Source: Narcine bancroftii | Taxonomy: Eukaryota | Length of the DNA stretch: 64,000 nucleotides | Assembly: GCF_036971445.1 (NCBI RefSeq) | Contig: NC_091479.1 | Location: 80,228,001 to 80,292,000, forward strand | Direction of reading: 5' to 3' | In this document: in pieces, positions 1 through 64,000 of the stretch | Position numbering within the stretch: position 1 is the first letter of the stretch | Layout: each line of letters starts with the position of its first letter | The notes under the pieces: model-generated | Databases searched by the model: none | What the model saw: only the letters and a program-made list of their open reading frames with translations | Told to the model about the DNA's origin: nothing | Position numbers and translations under genes: made by a program

Positions 1-3000
1 AGCCTCAGTGGGAATGGCATTGGCCTAAAAAAAATCTGTTGCAATAATAAGAATATTTAGGCCCTGTTTAATGGTAGATATTCAAGAGGACCAGAATGAT
101 GACAATATTGTGTGCTGCTCCTTATCGCTCTGGCCGCTTCACCCATCCTTGCTTTCTGACAGCCTTCCTCACTTTTGGACTCAGGCAATCTTTATGTGTG
201 CACTTGGTCTTGATGGTGCTACACAGAGAACCTTTAACTAATTTGGGACTGGAAAATGGATTAAAATGGAGAAATAAATCCAAAGGAAGTTCAAGAAGAA
301 TTAATAGAATGTTTTTAGACCGTAAGACCAAGAGAATACAAGGCCTAAGATAAGTTAGCCGTGTGCGTATGTAAACAGAAAAACATATTAAACAAGGCTC
401 GTGTGCTGCAGGTGCAGTCAATCCCATGGGATTGCAGCATTGTGACAATAATACTGATCTGGATTCAAGGGTAGGAATATATTTTAGAATTTTAAAAATA
501 GGAGAAGGTGCTGACCATTTAGCCCCTCATGACTGATCTTCTGTCTCAACACCATTTTCTTGCCCTAAGCCACAAATCCAGTCACCCCTTTAATACACAG
601 CAATGTATTGATTTATTTTTGGAATGCAAATAATAACTGAGCTTTCATGATTCTCAGAGTTAGTAAATTCAAAGAACTACCACCCCAAGTGAAGACATTT
701 CTCCCTTCCTTTACTTTGAAACTGTGACCCCCCCCCCCCCCCACCAAGTTCTAAAATGTCTCTGTTTCCATCTTAGAATTTTATTTGCCCCTTCCTTAGG
801 AAAGGAGACCAAAATAGTTCTCCAGGTGCAGTCCCACCTAAATCATACAGTTGTGAGCCTTCCCTTGACCAGTGCTACAAGGACCAGTTTACCTTCCAAA
901 TGCCTGTATGCATGTTATTTCCCAGATTCTCATATACGGTGAAAGCCAATATTTCCTAATCTCTCACTATTTAATAATCATTCAGCAGTTGTTTTTATTT
1001 TCACCAAACTCTAATATTCAGCATGCACTGGAAAAAGGAACCATGAATGCAAGTATTAAGATGATTATTGTAGATGAGATCATTGTACACACAAGTACAG
1101 TGAACATATGCACGTAAACTATTTTGCTGCAGCTACATATATATACAAAATGCACTAATAAAGCATAAATTACCACACGAGGAAAATATCCTTGAGGATA
1201 AATATTCACCATTGCAATTAGTCCATAAAAAATTGTCATGCTCAAAATAGAGGACATCATGGAACAAAGATACGAGGTACAAATACACTATTGTGTATTC
1301 TGGGGTTATTCTGAAGGTTGCCAAATAGTGGGAAGAACATTGTGGAGTAAATTTGTTGGGAATTGCAAAATATGCAAAAGCCAGAGAGCAGTAATAATTG
1401 GGAACTTCAACTATTCAAATATGGAATTGAATAACAATTCCACAGAAAGGGCAAAGGATTCCTGAATTCTGTTCAGGAGAACTTTCTTGATCAATGTCTT
1501 CCTGGCCCAATGACCATAAAAACAAATGCTGGAAACATTACCAGGTTAGGGAGGATCTGAGAAGAGGAAAAAAAAAACCAGAAGGACTGAAATGATATCT
1601 TGGCTTCTCTTCCTAGCTGATTGTTTCCAGTATTTCCATTTTTCAAATTTCCAGTGTATGTAGTTTTTGATTTTCATTTACTGAAGGTAATTGGTATTAA
1701 TGAAATTAGCAGGCTAATGAGGAAGTATCAGTGGGAGAACATTCAAAAAATCATAATATCAATAGATTTAGCATTGGCAGGAGGAAGGGACTATAGCCCA
1801 CTTTATTTTTATTTATTTTGCATGGCAAATGCATAGTGTCCAGAATGCACTGCTAGAGGTAGCATTTGAAGCAGAATTGATTACATTCAAAAGGGAAAGA
1901 ATTTTCAGGACTATGGGAAGAGAGTTGGGAAGTAGGACTAACTGGGTGCTGTAATCATTTTGTGATTCTTTGGAGGTGATGGAGACAATAACATATGGCA
2001 ACTGGCAAGCAATTGTGTGGCTACTTTTGCTTTAGCTTGTTTGTTTAAATAAAATTACTGATGCATGTGGAATGTGAATTATAGTTAAATTTGCAAACTT
2101 AATGATGTTTTCTAACCACCAGCTGACTACATTGTGATGCAGTTTGGACGAGTGGCAGAAGATGTTTTTACAATGGACTACAATTATCCAATGTGTGCAC
2201 TACAGGCTTTTGCAATAGGATTGTCCAGTTTCGACAGTAAATTAGCATGTGAATAAGGACATCAGTGGTTGCAGAATACCACTTTTTAAAGAAGGAAATG
2301 AAGGGACACATCAATGAAGTACCCCAGAAAAAAAAACTGGTTTTGTTGCAATCATGCAAATACATTTGCTATGGAATTGGTTTCAATCAAAAATTTAAAC
2401 AAAGAATAAAATAAAAATTCTGCAAATGTTAGAAATAGTTTCCCATATAACCTAATAATCATGATGTTAATTAGGCTTTTAATGGTCTACATTTTGCATT
2501 GTTGTACTTGAACAAGATATGTTGCCAAATTGTAGTGTGGACTTCAAGATCATTATTCACATTTGCTCAGAGAACCAAAATGGGACCATTCTAAAACTAG
2601 GATCCAATTTGGTTTTGGAAGTTACAGGAAGGATTCCCTTAAATTATGTCACAAATAGATGGCTGAAATAATTTTTGGAACTACTATTTTGATCCAAATA
2701 GCCTTGTTTACTCTCTTTTGTATCCCTCCTTTATTGGAGGCAATGTTAATATTGCCAGAGCTCAATTCCAAAGACTGCAGTGCCTCCTGTGCCTTGTTGC
2801 ATTAATCATTTCCCAAGTTGCCCCTAGAAAGTAAAAAGATATTCATCCAGTATCCACAGAAAAAATCAACCAACAAGACATGGCAGATCATTAACAGGAT
2901 GAAGAGTTGTCACTGGAGATAATGGTATCATTTAATTGGCACAAGAGCTGAGCATGTCAGGGTCTTTGCCCTTTCTTGTAACTCTCTCATGCACCTTGAT

Positions 3001-3362
3001 ATTTTTTTTTGTCATATACAGTACATATTGAGGCATGATATTTGTTACATAGAATTCAAAAGAGATCTGATTATCAGATCTGGCCCCATGTTGTAATTTG
3101 AATGATAGATTTAAAGATATTATCCACTTAAACATTCAATTTTTGCACATTGGCTGAGCTGTAAATTTCATTGAACCGGTTAAAGAAGCCATTGTTAACT
3201 GGTTCTCTGCTTCCTTACATACTCACCACCAGGCACCTGAGTGACACATTGAGTGATGGCAGGCCTGGCCTTCAGAATTCTGTGCGGCAGAGAAACCCCT
3301 TCATAAGAGCTCCGTGCATGCAGCCGTTTCTCTGACAGACGGAAATCTGGGAGGGCAGGTCT

Positions 3363-3388
3363 TCTCTCTCTCTCTCTCTCTCTGTCTG

Positions 3389-3428
<40 letters not shown>

Positions 3429-3438
3429 TCTCTCTCTC
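3363..3438. repeat. (CT)n/(CTGT) microsatellite
   Basis: Directly visible. Confidence 0.95.
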
Positions 3439-3747
3439 ACTCCCCCGTCTTTATAAATTTTCTACCTATGTCTTTTATTGCTGCTACCACTTTCCCACAG
3501 TTCTTTATAAATTTATATAGGTCCAGGCAACAACAGGGGCTGAAGGGCTCATACTATGCTGTACATAATGCTTAATGTTATAATTAGGCATGATTAATTT
3601 TATTTAAATACAAGATCATAATAAATTGATCAGGACTTGGTAAATTGATACAAACTTTATACATTTTAAATCTTTTGTTTCCTTCAAGTTCCTGCACTCA
3701 CGCAAAAATGTCATCAGCGCATTACTACTTTGTCCCTGGATAGTCCA

Positions 3748-3920
3748 TGTTCCTTTCACACTGGGCTAATCAGCACGCAGCTGTCAGATGACTCTAGGGA
3801 TGATACACCCTACCTAGACGGTCCATCCCCGGGGTGATTTGATGCCTAAATGCTGATTCGTGAGTGTTCACACTGGCTCTTTAACTGGTATATTGGCTGT
3901 GTGCCAGCGTGAAAGGGGCA
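3748..3920. mobile_element. Small MITE with CCTTTCACACTGG termini (Harbinger-like)
   Basis: CCTTTCACACTGG (3752-3764) vs CCAGCGTGAAAGG (3904-3916) is a 12/13 inverted repeat; an internal TTCACACTGG copy lies near 3867. The superfamily call is inferred. Confidence 0.45.
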
Positions 3921-6900
3921 ATTGAGACATTTCATGCAGGAGATCAAAGCTTATTTTGAGTCAATTCCTTTGTAGAACAAAGGGCTTGTGCATTATTTTT
4001 TGTTGCTTGCATCAGCTGTAAAAAAAATAGAAACTGAAAAAAATCTTGCTATTTCAACAGCAGAAGGTCCTTAATCATGTAACATTACTGTCACTGTGAT
4101 CATTCTATATTGCATTCCTCAAAAACCATCTTACAGAGATCCCACTTAATTGGAATGTGAATGACCTGTGTTTATAGGTAGGTTGGTCGTTCACACGGAA
4201 CCAAGAAAAGCCAGGTCAGGAGCCGATGCGAAATGCATCTGCTCTGATGCTACCTATCATGCCTGGCAATACATGGAATGAAAATGAAAACCCCTCCCCA
4301 ATCCCGCAGTGAAGCAGTATACACAGCAGTTAATTTTTTTTTTAAAACTGCTCTGTGTTCTTGCCTTAAAACACATTAATGCTTTGTGGTCTTTTGTGAA
4401 AAACTCTAGCTTAGGTGTTTGTGATGTGATACTCTCCTACCTGGGCATTATCTTCTGTATGTTCCATTGTTAATGTTGTCCGTATGATTTGTAGAACCTA
4501 TTTTGTTTCCTATATGACAAGCTCAAATGTGTCTGTAATGTATGCTTAAGCCTGTGCTCAGATCTCACTGGTCCATCAATTTGTGTTGCATTTGTTTGAT
4601 GTACTTACTGCAGCCTATGTGTGGTATTTATTTGTAATGTGCTTCAGTTTGTTTGTTACAACTGTATAACTCATTGTACTAAGTATACTCTATTTATATA
4701 ACTTGGGATATTATGGCAAAATGAATTCAGTTAACTACATTTTAAAAGGAGGGTTTTACTTTTTAAACCTGATCATTTTTATAAACATATATGCTTTAAT
4801 TTTTAATCAAATATTATTTGCAGCAAAATCACTCAACATATTTTGCCACAATCATGGATAACATTCACTGCCTTTATGATGTCTGCACCACATCCATACT
4901 TGCACACCTCAATATGCCATTGTGATTTTGGTTTTTATTGATTTGTATCTGTATTGTGAAGCCATTGTGTGATATTCTAATGTATATCAACTGTGGAAAG
5001 CATGTTTTTATAAATTAAGCAAATATAAATGAAAAGGTGTGTTTTTATTGTGATTTGAAAAATAATTTGTGTGGTGAAACTTTGAAAGTTGTCATTTTTC
5101 TGTGAATACCATTTACACAGGTTTAATTTTTTTCAAAGGTTGACAAAGACTATTTTGCATTGCTTTTACATTTACTTTAGAGGCTTTTGATGTCAGAAGG
5201 TAAAAAGGGAAATAGATGTATGTATTTTTATTTCCAGGAGGCATCTCTTATAAACCATGATGGTATGGCTGACTAATTGGATTAGAAGTGTTGCATTGTT
5301 GTACAGCATCTCGGCTGACCATCATGCCTACCCTCTTGCCTTCATTAATTCCATATTCCCCTCTGCATTTGAGTACCTGTCAAGATGTCGTTAATGTATT
5401 TATTGTTCCTACCTCTACCTCCTCAAGCAGCTCATTCCAGATAAAAACCTATGGCCTCTAGTTTCAGATCCCCGCCTCCAACAGGGGAAGCAGACTCTGT
5501 TTAGTTTATCTATGCCTCAATTTTCTGAATCTCTATCATCTTTTAGTCTCCTGCACAAATTAATGTGTCTGTCTTGGGCCAATAATCATGAACTTCACAA
5601 TAAAACAAGGATTACAGAAGAGAAAAATAAACATTAAAAAGCAAGAAATGGATGGAATTTAAAGTTTGCCATGAAGTATCTGTTTTTGAGGCAGATACAC
5701 CATAACATCATTGTGAGGGAATTGTGTGCAATTTGTAGTACATGATCAGTCACTTGGTTTGTATTTATATCTAATAAAATTTGTTTTTTTGTTCTAATTT
5801 TCAGCATCCTTGCCAACCCTTTATCATGCCTCAAGTATTTTCATAAATGGTTCCTTAAAGACTGCCAATTATGGAAAAAACACTGAGAAGAAATCTATCA
5901 AACAGGTGCCTGGGGTTATTTCTTCAAATTGACATGTACTGGCTGCATACATAAAGCAAATGCTCATTGTGTAAGAGTTATTCTAAATTCATTTGTAGCT
6001 ATGTTTTGAAGGAGTAGATCACACATATTCAACACCAGAAATAGGTTCAACAGTTTTCCTTTTTTTTTAATGCTGAAGCCATGACGACAAATGCTGGTCC
6101 TGGCACTAGAATCAGTGAAAAGTCACAATGGTGTTTGAAACGTGAGAACAAGATGGAAGGAGGAACAAAGTCTGCTCAAGTTATTTAATTATATGGGTTT
6201 AATCAGACCAAAACCTAGGTGTGGGTTCAATGTAGTTCTGGAAACACTTCCAGTGTCTGTCCATCTGAGAACCGTGGAAATGTCCCTCCAAGCAGGTTGA
6301 AAACTGGTGGGATGTGCTTCAACCATGCTGGCTGAAAATGAGAGACTTAAATACAAAAAAGGAATCAAAAGATATGGGGATTGAGAGGGATGGTAAGGAA
6401 TAAGAGGAGTCGGCCTCTCAAGCCTGTTGTGGACTATGAAACAAGTTCAAATGTGACCTAAGTGACAAACCGTGCTCATTATATCCTATTTTTGGTTTCT
6501 ATTGTGGAATTGTTCCATTCTTTGTCATTTACTTTGACAAAATAAAATCAGTCATTGACATAGAATCTGGAGCAAACACCACATAGTGAAGGAATTATTA
6601 ACCCTTTCTCACCTGAATCCACCTATTGTTTGTAGCTTATGGTATACCCCTCCACCTCTTAAACTGCCCATACCCTTCTTTCAATCTAGATTAATTGTCT
6701 CATCCCAAAACATTATCTATTCACACCCCCCCCCCCACCACAGCTGCCTGACCTGCTGAATTTCTCCAGTAGTTTCTTTTGGTCCAGCTATTGACATGGT
6801 CCTGTTAATGAATATTTTTCTCCTCATACAATACATTTCTATTTCTTTTTCATTGCAAATTCTGGTTGGTGGTACTACAGCCCCCAAAGTTGGAAAGTAC

Positions 6901-7939
6901 CTGCAAAATTATTGGAGGCTTTGGTGGCAACTAAGATTCTTTTTAGTAGAACAGAAGAAAAAGAGGTGACTATAAGGTTTTTGCTCTCCATGGTGACCTG
7001 TTCACTGTCTATCATTACATCTCGGGGTCATTCTCCACACACCCACTACAGCTCTGCATCGTGACAATAACACAAATCTGCAAAAGAATAACAGCAGCTG
7101 CATTTCTACTATTGCTTACATGTGGCAGGAGAGAAGGTATTGTAGAAAAATTCTGATCAGGGAAATTCTGTGCAGAATTCTTGAGCCAGCCAGTTTCAGC
7201 TTTCCCTAACATGTCCCCCTTGTTTCACATGTGACTGCCCAATTGTAAATGAGATTAGAATTGTGAAGGAAAAATATACAAAAACAGAAAATAAATGGAA
7301 AAGAAACAGGAAGCATATGGCCAGATCAATCACAACCTAAGGATTGAGCAGGCAATTTAATGTTTTACGTGAACCAAAAAAAATGAAATGGGCCTCTCCA
7401 GGGTTAGGAGAGTGATAGGAGTGTAAAGGAATTTAACTGATTATCTAAAAACTATAATGGGGATGGCTGAAAACTATTACAGATAATAGAAAACAAATGA
7501 AATATGAAGAACATTTGGTTAGGTAAGGCAATTGAAGCATAATACTGAAATGCAAGTAACCAGTACAAGGAAAAACAAGACAAAGTCCTTTATCACAAAC
7601 TCTGTCAACACTGAACATTCCAAGCTAGTGTTTTGGTGAACAGTGAAAGAAATCTTTCCAAGATCAAAAACCAAAAATGTCCCCGCTAATGGGAACCTAG
7701 TTCTAACATTTTCTTGCCAGAATATTTTTAAATTCTCATTTCCATTTTGTGTTGTTTTTATGGATGTCTGTGTCTTGAAATATATTTTCCAATCTCAAAA
7801 TTACCTGCATCATACATGCATGGAAAATATATTTTCTAAAACCAATTTATTTCAAAGAACTAGAAAACATGCATACTTTGTACAAAATGTTACATTTTAA
7901 AGTACTTGCATCCTGTAAATGATAAGTATTTGCATATAT

Positions 7940-8493
7940 ACTGTATATACTCATGTAATTTTCAAATTTTTTGGACCCTATTTTCAGGCCATAAAAGAAG
8001 GGATTGACTTTTACACAGATCAAACTTCTGACCTTGTGAAGTACTTGCGTCGTTCATAGCGTTGGGAGCTCAGATGGCCAGGACTGGGTAGTAAGTCCAC
8101 AGTTGGGGCGTTGGGAGCTCAGATGGCCAGGACTGGGTAGTAAGTCCACGGTTGGGGCGTTGGGAGCTCAGATGGCCAGGACTGGGTAGTAAGTCCATAG
8201 TTGGGGCGTTGGGAGTTCAGATCAGTCGGCTCTGGGGAGGGGAAGATCCACAGTCAGGAATTCAGCTGGGGAGAGGATCCACGGTCGGGGATTGAGGCGG
8301 GAGGCCAAGGTCAGTGTCCACTGTCGGGTGTCAGGAGTTTGGATGGGTAGGCAGTTGGGGCTAAAAATAGGGGGATTGACTTTTACATGGGTCAAACAAC
8401 TGATTTTCGGGCCAAACAACTGATTTTCGGGCCAAAAAAGGGGTTGACTATTACATGGTATCGACAATTACGGGAAGGGGTTTATATGGTATA
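7940..8493. mobile_element. Tc1/mariner-pogo-like MITE carrying internal tandem repeats
   Basis: Ends TA-CTGTATATA... and ...TTTATATGG-TA; repeated subterminal GGGATTGACTTTTACA motif; absent from the paralogous site near 33400. Confidence 0.55.
8059..8222. repeat. 49-bp minisatellite, ~3.3 copies (plus a 20-bp duplication at 8393-8432)
   Basis: Unit GCGTTGGGAGCTCAGATGGCCAGGACTGGGTAGTAAGTCCAYRGTTGGG starts at 8059, 8108, 8157 and 8206. Confidence 0.95.
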
Positions 8494-8774
8494 TTTTAGT
8501 GTAAAGGATACACTATATCAGGAGATTTGCTGCTCATTAAATTAAATCTAGAATGAATATTATTTTCTCTAGGGTCAGGAATATGTCCTTGTGGCCATTT
8601 CAATATTAGATGCTGTGTATAGAAATATTCTGGGTTTTTTTTAAAGAGCGATGCACTGCAACCTGTTATGGTAAAGTTTATGTATGTCTTTGTAAGTTCC
8701 TGTATAGCTATGAAAGTTTAATAACTACAGCAATGGACAGTAACCATGGATATGCTCACCAACCAGCTGGGTGC

Positions 8775-9400
8775 AAGAAGGCAGTGGAGAGGAGCTTCAG
8801 CAAGCTGATTCCAAAGTTAGCCTATGAGGAGTGATTGAGTGAGCTGGGATTATACTCACTGGAATTCAGAAAAATGAGAGCGGATCATAGAAATATAAAA
8901 TTATTGAAAGGGTTGGACAAGATAGAGCCTAGACCTCCCTTCTCTCGTCTTTTAATTAAGAAGCCTGTCGTGATTCTTGCTTGGAAGAAGGGATCAGGCC
9001 TGAAATGTCAGTAATATATCTTTACCTCCTATGTGATATTGTGAGACTAGCTGAGTTCCTTTAGTATTTCTGTAATTTTTTAAAGACAAGATAGAGTCAG
9101 GAAATTTGTTTTCACTGGCAGATGAGACTAGAACTAGGGATCATAGCCTCAAGATTTGGGGCAGTAGATTTAGCATGGAGGTGAGAAGGTATTGTTTTCT
9201 CAGAGAGTAGTCCATGTGGAATTCTCTGTCCAAGGAAGCAGAAGAGGCTGGCTCATTAAATATATTTAAGACATAGTTAGATTTTTGCATAGCAGAGAAT
9301 TAAAAATTATGAGGAAAATGTGGTTACATGGTGTGAAATCCATTCCGAGATCATTATTATTGCATGCTGGAGCAGATTTAATGGGACAGATGGCCTTCTG
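8775..9400 (+). mobile_element. CR1 LINE 3' fragment interrupted by a short Penelope-tail insertion (8928-9084)
   Basis: CR1 3' signatures (TATGAGGAG..TTGAG..GCTGGG, TGGAATTCTCT). The insert is flanked by the 12-bp TSD GACAAGATAGAG (8916-8927 and 9085-9096). Confidence 0.7.
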
Positions 9401-9439
9401 TTCTGCAAATTTGGCTACAATAAGCATGGTTCTGTCATC

Positions 9440-12400
9440 TCAAGTCAAGTTTATTGTCATCTGACTGCACAAGTACAACCTGACGAAACAGCATTCTCTG
9501 GTCCTTGGTGCAAAGCACACAGATACACAACCAGACGTAATGCCCATACAGACAAACCATACAGATGCAGGAGAGTATTCATATATACAAATAAATACTG
9601 TTTTGTAAATTTGAGAGTCTCAGATTGTTAGTATGAGCAGTTCATTTGATGGTTCAGCATTATCACTGCCAGTGGGAAGAAGCTGATCCTCGGCCAGCTC
9701 TGATGCTCCTGTGTCTCTTTCTCAACAGGAGCTGCTGAAAGGTGCAGGGTGGAAGGGACAACTGCAGCAACTGTACCACATGTAATGTAACTGGCCAGGC
9801 TGCTCTCGGTCGAGCTCTTGTAGAATGATGACATAATGGTGTCTGGTAGCCTTGCCCGCTTCAGTCTTCTCAGGAAGTGCAGTCGCTGTTGCACCTTCCT
9901 GACAAGTGAGATTTGTGTCCACAATAGGTCACGAGTCAAGTGAACTTCAAGGAATTTGGTACTCTCCACTACAATTATTGATGTGTAGTGGAGGGTGGTC
10001 GTTCCTGGTCTTCCTGAGGTCCATGATTAATTATTTCCTTCACCTTGGTAACGTTGAAATTCAGGTTGTTACTCTTGCACTATATCAGGAGATTTTCCAC
10101 CTCTTCTCTGCAGTGCGACTCCTTGTTATTGCTGAAGAGGCCAATTACTGCAGCAAACAATGACACAGTTGGAACTGGATCTGACTGTGCAGTTGTGGGT
10201 CAGTAGCATGAACTGGAGTGGGCTCAGCACACAATGCTGAGGTGTGCCCGTGCTCACCGTGATGGTGCTCGATGTTTTACCACTGACCTGGAGAGACGAG
10301 TCTTTCCGATAGGAAGCCCAAAATCCAGCTGCAGAAAGGGGTTTTGAGTCCCAATGAAGACAGCTTCTCCACCATCCTCTGGGGAATGATCATTTTAAAT
10401 ACGAAACTCAAGTTGATGAATAATAGCCTCCAGGTGGCAGGATGGTGTGAAGGGGCATGATTATAGTATCATCTGTGGAATGGTTTCTTCTATATGTGAT
10501 TTGAAATGAGTCTAGCATCTTCGCTCTGGGTGGTATGCTTTGATCAGGGTCAGTCTCAAGGGGAGGCATTCACTGGGATCCCCCTGTAGTGCGCGTCGAA
10601 AGAACCAAAGACTTGTTGATCCAAACCAAGGCTTTTATTAACTAAAAGACTGAAGCATATCACAAGTAGGTCAACCAGTCCAGAATGAACTGGTCTGGCT
10701 AGGAGCAATCCTTTAAGACCTGCCAGTAGGTGTGACTACACTCTCAGCCAATCACAGTCATCCTACACTACAATCTGTACATATACACATTGGTGATAGA
10801 ATGTGTACTATCATATTCACCTCTTCTTTTAGAACCAACCCCAGGGTGGATGGAGGTTAGGGGCTGTACTGGTCAGGGGGCCTGACCATCCGGCGTGACC
10901 GCCAGGATCAGAGTCACTGGAGTTGTGTCGCCGGCAGGCCCATTGGGTGTGGCCACTGCTTCGCTCAATTCCTCAATGGCATTGTCAACAGTCTGTCCTG
11001 AGCTAGTGGGGTCCCTCTGTTCAAGCACATGACCTGGGGGAGAAGGAATAGGGGGAGGTTGGGTTAAAGACACTGCTGCGCCTGATCTGGCTTGGGCTAG
11101 GTCCCTTACCGAGACTGTCCTCCCGCCCGTCTGGGTACTCAACATAGGCATAATGCGGGTTCGCGTGGAGCAGAGTCACTCGGTCAACCAAGAGGTCGTT
11201 CTTTGAGGACTGGAGCGGGAACCGTGAGCCATGCCGGTATGGTCGTAATGGTGGCATTATCTCTTTTGACTTGCCCATTATCGCGTGGGTTATAGCTGGT
11301 CCTGCTTGAAGCAATACCACGCTCCAGAAGGTACTGCTGCAGCTCTGGGCTCATAAACGAGGACCCCTTGTCACTGTGGATGTAACTGGGGTACCCGAAG
11401 GTGGTGAAGATGCTGTGCAGGGCCTCTATAACTGAGGAGGCAGTCATGTCCGAGCAGGGCACAGCGAATGAGAAGCGGGAGTACTCGTCGATAGCTGTAA
11501 GGATGTAGGTGTTACGGTTGGTCGATGGTAGAGGCCCCTTGAAGTCTACGCTGAGACGCTCAAAGGGGTGGGTGGCTTTGATGACGTGGGTGTTCTCCAG
11601 TTGGAAGAAGTGAGGCTTGCACTCAGCGCACATCGGGTCATGGAGCGAATCTCCTCGACTGTAGGGCAGGTTGCGAGCTTTGACAAAGTGTGCGAACCTA
11701 GTGACCCCTGGATGACAGAGCTCCTCATGGAGTTTCTGCAGCCTGTCCAGTTGTATGTTGGTGCAAGTCCCCCTGGAAAGCACATCTGGCGGGTCGTTGA
11801 GTTTACCAGGCCGATACGGTATGTCATAATTAAAGGTGGAGAGCTCGATTCTCCACCTGGCAATTTTTGTCATTCTTGATCTTACCTCATTGGGTATTGC
11901 TAAACATGAAGGAGACTGTGCATTGGTCAGTCAGCAGTGTAAAGCGCCTGCCAGTGAGGTAGTGTCTCCAATGATGTATTGCTTTGACTATGGCCTGGGC
12001 ATCCTTCTCAACAGAGGAGTGTTGGCTCTCAGGACACTGGAGGGTTCTGGAGAAGAAGTCTACCAGCCGGCCGCCCTGGTTCAAAGTGGCTGCCAGTGCA
12101 AAGTCAGACACATCGCTCTCGACTTGGAATGGAATGGACTCATCGATGGCATGCAGCGTTGCAGCAGCGATGTCCGATTTGATGTGGTTGAAGGCTGCTC
12201 TGGCTTCGGTTGACAGGGGGAAGGAGGTGGTCTTGATTAGTGGCCGTGCCTTGTTGGCATAGTGTGGAACCCATTGGGCATAGAAAAAGAAAAAACCCAG
12301 GGAGCGTCTGAGTGCCTTCTGGGTGTGTGTGGAGGGAGGGGGGGGGCAAGTCCATGAGGGGACGCATGCAGTCAGGGTCTGGCATGACCACCCCCGTTCT

Positions 12401-14680
12401 CCACCACACAGCCCAGAATTGCGAGCCGTGGTCCAGAAGACATACTTTTCAAAATTATAGGTCAAGTTCAACCGAGTTGCGTCTGAAAAAATTTCTCAAG
12501 GTTGGCATCATGATCCTCCGTGTTATGGCCGCAGATGGTGATATTGTCCAGATACGGGAAAGTAGCAGTCAGCCCGTTCTTGTCCACCATCCGGTCCATT
12601 TCCCACTGGAAGACCGCAACGCCATTTGTGACCCCAAAGGTACCCTGAGGAATTGATACAGCCGCCCATTCGCCTCGAAGGCTGTGAAAGGTTGGTCTTC
12701 TCGGCAGATCGGGAGCTGATGATAGGCCGAACGTAAGTCAATGGTGGAAAATGTGGTGATCTGATTCACCACATCCGTGATCCGAGGAAGGGGCTCCGCA
12801 TCCAGGAGAGTGAAGCAGTTGATTGTCTGGCTGTAGTCAACCACCATCCGCGGCTTCTCCCCGTTTTTAACAACCACCACCTGGGCCCTCCATGGACTTG
12901 AGCTAGGTTCAATAATGCCCTCATCTAGCAGTCTGCGAACCTCGCTTGTGATAAATTTCCTGTGTTCATAACTATATTGCCGGCTTTTAGTGGCCACAGG
13001 CTTCCAGCCAGGCTGCCACTGGCAGGAGGTTTCCGGGGTGGAGTGGTTACAGACAGAGAGTGGAGCGTGAGGCCCCCCAAAGTGCAGGGAAACGATTTGA
13101 AACTGGCACTGAAAATCCAGTCCCAGCAGTGCATGGGTGCACAATTGGGGAAGGACTAATAGTTTGCCGCCGGCCATTTTGGAGCGACAGACTACAGCAA
13201 AGTGGCCGTTTTTAAAGCACTTTTGGCACCTGGCTTTTCTCACCGGGCACTGGGACCTGCTGTGCTTGTTCCTCTTGAAGAAATAACATTTTGGGGTTGC
13301 ATTGGGCAGCGTAGTGGCAGTAGTAGGGTAGAGGGAGGGGATCCTACTTACATCAGAGTGTGGGGTCCAGCCCCGAGAGTACATGTCCATACTTAAAAAC
13401 CATAGTCTCCATCATCTTGGCGATCCAGATCACGTCCTCTAGGTTTTCTCCCCCGTGCTCTAGCAGGCGCTGCCTCACCTCATTCGATCGAACCCCAGCC
13501 ACATAGGCATCCCAAATCAGATTGTCTGTGGTCTCTGCAGCAGTTCTGTCTGTGCAGGCACAGTCCCTACCCATTGCCCTTAGTGCCTGAATATAAGCTC
13601 TACAGGACTCACCGGGCTGTTGCCTCCTTGTAGCAAGTTTGTACCGAGCGTAGACCCTGTTCACTGGTTGCTCGTAGAGCCCTTTCAGCACCTTCATGGC
13701 TGCGGCGTAAGTGGTCGCATCCTGGTCACTCTGGTAGACTCTCGGGGGACACCATAGTCATCAATATTAGTAGTTGATGGTTGTCCTCTATCACGGCAGG
13801 ATCAGAGAGCTGTAGGTATGTTTCAAAGCATCTCACCCAGTGCTTAAAGTCATTCAAGGCTGTAGCTGTCTGTGGGTCGATGTCGAGGCGTTCCAGCTGT
13901 AGCATACGCTCCATCCCTTCAAAATTTTTTAGTTAATAAAATTATAGTGCGTGTTGAAAGAACCAAAGATTTGTTGATCCAAAGCAAGGTTTTTATTAAC
14001 TAAAAGACTGGAGCATATCACAAGTAGGTCGACCAGTCCAGAATGACCTGGTCTGGCTCGGAGCAATCCTTTAAGATCTGCCAGCAGGTGTGGCTACACT
14101 CTCAGCCAATCACAGATATCCTACACTACCATCTGTACATATGTAAATATACATATTGGTGATAGAATCTGTACTATCACACCTCTCCCCCACCATCCAC
14201 CCATGAAGTGTTGTGGTCCCCATACATTCGCGGCCATTGCTCACTGTAAGACCCGCCCCCATCCGCTTGACTAGCATGCGTCAAGCATCATTAGCGTCTA
14301 GCATAATACTCGCTAGTGACTCTGGACACAATAAAAGCAGTGCATTCAACTGCTACGTCGGAGGAGGTTTACATCCATTCAGCAAGTAGGCCACCAGCAC
14401 CCCACCCTAGCTGTTAGGCCACCAGCCCAACTGAGTGTTGGACTATGCCCCCACAACCCCAGTTACCCTAATTCCCCCTCATCACTCATTCTGGTGCCGA
14501 CCCTGGCTTTGATTCTTTCCATCACCAGATGCTCAAAGCATAATGATGAGATCAGTGCCACAGGTTGGTAGTCATTGAGGCCTGTTATTGTTGTCCTCTT
14601 GAACACTGGGATAATGGTGGGTGTCTTGAGTCCTATGGGAATGTTGGACTGCTGCAGTGAGGTGTTGAAGAGTTATCTAT
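9440..14680 (-). mobile_element. Rex1/Babar-like LINE remnant (9440-10584 plus 14182-14680), split by the Gypsy insertion
   Basis: ORF 9628..9969 KFLEVHLTRDLLW..VRKVQQRLHFLRRLKRARL; CAAGTCAAGT-type tail at ~9441; related + strand copy at 22096-23165. Confidence 0.7.
10585..14181 (-). mobile_element. Ty3/Gypsy LTR retrotransposon with both LTRs, internally deleted and frameshifted (gag-PR remnant-RT-RH-IN)
   Basis: LTRs at 13943-14181 (5') and 10585-10815 (3'), ~92% identical by eye; PPT at 10816-10831; flanks CCCC/CCTC. Gag with CCHC knuckle (CQKCFKNGHFAVVC), RT (WRAQVVVV..DYSQTIN..DLRSAYHQ), RNase H (ESDVS..AATL), integrase (HPG..CAEC, DFKGPLP, DEYSRF, HSDKG). Confidence 0.95.
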
Positions 14681-14931
14681 GTTATTAATACAGATAATAA
14701 ATAATTGAAGCCCCGACAAGTTACAGGAAGCCAAGTTTAAAAATAAAAAACATTTAATAGGTTTCTATTAGTTTGCTAATCCCCAATCCATGCTGATATA
14801 TTACCACCAATGCTACAAACTCTATTATTGTACATTAATCATTTATACATTTTTATTTTCAAAATCCAAATGCCCTACATTTACTGTTTTCCGTTTATCC
14901 ATGCTGAAAGAAATCAAATATATTTATTAAA

Positions 14932-15261
14932 CAAACGTACCCCCCCGACTTACAACTGTAAGTTGGATCAAAGGATCAGTCATAACTTGGAATGTCGGAA
15001 TTGCGTATATCTGTTTAAAAAAAAGATGAAAAAACAAAATTTACACAGTTTCTGTTTTATTTTACAATCTATAACAGGGATACAAAATGTGGGTACTTAG
15101 TCGACACCCCAGGATCCACAGGCTGGTGCAGAATCTTGATTCCTGTGTGCATGCACGAATCTTTGGCCTATGGTGGGTTCGCATATTGGAGTTTGGTTGT
15201 CGCATGTGTGAGAGTTAAGCGCCCTAACAATATTGAATTCGCAAGTCAGGAAGTACCTGTA
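14932..15261. mobile_element. Tigger/pogo-like MITE
   Basis: GTACCCCCCCGACTTAC and GCAAGTCAGGAAGTACCTGTA form imperfect TIRs. Confidence 0.5.
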
Positions 15262-15429
15262 ATTTATTTCCTTTTCATAGAACTACATCAACACTGGTTA
15301 ATTGTAACATGATTTTTTAAATGTATTGCCTTTAATTTAAAAATTGACTGTTGAAATATAAATATACGCATATCAGAGAAGGGCAGGAATGGATTTGTTC
15401 TAGCATCTTCTACAATTAATGCAATCCCT

Positions 15430-15860
15430 ACCTCTTATATTGTGCACAGACAAAGACAATTTTCCTTCATTTGCCCCTTGCTCCACAGTTTTAAATTTGT
15501 AATCAAACAATTCATGTGATTAAAGTGCATATTCCAGATTTTATTCAAGGTTATTTGTGTACATTTTGGTTTGACCACGAAGAAATTACATCACTTTTTA
15601 TATATACCTGTAGTCCCCTCATTTCAAGGCACCAGAATATTTGAGACATTGTAATGGTATGTACTGTATATTAAAGTAGACATGTTTAGTACTTTGTTGC
15701 ATATCCCTTGCATGCAATGACTGCTTGAAATCTGTGATCTTTACACATCATTAGGTGCTGAGTATCTTTTCTGGCGATGTCCTGCTAGGCCTCTACTGGA
15801 GTCATCTTAAGCTCCTGTTTATTTCAGGGGCTTGTCCCCTTAAGTTTCCTCTTCAGCATG
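15430..15860 (-). mobile_element. Tc1-like transposon 3' fragment
   Basis: Minus strand 15860-15686 reads LKRKLKGTSP*NKQELK...HRFQAVIACKGYATKY*, the Tc1 transposase C-terminus, followed by IR/DR-type terminal sequence. Confidence 0.8.
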
Positions 15861-18800
15861 CTACGCTGATGATACTCAGCTTTGTCTCCCCCTGAAGCCC
15901 AACAATCAAGCAAAGATAACCAGCCTCAATGACTGTCTGGAGGCTTCGCTTGCTCTTCGAGTTGTTGTTTCTAGAGCAGACGCCAGAAGATATCCGCCTC
16001 ATGTTGGCTGACGAGGACTTTGATAACCCTCAAACAGTGGCCATTCTGTGATGCATGAAACAGAAAAGCGCAAGCCCCACAGAAATTAGTGCTGTGTCAC
16101 ACCCAAAGGCTCAATCTCCACGAGTACCAGCAATGAAGGCACACGTTCCCCTGGACAAGTATGACTCTGTGACAATGGTTATGGCAGCTGGTCACTTTAA
16201 TAGCCTACTCAACGTCTTGGATGAACTCTCCCAATGCAAATTTCTTGTCGGCATGGGTGCGGTGATTAGTGTCCTTTCTTCTTTAGGCTTTGACACCCAT
16301 ACCAGGAGTGCAGGTTCAGTGTTCACTGGGGTGAATAACAGTTCAAGTCATATGTGTGGCACATGGACAATAAGTTCACATGGAAGTTCATTCTTGCTGC
16401 TGTGTCCCGGCTGTTGTTGGGTGCTGACTTTCTCAGAGCCAATCCACTGCTGGTGGATGTAAGAGGGCGCCAGTTGGTGAACACCACAATGTTCCAGACT
16501 TTCTGCCTTTGAAAACTCAAATTACCTAGACACCAAACTTCTTGTGGAGTTTCCAGACATTGTCACTCCTCATTTCTCCACTGCCATACCCAATCATGGG
16601 ATTGCACACCACATCCTCACTGAAAGACCTTCTCTACACGCCCAAACCTGATGCCTGCCACCTGACAAGTTACGGCCTGCATAAAATGGAGGAACTTGGA
16701 ATCATACGTTGTTCTGATAGCCCATGGGCTTCCCCATTACATATGGTGCCCAAAGCCACAGGAGGTTGAAAACCTTGCGGGGATTACAGGCATCACAACA
16801 ACGCTACCACTGCAGACCGCTATCCTGTGCCCCAAATAGAGAACTTTACAGCTAATCTTCATGGGGACAGGATATTTTCTAAGATTGACTTGGTGTGTGG
16901 ATACCACCAAATACCTGTAAACCCAGAGGATGTGTCCAAGATTGCTATTATAACACCGTTCGGCCTCTTTGAATTTTTGAGAATGTCCTTTGGCTCAAAA
17001 ATACTGCAGAAACATTCCAGCGGCTGATGAACACTGTGGGGCGTGGCCTGGGCTTCCTTTTCATATACTTGGATGACATACTTGTTGCCAGCCACTCCCA
17101 CAAAGAGCACCTACAGCATTTGTGTTTACTCTGCCGCTGGCTACAGGAGTTTGGGCTAACTATGAACCCTGGCAAGTGCAAATTTGGGCAGTTATTGGGA
17201 CATCAGATCAGTAGCTGGGGTGTTGATCCATTGCCTAGTAAGGTGGAAGCCATCCTCAAATTTGAGAGGCCTGATACCATCAAAGGACTCCAGGAATTTG
17301 TGGGGATGGGCAACTTCTATGTCACTTTCTGCAGCTCATGTTATGAAACCCCTCTTCGACCCAGCAATACCAAAAAACTCGAGTGGACAAAGGAAACGAC
17401 AGTAGCATTCCAGCAGACTAAAAACAACATTGCTGGTCCATCCACAAATGGATGCACCAACTTGACGATAGACACATCCGATGTGCCAGTAGGCGGGGTC
17501 TTGGAACAGAACAGCAATGGACACTGAAGCCTGTAGCATTTTTCAGTAGGCACCTCCAACCTCCAGAATAGAAATACAGCACATTCAATAGGGAACTGCT
17601 GGCGCTGAACCTAGTGGTCAGACACTTCCACTATTTTTTGGATGGCAGGGACTTCATGGTTTTTACTGACCTCAAACCACTAAGATTCACCTTCACAAAG
17701 GCATCAGATCCCTGGTCAGCCTGCCAGCAACGCCACCTCTCTTATGTTTCCAAGTTTTCAACCAGGATTAAACACATCTCCGGTAAGAGTAATGTGGTGG
17801 CTGATGCCTTGTCTCGCTCCTCCGTTTAAGCAGTACATGCCCTCTCTCCAAGTGCAGATTACATGGCGCCCGCCAGAGCTCAATACCAAGATGATGAATT
17901 CCCTGCAACTCAAGGATGTAGCCTTTGGGCCGCAAGGTACCACTCTCCTGAGCAAAGTTTCCACAGGTCAGCCTCATCCTATCACCCCTGCTGTGTGGAG
18001 ACATTGCATTTTTGATGCCATTCATGGACTGTCCCACCCTTAAATTCGAGCAACAGACTACCTGAAAACCAACGTTTATATGGTTTAGACACAAAAAGCA
18101 GGTCACATACTGGGCAAAGACGTGCACGGACTGCCAATCTGCAAAAGTGCAAAGGCGCCACTTCAGTCTTTCCAGCCACTGCAGTACAGATTCGATCACA
18201 TGCATATCAACATTGTCAGCCCACTTATGGTGTCACAAGTGACTAAGTACTTGTTAATGGTCATCAACAGATTCACTAGGTGGCCGGAGGTGGTTCCTAT
18301 GATAGACATTGACCGACTCATGCACGAGAGCTTTAATTTCTACTTGGATATCTCGGTTTGGGCTATCCGCACATGTCACCTCCAACAGAGGCCCACAGTT
18401 TACCTCTGCACTTTGGGATGTTTTGTTGTGACTGCTGGGAAAGCAGCTCCACTACATGACAGCCTACTACCCGTTGTCAAATGGCCTGGTAGAGCGGTTT
18501 CATAGGCACATGAAGGATGCACTGATGGCCTGCCTCCAGGGACCTGATTGGGCAGACAAGCTGCCCTGGATCCCCCTTGGAATAAGAACAGCACCAAAGT
18601 ACCTCGGGAGTTCGTGCCTGCACCATGCGGACAGGAGGTGCCATCAACTGAAGACTTAGACTGCGGAGCGGCTTGTAAAATTGGTCCTAGTTCCCACATC
18701 CAGGCATGGAACAACGACACTCTTAATCCCAAAAGAACTCTGGGACTGTGAGTTTGTGTTAGTGTGTAGAGTTGTACACGGGCCACCCTTACAGAGTGCT

Positions 18801-19211
18801 ATGGAACAATCGTACTGGACACTGGGGGGGGGGGGCATCCAGAGACGTTTACGATTGACTGACTAAAGCCTGCTCATCTCCACCTTGAACAGCCCTTGCC
18901 ATGACCTCAGATGTGAAAACATGAACGACCAACCAAAAGCAGTGGGCAGTAATGGCACCAGATGTTTAGCCTCTTATTGTTGGTTCTGGGGCTGGGGGGG
19001 TGGCGCCATGTTGCAGCTCACTGGAGGCTTAATCGAACCAGCTCAGGAGGTTCCAAGTGACATCAAGATGTCACAATTCAATGTCGCCATTTGGAATATG
19101 CGGGGTTTTAAAAAGCTGCGTGTGACTGAGTAAACGACTTTTACTGAACTTTGTCTCGACTACAACTGATCATTTTCTCATTCTTCATTTTGCACTGTGA
19201 CCGTTGCTACA
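15861..19211 (+). mobile_element. Decayed Gypsy LTR retrotransposon (CsRn1-like RT); 5' LTR missing, 3' LTR at 19009-19211
   Basis: SPWASPLHMVPK, FSKIDLVCGYHQIP, TPFGLFEFLRM, IYLDDILVAS, NVVADALSR, SNGLVERFHR; G-rich PPT at ~18988-19000; LTR TGTTGCAGC..GTTGCTACA. Host sequence resumes at 19212, matching 35104. Confidence 0.9.
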
Positions 19212-19884
19212 ATATCTTTTTCCCCATATAAAATGCATTTGTGGAAAGTAAAGGCAAATGATCAATAGGATGTGCTAAACAATGAGCTTCCACAGCTTAA
19301 TTACAGACTTTGCTTCTCATGGTACTTATCAGTGATTTGAAGTTAAATGTAGGGGCCATGACAGAGGTTTGACCATAATGAGATAGGAAGGAGTAGCTGC
19401 AGCAAGACTGAATGATTCTTCAAAATGGGAGAAACATGAGATGAGCGTTTTCATTGGGCAGAAAGACAGGAAAATCCACACTGAGAAGTACAAAGGAATA
19501 GAAAGAACTCGGTGTTTAGGAGAAGGACATAAGGTATTTCAGAAAATGTTTGGAATACTAGGTTTAATAAGGAAGGGAATAGAAAGGGGTAAAGAAAAAT
19601 CTTATTGGATCTTTTAAACTCCAAGGAAAACAATATGAACTATCACCAGGTGAAATAATTAATGCTGGGCTGTAAAATAAGTAACCGAAGACAGATTTTT
19701 GTTCCCAGTTAAATGAGCCTTGGGAATGTTTCCCTGTTCTCTCCAAAAAACACACCTGTAGTTCTTTTTTTCTGACTCACCAATTTTTCAAAGATTTCTC
19801 ATGTTGACTTTCTCAGCACCTGCACTTGACAGAATTTAAACAACTGATACACATGGTTGATAAGTGTTTAAAAGGGAAAATGGA

Positions 19885-19890
19885 TATAAA
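19885..19890 (+). promoter_or_regulatory. Gene A TATA box
   Basis: TATAAA 73 nt before the ATG; aligns with TATAAT at 35760-35765 in gene B. Confidence 0.65.
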
Positions 19891-19957
19891 TGCGAGGCAC
19901 AACTGCTCCTCCTTCCATGTTCTGTTACTCTACTAGGGGTGACACTGATCTGAAACA

Positions 19958-20015
19958 ATGAAGGCACTTAGTCTTCTTCTTCTTGTCATTGCTGGTATCC
20001 ATGGAAATCCTTCAG
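19958..20015 (+). CDS. Gene A coding exon 1 (signal peptide MKALSLLLLVIAGIHGNPS)
   Basis: ATG in an ACAATGA context downstream of TATAAA; hydrophobic core; donor G|GTACAA; paralogous to 35821-35875. Confidence 0.88.
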
Positions 20016-23000
20016 GTACAAAAGCTTGGTTTTCTGGAACTTCACTAACCCAACACACTTCAGTGTCCAGCACTTTGGAGAGAGTAGCCATCAGCATCTA
20101 GAATAGTTCCGAAGAGTGGCAGGATATACATTAGTACTAAATTGTCAACACTATTATCCAATTAAGGTTGAATTACAGTTTAATTTGTAATTATTGACAA
20201 GTCCCTCCATTACTTCACCCTTCGTGTAGTGGTTTTCAATCGATATGTTGTCTTGTATTTCCACTTATAGTTTAGACATCTAACCACGGATGGAGCATTT
20301 GCATGAGTTAAGGAAACCTTATAGGGTAAAAGTTATTGAATATGTTGTTTCTTAAATTTGAGGAAAATAAGGGGAAACCACATACTTAATTTGTCCTTGG
20401 AGCTGTCAAAAACCTGTGATTTCGTCCTCTATGAAGGTAAGGGTTGCAACTGTGTTCATAGCTAAGTATTTTTTGGGGCACAAAACTAAAATTTTCATTC
20501 CAAGAGTAAGAATTTTTCACTGCAATGTTCACAATTACCTAATTTGTAATTGATTCCATCTCCTATAAGACAATAATGTTTGCTAAATTCAATGATATTC
20601 TTTTTTTACAGTGCAAAAACCTGATGATCTTAGACCTGGTAAGTCGCTGTAAATCTATATCATAAAGTAAAATTTATCACATATTGGTAGATAAACAAAG
20701 CAATGCGCTATGATTAAAAATCAAAGAAACAGCAGAGGCTGGAAATCTGAAGTAAAGACAGAAAAACCAACGGGCCAGAACTCTGATGGAGAGTCTTAGA
20801 TCTCAAACATGAACTTGGAATTTCTTTCCACAGATGCTGCCTGACCCACTGAGGGTTTCCAGTATCTTCTGTTTTTAACAATGTTATTTTACGATTGGTA
20901 ACATTGTGCTATTAATTTCTATACAAGGATACATTAAATGAGTGAGTCCATGTAATGTAGAATTTACACCCAATTAACCTACATCCCTGATAGGTTCCAA
21001 ACAGTAGGAGGAAAAAAACCCACGCAGTCATGGGGAAAACATACAAGCTCCTAACAGACAGCACGGGATTCGAACCCTGGTCCCGATCACTTGCGCTGTA
21101 AAGGCTTTGCGCTAACTTCGAAGCCAACCGTGCTGCCCAAGAGAATCCCAAGAAATTCCAGAATTGTTATCAGCCGATATTCTACTTGTACATTTCAGGA
21201 GCGCCACAGGCAGAGACATGAGCAGAAACGCTGGATACGTTTCTTTCTCCCTACACTGTAGACCCCTAGCCCAATTGTACTGTCCCAATGTTTCTGGATT
21301 TAAGTACAATTCAGTTGGAATAACTTAAACATTTGTATTGTTTAATAACTACTTAAAACTCACTCTGAAACTGTTCAGCATTCTGAGATGTAAGGCATCT
21401 ACATGTTACTGTGCTGATACATGGGGAAACAACTACAGCCCATTTATAGCTCTGCACTTTGTAAGTTCGTTTTGTCCTATGTGAAACATGTCAACTTGAT
21501 TTAAATATTTTCTAAGGCTATTTTCGCCAAGTTTGCTGACAATACAAGGATAAATGGGAATGTAAATTGTTCAGAGAGCATAAAAAGGGAGTAAAGGGGG
21601 TGGGAGGTCACAATTTAGCAGGAATATAAGTGATCATGCAGGAGCAACAGATGATCGAGAAGAGTGCATATTTTATTCTTATTTAAGAGGGGTTATTCAC
21701 TAAAAGCAGATGAGAGATGGTGTATTTTATTGCTGAGTAATAATGGGTTGTCTTGTGAGGATATGAATGAAGATCTTGGGAAGTTTGATTGCCATTTCAT
21801 AGGTATTTGGTGAGATCATACCTGGAGTATTGTGTACTGTTTTGATCTCCTTACCCAAGAACAGACTATTTGCACTCGATTGATTCCAGAGATTGCATTG
21901 AAAAGCAAAAAAAGACAACATATACTGTGGAAAGGAATTGTCAACCTTCCTGCATCAAGACCCTGCACCAGTCTCGATGCAGGACCTTCACCAAAAGGTT
22001 TAAATTTCCTTTCCTTCCCACACATGCTGCTTGACTCGGTGTGTTTCTTTAGCAATTTGTTTTAGGATCATCTTTAATAATTTTATCCAGTTGAGCCTTC
22101 GCCAGAGGCTGATGGAGAAGCTGCCCTCACTGGGATTCCACACCCCTCTCTGAAACTGGATTCTGAATTTCCTAACAGAAAGGCCACAGTCTGTCTGGGT
22201 TGGTAGCAGAATGTTGAGCACTGGTGGGCTCAGCCTGCTTGTGTCCACACTACTGACCCATGGCTACATCACCAGATCCGGCTCCAACTGTGTCATCAAA
22301 TTTGCAGATAACACAACAGTCATTTGGCCTCATCAGCAACAATGATGAGTTGCACTATAGAGCAGAGGTGGAAAATCTCGTGAAATGGTGCGAGAATAAC
22401 AACCTAAGTCTCAATGTGGACAAAATGAAGGAAATGATCATGAACTTCAGAAGGACCAAGAATGACCAGCCTTCACTATACATCAATAACTCTATAGTGG
22501 AGAGTAGAGAACACCAAGTCACGTGACATCTCCTCACTTGTCAGGAAGGCACAACGGTGACTGCTCTTCCTGAGAAGACTGAAGCAGGCAGGGCCTACCG
22601 ACCACCATCATGTTAATCTACTCCATGAGCTCTATCAAGAGTGTCCTGGCCGGCAGCATTGCAGTGTGGTATGATTGCTGCAGAAAAATGCATTGAAGGT
22701 CAATCTACAGGGCCATAAGAGTGGCAGAGAGGATCAATGGAGTCTCTTCCCCCCACCCCCCCCACCCCGCCAACAGTGTGGTCTACTGGGATCGTTTCCT
22801 GGAGAAGGCATGCAAAATCATTGAGGATCCCTTCCACCCTGCACTCAGCATCTTTCAGCTGCAACCATTGGGGAAGAGATAAGGGAGTATCAGAGCCAGT
22901 ACCACCAGGCTGAGGAGCAGCTTCTTCCCACAAGTAATGAGAATGCTGAACGACCAAAGGAACTGCTCACACTAACTATCCGAGACTCCCATATGTATGA

Positions 23001-26000
23001 AACAATATTTACTTATTTATTTATATAAATGAAATACTTGTCCTGCATATGTATTGTTTGTCTGTATGTGTGTTATGTGTGAGTGCATGTTTTGCACTGA
23101 GGACCAAAGGATACTGTTGCATTGGGTTGTACTTGTGCTATCAGATGATAATAAACTTGAGTTGATTTAAACAGTTCCTTGTATTGAGCTCTGACAGATT
23201 GAATAATCCCTCCCCAAAAAGGTGCTGAATTCATGTCCAACACTTGTCTCTTTAAAGATTTCCATCTGTACTTTTATTATAATTTATCCCTGGTGATTTA
23301 GAAATGATTGTACTCTATTTCAGAAGATCGCTGGGTGAATGAATATGATGACAAACTGCTTTATACCTGTCCAAAATCTGAAACTATCAGTACAATTTCA
23401 AGGTGAGTTACGAAAGGTCTCCGGACAGTAATCTGATGACAGATTTAAATTTTATGATGATCGTATTGCTTTGAATGCATGTGAACTTCTTCTTTCAACT
23501 ACCTCATGATATCATCTGTGGGGAATGGTCACATCAACTTCACCCACTTCCACACTGTTTTAGAGTATAAAAATTACATCCTTTGGAATAATGCTCATGG
23601 AATAGTAATAATTCAGTGCTCCTCCTGCACATTTCAGATGATGTTTTCTGGAGTAAATGGAGTAGACTTTCTTCATCCGAGTTGATCACTTTAATTGAAT
23701 AAACATTTTTGCGAATTTACAAATCTGCACCCAAGTTCCAGGCATCCTAAAAACTGCAGTTCTCTTAAAATGCCTCGTACTTTCTGTTCCAGCCAGCATC
23801 ACAGTTATTATGAGGACCGTCTGTGGGATTTCCAGTGTCAGGAGACATTCAACCAGCAGCCATCTTGTGTATGGAGTAACTACGTGAACAGCTTTGATGA
23901 AGAGTTCACGTTCACCTGCCCATTTGACTCCATTATTAGTGGTGTAGAATCTTACCACCATGACAAGCACGAGGATAGAAGGTACTTTGGAAAATATTGG
24001 GTTTATTCTCATCAACTTTTGCCTCTGTTATTTTAAAACTATATTTCATTGGTAAATGTGAACAAAAACTGACAAGGTTAATAAATTCTATTTGATATTA
24101 GAGCCATTTTCTAACCTTCACCTCTGCTTGTTGCCTGAATGTTTCTGCCAACAATACGTGGGCTTGGCGTTCCTTCTTGTTCTCTTACTGTGCACCTCTG
24201 TGTGTCTCCCCGCAGAACATTTCTCTTTGAGGGCAATCAGCGCACAACAGTGGTTAGAACATTAATGAATCCAAAAGCATACCACATGGTACACACAGTT
24301 CTTAAAGGAACACTCACAGTAATCTTTTAACTACTCCAGTGAATACTTCAGTTAATAAACACTGAAAGTATTAAGAAATCCAACTGCAAAAGATCAATAG
24401 GCATCCTTGATCTTAACAGAAGAAAGTAAAGGTTCTGATCATCAGCTTCCAATCTCTTTGATGAAAGGGATGGACTGAAAATCTGCTAACATGACACCAA
24501 TGTTTAAAAGGAGAGAAACCCTGGACTAAGTATTGATGAGATAGTTAGGTTAGGACTAGTGCTGGGCAAGTTGATGGAAACATTCTGAGGGGTAATAAAA
24601 CTTTTTTTTTCCGACATTTTCTGAAATATTCAATTTCAGACTGTGGACATTGCCCATCAATTGCTTGTGTGTTTTGAGGAGGTAACAGGGAGGGTAGATG
24701 TAGTCACATGGATTTTAGCAATTGTTTGACACCCATAGTAGACTAATCAGAAATCTGAAAATGCACAGGATTACAGAGGAGCTGAGGAAGACTAATCCAT
24801 TGTTTCAGGGATCTAGGACACAGTATGAAAGAATTGTGAATGTGAATAGGATATAGTACATTTTCTTTCTTAAAGCATAACCTCTTGGTATTGAATAAGT
24901 GAGACAATTGAGGCCTACTTGATCCCTTGTGAAATGTTGTGCACGTCCGCAGATAACTGAAAAAACCAAGAACATCTTTTAGCGCATGTGTTTCCTGCAG
25001 ATTTCTCTTTGCACTTCCTGTATATTGCTGCACCAAGAAACTGTAATAAGAAAGGATCTGAAAAGTGAAGATGTCCAATGAAACAAAGTTGACCAAAGCA
25101 TTAAATGCCGATAAACTTGTGTTTTTGCAATAAACCACAGTAACTGAAATGACGAAGGGACACAGTTTTCGATCGGAGCACAGGAAAATTAAAGGTTACT
25201 GTTTGGGGTGCTGGCTTATGCCTTGTAACTGTCAAAGTGGGAGGGTGCAAGATAATCCAATCACTTTAGAGGCCTTGTGTTATGTCCTCGGTTGTGCCAT
25301 CGGAGGTCTTAATAAACACTCAGAGAAGCTTGTAAGTTGACAGCGCAAACTTTTACTTACATCAGTAGTAGTAAGGCTGCTAGTCATGTATAAATACACT
25401 GTTGCACTGAGGATGCTCACCACTCAAGTACGATGCGGCTCTTACAGTCTTGTGGTGTTCATGCTCCAGCATAAAATAGTCCCAAGTTTTCTCTGTATAT
25501 GATACCTTGTATCTATGTCATTCACGATAAACAATATCATCCACCTTGAGGGTGAGGACAATGATTCCTGCTCAAAGTGAAACAGGATGAGATTACCACT
25601 GTTAAACTTGCATAGGTTTGGATTCATACATCATCTTAGCCCAGATTTGACCATTCTAAGCAAAAAAAAGTGTTTCACTTGGTAAGATGACATAAGGAGA
25701 TAGATATTTTGTAAATCACTTTAATTGATCAGGCTTGGAAATTCTAGAAGTTACAGAAATCAGAAGTCAAGCCAATCTATTTATCACAACTGTTCTTTTT
25801 ACCAAGGATTATAGATTAACCCTCATCTAGGCCATGGACAAAATTCTTTGGTGACATAACAGGATTCCTTCTGGTAAATAGTGTGCATTTTCTCAGTCAA
25901 AAGTAGAACAGAGAATGCCGATGGAATAGAAGGAAAACCTCTGTGATTCCCATATATTAGTGTCTACACATTGCACCTCGTTTCACTAAGAACCCACAAG

Positions 26001-26810
26001 AGGACAGACAGAACACTTTCATTTCTTGCTTAGTGCTACAGAGACAGAGGTTCAGAGTCGTGACACCTTGCTCTTGGTACTCATGTCACTTTATTTTCTC
26101 CCCCCCTCCCCCCAACACATACTTTACCACATGAATACAATTAAAAATTCTTTTACGTGGCTAATCTTCTTTATCCTCGTTATTTTTTCTTAACACATTT
26201 AGGGTCCTTATGTGTTCCCTTTTGTGTCTTAAAAGATTGTTTCATTCATTTGTTTTATCTTTCTCAGATGGAAATTTTTATGCTGCCGTGTTAACAATAC
26301 TTGCAACAAACTCTGTTCCTGGACAGACTATCTCAACCTTTTTGACGATTACTTCAGCTGGCAAGTTCCTGAATCCAATTACATTGTGGGTGTTTCCAGC
26401 TACCATGATAATTATCGCGAGTAAGTAAATTGCAGTTGATAACATTTTTACTTTGCATTTGATTTTAGGCATATTATGCTGTATTCAAATAATATGAGAG
26501 TACATCTGAATTCGGCCAAATTGTCAGGATGAAAAAGACATTTGGAAAACCTGTATTGAGGTACCAATGGAGGTCTTTTAGTATAATCTATGCGACAGAG
26601 GTCTTGCTAGAAATATAAATGTCCGTAGCAAGTAAATCAAGTTTTTATATTATTGTCCATAGATTTTCGTCTGGATTTTAAACAGTAGTTATATATCATC
26701 TCCAAATATTTTCAAGAAAATTGTTTTATTATATTTTAATTTGCTGCATTTTCCCCACTCTCAGGGACCGTCGATGGAAGTACCAATATTGTGAGCAAGA
26801 AGCATGTTGA
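19958..26810 (+). CDS. Gene A: hemagglutinin/amebocyte aggregation factor-like (dermatopontin family) secreted protein, 183 aa; join(19958..20015,20612..20638,23324..23402,23793..23981,26268..26420,26765..26810)
   Basis: Hand-spliced at GT-AG sites with consistent phases (1,1,2,2,2), 552 nt open: MKALSLLLLVIAGIHGNPSVQKPDDLRPEDRWVNEYDDKLLYTCPKSETISTISSQHHSYYEDRLWDFQCQETFNQQPSCVWSNYVNSFDEEFTFTCPFDSIISGVESYHHDKHEDRRWKFLCCRVNNTCNKLCSWTDYLNLFDDYFSWQVPESNYIVGVSSYHDNYREDRRWKYQYCEQEAC*. It has a signal peptide, three S-x-H-x4-EDR-x-W-x-F/Y-x-C dermatopontin-type repeats and 10 Cys. Every exon except the microexon is mirrored in gene B. Confidence 0.92.
20612..20638 (+). CDS. Gene A 27-nt symmetric (phase 1-1) microexon, VQKPDDLRP
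   Basis: Strong acceptor TTCTTTTTTTACAG and perfect donor G|GTAAGT; in frame with no stop. No paralogous support because gene B lacks this region. Confidence 0.7.
20912..21138 (-). mobile_element. tRNA-derived V-SINE-like element
   Basis: Reverse strand GGGCAGCACGGTTGGC (A box) ... GGTTCGAATCCC (B box) ... TTGTATGTTTTCCCCATGACTGCGTGGGTT core; further copies at 31715-31975 and 55730-55920. Confidence 0.75.
22096..23165 (+). mobile_element. Rex1/Babar-like LINE, 5'-truncated, in gene A intron 2
   Basis: RT C-terminal remnants (KFAD, EVENLVKWCENNNLSLNVDKMKEMIMNFRR); 3' tail AATAAACTTGAGTTGA; empty site in gene B at ~42125. Confidence 0.85.
23324..23402 (+). CDS. Gene A exon 3 (EDRWVNEYDDKLLYTCPKSETISTIS)
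   Basis: TACTCTATTTCAG acceptor, AG|GTGAGT donor; same length (79 nt) as 42272-42350. Confidence 0.9.
23793..23981 (+). CDS. Gene A exon 4 (dermatopontin repeats 1-2)
   Basis: Lies inside ORF 23695..24036; TTTCTGTTCCAG acceptor, AG|GTACTT donor; 189 nt as in gene B. Confidence 0.92.
26268..26420 (+). CDS. Gene A exon 5 (WKFLCCRVNN...SYHDNYR)
   Basis: TTTTATCTTTCTCAG acceptor, GA|GTAAGT donor; 153 nt as in gene B. Confidence 0.92.
26765..26810 (+). CDS. Gene A last coding exon (EDRRWKYQYCEQEAC*)
   Basis: TTTTCCCCACTCTCAG acceptor; TGA at 26808-26810; completes the third EDRRW repeat. Confidence 0.9.
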
Positions 26811-26903
26811 TTGATTTTGTTTAAGAGAAATGTTCACTCGGGATCAGATGACCTTTCAATTAATATACAGTGTACTTTGAAAAATTCATAAACTATCAAA
26901 GAA

Positions 26904-26909
26904 AATAAA
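26904..26909 (+). terminator. Gene A polyadenylation signal
   Basis: AATAAA about 95 nt after the stop; position conserved in gene B (46951). Confidence 0.6.
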
Positions 26910-27282
26910 ATGTATACCGCAAAATATTTTCTAAGTTATTTTAATTTGTGAGCAAGTTACGCTGGTCAAAATAAGATGGATTGGCAAGTAGTTTCATGTT
27001 TACGGATAGTATCGTAATTGTCTGTTCAAGTACAGTAAAGGAAAAATATATAATTAAAAATCACTCAAAGGGTGATCACGTCTGAAATCTACCCAAAGAA
27101 ACTAGCTGTTCTTTTCTCTCAAGTGAGAATGATAATTTACCTCAACCAATAGTTTATCAGATTTATAACCATAAATCTGTCAATGGTTGTCATATAAAGT
27201 CCAGTTTTATGATCTTTTCTAACCCATTTCTGTGAGATATAGACCTCTCAAAAGATTTAGTTATTGAGTAAGGTAATCTGCT

Positions 27283-30200
27283 AGAACCATAGAAACATAC
27301 TGTAAAACATTACAGCTCAGAAGACAGGCCCTTTGGCCCTTCTAGCCTGTGCCAAACTATTATTCTGCCTAGATCTATTGACCTGTACCCAGTCCATAGC
27401 CCTCCATAACCCTCCCATTCACATATCTGTCCAAATATTTATTCAATGTGAAAATTGGGTCACATTCACTACTTCAGCTGGCAGCTCATTCCATATTCTC
27501 ATCAGTCTCTATGTAAAGAAGTTCACCTAAATGTTCCCCCTAAACTTTTCCTCTTTCATCCTTAACCCATGTCTCCTGGTTTGTATCTCATCTAACCTCA
27601 GTGGGAAAAGCCTACTCTAACTATACTTCTCATAATCTCATATACCTCTAATAAATCTCCCCTCATTCTTCTACACACCAGGGAATAAAATCCTAACCTG
27701 TTTAGCTTTTCCCCTGTAACTCAGTTCCTAAAGTCCAGGCAGCATCCAAGTAAATCTTCTCTGCTCTCTTTCTATTTTATTGATATCTTTCCTGTAGTTA
27801 GGTGACCATATCTGCTCACAATACTCCAAATTTGTACAAACTTGTGCAACTTTATCGGAACACCCCAACTCCTGTACTCAATACTTTGACTAATGAATGC
27901 CAATATTCCAAAAGCTCTCTTTACAACCCTATTACCTGTGACACCACTTTCAGGGAATTATGTATCTGTATTTCCAGATCTCTCTGTTCTATCACAGTCT
28001 TCAGTACCTGATCTTAGTTTGTTCTTCAAAATACACCTCACACATGCATTAAACACCATCTGCCATTTTACTAGCTAGTGCAGATTCCACTGCATACTTT
28101 CAAAGCTTTTCTCACTGTCCACAATGCCTCCAATCTTTGTGTAATCTGCAACCTTGCTGATCAAATTTACCACATTATCATCCAGATCATTGATATAAAT
28201 GACAAGTAACAATGGTCCCGGCACTAATTCCTAAAGCACATCTTTAGTTTTTTTTAGAATATCTTATATAAATTTTTCCAAGACTCATATAGAGCATTGT
28301 TACATACATCATATGAATAGAATTTTAAAATTACAGAGTCTCATATGATGGCCAAAATCTCAGCCCCCCTCCCAACTCCTAACATTAAAAAAAAACAATT
28401 TTCCAAAAAAGGGGTGTTTGAGGTGTCTTCATTAATTAGACAATTTCTTAATCTTCAGGAATTCAACACTATTAACCTAACTATATAATTTAAACTTTTT
28501 TGGGGAAGTTAATTTTATCCTTAAGCCAGTATGATTCAAATAAGGTTGCCATATTTTATGAACATGTCATATTTCTAAGATTTTAAGTTATTTTTTTCCA
28601 GGGGACCACAATTTTGTATTTCCATATTCCAGAGAGTAATAAGTAGGGGCAAGTCAGACTTCCATGTAACACCGACAGATCTCCTGGCTTCCACTATTTG
28701 ACAGTTTTGTGCCAATAACCATAAGATTGCACAATAAATACAGTTCTGGTTCCAATAGAAAATCCACTTCTATAATTTTTGTCAAAATTTCTGCCAAGTC
28801 ATGCCAAAAGGATTTTACTTTTACGCAGAGCCAGGTTGAATGTTCCAACTTCTATACCACACCTAAAATCTGAAATTTCAGATTTTAAACTCTAAAATTT
28901 TTGCGGTGTAAGGTATAATTGGTGCATGAAATTGTATTGTACCAATCTATATCTGATATTAATAAATGATGTCATATTATCAGCAAAATTTTCACCAATA
29001 ATGTTCTTAAATCCTTTTCACCAAGACCGTCTCTCACCATTCCCTCAATTTGTGCAAGCCCAGTTTCAGGCTATTGTTCTGCAATAGGGAATACATCTTA
29101 GAGATAAATGTACCCCTTTCGCTCAAGCACTCCCACGTCACTACACATTGGCAAGGTCGTGGCTGGTCCTAAACTAGCTCTTCAAAAAGATTTGAAAATA
29201 GCAGAAGAATGTTCTATTTGACAAATCATACTTTTTTTTAGCTGTTCAAATGTCATAAATTGTCTTTGTTCATAACAATCCTTGGTACACTCGATCCCTT
29301 TACGGTGCCACGTGTCCAGGATTTTATTTCCTAATGTCATTGGGTTTTAACTCATTTTGATACAAGGGTGTTTTTGAAGATAACCCCACTTTTACACCTA
29401 TATATTTTTTAATTTGTTCCCATATCCAAATTATGTGTTTTAGAAAGGGGGTATCTGTCTTTCCAGCAATAATTTAATATTCCATTTGTTAATGAAATCT
29501 TCTGCTGTCTTCTCACCTGCCAGGTGAAGATCAATTTAAGCCCAGTCAGGACCTCCTCCCTCAAAAAAGGATGCTATAAATTTCGATTGGGCAGCCAAAT
29601 AATATTTTTTAAAAATTGGGTAGTTGTAGAAAGAACACCTATAGTCACAGGCCTCTTGACTGAGAAGCAATTATCCATTTCCATTCTCTAGCTTCACCCA
29701 TGTAGCCAATGCCAAATCCAGCTAACTACCTCACCAAGCGTCTGAACCATTCTGACTAACCTCCCATGTGGAATCTTGTCAAAGGCCTCACTAATGTCCA
29801 TGTAGACAAGATCCATAGCCTTTCCTTCATCAACTTTTCTGGTAACCCTCTCAAAAAACTCTATAAGATTAGTTAAACACAACTTACCACACACGAAGCC
29901 TAATCAGTCCCTGGCTATCCAAATAATTGTATATCCGGTCTCTTAGAATACCTTCCGATAATTTACCTACTACTGATGTCAGGCTCACTGGTCTGTAATT
30001 TCCTTGGTTAATTTTATAGCCTTTTTTAAACAACGGAACAACGAACTACTGTCCAATCCTCTGGCACCTCACCCATGGCTACAGTAATTTAAAATATATT
30101 AGCCAGGGTCCCTGCAATTTCTACACTAGCCTCCCTCAAGGTGTGAAAGAATATCTTGTCAGGCCCTGGGGATTTATGCACCCTTATTTGCTTTAAGACA
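27283..30200 (-). mobile_element. CR1 LINE (RT and 3' end) with a nested L1 fragment
   Basis: ORF 29694..29894 CLTNLIEFFERVTRKVDEGKAMDLVYMDISEAFDKIPHGRL; CR1 3' end AGAACCATAGAAACAT at 27283. Confidence 0.85.
28248..29630 (-). mobile_element. L1/Tx1 LINE 3' fragment nested in the CR1
   Basis: T-rich tail at ~28250; ORF2 C-terminal remnants (LPNF..YY.AAQ, HSTWLCVKVKSFW). Confidence 0.75.
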
Positions 30201-31714
30201 GATGACTTCGCTGACTTTGGCCTAGTTTACCTTGTGCTTTCAAGTACTCTGAAACATTCTTAATAATGCTCTAGAAAAGTGGTTCCCAAACTTTTTCGGC
30301 CTGCCGCCCCCTTGGCTCCCAGGCCACATCCCTCCCTCCCCATCCCTGCAAACAACAACTATTGTGTCTCACCCTTGTAACTTGTAGATAGATACACACG
30401 ACCTTGTGAATTGGTGTGCCGTGCCTGCTTATCATGATATGGTGGTAGGTACTGATTGTATGAACCCATGAATTAATATTGGTATTGTTTTGCAAACGTG
30501 TATCAGACATTACTGGATTGCATGTGGGTGTATGTGTGTCTCCTGTTATGTATTGGTGTCATGTGTAAATAAATTCACCGTTTCATACTGACTCATAATG
30601 AGATTTGTTACTATTTGAACCCTTCAAACTTGTTTTCCTACCACAGATTGGGACTTCAAGAAGAGTTCAAGGAAAAACAACCGGGCAATTGGGTGGGAGC
30701 GATTTTCTGGCAAAAGGGCTAAAATGAAGGGCCCCACTTGCACAGTGGACAGAGTATTGTGATCAGTCAAAGATACTGTTGGGTTTGGCAGTCTGGCCAG
30801 CATGCTGGAGGAGAATCGCAGGCTGATAGAATGGTCAGATAGCATGGACTTGTAAGGGGAGGAGATTGGCCACCATCTTCTGTTCCTCCTCCCTCTTCTG
30901 CCCCTCCTCCCTCCTTTTGCCTCTCTCCCTTTTTAAATAGTCCAGTGACATTTGAAATTTTCCAGTCCTTTGTGACTATCAATTCTTGAAAGAACACTAC
31001 TAATGTGAAGACAATCTTTTAGTGGCCTCTTTCAGAACCATAATCCTGATTTGTTTCCTAGTTATTTGAGTGTTGCCTTCAGGGTTTTGTTGCATTTGCT
31101 ATTGAAAATCATCTTCCAGATTTTGAACACCTCATTATGACTTTTTAACCATCTCAACTTGGTGTTGGGTCTACTCCATAGAAACAATCTCAATATTTAC
31201 TTAACTGAGATTAAGTTATGGAGGAAAAGAACACTTAAAGTACAAAGAATAAAACATTAAGTAACTCAATTAATGAACTATTTTGCACCTTAGGCAAGGC
31301 CAACTACTTGCACCCCCCAAAAAAAATTTGCAAACTTCGATTTTTGAAAACAGATGTTTTGTAAAAAAAAAAAGGAAAAGCACAAAACTTGAAACTGCTA
31401 AATTTATTTTAAAATTGTAAGAATAACTAATACATCAATCTTTGATTATCTTCTCAAATACAAAAGAAAATATTTTGGCACACAAATCATTTTGAACTAA
31501 AGGGCACTTAGTAGAATGCATACCTCCACCAAGGGCAACATAACTAAAACATTTTACTTCACACACCTTTAAGTCCGTATACCTTTTAAAGTAACTTGGC
31601 GTAACCAACCCGACATGTTAGGACAATATTTTGCTTACAGTCAGATAGAGAAACAAAAAACAAACAGGGTTAAAAATGTTAGGATGCACACACGCACACA
31701 CACACAAAATACAA

Positions 31715-31975
31715 GGGCAGTATGGCTGGTGTAGCAGTTAGTGCAACATCTTTACAGCACCAACGATCAGGATCCTTGAATCCCACACTGTCTTTAAGGA
31801 GTTTGTACGATCTCCCTGTGTCTGTATGGGTTTTCTCCAAGGAGCTCCAGTTTCCTCTCACCGTTAAAAAAATGTACCAAGGCTGTAGGTTAATTGGGTG
31901 TAAATTGGGTGGCATGGACTCGTGGGCTGAAATGGCCTGTTTCCGTGCTGTATGTCTAAATTTTAAATTTTAAAA
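31715..31975 (+). mobile_element. V-SINE-like element
   Basis: Aligns with the reverse complement of 20912-21138. Confidence 0.75.
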
Positions 31976-34900
31976 ATACACACAATACACAAGTATCATA
32001 CATATACAAAAATATATATAAAAATACAGAGCTACCAGCTGCCTACCTGGCCACCTTGACCTCCTCTGTGCACCTCCCTGACAAGCAGCAGGTAGGAAGG
32101 CAGCACAGGGAACAGCTTCCATCAGCACTGAGACTGAGGCTGGTTCGACAGGCCCTCGACATTGCAGGGTGGATGCCATGCCGCAGGCTGCTGCACAGAC
32201 CTTTTCCACCTTCCCACTCTCTGTTCCTCACCCACGACCTCTGCTTTGTATGGTCAACCTTTCCGTGATTCATTGACGGCGACAGGCATGCGCGTTTCCC
32301 TGGCGCTGGCAGACCGGTTCCAGCTGTGTGGTAAATTATGGGTAACAAAGATGCTTGTGACACTAGGCTGTGAGTCACAATACCTCATTTAGGGGGCAAT
32401 GGCTGCGAATGCCCCTCCTTGGTGCTGGGCCTGCATCTGGCCACCCTGACAGTGCCCCTCTGAGGTCTGTGTCCTAGGCAGCTGCCTAGATGTCTTAATG
32501 GTAGCGCCGACCCTGTATGTGACTCCAGGACAAGAGGGCACAACTTCAGGATCGATGGGTGTCCACTTAGAACAGAGATGTGGAAGAATTTCTGCAGCCA
32601 GAGGGTGGAAAATCTGTGGAATTTGTTGCCACACATGGTTGTGGAGGCCAGGTCATTGGGTGCATTTCACCTGGGCATGAAAGGTTATGGGGAGAAGGCC
32701 GGTCAGTGGAGCTAAGTGGGAAAATGGATTAAATGGTGGGGCAGACTTGATGGGCTGAAAAGCCCTTTTTTGCTCTGATGTCATATGGTCTTGTGATCAT
32801 TATCTTAACTCTGCCAAGTAGTTTGAGGTATGATTTACAAATATCCTGTGTAAATATCATGAAAAGGTACTGCATTAATAAAATATACAAAATAAAATAT
32901 ATTGGCATCACTGAAAAGGCAGTATTTATTGCATTTACAGTTTTGCTTCCATCTCAATGATAATTTTGGTGTAAAATGTGATTTGATTTAATATTTTGAA
33001 CAAATACATTCTGTGCAAAAATGGTCAGAAAATCCCAAAATATTTATGTTTTTAGAGTGAATATAAATATAATTTCTCATAGTACAAAAATGCCACATTT
33101 TAATGTTACAACAATATTCCTGTAAATGTGTTACATATTCTGAAATATTTGTTGTCTCTGCATTACCTTTGGACAATTGAAGATATGTGCTTATAAATTG
33201 CATTAAAGTGAAGTTTAATTCCATCCATTACATTGGCAAGTTCAGTCCCAGCAGCCTCGTCACAGGCCCAATAGCAATTTATAATCAGTTTCAAGTACAT
33301 ATTCCATCAATAATTGGGTGCCTGCCAGTCCTGTTACACGTTGAAGATTACAATTTAAAGTACTTGCATCCTGTAAACAATAGTTATTTGCACACCTACA
33401 TTATTTTGATGCAAAGTATTCCATCATGCATAATGCTCTCAAAATCAAATCTGGAGTGTGTATTATTTGCTCTGGGGAAAGGGAGCTGATACCTTGTGCC
33501 CAATACTGTCTATTTCTGGCCAACTCAATATTATATCCTGCACAAGTATTTACTGGGGTTTAAATACCCCTTTTACACAGAGATCCCACTTAATTGGCAT
33601 GTGAATGACCTGAGTTTAAAGCCAGGTTGGGTCATTCACATTGAGCCAAGAAAAGCCAAGTTGAAATGCATCAGCTCTGATACTACCTACCTTGGCAGGT
33701 AATACATGGGATGAAAATGAACCCCCATCCCGCGTTTGTTGTGTGTCACACAGGTAAGTGAAGTGGTTAAAAGGCAATGAATTCCTGTCTTTTAACGCTG
33801 TGTAAAAAGAGAAAAGATACAGTTCACTACAACCTGTTATGGTAAAGTTTATGTATATCTTTATTAGTTCCTGTACAACTATGAAAGTTAGAAACTACAG
33901 CCATGGATTGTAAACATGGATGATTAATTAATTTAATGAACTCATAACAGTTTGCTCTAGCTGGCAGATCATAACTTTACGCAAAAGGTTATCAAAATGG
34001 CAAATAAAATGTTAGCTTCTGTTAAACAAAAGGAAAATTGTAGGTCTGTACCTACATAACTATAATAACCTTTGCCAACTGGCTTTTGAAATATATTCAT
34101 TTTCATTCACTGACAAGTCAATGGCCACCATTAAATGCCTTTGAGAAGATGTTACTGAACTGCCTTCTGGATGTGCAACAACGCTTTTGCTGATAATATT
34201 CCCAAAATGTGTTGAACAAATGAAGATTCTGGCAATATATTTCCAAGTTATAATACTATGTAATTCTCAAGCATCTTATTGGTGGTTGATGTTCCAGGCA
34301 TGGGAGGCTCTGGCAGAATGGCCAAGGTGAGTTACAATAGATGATTTATTGATGGTACAAAACTGTAGCCATCGTGCATCGATGGTAGAGGGGATAAATG
34401 TTTAGAGTGCTGGATGGGGTACCAATCAAGCCAGCTACTTTGTTTCAGGTGGTGTCATGCTTCTATCCTGCACTTTGAAGATGGTGGAAAGGTTGGGGGG
34501 CGGAGACAGAAGCTAAGTTAAATCACTGAAGGATGCCTTAGCTCTGATGTGTCCTTATAGCTACAGTACTTGTGTAATGGGTCCAGTTGATTTTTTGGAG
34601 AATGGTGCTCTCCAGGATGCCGATGGTGGACAAGCTGGTGACAGCAATATCAAGAGCAAGAAGTCAGGACCTCTGTTGACATGACAATCATTTCTTGGTA
34701 CTTTTGTTATCTACTTTTTTCACCCTATGCCTCATTATTGCCTAGGTCTTGCTGCTTGCTGAACCATCTGAATATTGTGTGTTCAGGGATGCTGTCTGAA
34801 GGAACATCTTCAATATTCAATGCTGCCAGTAGAATAATTGACCTTAACAATGATAAACATCTTTTTGTGGAGGAAGTATGACTCCAACTGTTGTAATTTT

Positions 34901-35759
34901 CTCTTGATGCCTACTGACTTGTGTTTTACCATGGCTCATTGATGCCACAGTCATTCAGATGTACCTGCATCACTTCAAACTGGCATTTTAATGGGGAGTA
35001 AAGTGGAATTTGGCATAAAAGATTCCAAACTAATTCAACCATGGATGTATTAGTAACTTCTTCTCACCCTAGAATCACTAGGTATGAAAAATCCTAAATT
35101 TCAATATCTTTTTCCCATCTACAATGCAGTTGTAGAAAGTAAACCAAATGATCAATAGGATGTGATCAACAATGAGCTTCCACGTGGTTCAATTGGGCCT
35201 TTTGATTCTTGTAGAACTTATCAGTGATTTGAAGTTAAATGTAGGGTCCATGATGACACAGTTTGACCACAATGAGAAAGGAAGTTGAAGGGTGTAGCCA
35301 GATTCGGTGCTCATAAAAATCAAGAGAAACATGAGGTAAGCATTTTTATTGGGTACACTACCTGATAGGAGACTGAGATCTGTAGTGGAGCAGAAAGAAC
35401 TTGGTGCGTATGAGAAAAGTAAGAAAATGTTTGAGATACAGTAGGTTTAATAAACAATGGAACAGAATATTGGTGAAGAAAAATCTTACTGGATCTGTTA
35501 AAATCCTAATTAGCCCAATAAAAATAATATGAACTATCGTTGGGTGAAAGAATTAATGCTGGGTTGTAAAATAAATAACTTATTTTACATTCCCAGCTAA
35601 ATGAACTTTGGAAATGTATCCCCACTCTCTCTAAAAAAAAAGCACGTGCAGTTCTTTTTTACGACTCAGCAATGTTTCTCACAGCACCTGCACTTGACAG
35701 GACTTTAAACAACTGATATGCATGGTCGATTAATATTTAAAAACAAACAATTGCCTGGG

Positions 35760-35765
35760 TATAAT
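35760..35765 (+). promoter_or_regulatory. Gene B TATA-like box (TATAAT)
   Basis: GGGTATAATTGCAAGGCACAACT aligns with gene A GGATATAAATGCGAGGCACAACT. Confidence 0.55.
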
Positions 35766-35820
35766 TGCAAGGCACAACTTCCACGCTCTACCACTGGTTT
35801 CAACCCTTTGTTCAGAAACA

Positions 35821-35875
35821 ATGAAAGCACTCCTTCTTTTTCTTGTCATTGCTGGTATCCATGGAAAGACTTCAG
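35821..35875 (+). CDS. Gene B coding exon 1 (signal peptide)
   Basis: MKALLLFLVIAGIHGKTS; donor G|GTACAA; aligns to gene A exon 1. Confidence 0.88.
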
Positions 35876-38800
35876 GTACAACAAATGCTTCTGGAATTTC
35901 ACTAACCCAACACACTTCAGTGTTGAGCACTTCAGAGGGAATAACCATCAGCATCTAGACAATGCCGAGGGTGTAGCATGGCTAACATCAGGTTAACAGA
36001 ACTTTAAATAGAAGGGCGATACTTTTTATCCTATTGTCTTGGCCATTAACCAATTAAGGTGGAATTACAGTTTAATTTGGAATTTTTGACTGGTTTGCAA
36101 GCTGGTTATTCACTGGAATGAACCTCACAGATTGAGTTTTCGCACGAGCGAAGGAAACCTTAATACTGTAGAGAGAAAAAGTAATTGAGTATATTTTTTC
36201 ATAAATTTGAGGAAAATGAAATGAAACCACATGAATTGTCCTTGGTTTGTCAACAAAACAACTGTGATTTAGTCCTCTATGCAGGTAAGGTTTGCAACTG
36301 TGTTTAAGTATTTTTTGGGCTTGAAAATGATGTTTGTGGTGGGGGAGGTGGGGGAACAAGTCATGTGATGCTCTACGGTTAGGATGTGGAAGTTATCCCT
36401 CCTGGGAAAACTGCTAAAAAAAGTTGAGTTATGCTTTAAGTGATTAAAAACTGTTTAAATTATGTTTAAACATCTACACAACACCAGTTCTCCATGAAAA
36501 GAAAAACCTGCTGCTGCCTTATCTGGAGCCCATCATGATGGGAAGACGAGAAAAGTAAAGAGAAGCAGGGAGCTAGCACTCAGGGTGGTCTGAGGGCTCC
36601 TCTTTCGTCGCTGCTCTCCCACAGTGACAGAGAGATGGTGTTGAAGAAGAGGAAACCAGAAGTGATGCACCGCGCATCCATGAACAATGGAGGCCTTCAG
36701 CAGACTCGGGGTCACAGACATTGGGCAGTGAAGAGAATGAAGATCCAGAAGGAGGAGGAGAAGAAGAAGAGGTAAAGAAAATAAAAACAACTTGAACTGT
36801 GACAATTAGACTTAAAACCAAGTCTTAGGACATGTCTAATAATGAACTGTGGGTAAATGCAATGTGAAGTACTTGAGGTTGCTAATAAAATGAAGAAAAA
36901 ATTAACCAAGTTAGAAGGTTCAATGAAAAGAATGCAAGAAGACATGCAGCAAGTAGAGGATTGAATAACTACAGTAGAAGATACGACTACTGCTTTAACT
37001 ATGGAGAATAAGGAATTGAAACAAGAAGTGGATATATTGGAAAATTTAGTAAGAGAAACAATATTAAGATTGTGGGTCACAAAGAAGATGTAGAAAAGCA
37101 AGATATGATTGGGTTTCTCCTGCAATGGCTTCCTGAAATGCTGGGTGCTGAACATTTTGATCAACCAAGAGATTGAAAGAGTACACAGGGCTCTCAGACC
37201 CAAACTGTCTCCAACTCAAAAACCACAATCTATATGAATTAAATTTCTCTGGTACCAAGATAAAGAGAAGATTCTGTCTTTGGTAGCAGCAAAGGTGAGA
37301 TCGACTGGAAGACCCACTTGAGTATGAAGGTATTAAAGTAGTATTTAACCATGATATGTGCAGATTTATTAAAAAGAAGAGAATTCACTCCAGTTAAGAA
37401 GATTTTATGGGAGAAAGGATATGTTTGTTCTGGATCATCCAGCGACTTTGAAGATCTTCATAATGGGTGAAGGAAACAAGTTCTTTTTGAGCTATGCGAA
37501 GGCTGAGCAGTTTGTACAAAATCTTCCAATTTTTCAGAGGGAGTGAAGAGTGAAGATTTGTGAATGCTCTAACTTTGATGGACTAAACCAGTGGTTCTCA
37601 ACCTTTTTCTTTCAACTCATGTACCACTTTAAGTAATCCCTATGCCATTGGTGGTCTGTGATTAGTAAGGGATTGCTTAAGGTGGTATGTGAGTGGGAAG
37701 GGAAGGTTGAGAATCACTGCTCTAGACACAATTATTACTGAAATATTTTGCTTGAGAAAAATTGTCATTGGCCAATTTCCTTTGGAGTTATGAAACCGTG
37801 CACATAACGAAGTCAATTAGATATGATTAAAACAGTGGTTTTCAAACCTTTTCTTTCCAACCACATAGCACCTTAAGCAATCCCTTATTAATCATAGTGC
37901 ACCTATGGCATAGGGAATACTAAAGGGTTATGTGAGTGGAAAGAAAAAGGTTGAGAACCACTACCCTACCGATGCACCTCATGCCTCTGGATGCCGCAGA
38001 TCGCCACCCACCACCAGAGAGCACCATCGGTCAACATTCACATCTCACAATGCTTGCAGAGGATGCCGCTGGCTGCATCTCTGCCGTTAGGGAATGACGA
38101 CTCGGACCCCGAGATGGTCCTAGCAGCTACCACCCTGACCAGGGATATCCATCACAGTCAAAATCAATAGGTAGGTAACAAAGTGCCTAATCGACAGTGG
38201 CGGCACAGAGAGCTTTATTCACCCAATCATGGCCACTCCCTAAAACTCAAAATCCACCCCACCACCTTCTCTATCGCCTTCGCCACCTCGGACCGAACTA
38301 TTAATATCCTCGGGCACTGCTCTGCCGATCTGACGTTGGGGTTGGGGGGAGAGACATAAACCGTGTTCAGGCTCCTGATCATGCCCAAACTCTGCGCCCC
38401 AGTCCTCCTGGGTTTAGACTTTCAATGCCACCTGGAGAGTGTCACCCTCACCTTCAGGGGGTTCCTACTCCCACTCACACTTCACAGTGTGCCGTCCAAC
38501 CAACCCCGGCCAACCTGCGGCCTCTCCAATCTGCACATTGCCCCTCCCGTCCTCTTCTCACACCTCACGTCAGACTGCAAGCCAATAGCTGCCAGAAGTA
38601 GGCGCTATTGTGCCGTGGACAGAGATTTCATCAGGGCAGAGGTGCAGCGGCTTCTGGCGGAAGGTGTCATAGAGCCCAGCAACAATGCATGGAGAGCTCA
38701 AGTCTTGGTGATCATGGATTGCACCCAGATGGAAGCCTACCTCTTACCGAGGATAGCCAACATGGTCAATGAGATAGCCCACTACCGGGTCTTCTCCACT

Positions 38801-41800
38801 ATTGACCTGAAGTCGGCCTATCACCAACACCCCATCCACCCACAGGACAAGCCCTACACTGCCTTCGAGGCAGACGGATGCCTCTACCAGTTCCGTTGAG
38901 TTCCATTTGGGGTCACTAACAGGGTCTCTATCTTCCAGAGGGAGATGGATCACATGGTAGACCGACATAAATTAAAGGCAACCTTCCCGTACCTGGATAA
39001 TGTCATCATCTGCGGCCACGACCAGCAGGACCACGATGCCAAGCTGGAGAGATTTCTCCGGATGGGCGAGGAGCTGAACCTCACGTACAATAAAGAGAAG
39101 TGCGTGTTCAGCACCACCCACCTCGCCATCCTTGGGTACATCGTGGAACATGCTGTCTTCGGCCCGGATCCAGAATGGATGCGCCCATTAATGGAGCTAC
39201 CCCTCCCCCACACACTCAAGGCCCTCTGCAGGTGCCTTGGCTTTTTCTCATACTACTCCCAGTGGGTTCCCTGTTTTTTGGAAAGGTCTGCCCACTGGCC
39301 CAGGCCACCACCTTTCCCCTCCCACCTGAGGTGCAGGCAGCCTTCACGCGCAAATGGCAGGATATCACAGACACCACGATTCATGTCGGGACGAGGACTC
39401 CTCCTTCCAGATGGAGAGCGATGCCTCCGATGTAGCCCTCATGCTACCCTTAACCAGAGGGGTGCCCTGTCGCCTACTTCTCCAGGACCCTCCACAGTTC
39501 CGAGGTAGGGCACTCCGCCATTGAAAAGGCGATCGTGGAAGCAGTCAGCCACTGGCGCCACTACCTGGCTAGCAGGAGATTCACCCTCCTCACCAACCAG
39601 CATGCAGTGGCATTCATGTTTAACACCACACAAAAAAGGCAAGATCAAGAATGATAAGATCCTGCGCTGGAGAGTCAAGCTAACAATGTAGATCCAGTAC
39701 CGACCAGGGTTTAACAACTCCCCCGACGCCCTCTCCCGTACCTGCACATTGCTCCACGATGACCAGCTGCAGGCCCTGCTCGAGTCCCTCTGCCACCCAG
39801 GCGTCACTCACTTTTATTACTTCATCAAGTCCCGACACCTCCTGTACACCGTCCAGGACATCAGGGCCATGACTGAGGCGTGCCAGGTCTGCGCGGAATG
39901 CAAGCCCCGTTTCTTCTGCCCAACCCAGGCCCACGTTGTAAAGGCCACCCGGTCCTTTGAACGCCTCAGCATAGACTTCAAGGGTAAACTTGTACTTCTC
40001 ACTTTGTTCGTTTTAAATTGGTCACAGTGTTTGAGCTACCGAAAGAAAACAGTGACACACACTGAGAGCACTTCAGTTTATACAAATCTTTATTACTAAA
40101 TCTAAAGATGATTTCAAACTACAATATGCAAGCCCTTCCCAATTATACTTATCAACGCCTGGACTGGTCCCAACTGCCGAAGCGAGGCAACGACTGCACA
40201 CTTGTAGTAGGTTGTCGGGGCGCCGGTAGCAGCTTCTCCACCTCCCCCGACCGGGACATTGGTTGGACTCTAGAGGTTCTTCTTGCTGAGAGATGTTGCC
40301 ACCCATCAGGGAGCCTGAAACTTCAGCAGTGGGACCATGGCTTATATTACCCAAAAATTGTTTATTCATAGCCCATCATCCTGGGGGAGTCCTCGTCCCG
40401 ACATGAATCGTGGTGTCTGTGATATCCTGCCTGTTGCGCGTGAAGGCTGCCTGCACCTCAGGTGGGAGGGAAAAGGTGGTGGCCTGGGCCAGTGGGCAGA
40501 CCTTTCCAAAAAACGGGGAACCCACTGGGAGTAGTATGAGAAGAAGCCAAGGCACCTGCAGAGGTTTACTTATCTTCAAGGTCTCCTGACAGTCTGAGAC
40601 CAGCAAAAGACAACTGCTTCTCTGGGTCTCATGGTGTAAATTAGATTATGTCAGCTTCATACATTATTCTCAAAGCAAGTTACTGATACTTAAACTTGTA
40701 TAAGCAAAAGCATGGTCTAAATCGTCCATTACACCCCTGCCTTCCACATTCCAGGAATGTCTATTTCCTGGCAGTCATAGACTAGTTCCGTTTTCCCTTC
40801 GCCATTCTGTGCCCAGACACCCCATCAGGGCGCTGACGCAGATCTTCACCATGTTTGGCTGCTCCGCGTTCATTCACAGAGACTGGGGGAATCCAGCTTC
40901 ATGAGCTTCAACTGCAAGGGGCATTCCAACTAGTCACATGACTAGTTACAACCCAAGGGGTAATGGAGAGGTACAGCGCGAAAATGGGGAAATCTGGAAG
41001 GTAGTCCTCCTGGCCCTGAAGTCCAAGGGCTGGTCCATAGAGTATGGCAGGATGCCCTCCCTGAGGTGCTTCATGCCATCAGGTCGCTCCTGTGCACAGC
41101 TACCACGAGACCCCCCACGAACACCTGTTTTAGTTCCCTAGGAAATCAGCGATTTGTATCTCACTCCCAGCATGACTCATGTCCCTGGGACCACAAGACC
41201 AACCCACTGGTCGAGCAGGTGTTCCTCCACGCCAACCACAATTACGCCTACGTTAGGTACCGCAGCGGCAGGGAGGACACTGTCTCAACCAGGGACCTGG
41301 CACCAGTGGGAGCACCCACCACCGCACCACAGCCTCCATCACTTCAGGACCACGCCAACACGATGTGGGATACCCAGGACCAAGTTGGCCTGCTGTGCCT
41401 TCCCCACCCTGGGCACATTCAAACCATGGGGGGCGACCACAGCCCACCCCCACTCATCCAACGCCTCACACATACTCCAACTCTGGCTGCCCTGGCCACC
41501 CCACTGTGCTGTACCATGCCAGCCGCTCCAGCCCCCGCCCCAGCACCCCGACTAGCTCCCTCTTACCCTCGCCGGCCCTTGACCAGGGGATAATCCTGTG
41601 ATGGTCTCAGAGACTCCGACGGCGGCCAGACTATCTAAATTTGTAGATAAGGTACATATGTTTGGAGCTTGTGGAACATTGGAGGTAACCTCCCCCCATC
41701 CCAGACAATTTAAAGAAGGGGATGAATGTGGTGATACACCACTGGCCTACTTCAGAGGGTGAACTGTGTACCTGCAGGAAGATCACCGGAGGACAGACCA

Positions 41801-44800
41801 CACCTGGCCGGCTGTCAATCAGCTGACTTGAATGGACCAAGCTCCATCCAGTCAGCTGCCAATCACCCTTCGGGATATAAGCTAGATCCGGCCCTTCGAG
41901 GCCAGTCTCAGTGCTTGCAACAGCATTCTCACAGCCAGCTCTGTGGAAGTTTATGTTGAATAAAACCTGTAGAACATTCTTTAAGCTTTGTGTGTGTTGC
42001 TTCTATTCGATAGCGCACCACAGACCCTGAACCAGTCTCAATTCATGATCTGCACCAAAAGATTTAAATTTCCTTTCCTTCTCACAGATGCTGCTTAAGT
42101 GTGTTCCTTTTAATAAGACTATCTAGTTGAGTCTGAATCAGATCCTTTGTATTGAGCTTTGACATATTGACTATTTCCTCACCGATAAGCAGTGTCTTGA
42201 AAGACTGTTCGATCTGTACTTTTATCATAATTTATACCTGGCAAATTAGAAATGATTGTACTCTATTTCAGGAAATCACTGGGTGAATGAGTATGATGAA
42301 AAACTGCTTTATACCTGTCCCTCGTTTGAATCTATTGTTTCAATTTCAAGGTGAGTTACAAAAAGCTCTTGCACGGTGATCTAGTGGAAGCTTTAAATTC
42401 TACCATGATTGTATTACTTTTAATGCATGTGAATTTCATTCTTCAGTTACCTCGTGATATTATCTGTGGGGTAATCGTCATATCCTCCTCACCCATTTCT
42501 ACTCAAATAACATCGTTTGGGCTTTGGAATAATGCACATTGTTTCAGTACTCCTTCTGCACATTTCAGATGATGTTTTTTGGAGTAAATAGGGGGGGGGG
42601 AACTTTCTCCATCTGAGTAAATTGATTTAAATGAATAAGTATTTTTGTGTATTTACAGTCCTGCACCTAAGTTCCAAATGACCTAAAAATTGCAGTTCTA
42701 ATAAAATGCCTCATACTTTCTGTTCCAGTCGGCATAACAATTACCACGAGGACCGTCAATGGGATTTCCAATGTCAGAGATCATTCGAAGAGCTGCCAAC
42801 TTGTATGTGGACCAATTATGCAAATGACTTTGATAAAGAGTTCACGTTCACCTGCCCATTTGACTCCGTTATTAGTGGTGTAGAATCTTACCACCATAAC
42901 TATTATGAGGATAGAAGGTACTTTGGAAAATATTGGATTTATTCTCATCAATTTTTGCCTCTGTTATTTTAAAACTATATTTCATTGGTAAATGTGAACA
43001 AAAACTGACAAGGTTAATAAATTCTATTTGATATTAGAGCCATTTTCTAACCTTCACCTCTGCTTGTTGCCTGAATGTTTCTGCCAACAATACGTGGGCT
43101 TGGCGTTCCTTCTTGTTCTCTTACTGTGCACCTCTGTGTGTCTCCCCGCAGAACATTTCTCTTTGAGGGCAATCAGCGCACAACAGTGGTTAGAACATTA
43201 ATGAATCCAAAAGCATACCACATGGTACACACAGTTCTTAAAGGAACACTCACAGTAATCTTTTAACTACTCCAGTGAATACTTCAGTTAATAAACACTG
43301 AAAGTATGAAGAAATCCAACAACTGCAAAAGATCAATAGGCATCCTTGATCTTAACAGAAGAAAGTAAAGGTTCTGATCATCAGCTTCCAATCTCTTTGA
43401 TGAAAGGCATGGACTGAAAATCAGCTAACATGACACCAATGTTTAAAAGGAGAGAAACCCTGGACTAAGTATTGATGAGATAGTTAGGTTAGGACTAGTG
43501 CTGGGCAAGTTGTTGGAAACATTCTGAGGGGTAATAAAACTAATTTTTTTCCGACATTTTCTGAAATATTCAATTTCAGACTGTGGACATTGCCCATCAA
43601 TTGCTTGTGTGTATTGAGGAGGTAACAGGGAGGGTAGATGTAGTCACATGGATTTTAGCAATTGTTTGACACCCATAGTAGACTAATCAGAAATCTGAAA
43701 ATGCACAGGATTACAGAGGAGCTGAGGAAGACTAATCCATTGTTTCAGGGATCTAGGACACAGTATGAAAGAATTGTGAATGTGAATAGGATATAGTACA
43801 TTTTCTTTCTTAAAGCATAACCTCTTGGTATTGAATAAGTGAGACAATTGAGGCCTACTTGATCCCTTGTGAAATGTTGTGCACGTCCGCAGATAACTGA
43901 AAAAACCAAGAACATCTTTTAGCGCATGTGTTTCCTGCAGATTTCTCTTTGCACTTCCTGTATATTGCTGCACCAAGAAACTGTAATAAGAAAGGATCTG
44001 AAAAGTGAAGATGTCCAATGAAACAAAGTTGACCAAAGCATTAAATGCCGATAAACTTGTGTTTTTGCAATAAACCACAGTAACTGAAATGACGAAGGGA
44101 CACAGTTTTCGATCTGAGCACAGGAAAATTAAAGGTTACTGTTTGGGGTGCTGGCTTATGCCTTGTAACTGTCAAAGTGGGAGGGTGCAAGATAATCCAA
44201 TTACTTTAGAGGCCTTGTGTTATGTTCTCGGTTGTACCATCGGAGGTCTTAATAAACTCTCAGAGAAGCTTGTAAGTTGACAGTGCAAACTTTTACTTAC
44301 ATCAGTAGTAGTAAGGCTGCTAGTCATGTATAAATACACTGTCGCACTGAGGATGCTCACCACTCAAGTGCGATGCGGCTCTTACAGTCTTGTGGTGTTC
44401 ATGCTCCAGCATAAAATAGTCCCAAGTTTTCTCTGTATATGATACCTTGTATCTATGTCATTCACGATAAACAATATCATCCACCTTGAGGGTGAGGACA
44501 ATGATTCCTGCTCAAAGTGAAACAGGATGAGATTACCACTGTTAAACTTGCATAGGTTTGGATTCATACATCATCTTAGCCCAGATTTGACCATTCTAAG
44601 CTAAAAAAAAGTGTTTCACTTGGTAAGATGACATAATGAGATAGATATTTTGTAAATCACTTTAATTGATCAGGCTTGGAAATTCTAGAAGTTACAGAAA
44701 TCAGAAGTCAAGCCAATCTATTTATCACAACTGTTCTGTTTACCAAAGATTATAGATTAACCCTCATCTAGGCCATGGACAAAATTCTTTGGTGACATAA

Positions 44801-46863
44801 CAGGATTCCTTCTGGTAAATAGTGTGCATTTTCTCAGTCAAAAGTAGAACAGAGAATGCCGATGGAATAGAAGGAAAACCTCTGTGATTCCCATATATTA
44901 GTGTCTACACACTGCACCTCGTTTCACTAAGAACCCACAAGAGGACAGACAGAACACTTTAATTTCTTGCTTAGTGCTACAGAGACAGAGGTTCAGAGTC
45001 GTGACACCTTGCTCTTGGTACTCATGTCACTTTATTTTCTCCCCCCGCCCCCCCAACACATACTTTACCACATGAATACAATTAAAAATTCTTTTACGTG
45101 GCTGATCTACTTTATCCATATTTTCTTTTCTTGACATGTTTAGAGCTCTTACATGTTCCCATTTGTATATCTAACAGATCGTTGCAGTCATTGTTTTATC
45201 TTTCTCAGATGGAAATTTTACTGCTGCCGCGTTAACAATACTTGCAACAAACTCTGTTCCTGGACAAATTATGTCAATGCTTTTGACCAGTACTTCAGCT
45301 GGCAAGTTCCTGAATCCAGTTACCTTGTGGGTGTTTCCAGCTATCATAATAATTATCACGAGTAAGTAAATTACTGCTTGTTAACATTTTTATTTTGCTT
45401 TTCTTTTTGGGCATATCATGCTGTATTAAAATAGACCAAGATGCATCTGAATTTGGCCAAGTTAGTAGGATCAAAAAGATGTTTGGAGAAACTGAATTGA
45501 GGCACTGATGCACCATCAAATACTTCAATGACTAGAGTTGTAGAGAAACTGATAGGCTTTTATTGAGAACAGACTGGAGGCATGTCCATATTGGTCAACT
45601 ATCCTGGACTGAGGAGGGAGCTGTGGCACAGTTACCTTTATTCAGAGGTCTGTGGGAGAAGCCTTAGGCATAGTCAGCAAGGGGCGTGTCCTAACACAGC
45701 CAAACATACATACAGTGGTTTACCACAGGTACCAATTGAGGCCCTTTATTGTACTCTCTCACTAGAAATAGAAACTTTTGTAGTTAGGAAATCAGGTTTT
45801 TATTATTGTGAAACATGAAAATCTGCAGACGCTGCGATTGTAGTAAAAACTCGGCCGGTCTCACAGTGTCCATAGGAGTTAAAGATATATTACCAACATT
45901 ACAGGCCTAAGCCCTTCCTCAGGGTATGAGCAAAGAGAAGGCAGGCACCTGAATAAAAAAAGTCTGGCAGAGAAGGAAATAAAGGGCAGGGGGAAGAGCG
46001 CAGGCCAACAGACATAAGGCCACAATTGGACAAGGATAGGAGGACAGGAGAGGAAAGGTGAGAATTGATAGGGGGAGGGGTTGGCTATACAAATGAAGAT
46101 CTAGAGGAAAGGAAAGATACGGATAGGGGAAGGAGAGAACCACAAGGGGGTGGGAGGAGGCTAATCAAATCTGGAGAAGTTGATGTTAATGCTATCTGGT
46201 TTCAGGGTGCCCAGACGTAATATGAAGTATTGTCCCTCCAATTTGCGGGTGGACTCAGTCTGTCAGTGCATGAGACCTCAGACAGACATGTGGGCAGTGG
46301 AATGGGGTGCAGAATTGAAATAGGTTGCCACTGGTACATCTCTATTAGTGCAGTGGACAGAGCAAAGGTACTCGACGAAGTAATCTCCCAGGCTGCATCC
46401 AGTTTCTCCAACGTAGAGGAGGCCACAATGGGAGCACTGGATGCAGTAGATGATCCCCCTGTAGACTCACAATTATTGCTTCAATTAGAAGTGGTAAGGG
46501 AGGTGTGGGTGCAAGTGTAGCATATCTTGGTATCATAGAGGTAGGTACTAAGGTACGATTGGTGGGAAGGTCAGACTGGATGAGGGAGTCACAGACAGAA
46601 CAACCACTGTAGAAGGCAGAGAGGGGTGGAGAGGAGACCATGTGTTTGGTCGTGTTATCATGTAATATATGGCAGAAATGGCAGAGGGCAATATGTTGGA
46701 TGTGGAGGCTGGTGGGGTGGTAGGGAGGTTTTTGATATCGTAGTAAGATCAAGTGTCTCCATTTATTTTCAACCAATTAATTATATTTTAATTTGCTGTC
46801 TTTTTCCTTATTCTCAGGGACCGTCGATGGAAGTACCAACATTGTGAACAACAGACATGTTGA
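35821..46863 (+). CDS. Gene B: hemagglutinin/amebocyte aggregation factor-like (dermatopontin family) secreted protein, 173 aa; join(35821..35875,42272..42350,42729..42917,45209..45361,46818..46863)
   Basis: GT-AG sites, phases 1,2,2,2, 522 nt open: MKALLLFLVIAGIHGKTSGNHWVNEYDEKLLYTCPSFESIVSISSRHNNYHEDRQWDFQCQRSFEELPTCMWTNYANDFDKEFTFTCPFDSVISGVESYHHNYYEDRRWKFYCCRVNNTCNKLCSWTNYVNAFDQYFSWQVPESSYLVGVSSYHNNYHEDRRWKYQHCEQQTC*. All 10 Cys are conserved with gene A. Confidence 0.9.
36360..37550 (+). mobile_element. L1/Tx1 5' region and ORF1 remnant in gene B intron 1
   Basis: Coiled-coil-like segment followed by SKRNNIKIVG (~37050) and EIERVHRALRP (~37170), typical of L1 ORF1. Confidence 0.75.
37589..37963. 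mobile_element. hAT (Charlie-like) palindromic MITE with ~131-bp inverted arms
   Basis: CAGTGGTTCTCAACCTTTTTCTTTC ... GAAAGAAAAAGGTTGAGAACCACTA. Arms 37589-37719 and 37833-37963 are reverse complements, and each arm is itself bounded by TIRs. Confidence 0.85.
37964..42022 (+). mobile_element. Decayed Gypsy LTR retrotransposon, same clade as 10585-14181; 5' end missing, 3' LTR at 41727-42022
   Basis: PR (LIDSG), RT (AWRAQVLV, DLKSAYHQ, PYLDNVIICG), RH, IN (LCHPGV..CQVCAEC, SIDFKG); PPT AAAGAAGGGGATGAA; LTR TGTGGTG..CACCACA with AATAAA at 41959. Confidence 0.92.
39986..40733 (-). mobile_element. Solo-LTR-like insertion splitting the integrase DFKG/PLPS motif
   Basis: Gypsy frame stops at TTCAAGGG (39985) and resumes at CCCCTGCCTTCCAC (40734); the insert has TGTA..TACA ends and a minus-strand AATAAA (~40089). 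No clear TSD. Confidence 0.6.
42272..42350 (+). CDS. Gene B exon 2 (equivalent to gene A exon 3)
   Basis: TACTCTATTTCAG acceptor, AG|GTGAGT donor; NHWVNEYDEKLLYTCP. Confidence 0.9.
42729..42917 (+). CDS. Gene B exon 3 (equivalent to gene A exon 4)
   Basis: Within ORF 42706..42972; same splice sites and length as 23793-23981. Confidence 0.92.
45209..45361 (+). CDS. Gene B exon 4 (equivalent to gene A exon 5)
   Basis: Within ORF 45153..45365; TTTCTCAG acceptor, GTAAGT donor. Confidence 0.92.
45506..45727 (-). mobile_element. Solo LTR (222 bp) in the last intron of gene B
   Basis: TG...CA; 5-bp TSD GGCAC/GGTAC; gene A has a single GGTAC at the empty site (26560-26564). Confidence 0.85.
45812..46728 (-). 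mobile_element. Penelope-like element 3' part (GIY-YIG endonuclease remnant)
   Basis: Minus strand IIYCIQCSHCGLLYVGETG near 46455-46400; absent from the equivalent gene A intron. Confidence 0.75.
46818..46863 (+). CDS. Gene B last coding exon (EDRRWKYQHCEQQTC*)
   Basis: TTATTCTCAG acceptor; TGA at 46861-46863. Confidence 0.9.
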
Positions 46864-46950
46864 TAATTTCATTTAAGAGATACATTCACTCAGGATCAGA
46901 TGACCTTCCAACCAATATACAGTGTACTTTGAAAATTTCATAAACTATTA

Positions 46951-46956
46951 AATAAA
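46951..46956 (+). terminator. Gene B polyadenylation signal
   Basis: AATAAA about 90 nt after the stop, in a 3' UTR alignable to that of gene A. Confidence 0.6.
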
Positions 46957-47989
46957 TTAAAATTTTAGACTGCAGAAATATTTTCTCAATTATTTTCATT
47001 GGGCAAGCAAGTTATAACAGTCAAAATAAGATGGATTGGCAAGTAGTTCCATGTTTACAGATAGTATTAGATTTGTCTTCTCGAGTACAGCAAAGGCAAA
47101 ATATATAATTAAAAATCACTCAAAGGGTGAACACATCTGAAGTCTACACAAAGAAATATTCAGTTGAATCCATGTGTGCTATTTTGGTTTCCCACAACAA
47201 CTAGCCTGTTCTTTTCTCTCAAGTGAGAATGACAACTTACCTCAACTAATAGTTCTTCAAATCTACAGCCCTAACTCTATCAGTGATTGTCATATAAAGT
47301 CCAGTTGTATGATCTTTGCCAACACATTGTTTAATTCACCCATTTTTATGTGAGATATAGATTTAATTATTGGGTAAGACTATCAGCTACTAAAGCTTCC
47401 ATCAATAGATTATGCTGGATAAGTCCATGAGACTATAAGATTTAGGAGCAGAATTAGGCCATTCAGCTCATCGAACTTCTTCTCCATTCAAATCTTGACT
47501 GAAGAGCATGTCCTCTGCCTTATCTCCATAACCCTAATCAAGAACATCAACCTCTGCTTTAACTATATCCATATGTGTCAATGAAATCCACAGCTTCACA
47601 ACCCTCTGACTGAAGAAACTTCTCTTGTGAAAGTAAGGTGTCTTATTGATTAAATTGGTGTTGATTAATACACTAAATACATCAACACTTTAATTAACCA
47701 AAATATTAATACATAAATACAACTTGGTTAATGCTTATGCTGGGACATTTGCAAATAGCTTGAAATTCCGTAGGCCTGATCAAGAACAGCGGTGACTCTG
47801 GAATGCGGCTTGTCCTAGTAACAGCAATCTGACTTGATACATTACTGACAATTTTGTTTTAATCTATCGTGTGATATACAAGAATTAGTGGAATCAAAAC
47901 TTTAAATACCTGATAGAACACACTTCAAAATTTTTGTATTCAATCTATCTATTCCTAAATTTGAGTATGATTTCGAATTAACTGCAATA

Positions 47990-48640
47990 CATTACGAGCC
48001 CAGAGGACCCCAAAACCCAGCAACAATAGATATTCACCAAGACAAATGGTTACTTAAACAAAAATTGCTTTTAATTATCTTTAAGCATGAAAATAGAATC
48101 AAAATATAACTTATTACTATTGACTTACTTAACCCCCTTCTAATTCTAAGCTTATGTAATGTGTGTGTAAGTTCAGAGAAGTTCTTTGGTTCACAATCCA
48201 ATCTCACTTCTTATTCCTCCAAGTTTACTGGTGGCAGGCAATTCTTATACTGTGTACAGAATTTAACATTTATAAAGTTCACCAGGCTTTTGTGCTTGAA
48301 AGGTAAATGGTTACTGCAGGAAGGTTCTTGTCGATTTTCAGAGAGATTCGTTGTACGCTGACACCCACAACTGATTTACTTCCATCAGCCACTTCAGTGT
48401 CTTGCTGAAGAAACTTGCCCCCTCAGGGTTCTCCACAGGTCACCACAGAGTGCCTTTTTGTTTCTCTTATTCCAAGTGAAACATAAGTGAATCCTCTCCT
48501 CTTGCATGAACCACAAGGGCTTTGACCAGACTGAACTAAGCACTCACCAACCGATTTTCCAAATGGGGTTTCCACAAGCTTTCCAGCTTGTCCTGTTCCA
48601 GTCCCAGCTGCTGCTGCTGACTGTAAAACTGTAGAACTGA

Positions 48641-48705
<65 letters not shown>

Positions 48706-49011
48706 GAGAGAAAGCCTCTTTGACTCTCTCTGCTAGCAAAACCACATGACCCTCTTAGAACAGCAAGTTCCCTTCCAGACAATCTGCGGCTCCAATGCTC
48801 TTTCATCTGTTGCCTTTTTGTAAACAACAATCTATTAGTGAAGTTCCTTGGGCACTCTCCAGATCTTCTGCAAAGACTGTTGGCCCCAGTATGTCTAACA
48901 TGGGCAGAGCTCCAGTATTTTAAATAAGATCTGTTTTAAAGTGTTTGTATGTGACCTATACTAAAACTTTCCCCAATTTATCTCCCAAAAACATATCTAT
49001 ATTCTGTCATA
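47990..49011. mobile_element. ~1-kb solo-LTR-like element containing (TG)n(TC)n; inverted ~125-bp terminal fragment at 51278-51403
   Basis: TTACGAGCCCAGAGGACCCCAAAACCCAGCA start is mirrored by ...TTTTGGGGTCATCTGGGCTCGTAACA at 51403; ATAC on both flanks. Confidence 0.55.
48643..48702. repeat. (TG)15(TC)15 compound microsatellite
   Basis: Directly visible. Confidence 0.95.
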
Positions 49012-49344
49012 ATACATGTTCCCACACTTATAACTATACATAAACAAAATAATCACTCCCTAGCAAGTGTGTATAGATAACACCCAACACTATCTCCCTC
49101 TATTTTACAGGCCATGACTGAGGTCATAATTATCTACATAATCCAATAGGGATCAGAGCCTCATCCCCTCCCAAACCCTTGGTACATTAGTCCTTGATCC
49201 TTTAATTCATCCATAAAAAATTTTCAAAAACCAAAAAGAAAGATAAATAAGCAGTATTCTAAATTATTCAGTCCTGCAGGAACTGCCAAATAAATTTAGT
49301 CCATCGAGGATGTAATAACAACAATTGATCTTCTAATTTTTAAA

Positions 49345-51277
49345 ATAATTTTTTATTTAATATTTCACCGTGAACCGACAATAACAGTATATGTTATCAT
49401 TAAAATATACACAGTGACATCTTCATTTTTCTCTCCTTCCTCCCACCCTCCCACCCCCTATAATGTAAAGCAAGAAATAAAAGAGAAGGAAAATAAATAA
49501 ACAATAAAAGTACACAAAAGAAAACAAAAAGAAATCTTGTCATCCAAAATTCCAAAAGTATTTTCGTACTTTAAGAGATGGAGGTCTGAAATCGGCAATT
49601 TTTAATATACTCCATGTATGGTTCCCAAATTTGTTCAAATAAAGTATATTTGTCTTTTACATTGGAGGTAATTTTTTCTAATGGAATACACTTGTTCATT
49701 TCTAAGATTTCTTCCGTTTTCCAAGTTATTGTTATGCACTTTTTTGCAATCATAACAAATCTTTTTTGAGCCCTGTCTAATTTTATGCCTAATTCTTTGT
49801 CTTTTATGTTGTTTAACAGGAAGATTTCTCGATCCTTTGGTATCCTATTTTTTGTAATTCTATTTCATTTTAGGTTTAAATCCTCCCAAAAGGTTTTCAC
49901 TTCTGTACATGTCTAAATTGCATGTAATGTTCCAATTTCTTGTTTGCAACAGAAGCATTTGTTCGATATTGTTGGATTCCATTCCTTTAACTTTTGAGGT
50001 GTAACATATAATCTATGTAGCCCATTGTATTGTATCATACGAAACCGAGTACTTATTTTATTACTCATGGTTCCTGTGCATAGTTCCTTCCATATTCCTT
50101 TCTTTATTCATATATTTAAATCTTTTTCCCAACCTTGTTTGGGTTTATACATTGCTTCATCATTTTCCTTGTATTGCAATTTGCTGTACATGTTTGTAAT
50201 AATTTTTGTTTACTATTTCAGTGTCTGTAATTAAGTATTCATAGCAGCTATTCTCAGATAATCTTAGGCTAGTTCCCAACTTTTCTTTGAAATAAGTTTT
50301 CAACTGATAGTATGAAAATATTGTACCATGTGATATTCTGTAGTTGTCTTTTAACTGTTCAAATGTTAATAAATTATTTCCCAAAAAGCAATCTTTTATT
50401 CTTTTAATTCCTTTTTTTAGCCCATTCCTTAAAAATAAATTGTCTATTGTAAATGGTATTAATGGGTTTTGTGTTAGTAGCATTTTTGGTATTTTATAAT
50501 TTATCATCTTTCGCTCCAGATGATTTCTCTTCCATGTTTTTAGTATATGATGTAGTATTGGTAAATTGTTGTGTTGCACCAGTTACTCATCCCATTTATA
50601 GAGTAAATGTTCCATGGCCTTTTTCTCCTAATTTATATCTTGAGCCAATCTGGTTTTTCTCCTGTCTGATAAAATTCTGATAGATATCTTAACTGTGCTT
50701 CCCTGTAATAGTTTTTGAAATTTGGTAGCTGCAATCCTCCTTGTTTATACATCCATGTTAATTTTTTCAAAGCTACTCTTGATTTTTTTACCCTTCCATA
50801 AATACTTTCTAATTAATTTATTTAGTTTCATTAAAAAATTTCCCTGTCAAAGGAATCGGTAGTGATTGAAACCATGGAAATACATTCATTTTGATGCAGT
50901 TTACTCTCCCTATTAGAGTTAATGGTAAATCTTTCCATTTCTCTAAATCTTCCTGTATTTTTTTATTAATGGTTGGAAGTTTAATTTATACAAATGATTT
51001 AAATTATTATCTATTCTGATACCAAGGTAACATATAGCCTGTGATTGCTATTTAAAAGGGGATTCCTGTTTACATTTTGTGTAATCGACTTTTTTCATTG
51101 GCATCACTTCACTTTTATCAATATTAACCTTGTATCCTGATATCTCCTCATATTCTTTCAATTTCATATATAACTTTTTTATTGATTTATCTGGGACTGT
51201 TAAATATATCATAATATTGTCCCGCAAATAAGCTAATTTTAAATTCTTCCTCTTTTATTTTTATTCCCTTTATCATA
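49345..51277 (-). mobile_element. Older L1/Tx1 ORF2 3' fragment
   Basis: ORFs 50160..50579 and 49571..49753 are homologous to the neighbouring L1 (LTQNPLIPFTIDN, IAKKCITITWK). Confidence 0.85.
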
Positions 51278-51669
51278 GTTAAGTTAAAATGTGATTCTAT
51301 TTTCATGTTTAAAGGTCATTAAAAGCAACTTTTGTTTAAGTAACCAATTGTCTTGGTGAATATCTATTGCTGCTGGGTTTTGGGGTCATCTGGGCTCGTA
51401 ACAATATGAAGATAGTTGCAACTTTGAATAGCATCATCATTATCTTGTATCATTATCTTAGCTCCGCCAAGTAGTTTAAATTATGAATTACAAATATTTG
51501 CTCTCAGGTATATATCAAATATTTTAGAAAGGTTTTGCTCTCAAACCAACATACTGTATGTCCTTGTTATAACACTGCAGCATCTTTTTTCTTTAACCAT
51601 TGATAGAATTAGCATTACTGAGAAGGGCAGTATTTATTGCTTACATTTACAGTTGATTGCTTCCATCTC

Positions 51670-54600
51670 TCTTTTTTAAATTTTTAAAAAATTTTTCACA
51701 CTATGAACCATATTGAACAAAATACATGCAAACATTTCCCTCTTGAATATACACAGTGTCATTTTCTCCCCTTTTTCCCCCCTCCCTTCCCTCCCTCCTT
51801 CCCACCCCCTCCCTACCCACTAAACGTTCAACATATACAATCCAATAAACCTATTAAACAATGTCATCACACAATGAAAATAAACAAGAAAATTGTGTCA
51901 TCTACTTTTACACACTGGGTCAGTTCATTTCATCTCCTTCTCATTGTATCATTTTAGGGGGTGGAAGTCCGCGGTAGACCCTCTCTGTTGTGTTCCATGT
52001 ACGGTTCCCAAATTTGTTCAAATACTGTGACATTATTTTTTTAATTATATCCTATTTTTTCCAACGGAATACATTTATTCATTTCTATATACCATTGCTA
52101 TACTCTCAGGCTCTCTTCTGATTTCCAGGTTGACATTATACATTTTTTTGCTACAGCTAAGGCTATCATAATAAATCTTTTTTGTGCTTCATCGAATTTG
52201 AGGCCTAATTCTTTACTTCTTATATTACTTAGAAGAAAGATCTCTGGATTTTTTGGTATGTTGCTTTTTGTGATTTTATTTAACACCTGATTTAGATCTT
52301 CTCAAAACTTTTCCACTTTCTCACATGCCCAAATTGCATGTATTGTTGTTCCCGCTTCCTTCTTACAGCGAAAACATCTATCTGATACTGTTGGGTCCCA
52401 TTTATTTAACTTTTGGGTCGTAATATATAGTCTGTGTAACCAATTATATTGTATCATGCGAAACCTCGTGTTTATTGCATTTCTCATAGTTCCGGAGCAT
52501 AGCATTTTTTATCTTTATGTTTAGATTTTGTTCCCACTTTTGTTTGAGTTAACAGCTTATTTCATCATTCTCTTTCTCTTGCGGCTTGATGTACATGTTT
52601 GTTATAAATCTTTTAATTATCATTGTATCTGTAATCACATATTCAAAGCTGCTTCCTTCTGGTAACCTCAGTCTGTTTCCCAATTTGTCCTTTAAGTAGG
52701 TTTTCAGTTGGTGGTATGCAAACATTGTACCATGAGTTATACCATATTTGTACTTCATTTGTTCAAAAGATAATAATTTATTTCCAGAAAAACAATTTTC
52801 TATTCTTTTAATTCCTTTTCTCTCCCATTCTCTAAAGGAAAGGTTATCTATTGTGAAATGGATTAGTTGATTTTGCGTCAATGATAATTTTGGTAGTTGG
52901 TCATTTGTTTTTTTCCTTGCTACATGAATCTTCTTCCAAATGTTGAGCAGATGGTGCAGTACTGGTGAAATTCTATGTTGCACCAGTTTTTCATCCCACT
53001 TATAAAGTATATGTTCTGGTACCTTCTCCCCTATTTTATCTAGCTCTAACCTGGTCCAATCTAGTTTTTCCCTTGTTTGATAAAAATCTGATAGATATCT
53101 TAATTGTGTTGCTCTATAATAATTCTTAAAGTTTGGTAGCTGTAAGACCCCTTGTTTGTACCATTCTGTTAATTTATCTAGCGCTATCCTCAGCTTCCCC
53201 CTTTCCATAAAAATTTCCTTATTATTTTCTTTAGATAATTGAAGAATTTCTCTTTTAAGAGAGTTGGTAACGATTGAAATAGGTATTGTATCCTTGGGAA
53301 GATAATCATTTTAATGCAATTTACCCTTCCTATCATTGTTAGTGGTAAATCTTTCCAATGTTCTAAGTCATCTTGTAACTTCTTCATTAATGGCTTATAA
53401 TTTAATTTGTATAGATGGCCTAGATTATTATCTAGTCTAATACCTAGGTATCGGATTGCTTGTGTTTGCCATTTAAATGGTGATTCTTTCTTAAACTTTC
53501 TGAAATCCGCATTATTCATTGGCATCGCTTCACTTTTATTTGCGTTGATCTTGTACCCCGATATTTCTCCATATTCCTTCAATTTCTTATGTAATTCTTT
53601 TATTGATAATTCTGGTTCTGTTAAGTATACTATGATGTCATCTGCAAATAGACTGATTTTATATTCCTTCTTTTTTATTTTTATCCCATTTATTTTATTT
53701 TCTGTTCTTATCAGTTCTGCCAATGGTTCTATAGCTAACGCGAACAGTGAGGGAGATAGTGGACATCCCTGCCGAGATGACCTGCTTAATTTAAATTGGT
53801 TCGATATATATCCATTTACTGTCACCTTCGCCATTGGTCCCTTATATAATGCTTTAATCCAATTAATATATTTCTCTGGTAGGTTGAACCTCTGTAGTAC
53901 TTTGAATAAATAATTCCATTCTACCCTGTCAAAGGCTTTCTCTGCATCCAAAGCAACCACTACTGTTGGTGTCTTATTTCCTTGTAGTGCATGGATTAAG
54001 TTAATGAACTTATAGATATTGTCCCTTGTTCGTCTTTTCTTAATAAATCCAGTTTGATCTAGTTTTACTATTTTTGGTACAGAGTCAGCCAATCTGTTTG
54101 CTAATAGTTTTTCTATTATCTTATAATCTGAGTTAAGTAGAGATATTGGTCTATATGATGCTGGTGTTAGTGGATCTTTCCCCATCTTTGGCATTACTGT
54201 AATTATTGCTGTTTTACATGAATCTGGCATGCTTTGTGTTTCTTCAATCTGGTTCATTACTTCCAGCAGAGAAGGAATTAATAAGTCTTTAAATGTTTTA
54301 TAGAATTCTATTGGGAGTCCATCCTCTCCAGGTGTTTTATTGTTCGGTAGCTTTTTTTAATATATCCTGTATTTCCTCTATTTCAAATGGTTTTATCAAT
54401 TTGTTTTGTTCCTCTTCTTGCAATTTTGGTAGTTCAATTTTAGCTAGAAACTCATCTATTTTGTCTTCTTTCCCTTCGTTCTCAGTTCGATATAATTGCT
54501 CGTAGAATTCCTTGAAGTTTTCATTGATCTCTGTTGGGTGATATGTAATTTGTTTGTCCTTTTTCCTTGATGCCAATACTGTTCTTTTAGCTTGTTCTGT

Positions 54601-54743
54601 TTTAAGCTGCCAAGCTAGTATTTTGTGTGTTTTTTTCTCCTAGCTCATAATACTTCTGCTTTATCTTCATTATGTTCTTCTCCACCTTATATATTTGTAG
54701 CGTTTCGTATTTTATTTTTTTGTCCGCCAATTCTCTTCTTTTT
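51670..54743 (-). mobile_element. L1/Tx1 LINE, 5'-truncated ORF2 (RT plus C-terminal), with a perfect 14-bp TSD
   Basis: YRPISLLNSDYKI, DAEKAFDRVEW, RQGCPLSPSLF, ISLFADD; TSD ATTGCTTCCATCTC at 51656-51669 and 54744-54757; empty paralogous site at 32943-32956. Confidence 0.95.
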
Positions 54744-55959
54744 ATTGCTTCCATCTCAGTTACGCTTTTTGGTGGACAATGTGATTGCTTTATGAATGAC
54801 CACTTTTTAACAAATGCTTTCTGCGTACCCAAATGGTCTTAAAATCTCAAAATATCGGTATACTCCACTTTACGAATACTTGAATTACAAAAATTCACTT
54901 TTATAAAGAAAGTCATGTTCGCTTTTACAAAAGGATTGGAATGGGTTTTTGCTTTTATGAAAGTAGCCCTCAATAGTAATGAATGGGTCTTTGCTATTTT
55001 GGCTTATGAAAGGTTTCATAGGAACACTCTAGTTTCCTAAAGTGGGGTATACCTGTGTTTCTATTTTTGGAGTCAATATAAATATAATTTCAATGTACAA
55101 AAATGGACACTGATTGTAATTCATTGGCTGGTTTACTGGTACAATGACAATAAAGTGAATCATCGCCACCAACATCACGCACTGAAATATTTGCAACATT
55201 TGAATGTTACAGCAACATTCCTGTAAATGTGTTTCATATTCTGGAATATTTTCTGTCTCTGCATTACCTTCGGACAATCGAAGATTGCACTAAACATACT
55301 TTTATTTGTGCTTATAACTTGCATTGAAGTGAAGTTCAATTTCATTCGGTGTGCTTAATTAGGTTTGGATTGGCATGTTCAATTTCTTCTTGAAATTGTG
55401 GAGTCAAAAGAAGAAATAATGCATTTTATGGCTGGCTCATACTGTAGTTCTTTGACTCCCAAGCAGTGTGGGAAGGGATAAATGCCTGAGCTCATCCTGA
55501 TCTTGGCCCAGAAGTCTGGTCACAGGCCAATAGTAGTTTATAATCAGCTCCAAGTACAGATTCCACCAATAATTGGGTGCCTGCCAGTCTCCTGTTTCAG
55601 TCTGATTACTGCGAGAAAATCAGAAGTGATAGAAAGTAACTTCGAGATGCAGAACAGGCTAAACTTTCAAATACATCTCAGCTGATAATGAAGGCCGCGA
55701 AATTAAAATGAATGGAACTGGAAATACTATGGAGGCAGTAGTGGTTACAGTCCCAAGGAATTGGGTTTGAATCCGGTGCTCTCTGGGAGTTTGTACATCT
55801 TCCTGGTGCTCCAGTTTCCTCCCTAATGCATGGGGGGGCTACAGGTTTATTTGGGTGGCACAGGCCCATGGGCTGGAAGTACCTGTTACTATGCCATATG
55901 TCTAAATTAAAAATTAAACTACAAGTAATTCTCCTCCACTTTGGACTTTATCATTTTGA

Positions 55960-56632
55960 CTGTATAGTGCATAAATGTGAATTAATCCCTGGGGTCTGAC
56001 TAACTGTGGGGAACTGGGAAATAAATTGCTGGGATGCTGGCAGAGATCTATTGATCATTGTTACCCACAAGAGAGGTGCCAGAAGACTAGGGAGTGGCCA
56101 ATATTGTGCCTTTATTTCAGAAGGGCTGCAAAGACAAGCCAGGAAACCTCTGCCTGATATCAGTGGTGGCAAGTTGCTGGAGGAGATTTTGAGAGACAGA
56201 ATCTATGTGTGCTTGTGAAAGCAAGGACTGATATATACAGTCAACATGCCTTTGTGCATTGAAAATCAAGAGTTTGTTTTGTTCATGTGAAAGTTGGATT
56301 GATGAGGTCAGAATGGTACATGTAGTTTATGTGGAATTAAGCTTTGAATTGGTGATGCAATTAGATAGGGTGGTAAAGAAGGCATCTGGCTTGTTTTCCT
56401 TCATTGGTCAGGACATTGAATACAAGAGTTGTGTTGTCATGTTACAATTGTACAAGGCATTGGTGTGATTGCACTTAGAGAACTCTGTGCAGTTCTGGTT
56501 GCCAAACTGGAAAGGGTGCAATAAAGATTAATAGGATATTATTGGGACTAGAGGGGTTGAATTATAAGGAAAAGCTGGATAGTCTTCAACTTTTCTCTCT
56601 GTAGGATTGGAAGCTGAAGTGACCTAATAGAG
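55960..56632 (+). mobile_element. CR1 LINE fragments
   Basis: GKLLEEILRDRIY; RVVKKASGLFSFIGQDIEYKSCVVMLQLYKALV. Confidence 0.75.
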
Positions 56633-59482
56633 GGATCAATCAATTCGTTAGGAGAGAGTTATACATAGGTCTAGGAGAAGAGATTAAAAAGGAGTGTTCA
56701 TGGGGCTTGGCGCTTTAGTGAACCAATCGAATATCAGAGGAAAAGAAGGAAGGGGAAGAAGACAATGGAAGGGGTCTGGGGTAAAGGATAATACAATTAA
56801 ATATGTAATTTTTTAATGTGAATGGAATAAACGGAATGATAAAGAGAAAAAGTTGTGGCACACCTAAAAAAATGCAAGCAGACATAGTGTTTCTGCAGGA
56901 GACCCATCTTAAAAAGAAAGAGCATACAAAGTTAAAGAGGGGGTGGGTGGGCCAGATGGCAATGTCCTTCAATTCCAGAGCCAGGGGAGTGGCTATCCTG
57001 ATAGGGAAAAGTGTTCCAATGGTGGTCCAGGGTGTGGTGTTGATCCGGCTGGGAGATGTATGATGATGCATTGTCAAATATACTCCAAATCATGGACACT
57101 AATCAATATATATACTCCGAATTTTGATAATGAACAACTTGTACAAGATATATCCTTGAAGGTAACAGAGGGGGGTGAGAATGTCTTGATTGGAAGGGAC
57201 TTCAGTTTTTGTTTGGATCCAGTCACGGACAACTCAGCAAGTAACGAGTGCCAGGGTGAGTGGTCTTTATGAAAGAGCTGAATTTAATAGATGTCTGGAG
57301 ACGGCAGAATCCAAGAGAAAGGGATTACTCGTTTTACTCAAGACAACACAATCCCTACACCAGAATTGATTGTTTTTGGCAATAGTCCAGTTGGAAAGTA
57401 AGATAGTGGAGCTCGATTGCTGTTGGACCTTTCACCCTTCAATGGCAGAAGCCATTTGGCAGGATCCAGAGATAAAGAGGTTCAAGGTGGGTCAGGAGGA
57501 ACACAAGATCAATCTATTCACTGATGATGTGTTAGAATATTTGATGGACCCAGGGCAGGGAGGTAATTAGCCAGGCTGAGGACCATACTGGAGGATTATG
57601 GGAAGGTCTCAGGGTACAAGGTAAAACTGGACAAATGTGAGATCATGCGGGGATTATAGACAATACCAACAGGGAAGTCCATTTAATTGGTCACAAGAAG
57701 CCATTAAATATCTGGGGATAAAAGAAGACAAGGATTTACACAACTTATACAAACTCCGTTATCTCCTTTTGTTCCGGAAGATTGAGGAGGACCTCAGTAG
57801 ATGGAGAACTCTGTCCATAACTTTGGTGGACAGAGTTAACTGTGTTAAAATGAATGTGATGCCAAAGTTACAATATCTATTTCAGTCATTAACCATTCTA
57901 TTGCTCCAGGGTTTATTTAAGATGTTCAATAGATGTGTCAGAAATTTCCTGTGGAATGGTAAAGTGGCTTGAATCTCTATGGAAAAATTGACTTGGGATT
58001 ACAAACTATGGAATTTTAATTGCCAGATTAAAAAAAAATTACTGGGCAGCCCACATGAGGGTTATTGCCTCACGCTTTGAAGGGGTCCCCCCACCATGGG
58101 CACAAATTGGACTACATGCAGTAGGTGAAAAAGTAACAGGAGAGTTTATATATAAATGGGACATTAAATTAATTTCAAAGAAAATGGAAGTATGTACTTT
58201 AGACATGGCAAAGAATAAATCAATGCATTGGATTGAAGATGGGAATATCTCCCAAAATGCCCTTGATCCAGAACAACTTAATACCCTTGACACTGGACAT
58301 TTAGATCCTGGATTCCTGGTGCCAGAAGGGGATCAGGTGTATCGAGGATTGTTACAAGTGAGGGCTCATGTCATTTGAGCAATTGAGGAATAAATATAAT
58401 TTATCTAATAGAACATCCTTCTGCTATCCTCAACTAAGATTTTTTTTTTGAGGGACAAATTGGGACCATCTATGACCCTGCCCATGTGTAGTGACATGGA
58501 GATTATAATTCAAAGAGGGAATGTGTATGTTTATTTCTATGATGTATTTCATATTCCAAAGTGAAGGCCCGAAGCTGGGCTTACACAGATCAAAGGAAAG
58601 ACAGGAGTTAGATTTGGACACAACAATCCACAAACAGTGGTGGTCAGATCTGTGTCTGGACAGCATGACAGCTGTTATTAATGCCAGGTACAGATTCGTG
58701 CAATACAATTTCCTGCATCAACTATACCTCACACTTCAAAAATGACATAAATTTAAACCAGAAATCTCAGAAATGTGCTTTAGGTGTGGAGATTTGAACC
58801 TTTATCCATTCAAACTGGCTGTGTACACAGGTGAGATCCTTTTGGAAGGACCTGGGGGACATTATGAAAAAAATTACAAAGGTGAATTTTCCACAGGATC
58901 CAGAATTGTACTTTGTGGGAAACATTATCGACATGAGTTTTAAACTGTCCAAGTACCAAATTCACATTGTGAAGGTCGCCTTGGCAGTAGTCAGGAAATG
59001 TATAGCAACCACAGGGACATTTGACTCCCAACTAAATATTACTTGGTGAAATATGGAAATGCAGAGTTCCATTCCCCTGGAGAAAACCACATGCAATATA
59101 AGGATAAAATATGACACATTCATTAGAGAAATATATTGGTATGCAGATATGATTATCCCCCTTCGGAATAAGGGTACTGAAACAATTAATCCCAACAGGG
59201 AAATGACTGGGATCAATGAATGCGATGTGGCACAGATGACGTGCTCTATTAGATGTTTTTTATTTTTATTCCTTTCTGTAGGAGTCGTTGACCCCACTGA
59301 TATTTGTGTTGTTCGTATCTGTATAATTTATATGACTTTATTCTTAGTTGTATTGCGGCAAGGAGGGGATGGGAATGAGATGGTGGGGATAAAAACAGGG
59401 TCTGTATGCCATATTGGGGTTGAAAGATCGTGTATTGTGTGTTTGAATTTGAAAAATCAAAAATAAAATATTAAAAAAAAGA
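56633..59482 (+). mobile_element. Decayed L1/Tx1 LINE (APE endonuclease joined by an internal deletion to the RT C-terminal half)
   Basis: NVNGING..ADIVFLQETHL (EN), HKINLFTDD, RVNCVKMNVMPKLQYLFQSL; A-rich tail at ~59460-59482. Confidence 0.85.
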
Positions 59483-60031
59483 AAGTATCTCACCACCTCT
59501 ACTCTTTAGGAGTTTATGAATGTTTGATGTGACATGGGAAACCTTGGCAAATTTCCACAGGTGTGTAGTAGAAAGTGTGCTAATTGGCTACATCATGTTA
59601 TGAGGACACTAATACCTCTGAGCAGAGTGCCCTGCAAAAGGTTTCCCCATTGAGAAAGTCTACATGGAACAATGCCATCGGGGAGCAGCAGCAATCATCA
59701 AGGATCCATCCCACACAGGACAACCTCTGTTTTTGCTGCTACCATCTGGATAAAGGTATAGGTGCCACAAAAATCTTACCATTAGGTTCAGGGACAGTTG
59801 GTACCCATCCATCATCATATTCCTAAACAATAAACTCAAGCAGAGACTCATTTAATGACTCTTAATTTGGACACTTTTTTTTAACTGAATAATTCTTTTT
59901 CAGTATTACAATTTGTTTACTTTTCTTTCTTTGTTTACATTTCTCTCCTTTGTGTATGTATCTTTATTTGAGCACAGGTTTTTGCACTACCGAACTTTGA
60001 AAAACAGTAAAATAATTATCATAGTAAATAA

Positions 60032-62917
60032 AAAGGTGATGTAGAGTCCTTTGTTTTGTTCTCTGCACTTTTCTTGGAGCTGTCTGAGGGCAAAGACCAC
60101 GTCAGTAGTTCCTCTGTTTGCGCGAAAGCCACACTGTGATTCTGGGAGGACATTTTCGGCGACACTAGATATTAATCTATCAAGGAGAATCCTAGCAAAG
60201 ATTTTGCCTTCAATAGAGAGCAGCGTGATTCCCCTGTAGTTTGAGCAGTCTGATTTCTCGCCTTTGTTTTTGTACAGGGTGATGATGATGGCATCACGAA
60301 GGTCCTGAGGCAGTTTTCCTTGGTCCCAGCAGAGCATGAAAAACTCATGCAGTTTGGTATGCAGAGTTTTGCCGCCAGCCTTCCTCTGGGGGGATTCCAT
60401 CCATACCTGCTGCTTTGCCACTTTTCAGTTGTTCAATTGCCTTATATGTCTCTTCCCGGGTAAGGATCTCATCTAGCTCTAGCCTCAAGGGTTGTTGAGA
60501 GAGCTGGAGCAGGGCGGATTCTTGGACTGAGCGGTTGGCACTGAAAAGGGATTGGAAGTGTTCTGACCATTGATTGAGGATGGAGATCTTGTCACTGAGG
60601 AGGACTTCGCCATCTGAGCTGCGCAGAGGGCTTTGGACTTGGGGTGAGGGGCCGTACACCACCTTTAGTGTCTCATAAAAACCCCTGAAGTCGCCAGTGT
60701 CGGTGCTAAGCTGGGTTCGTTTGGCGAGGCTAGTCCACCACTCATTTTGGATCTCCCGGAGTTTGCGCTGAAGGTGGCTGCATGTGAGACGGAAGGCTTG
60801 TTTTTTTCTCTGGCCAGGAAGGCTTTTCAAGGTGATCCTGATGGGCAGATCTCTTCTTTGCCAGCAGCTCCTGGATTTTCTGGTTGTTTTCGTCAAACCA
60901 GTCCTTGTTTTTCCTGGAAGAGAAGCCCAGTACCTCTTCAGTGGATTGCAGTATGGCAGTTTTCAGCTGATCCCAGAGGTTTTCAGGAGACGTGTCTGTG
61001 AGGCGGATTGCATCCTCGAGCTTTGCTTGGAGGTTTGCCTGGAAGTTTCCTCTCACCATGTCTGACTGCAAGTTTCCAACATTGAACCTCTTTCTGGGGG
61101 CTCCACTGTTCTTGAACTTTGGCTTGAAGTGAAGGTTGAGCTTGCAGCGAACAAGCCGGTGGTCAGTGTGGCATTCCGCGCTGGGCATGACCCTGGTGTG
61201 GAGCACATCTCGTTTGTCTCTTCCTTGCACTAGAACGTAGTCCAGGAGGTGCCAGTGTTTGGATCGGGGATGCATCCAGGTAGTCTTCAGGCTGTCTCTC
61301 TGCTGGAAAAGGGTGTTAGTAATGACAAGCCGCTGTTCTGCGCAGAGTTCCATCAGGAGGCGCCCGTTGTCATTGCACTTGCCGACACAATGCTTGCCAA
61401 AGATTCCTGGCCAGGTTTCTGAGTCTTTGCCGACGCGAGCTTTGAATTCGCCAAGGATGACAACCTTGTCAGCTGTAGGGGTGCGTTGGATGAGGTTGCG
61501 CAGATCAGTGTAGAACTTGTCCTTTTCTGCTGGTTCCGCCTGAAGGGTTGGAGTATAGACATTGATGAGAGTGATACGTCGTTTGTTTTGAAGGGGGAGT
61601 CGCATGGACATGATCCGGTCAGAGTGGCCTTTGACACCTTGAGCAGGAAAGGGCCTCGGATGCCCCCCAAGTTCCTCAACATGGTTGTCCAACTGCACGA
61701 AAACCAACAAGGTCGGGTCAGATACAGCAATGAGCTCTCCGAACCCTTCTCCATTGACAACGACGTGAAGCAAGGCTGCGACCTCGCACCAACCCTCTTT
61801 ACTATCTTCTTCAGCATGATGCTGAAACAAGCCAATAAAGACCTCAACAATGAAGATGGTGTTTACATCTGGTACTGCACGGATGGCAGTCTTTTCAATC
61901 TGAGGCGCCTGCAAGCTCACACCAAGACACAAGAGCAACTTGTCCGTGAACTACTCTTTGCAAACGATGCCGCTTTAGTTGCCCATTCAGAGCCAGCTAT
62001 CCAGCGCATGACGTCCTGTTTTGCGGAAACTGCCAAAATGTTTGGCCTGGAAGTCAGCCTGACGAAAACTGAGGTCCTCCATCAGCCAGCTCCCCACCAT
62101 GACCACCAGCCCCCCCACATCTCCATCGGGCACACTGAACTCAAAACGGTCAACCAGTTTACCTACCTCGGCTGCACCATTTCATCTGATGCAAGAATCG
62201 ACAAAGAGATAGACAACAGACTCGCCAAGGCAAATAGCACCTTTGGAAGATTACACAAAAGAGTCTGGAAAAATAACCAACTGAAAAACCTCACAAAGAT
62301 AAGCGTATACAGAGCCGTTGTCATACCCACACTCCTGTTTGGCTCCGAATCATGGGTCCTCTACTGGCATCACCTACGGCTCCTAGAACGCTTCCATCAG
62401 CGCTGTCTCCGCTGCATCCTCAACATTCATTGGAATGACTTCATCACCAACATCGAAGTACTCGAGCTGGCAGTGTCCGCAAGCATCGAATCCATGCTGC
62501 TGAAGACCCAACTGCGCTGGGTGGGTCACGTCTCCAGAATGGAGGACCATCGCCTTCCTGAGCTCTCCACTGGCCACCGAGACAGAGGTGCACCAAACAA
62601 GAGGTACAAGGACTGCTTAAAGAAATCTCTTGGTGCCTGCCACATTGACCACCGCCAGTGGGCTGATCTCGCCTCCAACTGTGCATCTTGGTGCCTCACA
62701 GTTTGGCGGGCAGCAACCTCCTTTGACACCTCACTGACAAAAGACAAAGGAGGAAAAACCCAACACCCAACCCCAACCCACCAATTTTCCCTTGCAACCG
62801 CTACAACCGTGCCTGCCTGTCCCGCATCGGACTTGTCAGTCACCAATGAGCCTGCAGCAGACGTGGACATACCCCTCCATAAATCTTCGTCCGCAAAGCC
62901 AAGCCAAAGAAAGAAGA
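60032..62917. mobile_element. RTE-clade LINE with inverted 5' part (60032-61629 on -, 61626-62917 on +)
   Basis: Minus strand: EN (LINVYTPT, ILGEFKARVG, TWMHPRSKHWHLLDYVL, TDHRLV) through RT N-terminus (SNYRGITLLS, ESQCGFR). Plus strand: AFDT, KQGCDLAPTLF, LLFAND (catalytic motif degenerate), YLGCTIS, QLRWVGHVSRM. Confidence 0.92.
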
Positions 62918-63506
62918 AATAAATAGGGTAAATGCTATGTTACTGAGATTTTGAAAGCATATCTGACATCATTTCGAGGAGAGCTTTTTCAGGGATGGTA
63001 CTGGAAGGTCGGAGGGAATGTGATTGCTACTAGATACACAGAAGTAGTTGAGACTTGCTTGTTAGGGGTATTGATAAAACTGAGTTCCCAAATTGGTTTA
63101 TACCTATACTGAAACGATGCTTCTTTTTGATGCAGGGTCTCTACCTGTATAAAAGTTGACAATTCCTTACTCCCTCACAGATGCTGCTCGACCCACTGAT
63201 TTCAGATTTATTGCCAGAGTACATGCATAACATCACATCTGACCCTGAGATAATTTTTCCTGTGGGCGAGGCAAAATTACTACTTATTCATAGTGCAAAG
63301 AAAACTGTACACAACATAACATAACATATAAACAAATAAAGAACTATAAACAGATAATGAATGTAAACAAATTGTGTAATATAGAGAGAATTAAAAAAAA
63401 TAATTAAAGTGCACAAATAAGAGTCCTTAAATGAGTCCCTGATTGAGTTTGTTGTTGAGGAGTTTGATGGTGGAGGAAATCTGGTGGTGTAACTCTTGTG
63501 GCACCT

Positions 63507-64000
63507 TGATACATCATCAATTACCACAAAAGACTGACGTTGTAAAACTAATAGGCTTTTATTGATTATAGACTGGAGCAACAACCAGCTTCATCGACAG
63601 ATCATGACAGGAAGACTGGGAGCATGCTGTAATGGAAGATTCCAACCTGTTTTTTTAAACTTGCAGCTCTGGGATCTGCAAGGCTGAAAACCTACTTGTG
63701 TTTTAGAATCAGCAGACATAAGCTAAATTCCACCAAGGGGCCAGAGATGCTGTTATCTGACGAAAGGACATCTGTGTACCAAGAACCATTAATCTTCCTG
63801 CTTGTTTTGGTCACAGACTGTCAGAGGCCTAGCCTTGATGCAAAATAAACCATTGTATTCAAAGTGATAAGCTGAAAATTATGTTATTAATTAATAGCGT
63901 AGCATGCTAGCTTGCTTGCTTATCTTTCTTGCTGTGCTGGGAATAGGTGCTTGGGTAAGCAGTTTTTAGGTAATAAAAGTCATGGTCCCTCTGCTGAAGT
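63507..64000. mobile_element. Partial LTR related to 45506-45727, followed by a second LTR-like sequence running off the window
   Basis: TGATACATCATCAA..AAAACTAATAGGCTTTTATTGA..AGACTGGAG aligns with the solo LTR; TGTAAT at 63628 and a late AATAAA suggest a nested LTR. Confidence 0.45.

Follow-up and report, generated by a model that had tools for sequence, protein, structure and literature searches.

In a Ty3/Gypsy retrotransposon of the ray Narcine bancroftii, the primer-binding position pairs with an arm of the element's own LTR and not with a tRNA. The pairing begins one nucleotide past the LTR end, its two sides covary between families, and poly(A) is added about 15 nt past the arm. It is probable that the element primes reverse transcription by fold-back of its RNA and a cut after the arm. 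The first-pass annotation of this DNA had also favoured tRNA-independent fold-back, a reading that is supported at the sequence level by the covariation, by a prediction borne out in five of five cases and by the absence of a TGG, with priming and cleavage as its putative steps. The element lies in a window of 64,000 nt, the whole stretch of DNA that was analysed, with the following features.

13943..14181, minus strand: 5' LTR, 239 bp; its terminal CA has decayed to TA in the window copy
14181-14045 (U3), 14044-13976 (R) and 13975-13943 (U5), minus strand: parts of the 5' LTR, with the limits of R transferred from sister-family retrocopies
14069..14074, minus strand: TATA-like TTAAAG, 30 nt 5' of the initiator A
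14040..14046, minus strand: initiator TCATTCT, with the putative transcription start at A 14044; the homologous A is the start of the family-3 retrocopy L223
13991..14005, minus strand: LTR arm, the putative 3' end of the self-primer; contains the poly(A) signal AATAAA (13997-13992), with poly(A) junctions about 15 nt downstream
13942..13990, minus strand: 49-nt loop, made up of the last 15 nt of R, U5 and a 1-nt spacer (13942)
Between 13991 and 13990, minus strand: putative cut; (G/A)CC follows the arm in 22/24 families
13927..13941, minus strand: primer-binding position, a 15-nt complement of the LTR arm without TGG
10860..13914 (lower end approximate), minus strand: broken gag-pol, with gag, zinc knuckle, RT, RNase H and integrase core
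10816..10830, minus strand: polypurine tract, in the same place in intact copies
10585..10815, minus strand: 3' LTR, 231 bp; its initial TG has decayed to TA, and it carries the same arm (10647-10633) with no downstream partner
41727..42022, plus strand: 3' LTR belonging to a second family (family 2) within the same clade, with its arm at about 41950-41964 and its pol at about 38246-41302

The window copy has the two LTRs and the polypurine tract of a Ty3/Gypsy element, and the domain order protease, RT, RNase H, integrase is found in an intact copy and in the window copy. Its gag-pol is interrupted by frameshifts and stops, with the protease region mostly gone, and its target duplication matches at three of five bases. 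Alignment of the two LTRs gives 212 identical columns, 19 different columns and an 8-nt gap, and the divergence of about 8% first reported was thus reproduced on recomputation. Elsewhere in the window, the pol of the second element contains a 182-nt inverted duplication of 97% identity (39223-39404 and 40383-40564), a multi-kb repeat is present in two copies some 19-20 kb apart (23260-27228 and 42208-47328, parts of which are 98-100% identical), and a distant RT-RNase H remnant lies at 16677-17823 on the plus strand (26-37% to the clade of the window copy).

On the minus strand, 13941-13927 matches the reverse complement of 14005-13991 exactly, with a loop of 49 nt between the two. Rechecking of the coordinates upheld the exact 15-nt complement, the 1-nt spacer, the loop length and the recurrence of the 15-mer in the 3' LTR, all of which had been claimed for this site, and the TTAAA/TCATTCT pair said to lie upstream is likewise there (TTAAAG from 14074, A of TCATTCT at 14044). 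Among perfect inverted repeats of the 64-kb window whose loop does not exceed 100 nt, none is longer than this 15-bp stem, and the predicted fold of a leader beginning at 14044 includes it. That the stem is unchanged despite the divergence of the LTRs had been put forward in its favour; unchanged it is, but this is a weak argument alone, given a chance of about 0.3 for 15 nt by our own arithmetic. Across copies of family 1, to which the window copy belongs, arm and site differ from the commonest letter of the column in 1.8% of cases against 2.6-4.5% elsewhere, a low departure that an AT-rich, CpG-free stretch could also produce. The real support comes from covariation between families.

The predicted fold also shows a second helix that would lengthen the stem and cover the gag start codon (14014-14005 with 13922-13908, minus strand). 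A palindrome surrounds the initiator in the window copy (14058-14035, minus strand) and in family-3 LTRs, with TCATT in its loop and with families 1 and 3 differing in step; as its 5' arm precedes the putative start, it could form only in DNA or at the 3' end of the RNA.

For family 1, 30 loci were fetched (40 scored, from 4185 candidates), a set that is biased because the query contained the site. The pairing is 15/15 in 19 of these copies and 13-14/15 in the other 11, and TGG occurs in none. Family 2 was searched with nothing but the LTR at 41727-42022, and five of 30 loci run on into gag. The first-pass annotation had predicted that relatives of this LTR would carry the complement of its arm just after their 5' LTR, and the predicted complement stands after one spacer base in all five upstream LTRs, one of which has a single arm change. 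Family 3 provides a third letter pair, in young intact copies with the same stem, and further ray families were also found. Outside the rays, 90 fetched loci gave 36 gag starts, three of them too close to a contig end, and of the 33 scored, many of which derive from few data sets, 27 have a perfect stem of 11-19 bp with different letters that was matched by 0/100 shuffles each. Five of the remaining six keep the same frame by eye: L119 and L122 form 11 pairs with a single G-U, the stem of L144 is shorter at 10 bp, and one or two mismatches occur in L142 and L147; L148 is without LTR-like context.

Twenty-four family representatives were picked for a stem of at least 9 bp, which makes the mean of their cognate pairing circular. 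Across these representatives, arm and site change together, in agreement with the covariation that had been claimed: the arms fall into 22 different sequences, a single position shows as many as four pair types, and only 14/552 cross-family pairings reach 12/13. Position 10 is G-C in 22/24 families, and positions 5-9 are G-C or C-G in 2-14 families. In every family a single nucleotide separates the LTR end from the start of the stem, the loop measures 36-68 nt in all 24, and the first pair is A-U in 24/24, as the 3' end of such a primer would require. The TGG of a tRNA site, also reported missing from the window copy, is found in no family examined.

As controls, 20 other Gypsy loci of the same genome were picked from 150 listed for the RNase H family. 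One control family, with about 28% Pol identity, has CA, one base (T) and TGG in six loci, without an LTR complement, and its site pairs over 14 nt with the 3' end of host tRNA-Ser(GCT). A comparison with host tRNA 3' ends, which the first-pass annotation had suggested, left the sites of families 1-3 unmatched: among 24 distinct tRNA genes covering 13 anticodons, they pair over 1 nt with any 3' end and over at most 7 nt internally. The 10 PF24626 loci fetched of 150 listed belonged only to other clades, with no chromovirus among them. A further Gypsy family (L177-L181, L189, L229-L231) has LTRs of about 700 bp and integrase upstream of RT, an order which we take to be Gmr1-like.

The ends of the RNA were mapped from genomic retrocopies, which is new here, with three pattern searches for A runs after the arm. 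The A run begins 15 nt past the arm in 9 of the 18 loci measured (range 13-24), including a family whose LTR has no natural A there. Clear long target duplications are present only in L246 (12 nt), L268 (16 nt) and L223 (17 nt). L246 is 5'-truncated in integrase and is thus a copy of genomic RNA. L223 consists of R only: after an extra G it begins with the initiator A (in TCATTCC) and continues through the arm and a further 15 bases to poly(A). Copying across the cap leaves an extra 5' G as its mark. From these ends it follows that the arm is inside R and that the AATAAA within it is a working poly(A) signal in the host genome. Counted from the first base of TTAAAG, the start A of L223 (family 3) is 32 nt downstream, and the arm follows 38 nt later; in the window copy the corresponding distances are 30 and 39 nt. 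A TATA-like word stands 69-75 nt before the arm in 7/8 ray families, and none at about 30 nt. A putative start site 38-39 nt before the arm is supported by the one retrocopy and by the TATA spacing, and it is on these two lines that the start rests, given that a second targeted search for cap-G retrocopies gave two matches, both LTRs with an internal deletion. By a rough estimate, a 5'-truncated copy could end at the initiator A by chance in about 2% of cases. The earlier placement of the arm about 40 nt into R is backed by the same observations. Among non-ray families, only 1/16 (L104) shows a TATA-like word some 30 nt 5' of the arm, and in most no fixed position holds one; the putative primer length of about 54 nt is therefore proposed for rays.

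Several candidate retrocopies were rejected. L241 proved to be an ordinary LTR, and neither L265 nor L267 is an LTR. For L257 the better reading is an insertion that stops at an internal CA and has a 5-bp duplication, which may also hold for L242; L221 and L238 are one duplicated event. L221/L238, L222, L242, L249 and L266 begin at or beside the first TG of the LTR and stop in an A run close to the poly(A) site; they have neither U5 nor a clear duplication, and are possibly aberrant integration products.

Given that the primer must end at the stem end, 1 nt from the LTR end, in every family, we infer fold-back and a cut. The 5' end of the genomic RNA would fold back so that the LTR arm pairs with the primer-binding position, and the RNA would be cut just past the arm at TAAA(A)/(G/A)CC, presumably by the element's own RNase H. 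The resulting primer would be capped, about 54 nt long, with 13-16 paired bases, and would end in A. Minus-strand strong-stop DNA would be 49 nt, and first strand transfer would proceed via only about 15 nt of R, an overlap that is short and counts against the fold-back model. As a side benefit, the 5' poly(A) signal would be hidden in families with the signal in the arm, and only the 5' signal, given that the stem partner is present at the 5' end alone. AATAAA or ATTAAA is found in 16/24 arms, ending 0-1 nt before the stem end, and neither hexamer in 8/24. Masking of the signal had been offered as an additional or alternative role of the stem; it is plausible as a second job in the 16 families, but the eight arms without a hexamer exclude it as the conserved core. 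At the putative cut, 12/24 families have a small hairpin that opens there, against 3.1 expected from shuffles; hairpins at other offsets number 0-0.8 per family, so that the one at the cut site is not clearly commoner, and it may serve as a lead.

The problem of the short overlap would disappear if self-priming took place in trans. In that case capped R-only RNAs, produced by early polyadenylation in 5' or solo LTRs, or else a second packaged RNA through its 3' end, would anneal by way of the arm and be cut or trimmed to the duplex. The template R would then stay whole and provide a strand-transfer overlap of 69 nt. L223 is itself a retrocopy of an R-only poly(A) RNA, and LTRs of these families run to thousands (4185 and 3740 first-look candidates for two ray families). 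However, with the arm only 36-68 nt from the site in 24/24 families, fold-back in cis should outcompete a second molecule, and priming in trans is considered rather unlikely. A linkage test for the strand-transfer point in 35 family-3 copies had a single informative R site; the mapped ends yield exact predictions that separate cis from trans, namely a 54-nt primer, a 49-nt strong-stop DNA and a 15-nt overlap. It is also conceivable that transcription starts from the first base of the arm, giving a Tf1-like 5'-terminal primer of just 13-16 nt, as an initiator-like CCAGTCT directly before the arm in families 1 and 4 might suggest. This is improbable in view of the TATA-like word 69-75 nt before the arm in 7/8 ray families, with none at about 30 nt, and of L223, which begins 38 nt before the arm, but it may apply to some invertebrate members, given the non-ray L104 with its TATA-like word 30 nt before the arm.

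The presence of a hexamer in 16/24 arms, the functional state of the signal and the restriction of the partner to the 5' end are what would be expected if the stem only masked the 5' poly(A) signal, or a nearby AUG, and a tRNA fragment, another small RNA or a protein served as primer. Such a role has no need of a stem exactly 1 nt past the LTR end in every family, 8/24 arms lack the hexamer, one family has a separate AATAAA in its loop, and no alternative primer site was seen near the LTR end in the families examined, which makes masking as the sole function quite improbable. In favour of chance complementarity or of a decayed tRNA site are the AT-rich composition of the arms and the age and broken state of the window copy, but the same stem is present in young family-3 copies with identical LTRs and intact ORFs, the G-C pairs vary in step between families, and shuffles never equalled the stem length in 27 loci. 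With the family-2 prediction and the covariation, these observations refute chance complementarity and leave that explanation with next to no likelihood. Fold-back in cis followed by a cut is retained as the probable route to the primer.

Judged by its sequence, the window copy is a decayed member of a chromodomain-less animal Ty3/Gypsy clade. An intact member of the family has a single ORF of 1451 codons that encodes, in Gypsy order, zinc knuckle, protease, RT, RNase H and integrase. The lack of a chromodomain, remarked on from the broken copy, holds for this intact member, in whose 1451-aa protein no chromo or SH3_Tf2-1 family was detected at E <=1. Young copies have LTRs of 240 bp that are 98-100% identical and 5-bp target duplications, and the clade is very abundant and recently active in the host genome of 3.3 Gb. 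In the family-3 Gag of L063, residues ~325-430 form a tandem Ala/Thr-rich repeat of varying copy number, with ORFs of 1336-1549 codons. Identity in the Pol region is 100% to a Narcine bancroftii protein, 74-78% to those of other rays and a shark, and 57-65% to cnidarian, whipworm and many marine proteins; the named shark, ray, coral and whipworm hosts are joined to the clade by Pol only. In an RT tree of 48 rows, which omits 7/46 loci (segment absent or too short) and the Tf1, sushi and Cigr-1 references, the 41 clade rows form one group (support 99/97) on a long stem, apart from two other Gypsy groups of the same genome. The RT catalytic motif is YxDN, not YxDD, in 85/107 motifs parsed from 121 proteins (P0002-P0121). 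YxDN also occurs in young intact copies (L063:571-4923), and YLDD is kept in several deeper branches and in whipworm elements. Ten loci (L161-L170) are clade elements inside contigs filed as bacterial MAGs, for which host contamination is most likely. No relative was found among the viral contigs searched, an Rfam search gave chance-level matches only, and Atlas match names were generic only.

For the identity of the clade, we take Cigr-1 to be a lead. With a single ORF (about 1200 codons) and LTRs close to 245 bp, the Cigr-1 clade (Ciona) resembles the elements described here, which may belong to it. Motif searches of literature supplements for a Cigr-1-type reference gave no match in the files searched. 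The Cigr-1 clade is present in molluscs and annelids, and priming is not mentioned for it in the portions available of the two papers (PMC6238403, PMC8556966). The Saci2/lennie clade, described in the available text as having a 4-bp duplication and a tRNA-Leu site (PMC4558846, PMC12471100), was rejected as a home for these elements, which have 5-bp duplications and no TGG.

Self-priming has been proven only in Tf1 of fission yeast and is predicted for its relatives and for a single lineage of plant copia elements. If a third lineage, widespread in animals, self-primes with another geometry, tRNA independence arose more than once and priming can be tied to 3'-end processing. Such elements would presumably escape control by 3' tRNA fragments, and annotation that demands a tRNA site misses them. 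It is tentatively suggested, as a possibility that falls short of being probable, that a large animal Gypsy clade (of rays, sharks, corals, jellyfish and whipworms, by Pol) gained tRNA-free priming apart from Tf1/sushi and made the poly(A) signal the 3' end of its primer, such that one stem hides the 5' signal and, once cut, gives a capped primer of about 54 nt, possibly in trans from prematurely polyadenylated R-only RNAs, with an RT that is mostly YxDN. Repbase reportedly contains notes on self-primed Gypsy families. The literature searched, which included the available portions of PMC7472051, PMC4558846, PMC6238403, PMC8556966, PMC12440569, PMC13524379, PMC3670739 and PMC12471100, with Repbase Reports and most subscription journals outside its scope, gave no account of self-priming for an animal Gypsy clade other than chromoviruses.

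The poly(A) hairpin of HIV-1 hides the 5' AAUAAA in a stem that lies within the repeat, and a tRNA primes. Both stems would hide the 5' signal, but in the elements described here the partner is the primer site and is present at the 5' end only. In fungal GalEa copia elements, which have no tRNA site, a hairpin at a 'conserved hairpin site' is proposed as a substitute in the text available; both of its 9-bp arms are in the internal domain, whereas here one arm is in the LTR (PMC6934838). The TAR lineage of plant Ty1/copia (Houba, Osr-1) is predicted to self-prime, with an LTR complement of at least 10 bp at the primer position; it belongs to another superfamily and kingdom, and the accessible part of its account makes no link to the poly(A) signal (PMC6317226).

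Self-priming is tied to Tf1/Tf2 of Schizosaccharomyces pombe, Tj1 of S. japonicus, and the Tf1/sushi and Tcn1 chromoviruses in the available text of several papers (PMC4600332, PMC5341516, PMC7175516, PMC6317226, PMC3601003, PMC6934838), and in Tf1 RNase H cuts between bases 11 and 12 (PMC7175516, in the part available). Like the Tf1 group, the clade is without a tRNA site, and its primer position is complementary over at least 10 bp to an LTR segment in R, kept by compensatory change. Tf1 takes the first ~11 nt of its RNA as primer, whereas the RNA of the ray families would start 38-39 nt before the arm, as one retrocopy and the spacing suggest. Unlike the Tf1 group, the clade has an arm of 13-19 bp that usually lies over the poly(A) signal, 36-68 nt from the site, and no chromodomain; its Pol finds Ty3 as a distant match, shares about 28% identity with the remaining Gypsy clades sampled from the host genome, and has a mostly YxDN RT motif. 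In summary, the clade would work like Tf1 but lacks two of the features by which Tf1 is defined, the chromodomain and the 5'-terminal 11-nt primer.

Follow-up and report, generated by a model that had tools for sequence, protein, structure and literature searches.

In the window, by which we mean the whole 64,000-nucleotide stretch of DNA analysed here from the electric ray Narcine bancroftii, two tandem genes, A and B, are 99% identical over a 2.2-kb tract that makes up most of one long intron (23 substitutions and three indels, a divergence of 1.05%), far below the 10-19% by which their exons differ. We consider it fairly probable that repeated interlocus gene conversion lies behind this pattern and that selection has kept the exon differences. 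The recent exchange between the copies that the initial annotation proposed is well supported, as both an assembly artefact and sequence constraint were tested and found to be unlikely. The coding exons and the long intron of the two genes are given below. The labels X5 and X9 refer to runs from a search that returned nine runs from three studies, none of them recorded as RNA, of which four were compared.

19958..20015, + strand: first coding exon of gene A (GT donor, open frame; signal-peptide-like by eye)
20612..20638, + strand: 27-nt mini-exon of gene A (AG/GT borders; peptide in XP_069759774.1)
23324..23402, + strand: exon 3 of gene A (joined to exon 4 across GT..AG borders in X5 and X9 contigs)
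23793..23981, + strand: exon 4 of gene A, DERM repeats 1-2 (PF14704)
23982..26267, + strand: gene A, long intron of 2286 nt (spliced out at a GT..AG joint in X5 and X9)
26268..26420, + strand: exon 5 of gene A (PF14704 match; spliced contigs)
26765..26810, + strand: last coding exon of gene A, with stop (open frame, contigs)
35821..35875, + strand: first coding exon of gene B (matches XP_069758843.1)
42272..42350, + strand: exon 3 homologue of gene B (open frame; protein match)
42729..42917, + strand: exon 4 homologue of gene B (PF14704)
42918..45208, + strand: long intron of gene B (alignment to gene A)
45209..45361, + strand: exon 5 homologue of gene B (PF14704; B-type letters in a spliced X9 contig)
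46818..46863, + strand: last coding exon of gene B, with stop (open frame, contigs)

The product of the first coding exon of gene A can be aligned to the N-terminal ends of related shark and ray proteins; the RefSeq model of the gene starts at the exon after it, and that splice lies outside the contig coverage. The mini-exon has no counterpart in copy B, as any other match in the window reaches at most 24 of 40 letters.

A and B are tandem genes of the dermatopontin family (HAAF-like), predicted by the similarity from which they are named to encode secreted, agglutinin-like proteins. The whole Pfam domain DERM (PF14704) scores 164.5 and 163.2 bits (cut-off 28.3), the exon pieces match too, and the mature parts are identical to the Narcine bancroftii RefSeq proteins XP_069759774.1 and XP_069758843.1. 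According to the available parts of PMC8202022, the HAAF family name rests on a horseshoe-crab protein cited there, and a role of the fish HAAF-like proteins in the host-parasite response is proposed from expression only. A PDB sequence search returned nothing under E 0.3, and a fold search gave no Foldseek match at E 0.001, the best Z being 7.0 with weak rows of the beta-prism type only; since these matches are weak, no ligand site can be transferred to A or B.

Both reading frames are intact, and spliced contigs, A-type in X5 and of both types in X9 (runs guessed to be RNA), are found; A and B are thus both working genes. The joint skipping 2286 nt is absent from the DNA run X1. The depth of A-type and B-type contigs is about 87 and 9.5 in X5 and about 19 and 34-59 in X9, ratios from which no claim about expression is made, since contig depth cannot rank genes. 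The two proteins differ in 20 of the 63 codons of exon 4 and in 40 of the 154 whole codons of the mature part, or 41 of 155 when the codon spanning the exon border is included, which reproduces the counts made earlier. With dN 0.14 below dS 0.34, a dN/dS of about 0.4, this ratio does not point to positive selection. In the protein trees A and B are never sisters, although a clade joining them is not rejected (p-AU 0.22-0.27), and trees of partitions left the age of the duplication unsettled. A third protein search showed no further shark or ray protein clusters among 120 of the 143 matches, those that were listed.

We now turn to the extent of the homogenised DNA. Self-BLAST of the window aligns the two genes as one 3.3-kb block (23246-26564 against 42192-45505), within which a two-changepoint likelihood fit places the tract with a log-likelihood gain of 164.

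23971..26162, + strand: homogenised tract in copy A, the final 11 nt of exon 4 and all of the long intron except its last 105 nt
42907..45103, + strand: homogenised tract in copy B, 18.9 kb downstream and in the same orientation as copy A
26163..26267, + strand: diverged end of the long intron of gene A, its last 105 nt with 22 substitutions (21%)

Diverged DNA thus bounds the tract statistically on both sides, at the changepoints 23971 and 26162. The left edge may lie anywhere in 23971-23981 within 2 log-likelihood units, and the right edge is 105 nt inside the intron, not at an exon border; the initial annotation had seen the identity fall some 100 nt before exon 5. It had also counted 25-30 differences by eye, and over 23971-26160 (2190 nt) the alignment to copy B has 28 differing columns, five of them gap columns from three indel events. 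The longest run of identical letters is 501 nt inside the tract vs 36 nt outside it. Differences within the tract are clumped, with p 0.03-0.05 for the 501-nt run and p 0.01-0.03 for the variance of the spacing.

The remaining non-coding DNA of the pair differs at about 19% of sites. The preceding 390-nt intron differs at 69 of 364 aligned sites (19%; Fisher p 2e-41 against the tract), so that low divergence is seen in one intron only, while the start of the next intron differs at 35 of 154 sites (23%) and the 3' UTR at 43 of 288 (15%). Expressed as Jukes-Cantor divergence, the tract is at 0.011 vs 0.21 for the pooled non-coding DNA. Copy-specific insertions interrupt the homology before exon 3 and after exon 5. 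More diverged promoters, introns and flanks with private insertions, as previously described for this pair, are borne out. Transitions account for 11 of the 23 substitutions in the tract vs 46 of 69 in the preceding intron, which we report without an explanation. A six-frame comparison of the long intron with the rest of the window gave no match, and the resemblance of a stretch near 24700-24850 to a LINE reverse-transcriptase relic was dropped because Pfam had no match.

It is important to consider whether the assembly or its polishing used the reads of one intron for both genes. This very improbable scenario draws on the absence of any listed contig spanning the tract, on the low transition share there, and on the fact that most B-type letters of the intron are not seen directly in contigs: among 40 of the 110 difference rows, those listed, only one of the 23 B-type substitutions (at 25175) is. 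The contigs of X1, a DNA run possibly from the assembly's own sample, nevertheless argue against it, although only contigs were available, which drop variants, and their depth is no measure of copy number. Flanking contigs in this run have depths of 9.1-10.2 for the A type and 6.0-7.2 for the B type, while the intron is represented by one merged contig each at 24017-25319 (depth 14.7) and 25462-26162 (14.1). These values are near the sum of the two types: two copies with the listed differences would give 14.9 and 14.3, one copy 9.6, and identical copies 16.3. The second merged contig ends at 26162, the last shared base, and a contig of the A type only starts at 26133. In the bins 24592-25201 and 25690-26055 only the merged contig is present at the 80% threshold, while diverged B-type contigs cover the flanks. 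The 26 scattered differences, whose presence fits the depth, are moreover not expected from a collapse. The similarity of A and B is real in the genome, and an assembly artefact is unlikely. Another run, X6, labelled as a different organism, was rejected as a cross-species comparison: six of its eight listed pieces (987 nt in total, depth 2-3) equal copy A without differences and so do not come from a diverged relative, the other two being a B-type flank and the high-copy repeat described below.

Another option considered was that purifying selection on a conserved element or RNA in the intron has allowed little change since the duplication. Here, a repeat inside the tract is informative.

25278..25504, no strand given: high-copy repeat of 227 nt in copy A, with a 5-nt target-site duplication; solo-LTR-like by eye
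44218-44444: the same repeat in copy B, from its ends and the duplication

The summed contig depth of this repeat in X1 is 3,500-7,800, and at 11 of the 12 listed majority sites A and B share a letter that is not that of the family. Nothing was found that favours this option. The identical drift of a high-copy repeat away from its family in both copies, an identity of 99% over 2.2 kb that exceeds that of the exons, and the absence of any Rfam match up to E 1 in 23000-27000 make such selection an extremely improbable cause; constraint appears to be an unlikely source of the identity. The copies share a recent ancestor in the intron, since it is about 20 times less diverged, is present twice in the reads, has diverged bounds, and carries a partly decayed repeat.

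The explanation that we favour, based on one assembly, is that two old tandem HAAF-like genes would still be exchanging DNA via interlocus gene conversion, confined to the one long intron that is free of private insertions. In humans, conversion tracts are 250 bp long on average, and conversion declines as the copies diverge (10.1101/135152), which makes a single 2.2-kb event between copies that are 20% diverged unlikely. Repeated overlapping tracts, not a single event, would instead hold the intron near 1%. Tracts entering exon 4 or 5 would mostly be removed because they erase protein differences. The traces of this would be a 3' end of exon 4 that is homogenised in part, a small kept island of differences, and the diverged DNA just ahead of exon 5. 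The short intron, flanked on both sides by exons of this kind, may thereby have escaped homogenisation.

A pair of unequal crossovers could give a similar outcome, with expansion to three copies via a hybrid gene followed by contraction, so that one copy gains the other's intron. The direct tandem orientation at 18.9 kb suits this mechanism, 2.2 kb can be transferred by a single such pair, and a single genome cannot distinguish crossover from conversion. We nevertheless regard it as quite improbable, since it needs two exchanges near opposite ends of the intron, with pairing despite a divergence of about 20% elsewhere. The clumped differences and the partly homogenised end of exon 4 rather suggest several layers, and self-BLAST finds no third gene copy within the 64-kb window.

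The one specific sign that selection may have acted is an island in the otherwise homogenised end of exon 4.

23962..23970, + strand: island of 9 nt holding five differences, with DKH in A against NYY in B (42898-42906)

The island adjoins the start of the tract. In the structure model it falls in the repeat 2 hairpin, in the loop that joins strand 83-92 to strand 97-106. The 5' part of exon 4 is strongly diverged, while its 3' part, from about 23892, is nearly homogenised: pS is 0.66 vs 0.06, and third positions differ at 12 of 33 (p 0.012 vs the intron rate) vs 2 of 29. Before the island, none of the 23 third positions of the 3' part differ. With the 21% seen in the other parts of the exons as the expected rate, p for this is about 0.004, in a test picked after inspection of the data. 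Among 13 other shark and ray proteins, the KH loop state, as in A, is found in five and YY, as in B, in three. The loop set of A recurs exactly in one skate and one sawshark protein, and B groups loosely with sawfish, stingray and a second houndshark copy. Shark species with two copies are found in Mustelus and Heterodontus.

Conversion might also have been neutral, the intron being the last long block of pairing free of insertions, or the product of one chance long tract, while the rest escaped by drift and transposon insertions and tracts now stop at the onset of mismatches. This is a possible though rather unlikely account. When a tract of the same length is placed at random in the uninterrupted homology block, 117 of 1139 placements (10%) miss all coding differences; divergence in the 3' UTR, the promoters and the 390-nt intron is like that in the exons; and private insertions bound the block. 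Escape via substitutions or insertions is, in the parts of PMC3924837 and 10.1101/135152 available, a described neutral outcome. However, slower-changing exons would be expected to stay in step longer than an intron, and neutrality leaves unexplained why five differences in 9 nt lie beside 70 nt with two, neither of them synonymous, and why no more than about 10 nt separate the left edge from the last amino-acid difference. That selection keeps two distinct proteins, as was originally suggested, is plausible: the intact, spliced genes, the homogenised third positions and the island speak for it, whereas the 10% of random placements, the dN/dS of about 0.4, the diverged short intron and promoters, and a right edge that lies inside the intron weaken it.

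A more far-reaching and, in our view, doubtful possibility is that the pair is ancient, having arisen before the ray orders separated and perhaps before sharks and rays did. A and B would then be secreted three-repeat recognition proteins with two sets of binding loops that have resisted conversion throughout, and the island would hold residues of specificity.

The closest parallel is the primate L/M opsin tandem pair, for which gene conversion and a 'peak of divergence' model are described in the sections available of PMC3213168 and PMC3924837. Like those opsins, A and B are tandem paralogues about 20 kb apart, with an intron much less diverged than the exons, amino-acid differences clustered locally next to homogenised DNA, and an exon dN not above dS; the gibbon opsin exons, according to the same partial sources, are also without a dN/dS sign of positive selection. 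Unlike in the opsins, only one intron is homogenised here, since the 390-nt intron and the promoters are diverged like the exons, and the rest of the non-coding DNA carries private insertions and has diverged by about 20%. Opsin work has established both the contrast of trees across species and what the kept residues do, whereas the ray pair is known from the sequence of one species. Long-lived segmental concerted evolution is described for BMP8A/B, DDX19A/B and TUBG1/2 of mammals in the available portion of PMC2720389, whose authors speculate on selection for homogenisation. Those pairs are likewise old duplicates with an intron nearly identical within species; they were shown across many mammalian genomes, whereas the ray case comes from one species and its exons stay apart. 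Within titles and the starts of abstracts, with most subscription journals outside the scope, our literature search returned no paper on conversion in these genes.

With the epaulette shark mutation rate of 7e-10 per generation, as given in the part of PMC10587355 available, the two divergences would translate into 7.6 and 152 million generations. These absolute dates were rejected: the second is implausibly old, and only their ratio, about 1 to 20, is retained.

The ray case leaves the theory of gene conversion unchanged. It adds a sharply bounded elasmobranch example of a known pattern, in which duplicates overwrite each other except at kept differences. In practical terms, a date for the duplication taken from the long intron would be badly wrong, and assemblies from short reads will merge its two copies. 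Should the reading in terms of selection be true, the edge of the tract would mark the three residues with which to begin in a family of secreted vertebrate proteins that has been little studied.

In the electric ray Narcine bancroftii, the two tandem dermatopontin-family genes, copies A and B, lie on the + strand and are both intact, each with several exons; their exons and their whole proteins alike match Pfam DERM (PF14704). The mature proteins are identical to N. bancroftii RefSeq XP_069759774.1 (A) and XP_069758843.1 (B), both named hemagglutinin/amebocyte aggregation factor-like (below, HAAF-like). The exons are as diverged as the initial annotation had claimed, with amino-acid changes affecting 20 of the 63 exon-4 codons and 40 of the 154 whole codons of the mature part. 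The private insertions it described are likewise present: copy-specific insertions interrupt the A/B homology upstream of exon 3 and downstream of exon 5, one of those in B carries reverse-transcriptase remnants, and only one long intron is without a private insertion, namely that of the tract. The features discussed below are the following.

20612-20638, + strand: mini-exon of gene A, 27 nt, without counterpart in B
23962-23970 (A) and 42898-42906 (B): island in exon 4, DKH in A and NYY in B
23971-26162 (A) and 42907-45103 (B): tract, the last 11 nt of exon 4 and the long intron until 105 nt before exon 5
25278-25504 (A) and 44218-44444 (B): 227-nt element within the tract, with a 5-nt target-site duplication

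Contigs of the sequencing runs X5 and X9, which are RNA by a software guess, skip three downstream introns precisely at the predicted GT..AG borders, while those of the DNA run do not. X5 gives mainly A-type pieces; X9 gives one A-type piece with zero differences and one spliced B-type piece with B letters in exons 5 and 6. Read-length pieces of X6, the only run with another organism label, show zero differences from copy A. Certain shark relatives carry the peptide matching the mini-exon as tandem repeats, with three units in a Heterodontus protein and two in a Rhincodon protein.

Some further elements were observed. A long private insertion, Gypsy-like by eye, lies in intron 1 of gene B (ca 36500-42000); its frames at 38360-39505 match a reverse-transcriptase family and resemble 11867-12751 on the opposite strand (65%). 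Within it lies a 182-nt inverted duplication (39223-39404/40383-40564, 97% identity). Elsewhere there is a tandem 1.7-kb pair (49611-51273/51994-53693, 71% identity), beside which a long minus-strand frame (53193-54356) appears LINE-like by eye.

Self-BLAST finds a long internal repeat in the window, 23246-26564 against 42192-45505. Base-by-base alignment bears out the near-identity noted for the intron pair, with 23 substitutions and 3 indels over the 2190 nt of 23971-26160, and a two-changepoint fit places the borders at 23971-26162 and 42907-45103, the left edge being resolved to about 10 nt. The spacing between the copies is here 18.9 kb. The surroundings are much more diverged, as had also been stated: the difference is 19% in the preceding 390-nt intron, 21% in the final 105 nt of the long intron, 23% where the next intron begins, and 15% in the 3′ UTR. 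The Jukes-Cantor distance is 0.011 in the tract versus 0.21 in the pooled surroundings.

It was considered whether assembly could have produced this likeness, and contigs of four of the nine runs listed were compared with 23250-26900 at 80% likeness. In the DNA run X1, the flanks give separate A-type contigs (zero differences, depth 9.1-10.2) and diverged B-type contigs (depth 6.0-7.2). The intron gives merged contigs at 24017-25319 (depth 14.7), starting one base past a difference at 24016, and at 25462-26162 (depth 14.1), stopping at the last shared base, that is, at the tract edge. These depths are near the prediction for two copies with the listed differences (14.9 and 14.3), not that for one copy (9.6); identical copies would give 16.3. 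An A-only contig starts 30 nt before that stop, as expected at an assembly-graph branch if 31-letter words are assumed. No diverged second intron was found among the X1 contigs over 24592-25201 or 25690-26055 at 80% likeness. On the other side, X1 may be the sample behind the window's own assembly, contig depth is no measure of copy number, 25175 is the only directly visible B-type intron letter among the differences listed (40 of 110), and no contig crosses the entire tract. Taken together, an assembly artefact is unlikely. The consistently greater depth of the A-type flanks in X1 is probably sampling, less probably a copy-number difference.

Another option is that a conserved element or RNA preserves both introns. 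Rfam, however, gives no match in the intron region, and the tract includes the 227-nt element, solo-LTR-like by eye, whose depth in X1 is in the thousands. Among the sites listed, B agrees with A at 11 of the 12 where the family majority has another letter, so the element decayed in the common ancestor of both intron copies. This shared decay, followed by a difference of only about 1%, means that ordinary intron DNA here goes back to a recent common ancestor, and constraint is thus unlikely. Other family members have end letters that differ from those of the A and B copies.

A recent exchange between A and B is therefore highly likely, and gene conversion, as the initial annotation proposed, is very probably what lies behind the likeness; two unequal crossovers via a hybrid gene would be an improbable route. 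The 26 tract differences are clumped (501-nt identical run, p 0.03-0.05; variance of spacings, p 0.01-0.03; both under uniform placement), which weakly suggests overlapping conversion tracts of unequal age. A single 2.2-kb event between 20%-diverged copies is less likely, since a human study gives a mean tract of 250 bp and a rate that falls as copies diverge (10.1101/135152). The likeness would then be maintained by repeated, overlapping interlocus conversion.

The further proposal, that selection holds the exons apart, stands less firmly, and the need for selection is the weak step of the account; we nevertheless lean towards conversion with selection-held exons. Randomly placed segments of tract length in the uninterrupted 3.3-kb block miss all coding differences in 117 of 1139 positions, so the tract's position alone is only mildly unusual. 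The transition share (11/23 in the tract versus 46/69 in the preceding intron) is an awkward result. Overall, dN is 0.14 and dS 0.34. Exon 4 gives a more specific sign of selection. Third codon positions in its 5′ part differ at 12 of 33, above the intron rate (p 0.012). The 23 codons that follow, a segment picked post hoc, show no third-position difference (p ca 0.004 if they changed as fast as the remaining exon parts) and two amino-acid-changing ones. The island has five differences in 9 nt, and the tract begins right after it. This looks like an older conversion that would have reached into exon 4 and left the island unconverted.

The protein contains three internal repeats, the second of which has the island in its hairpin loop (predicted structure, mean pLDDT 93); the corresponding loops of repeats 1 and 3 likewise distinguish A from B. 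Of 13 further shark and ray proteins, five have KH and three YY at the island position, and A's three loops recur jointly in two, from a skate and a sawshark. The model of P0046 is confident and all-beta with three repeats, and resembles beta-prism-type folds only weakly. Ligand binding by the loops we can only infer, since neither sequence nor fold search found a solved relative.

In exon 3 and 5′ exon 4, A and B differ at 23 of 59 residues, but only 10 and 11 separate A from each of two skate proteins. Exon 5 has two residues common to A and B and absent from all five other ray proteins. A and B are never sisters in the trees, yet an A+B clade is not rejected (p-AU 0.22-0.27; 17 elasmobranch rows, with isoforms, near-duplicates and outgroups left out); a further tree had 26 rows, with one 383-residue fused record left out. 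Two sharks likewise have a pair of HAAF-like proteins each (P0002/P0054, P0005/P0007); the Heterodontus pair groups together and the Mustelus pair does not.

Literature searches listed no paper on this locus. For the family, a part in the host-parasite response has been put forward in salmon, on the basis of expression and of the horseshoe-crab namesake (PMC8202022). Introns far less diverged than exons are also known from the primate L/M opsin pair (PMC3213168); a review reports this pattern for human and macaque opsins, regards a local divergence peak as a signature of selection under conversion, and states that insertions and substitutions terminate conversion (PMC3924837). Mammalian pairs are reported to have had introns homogenised for more than 100 million years (PMC2720389). 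Unlike these cases, the ray locus has only one homogenised intron, the rest of the unit being about 20% diverged. The phenomenon is real, and the locus works like the opsin and mammalian pairs, a likeness that rests on the within-genome features they share.
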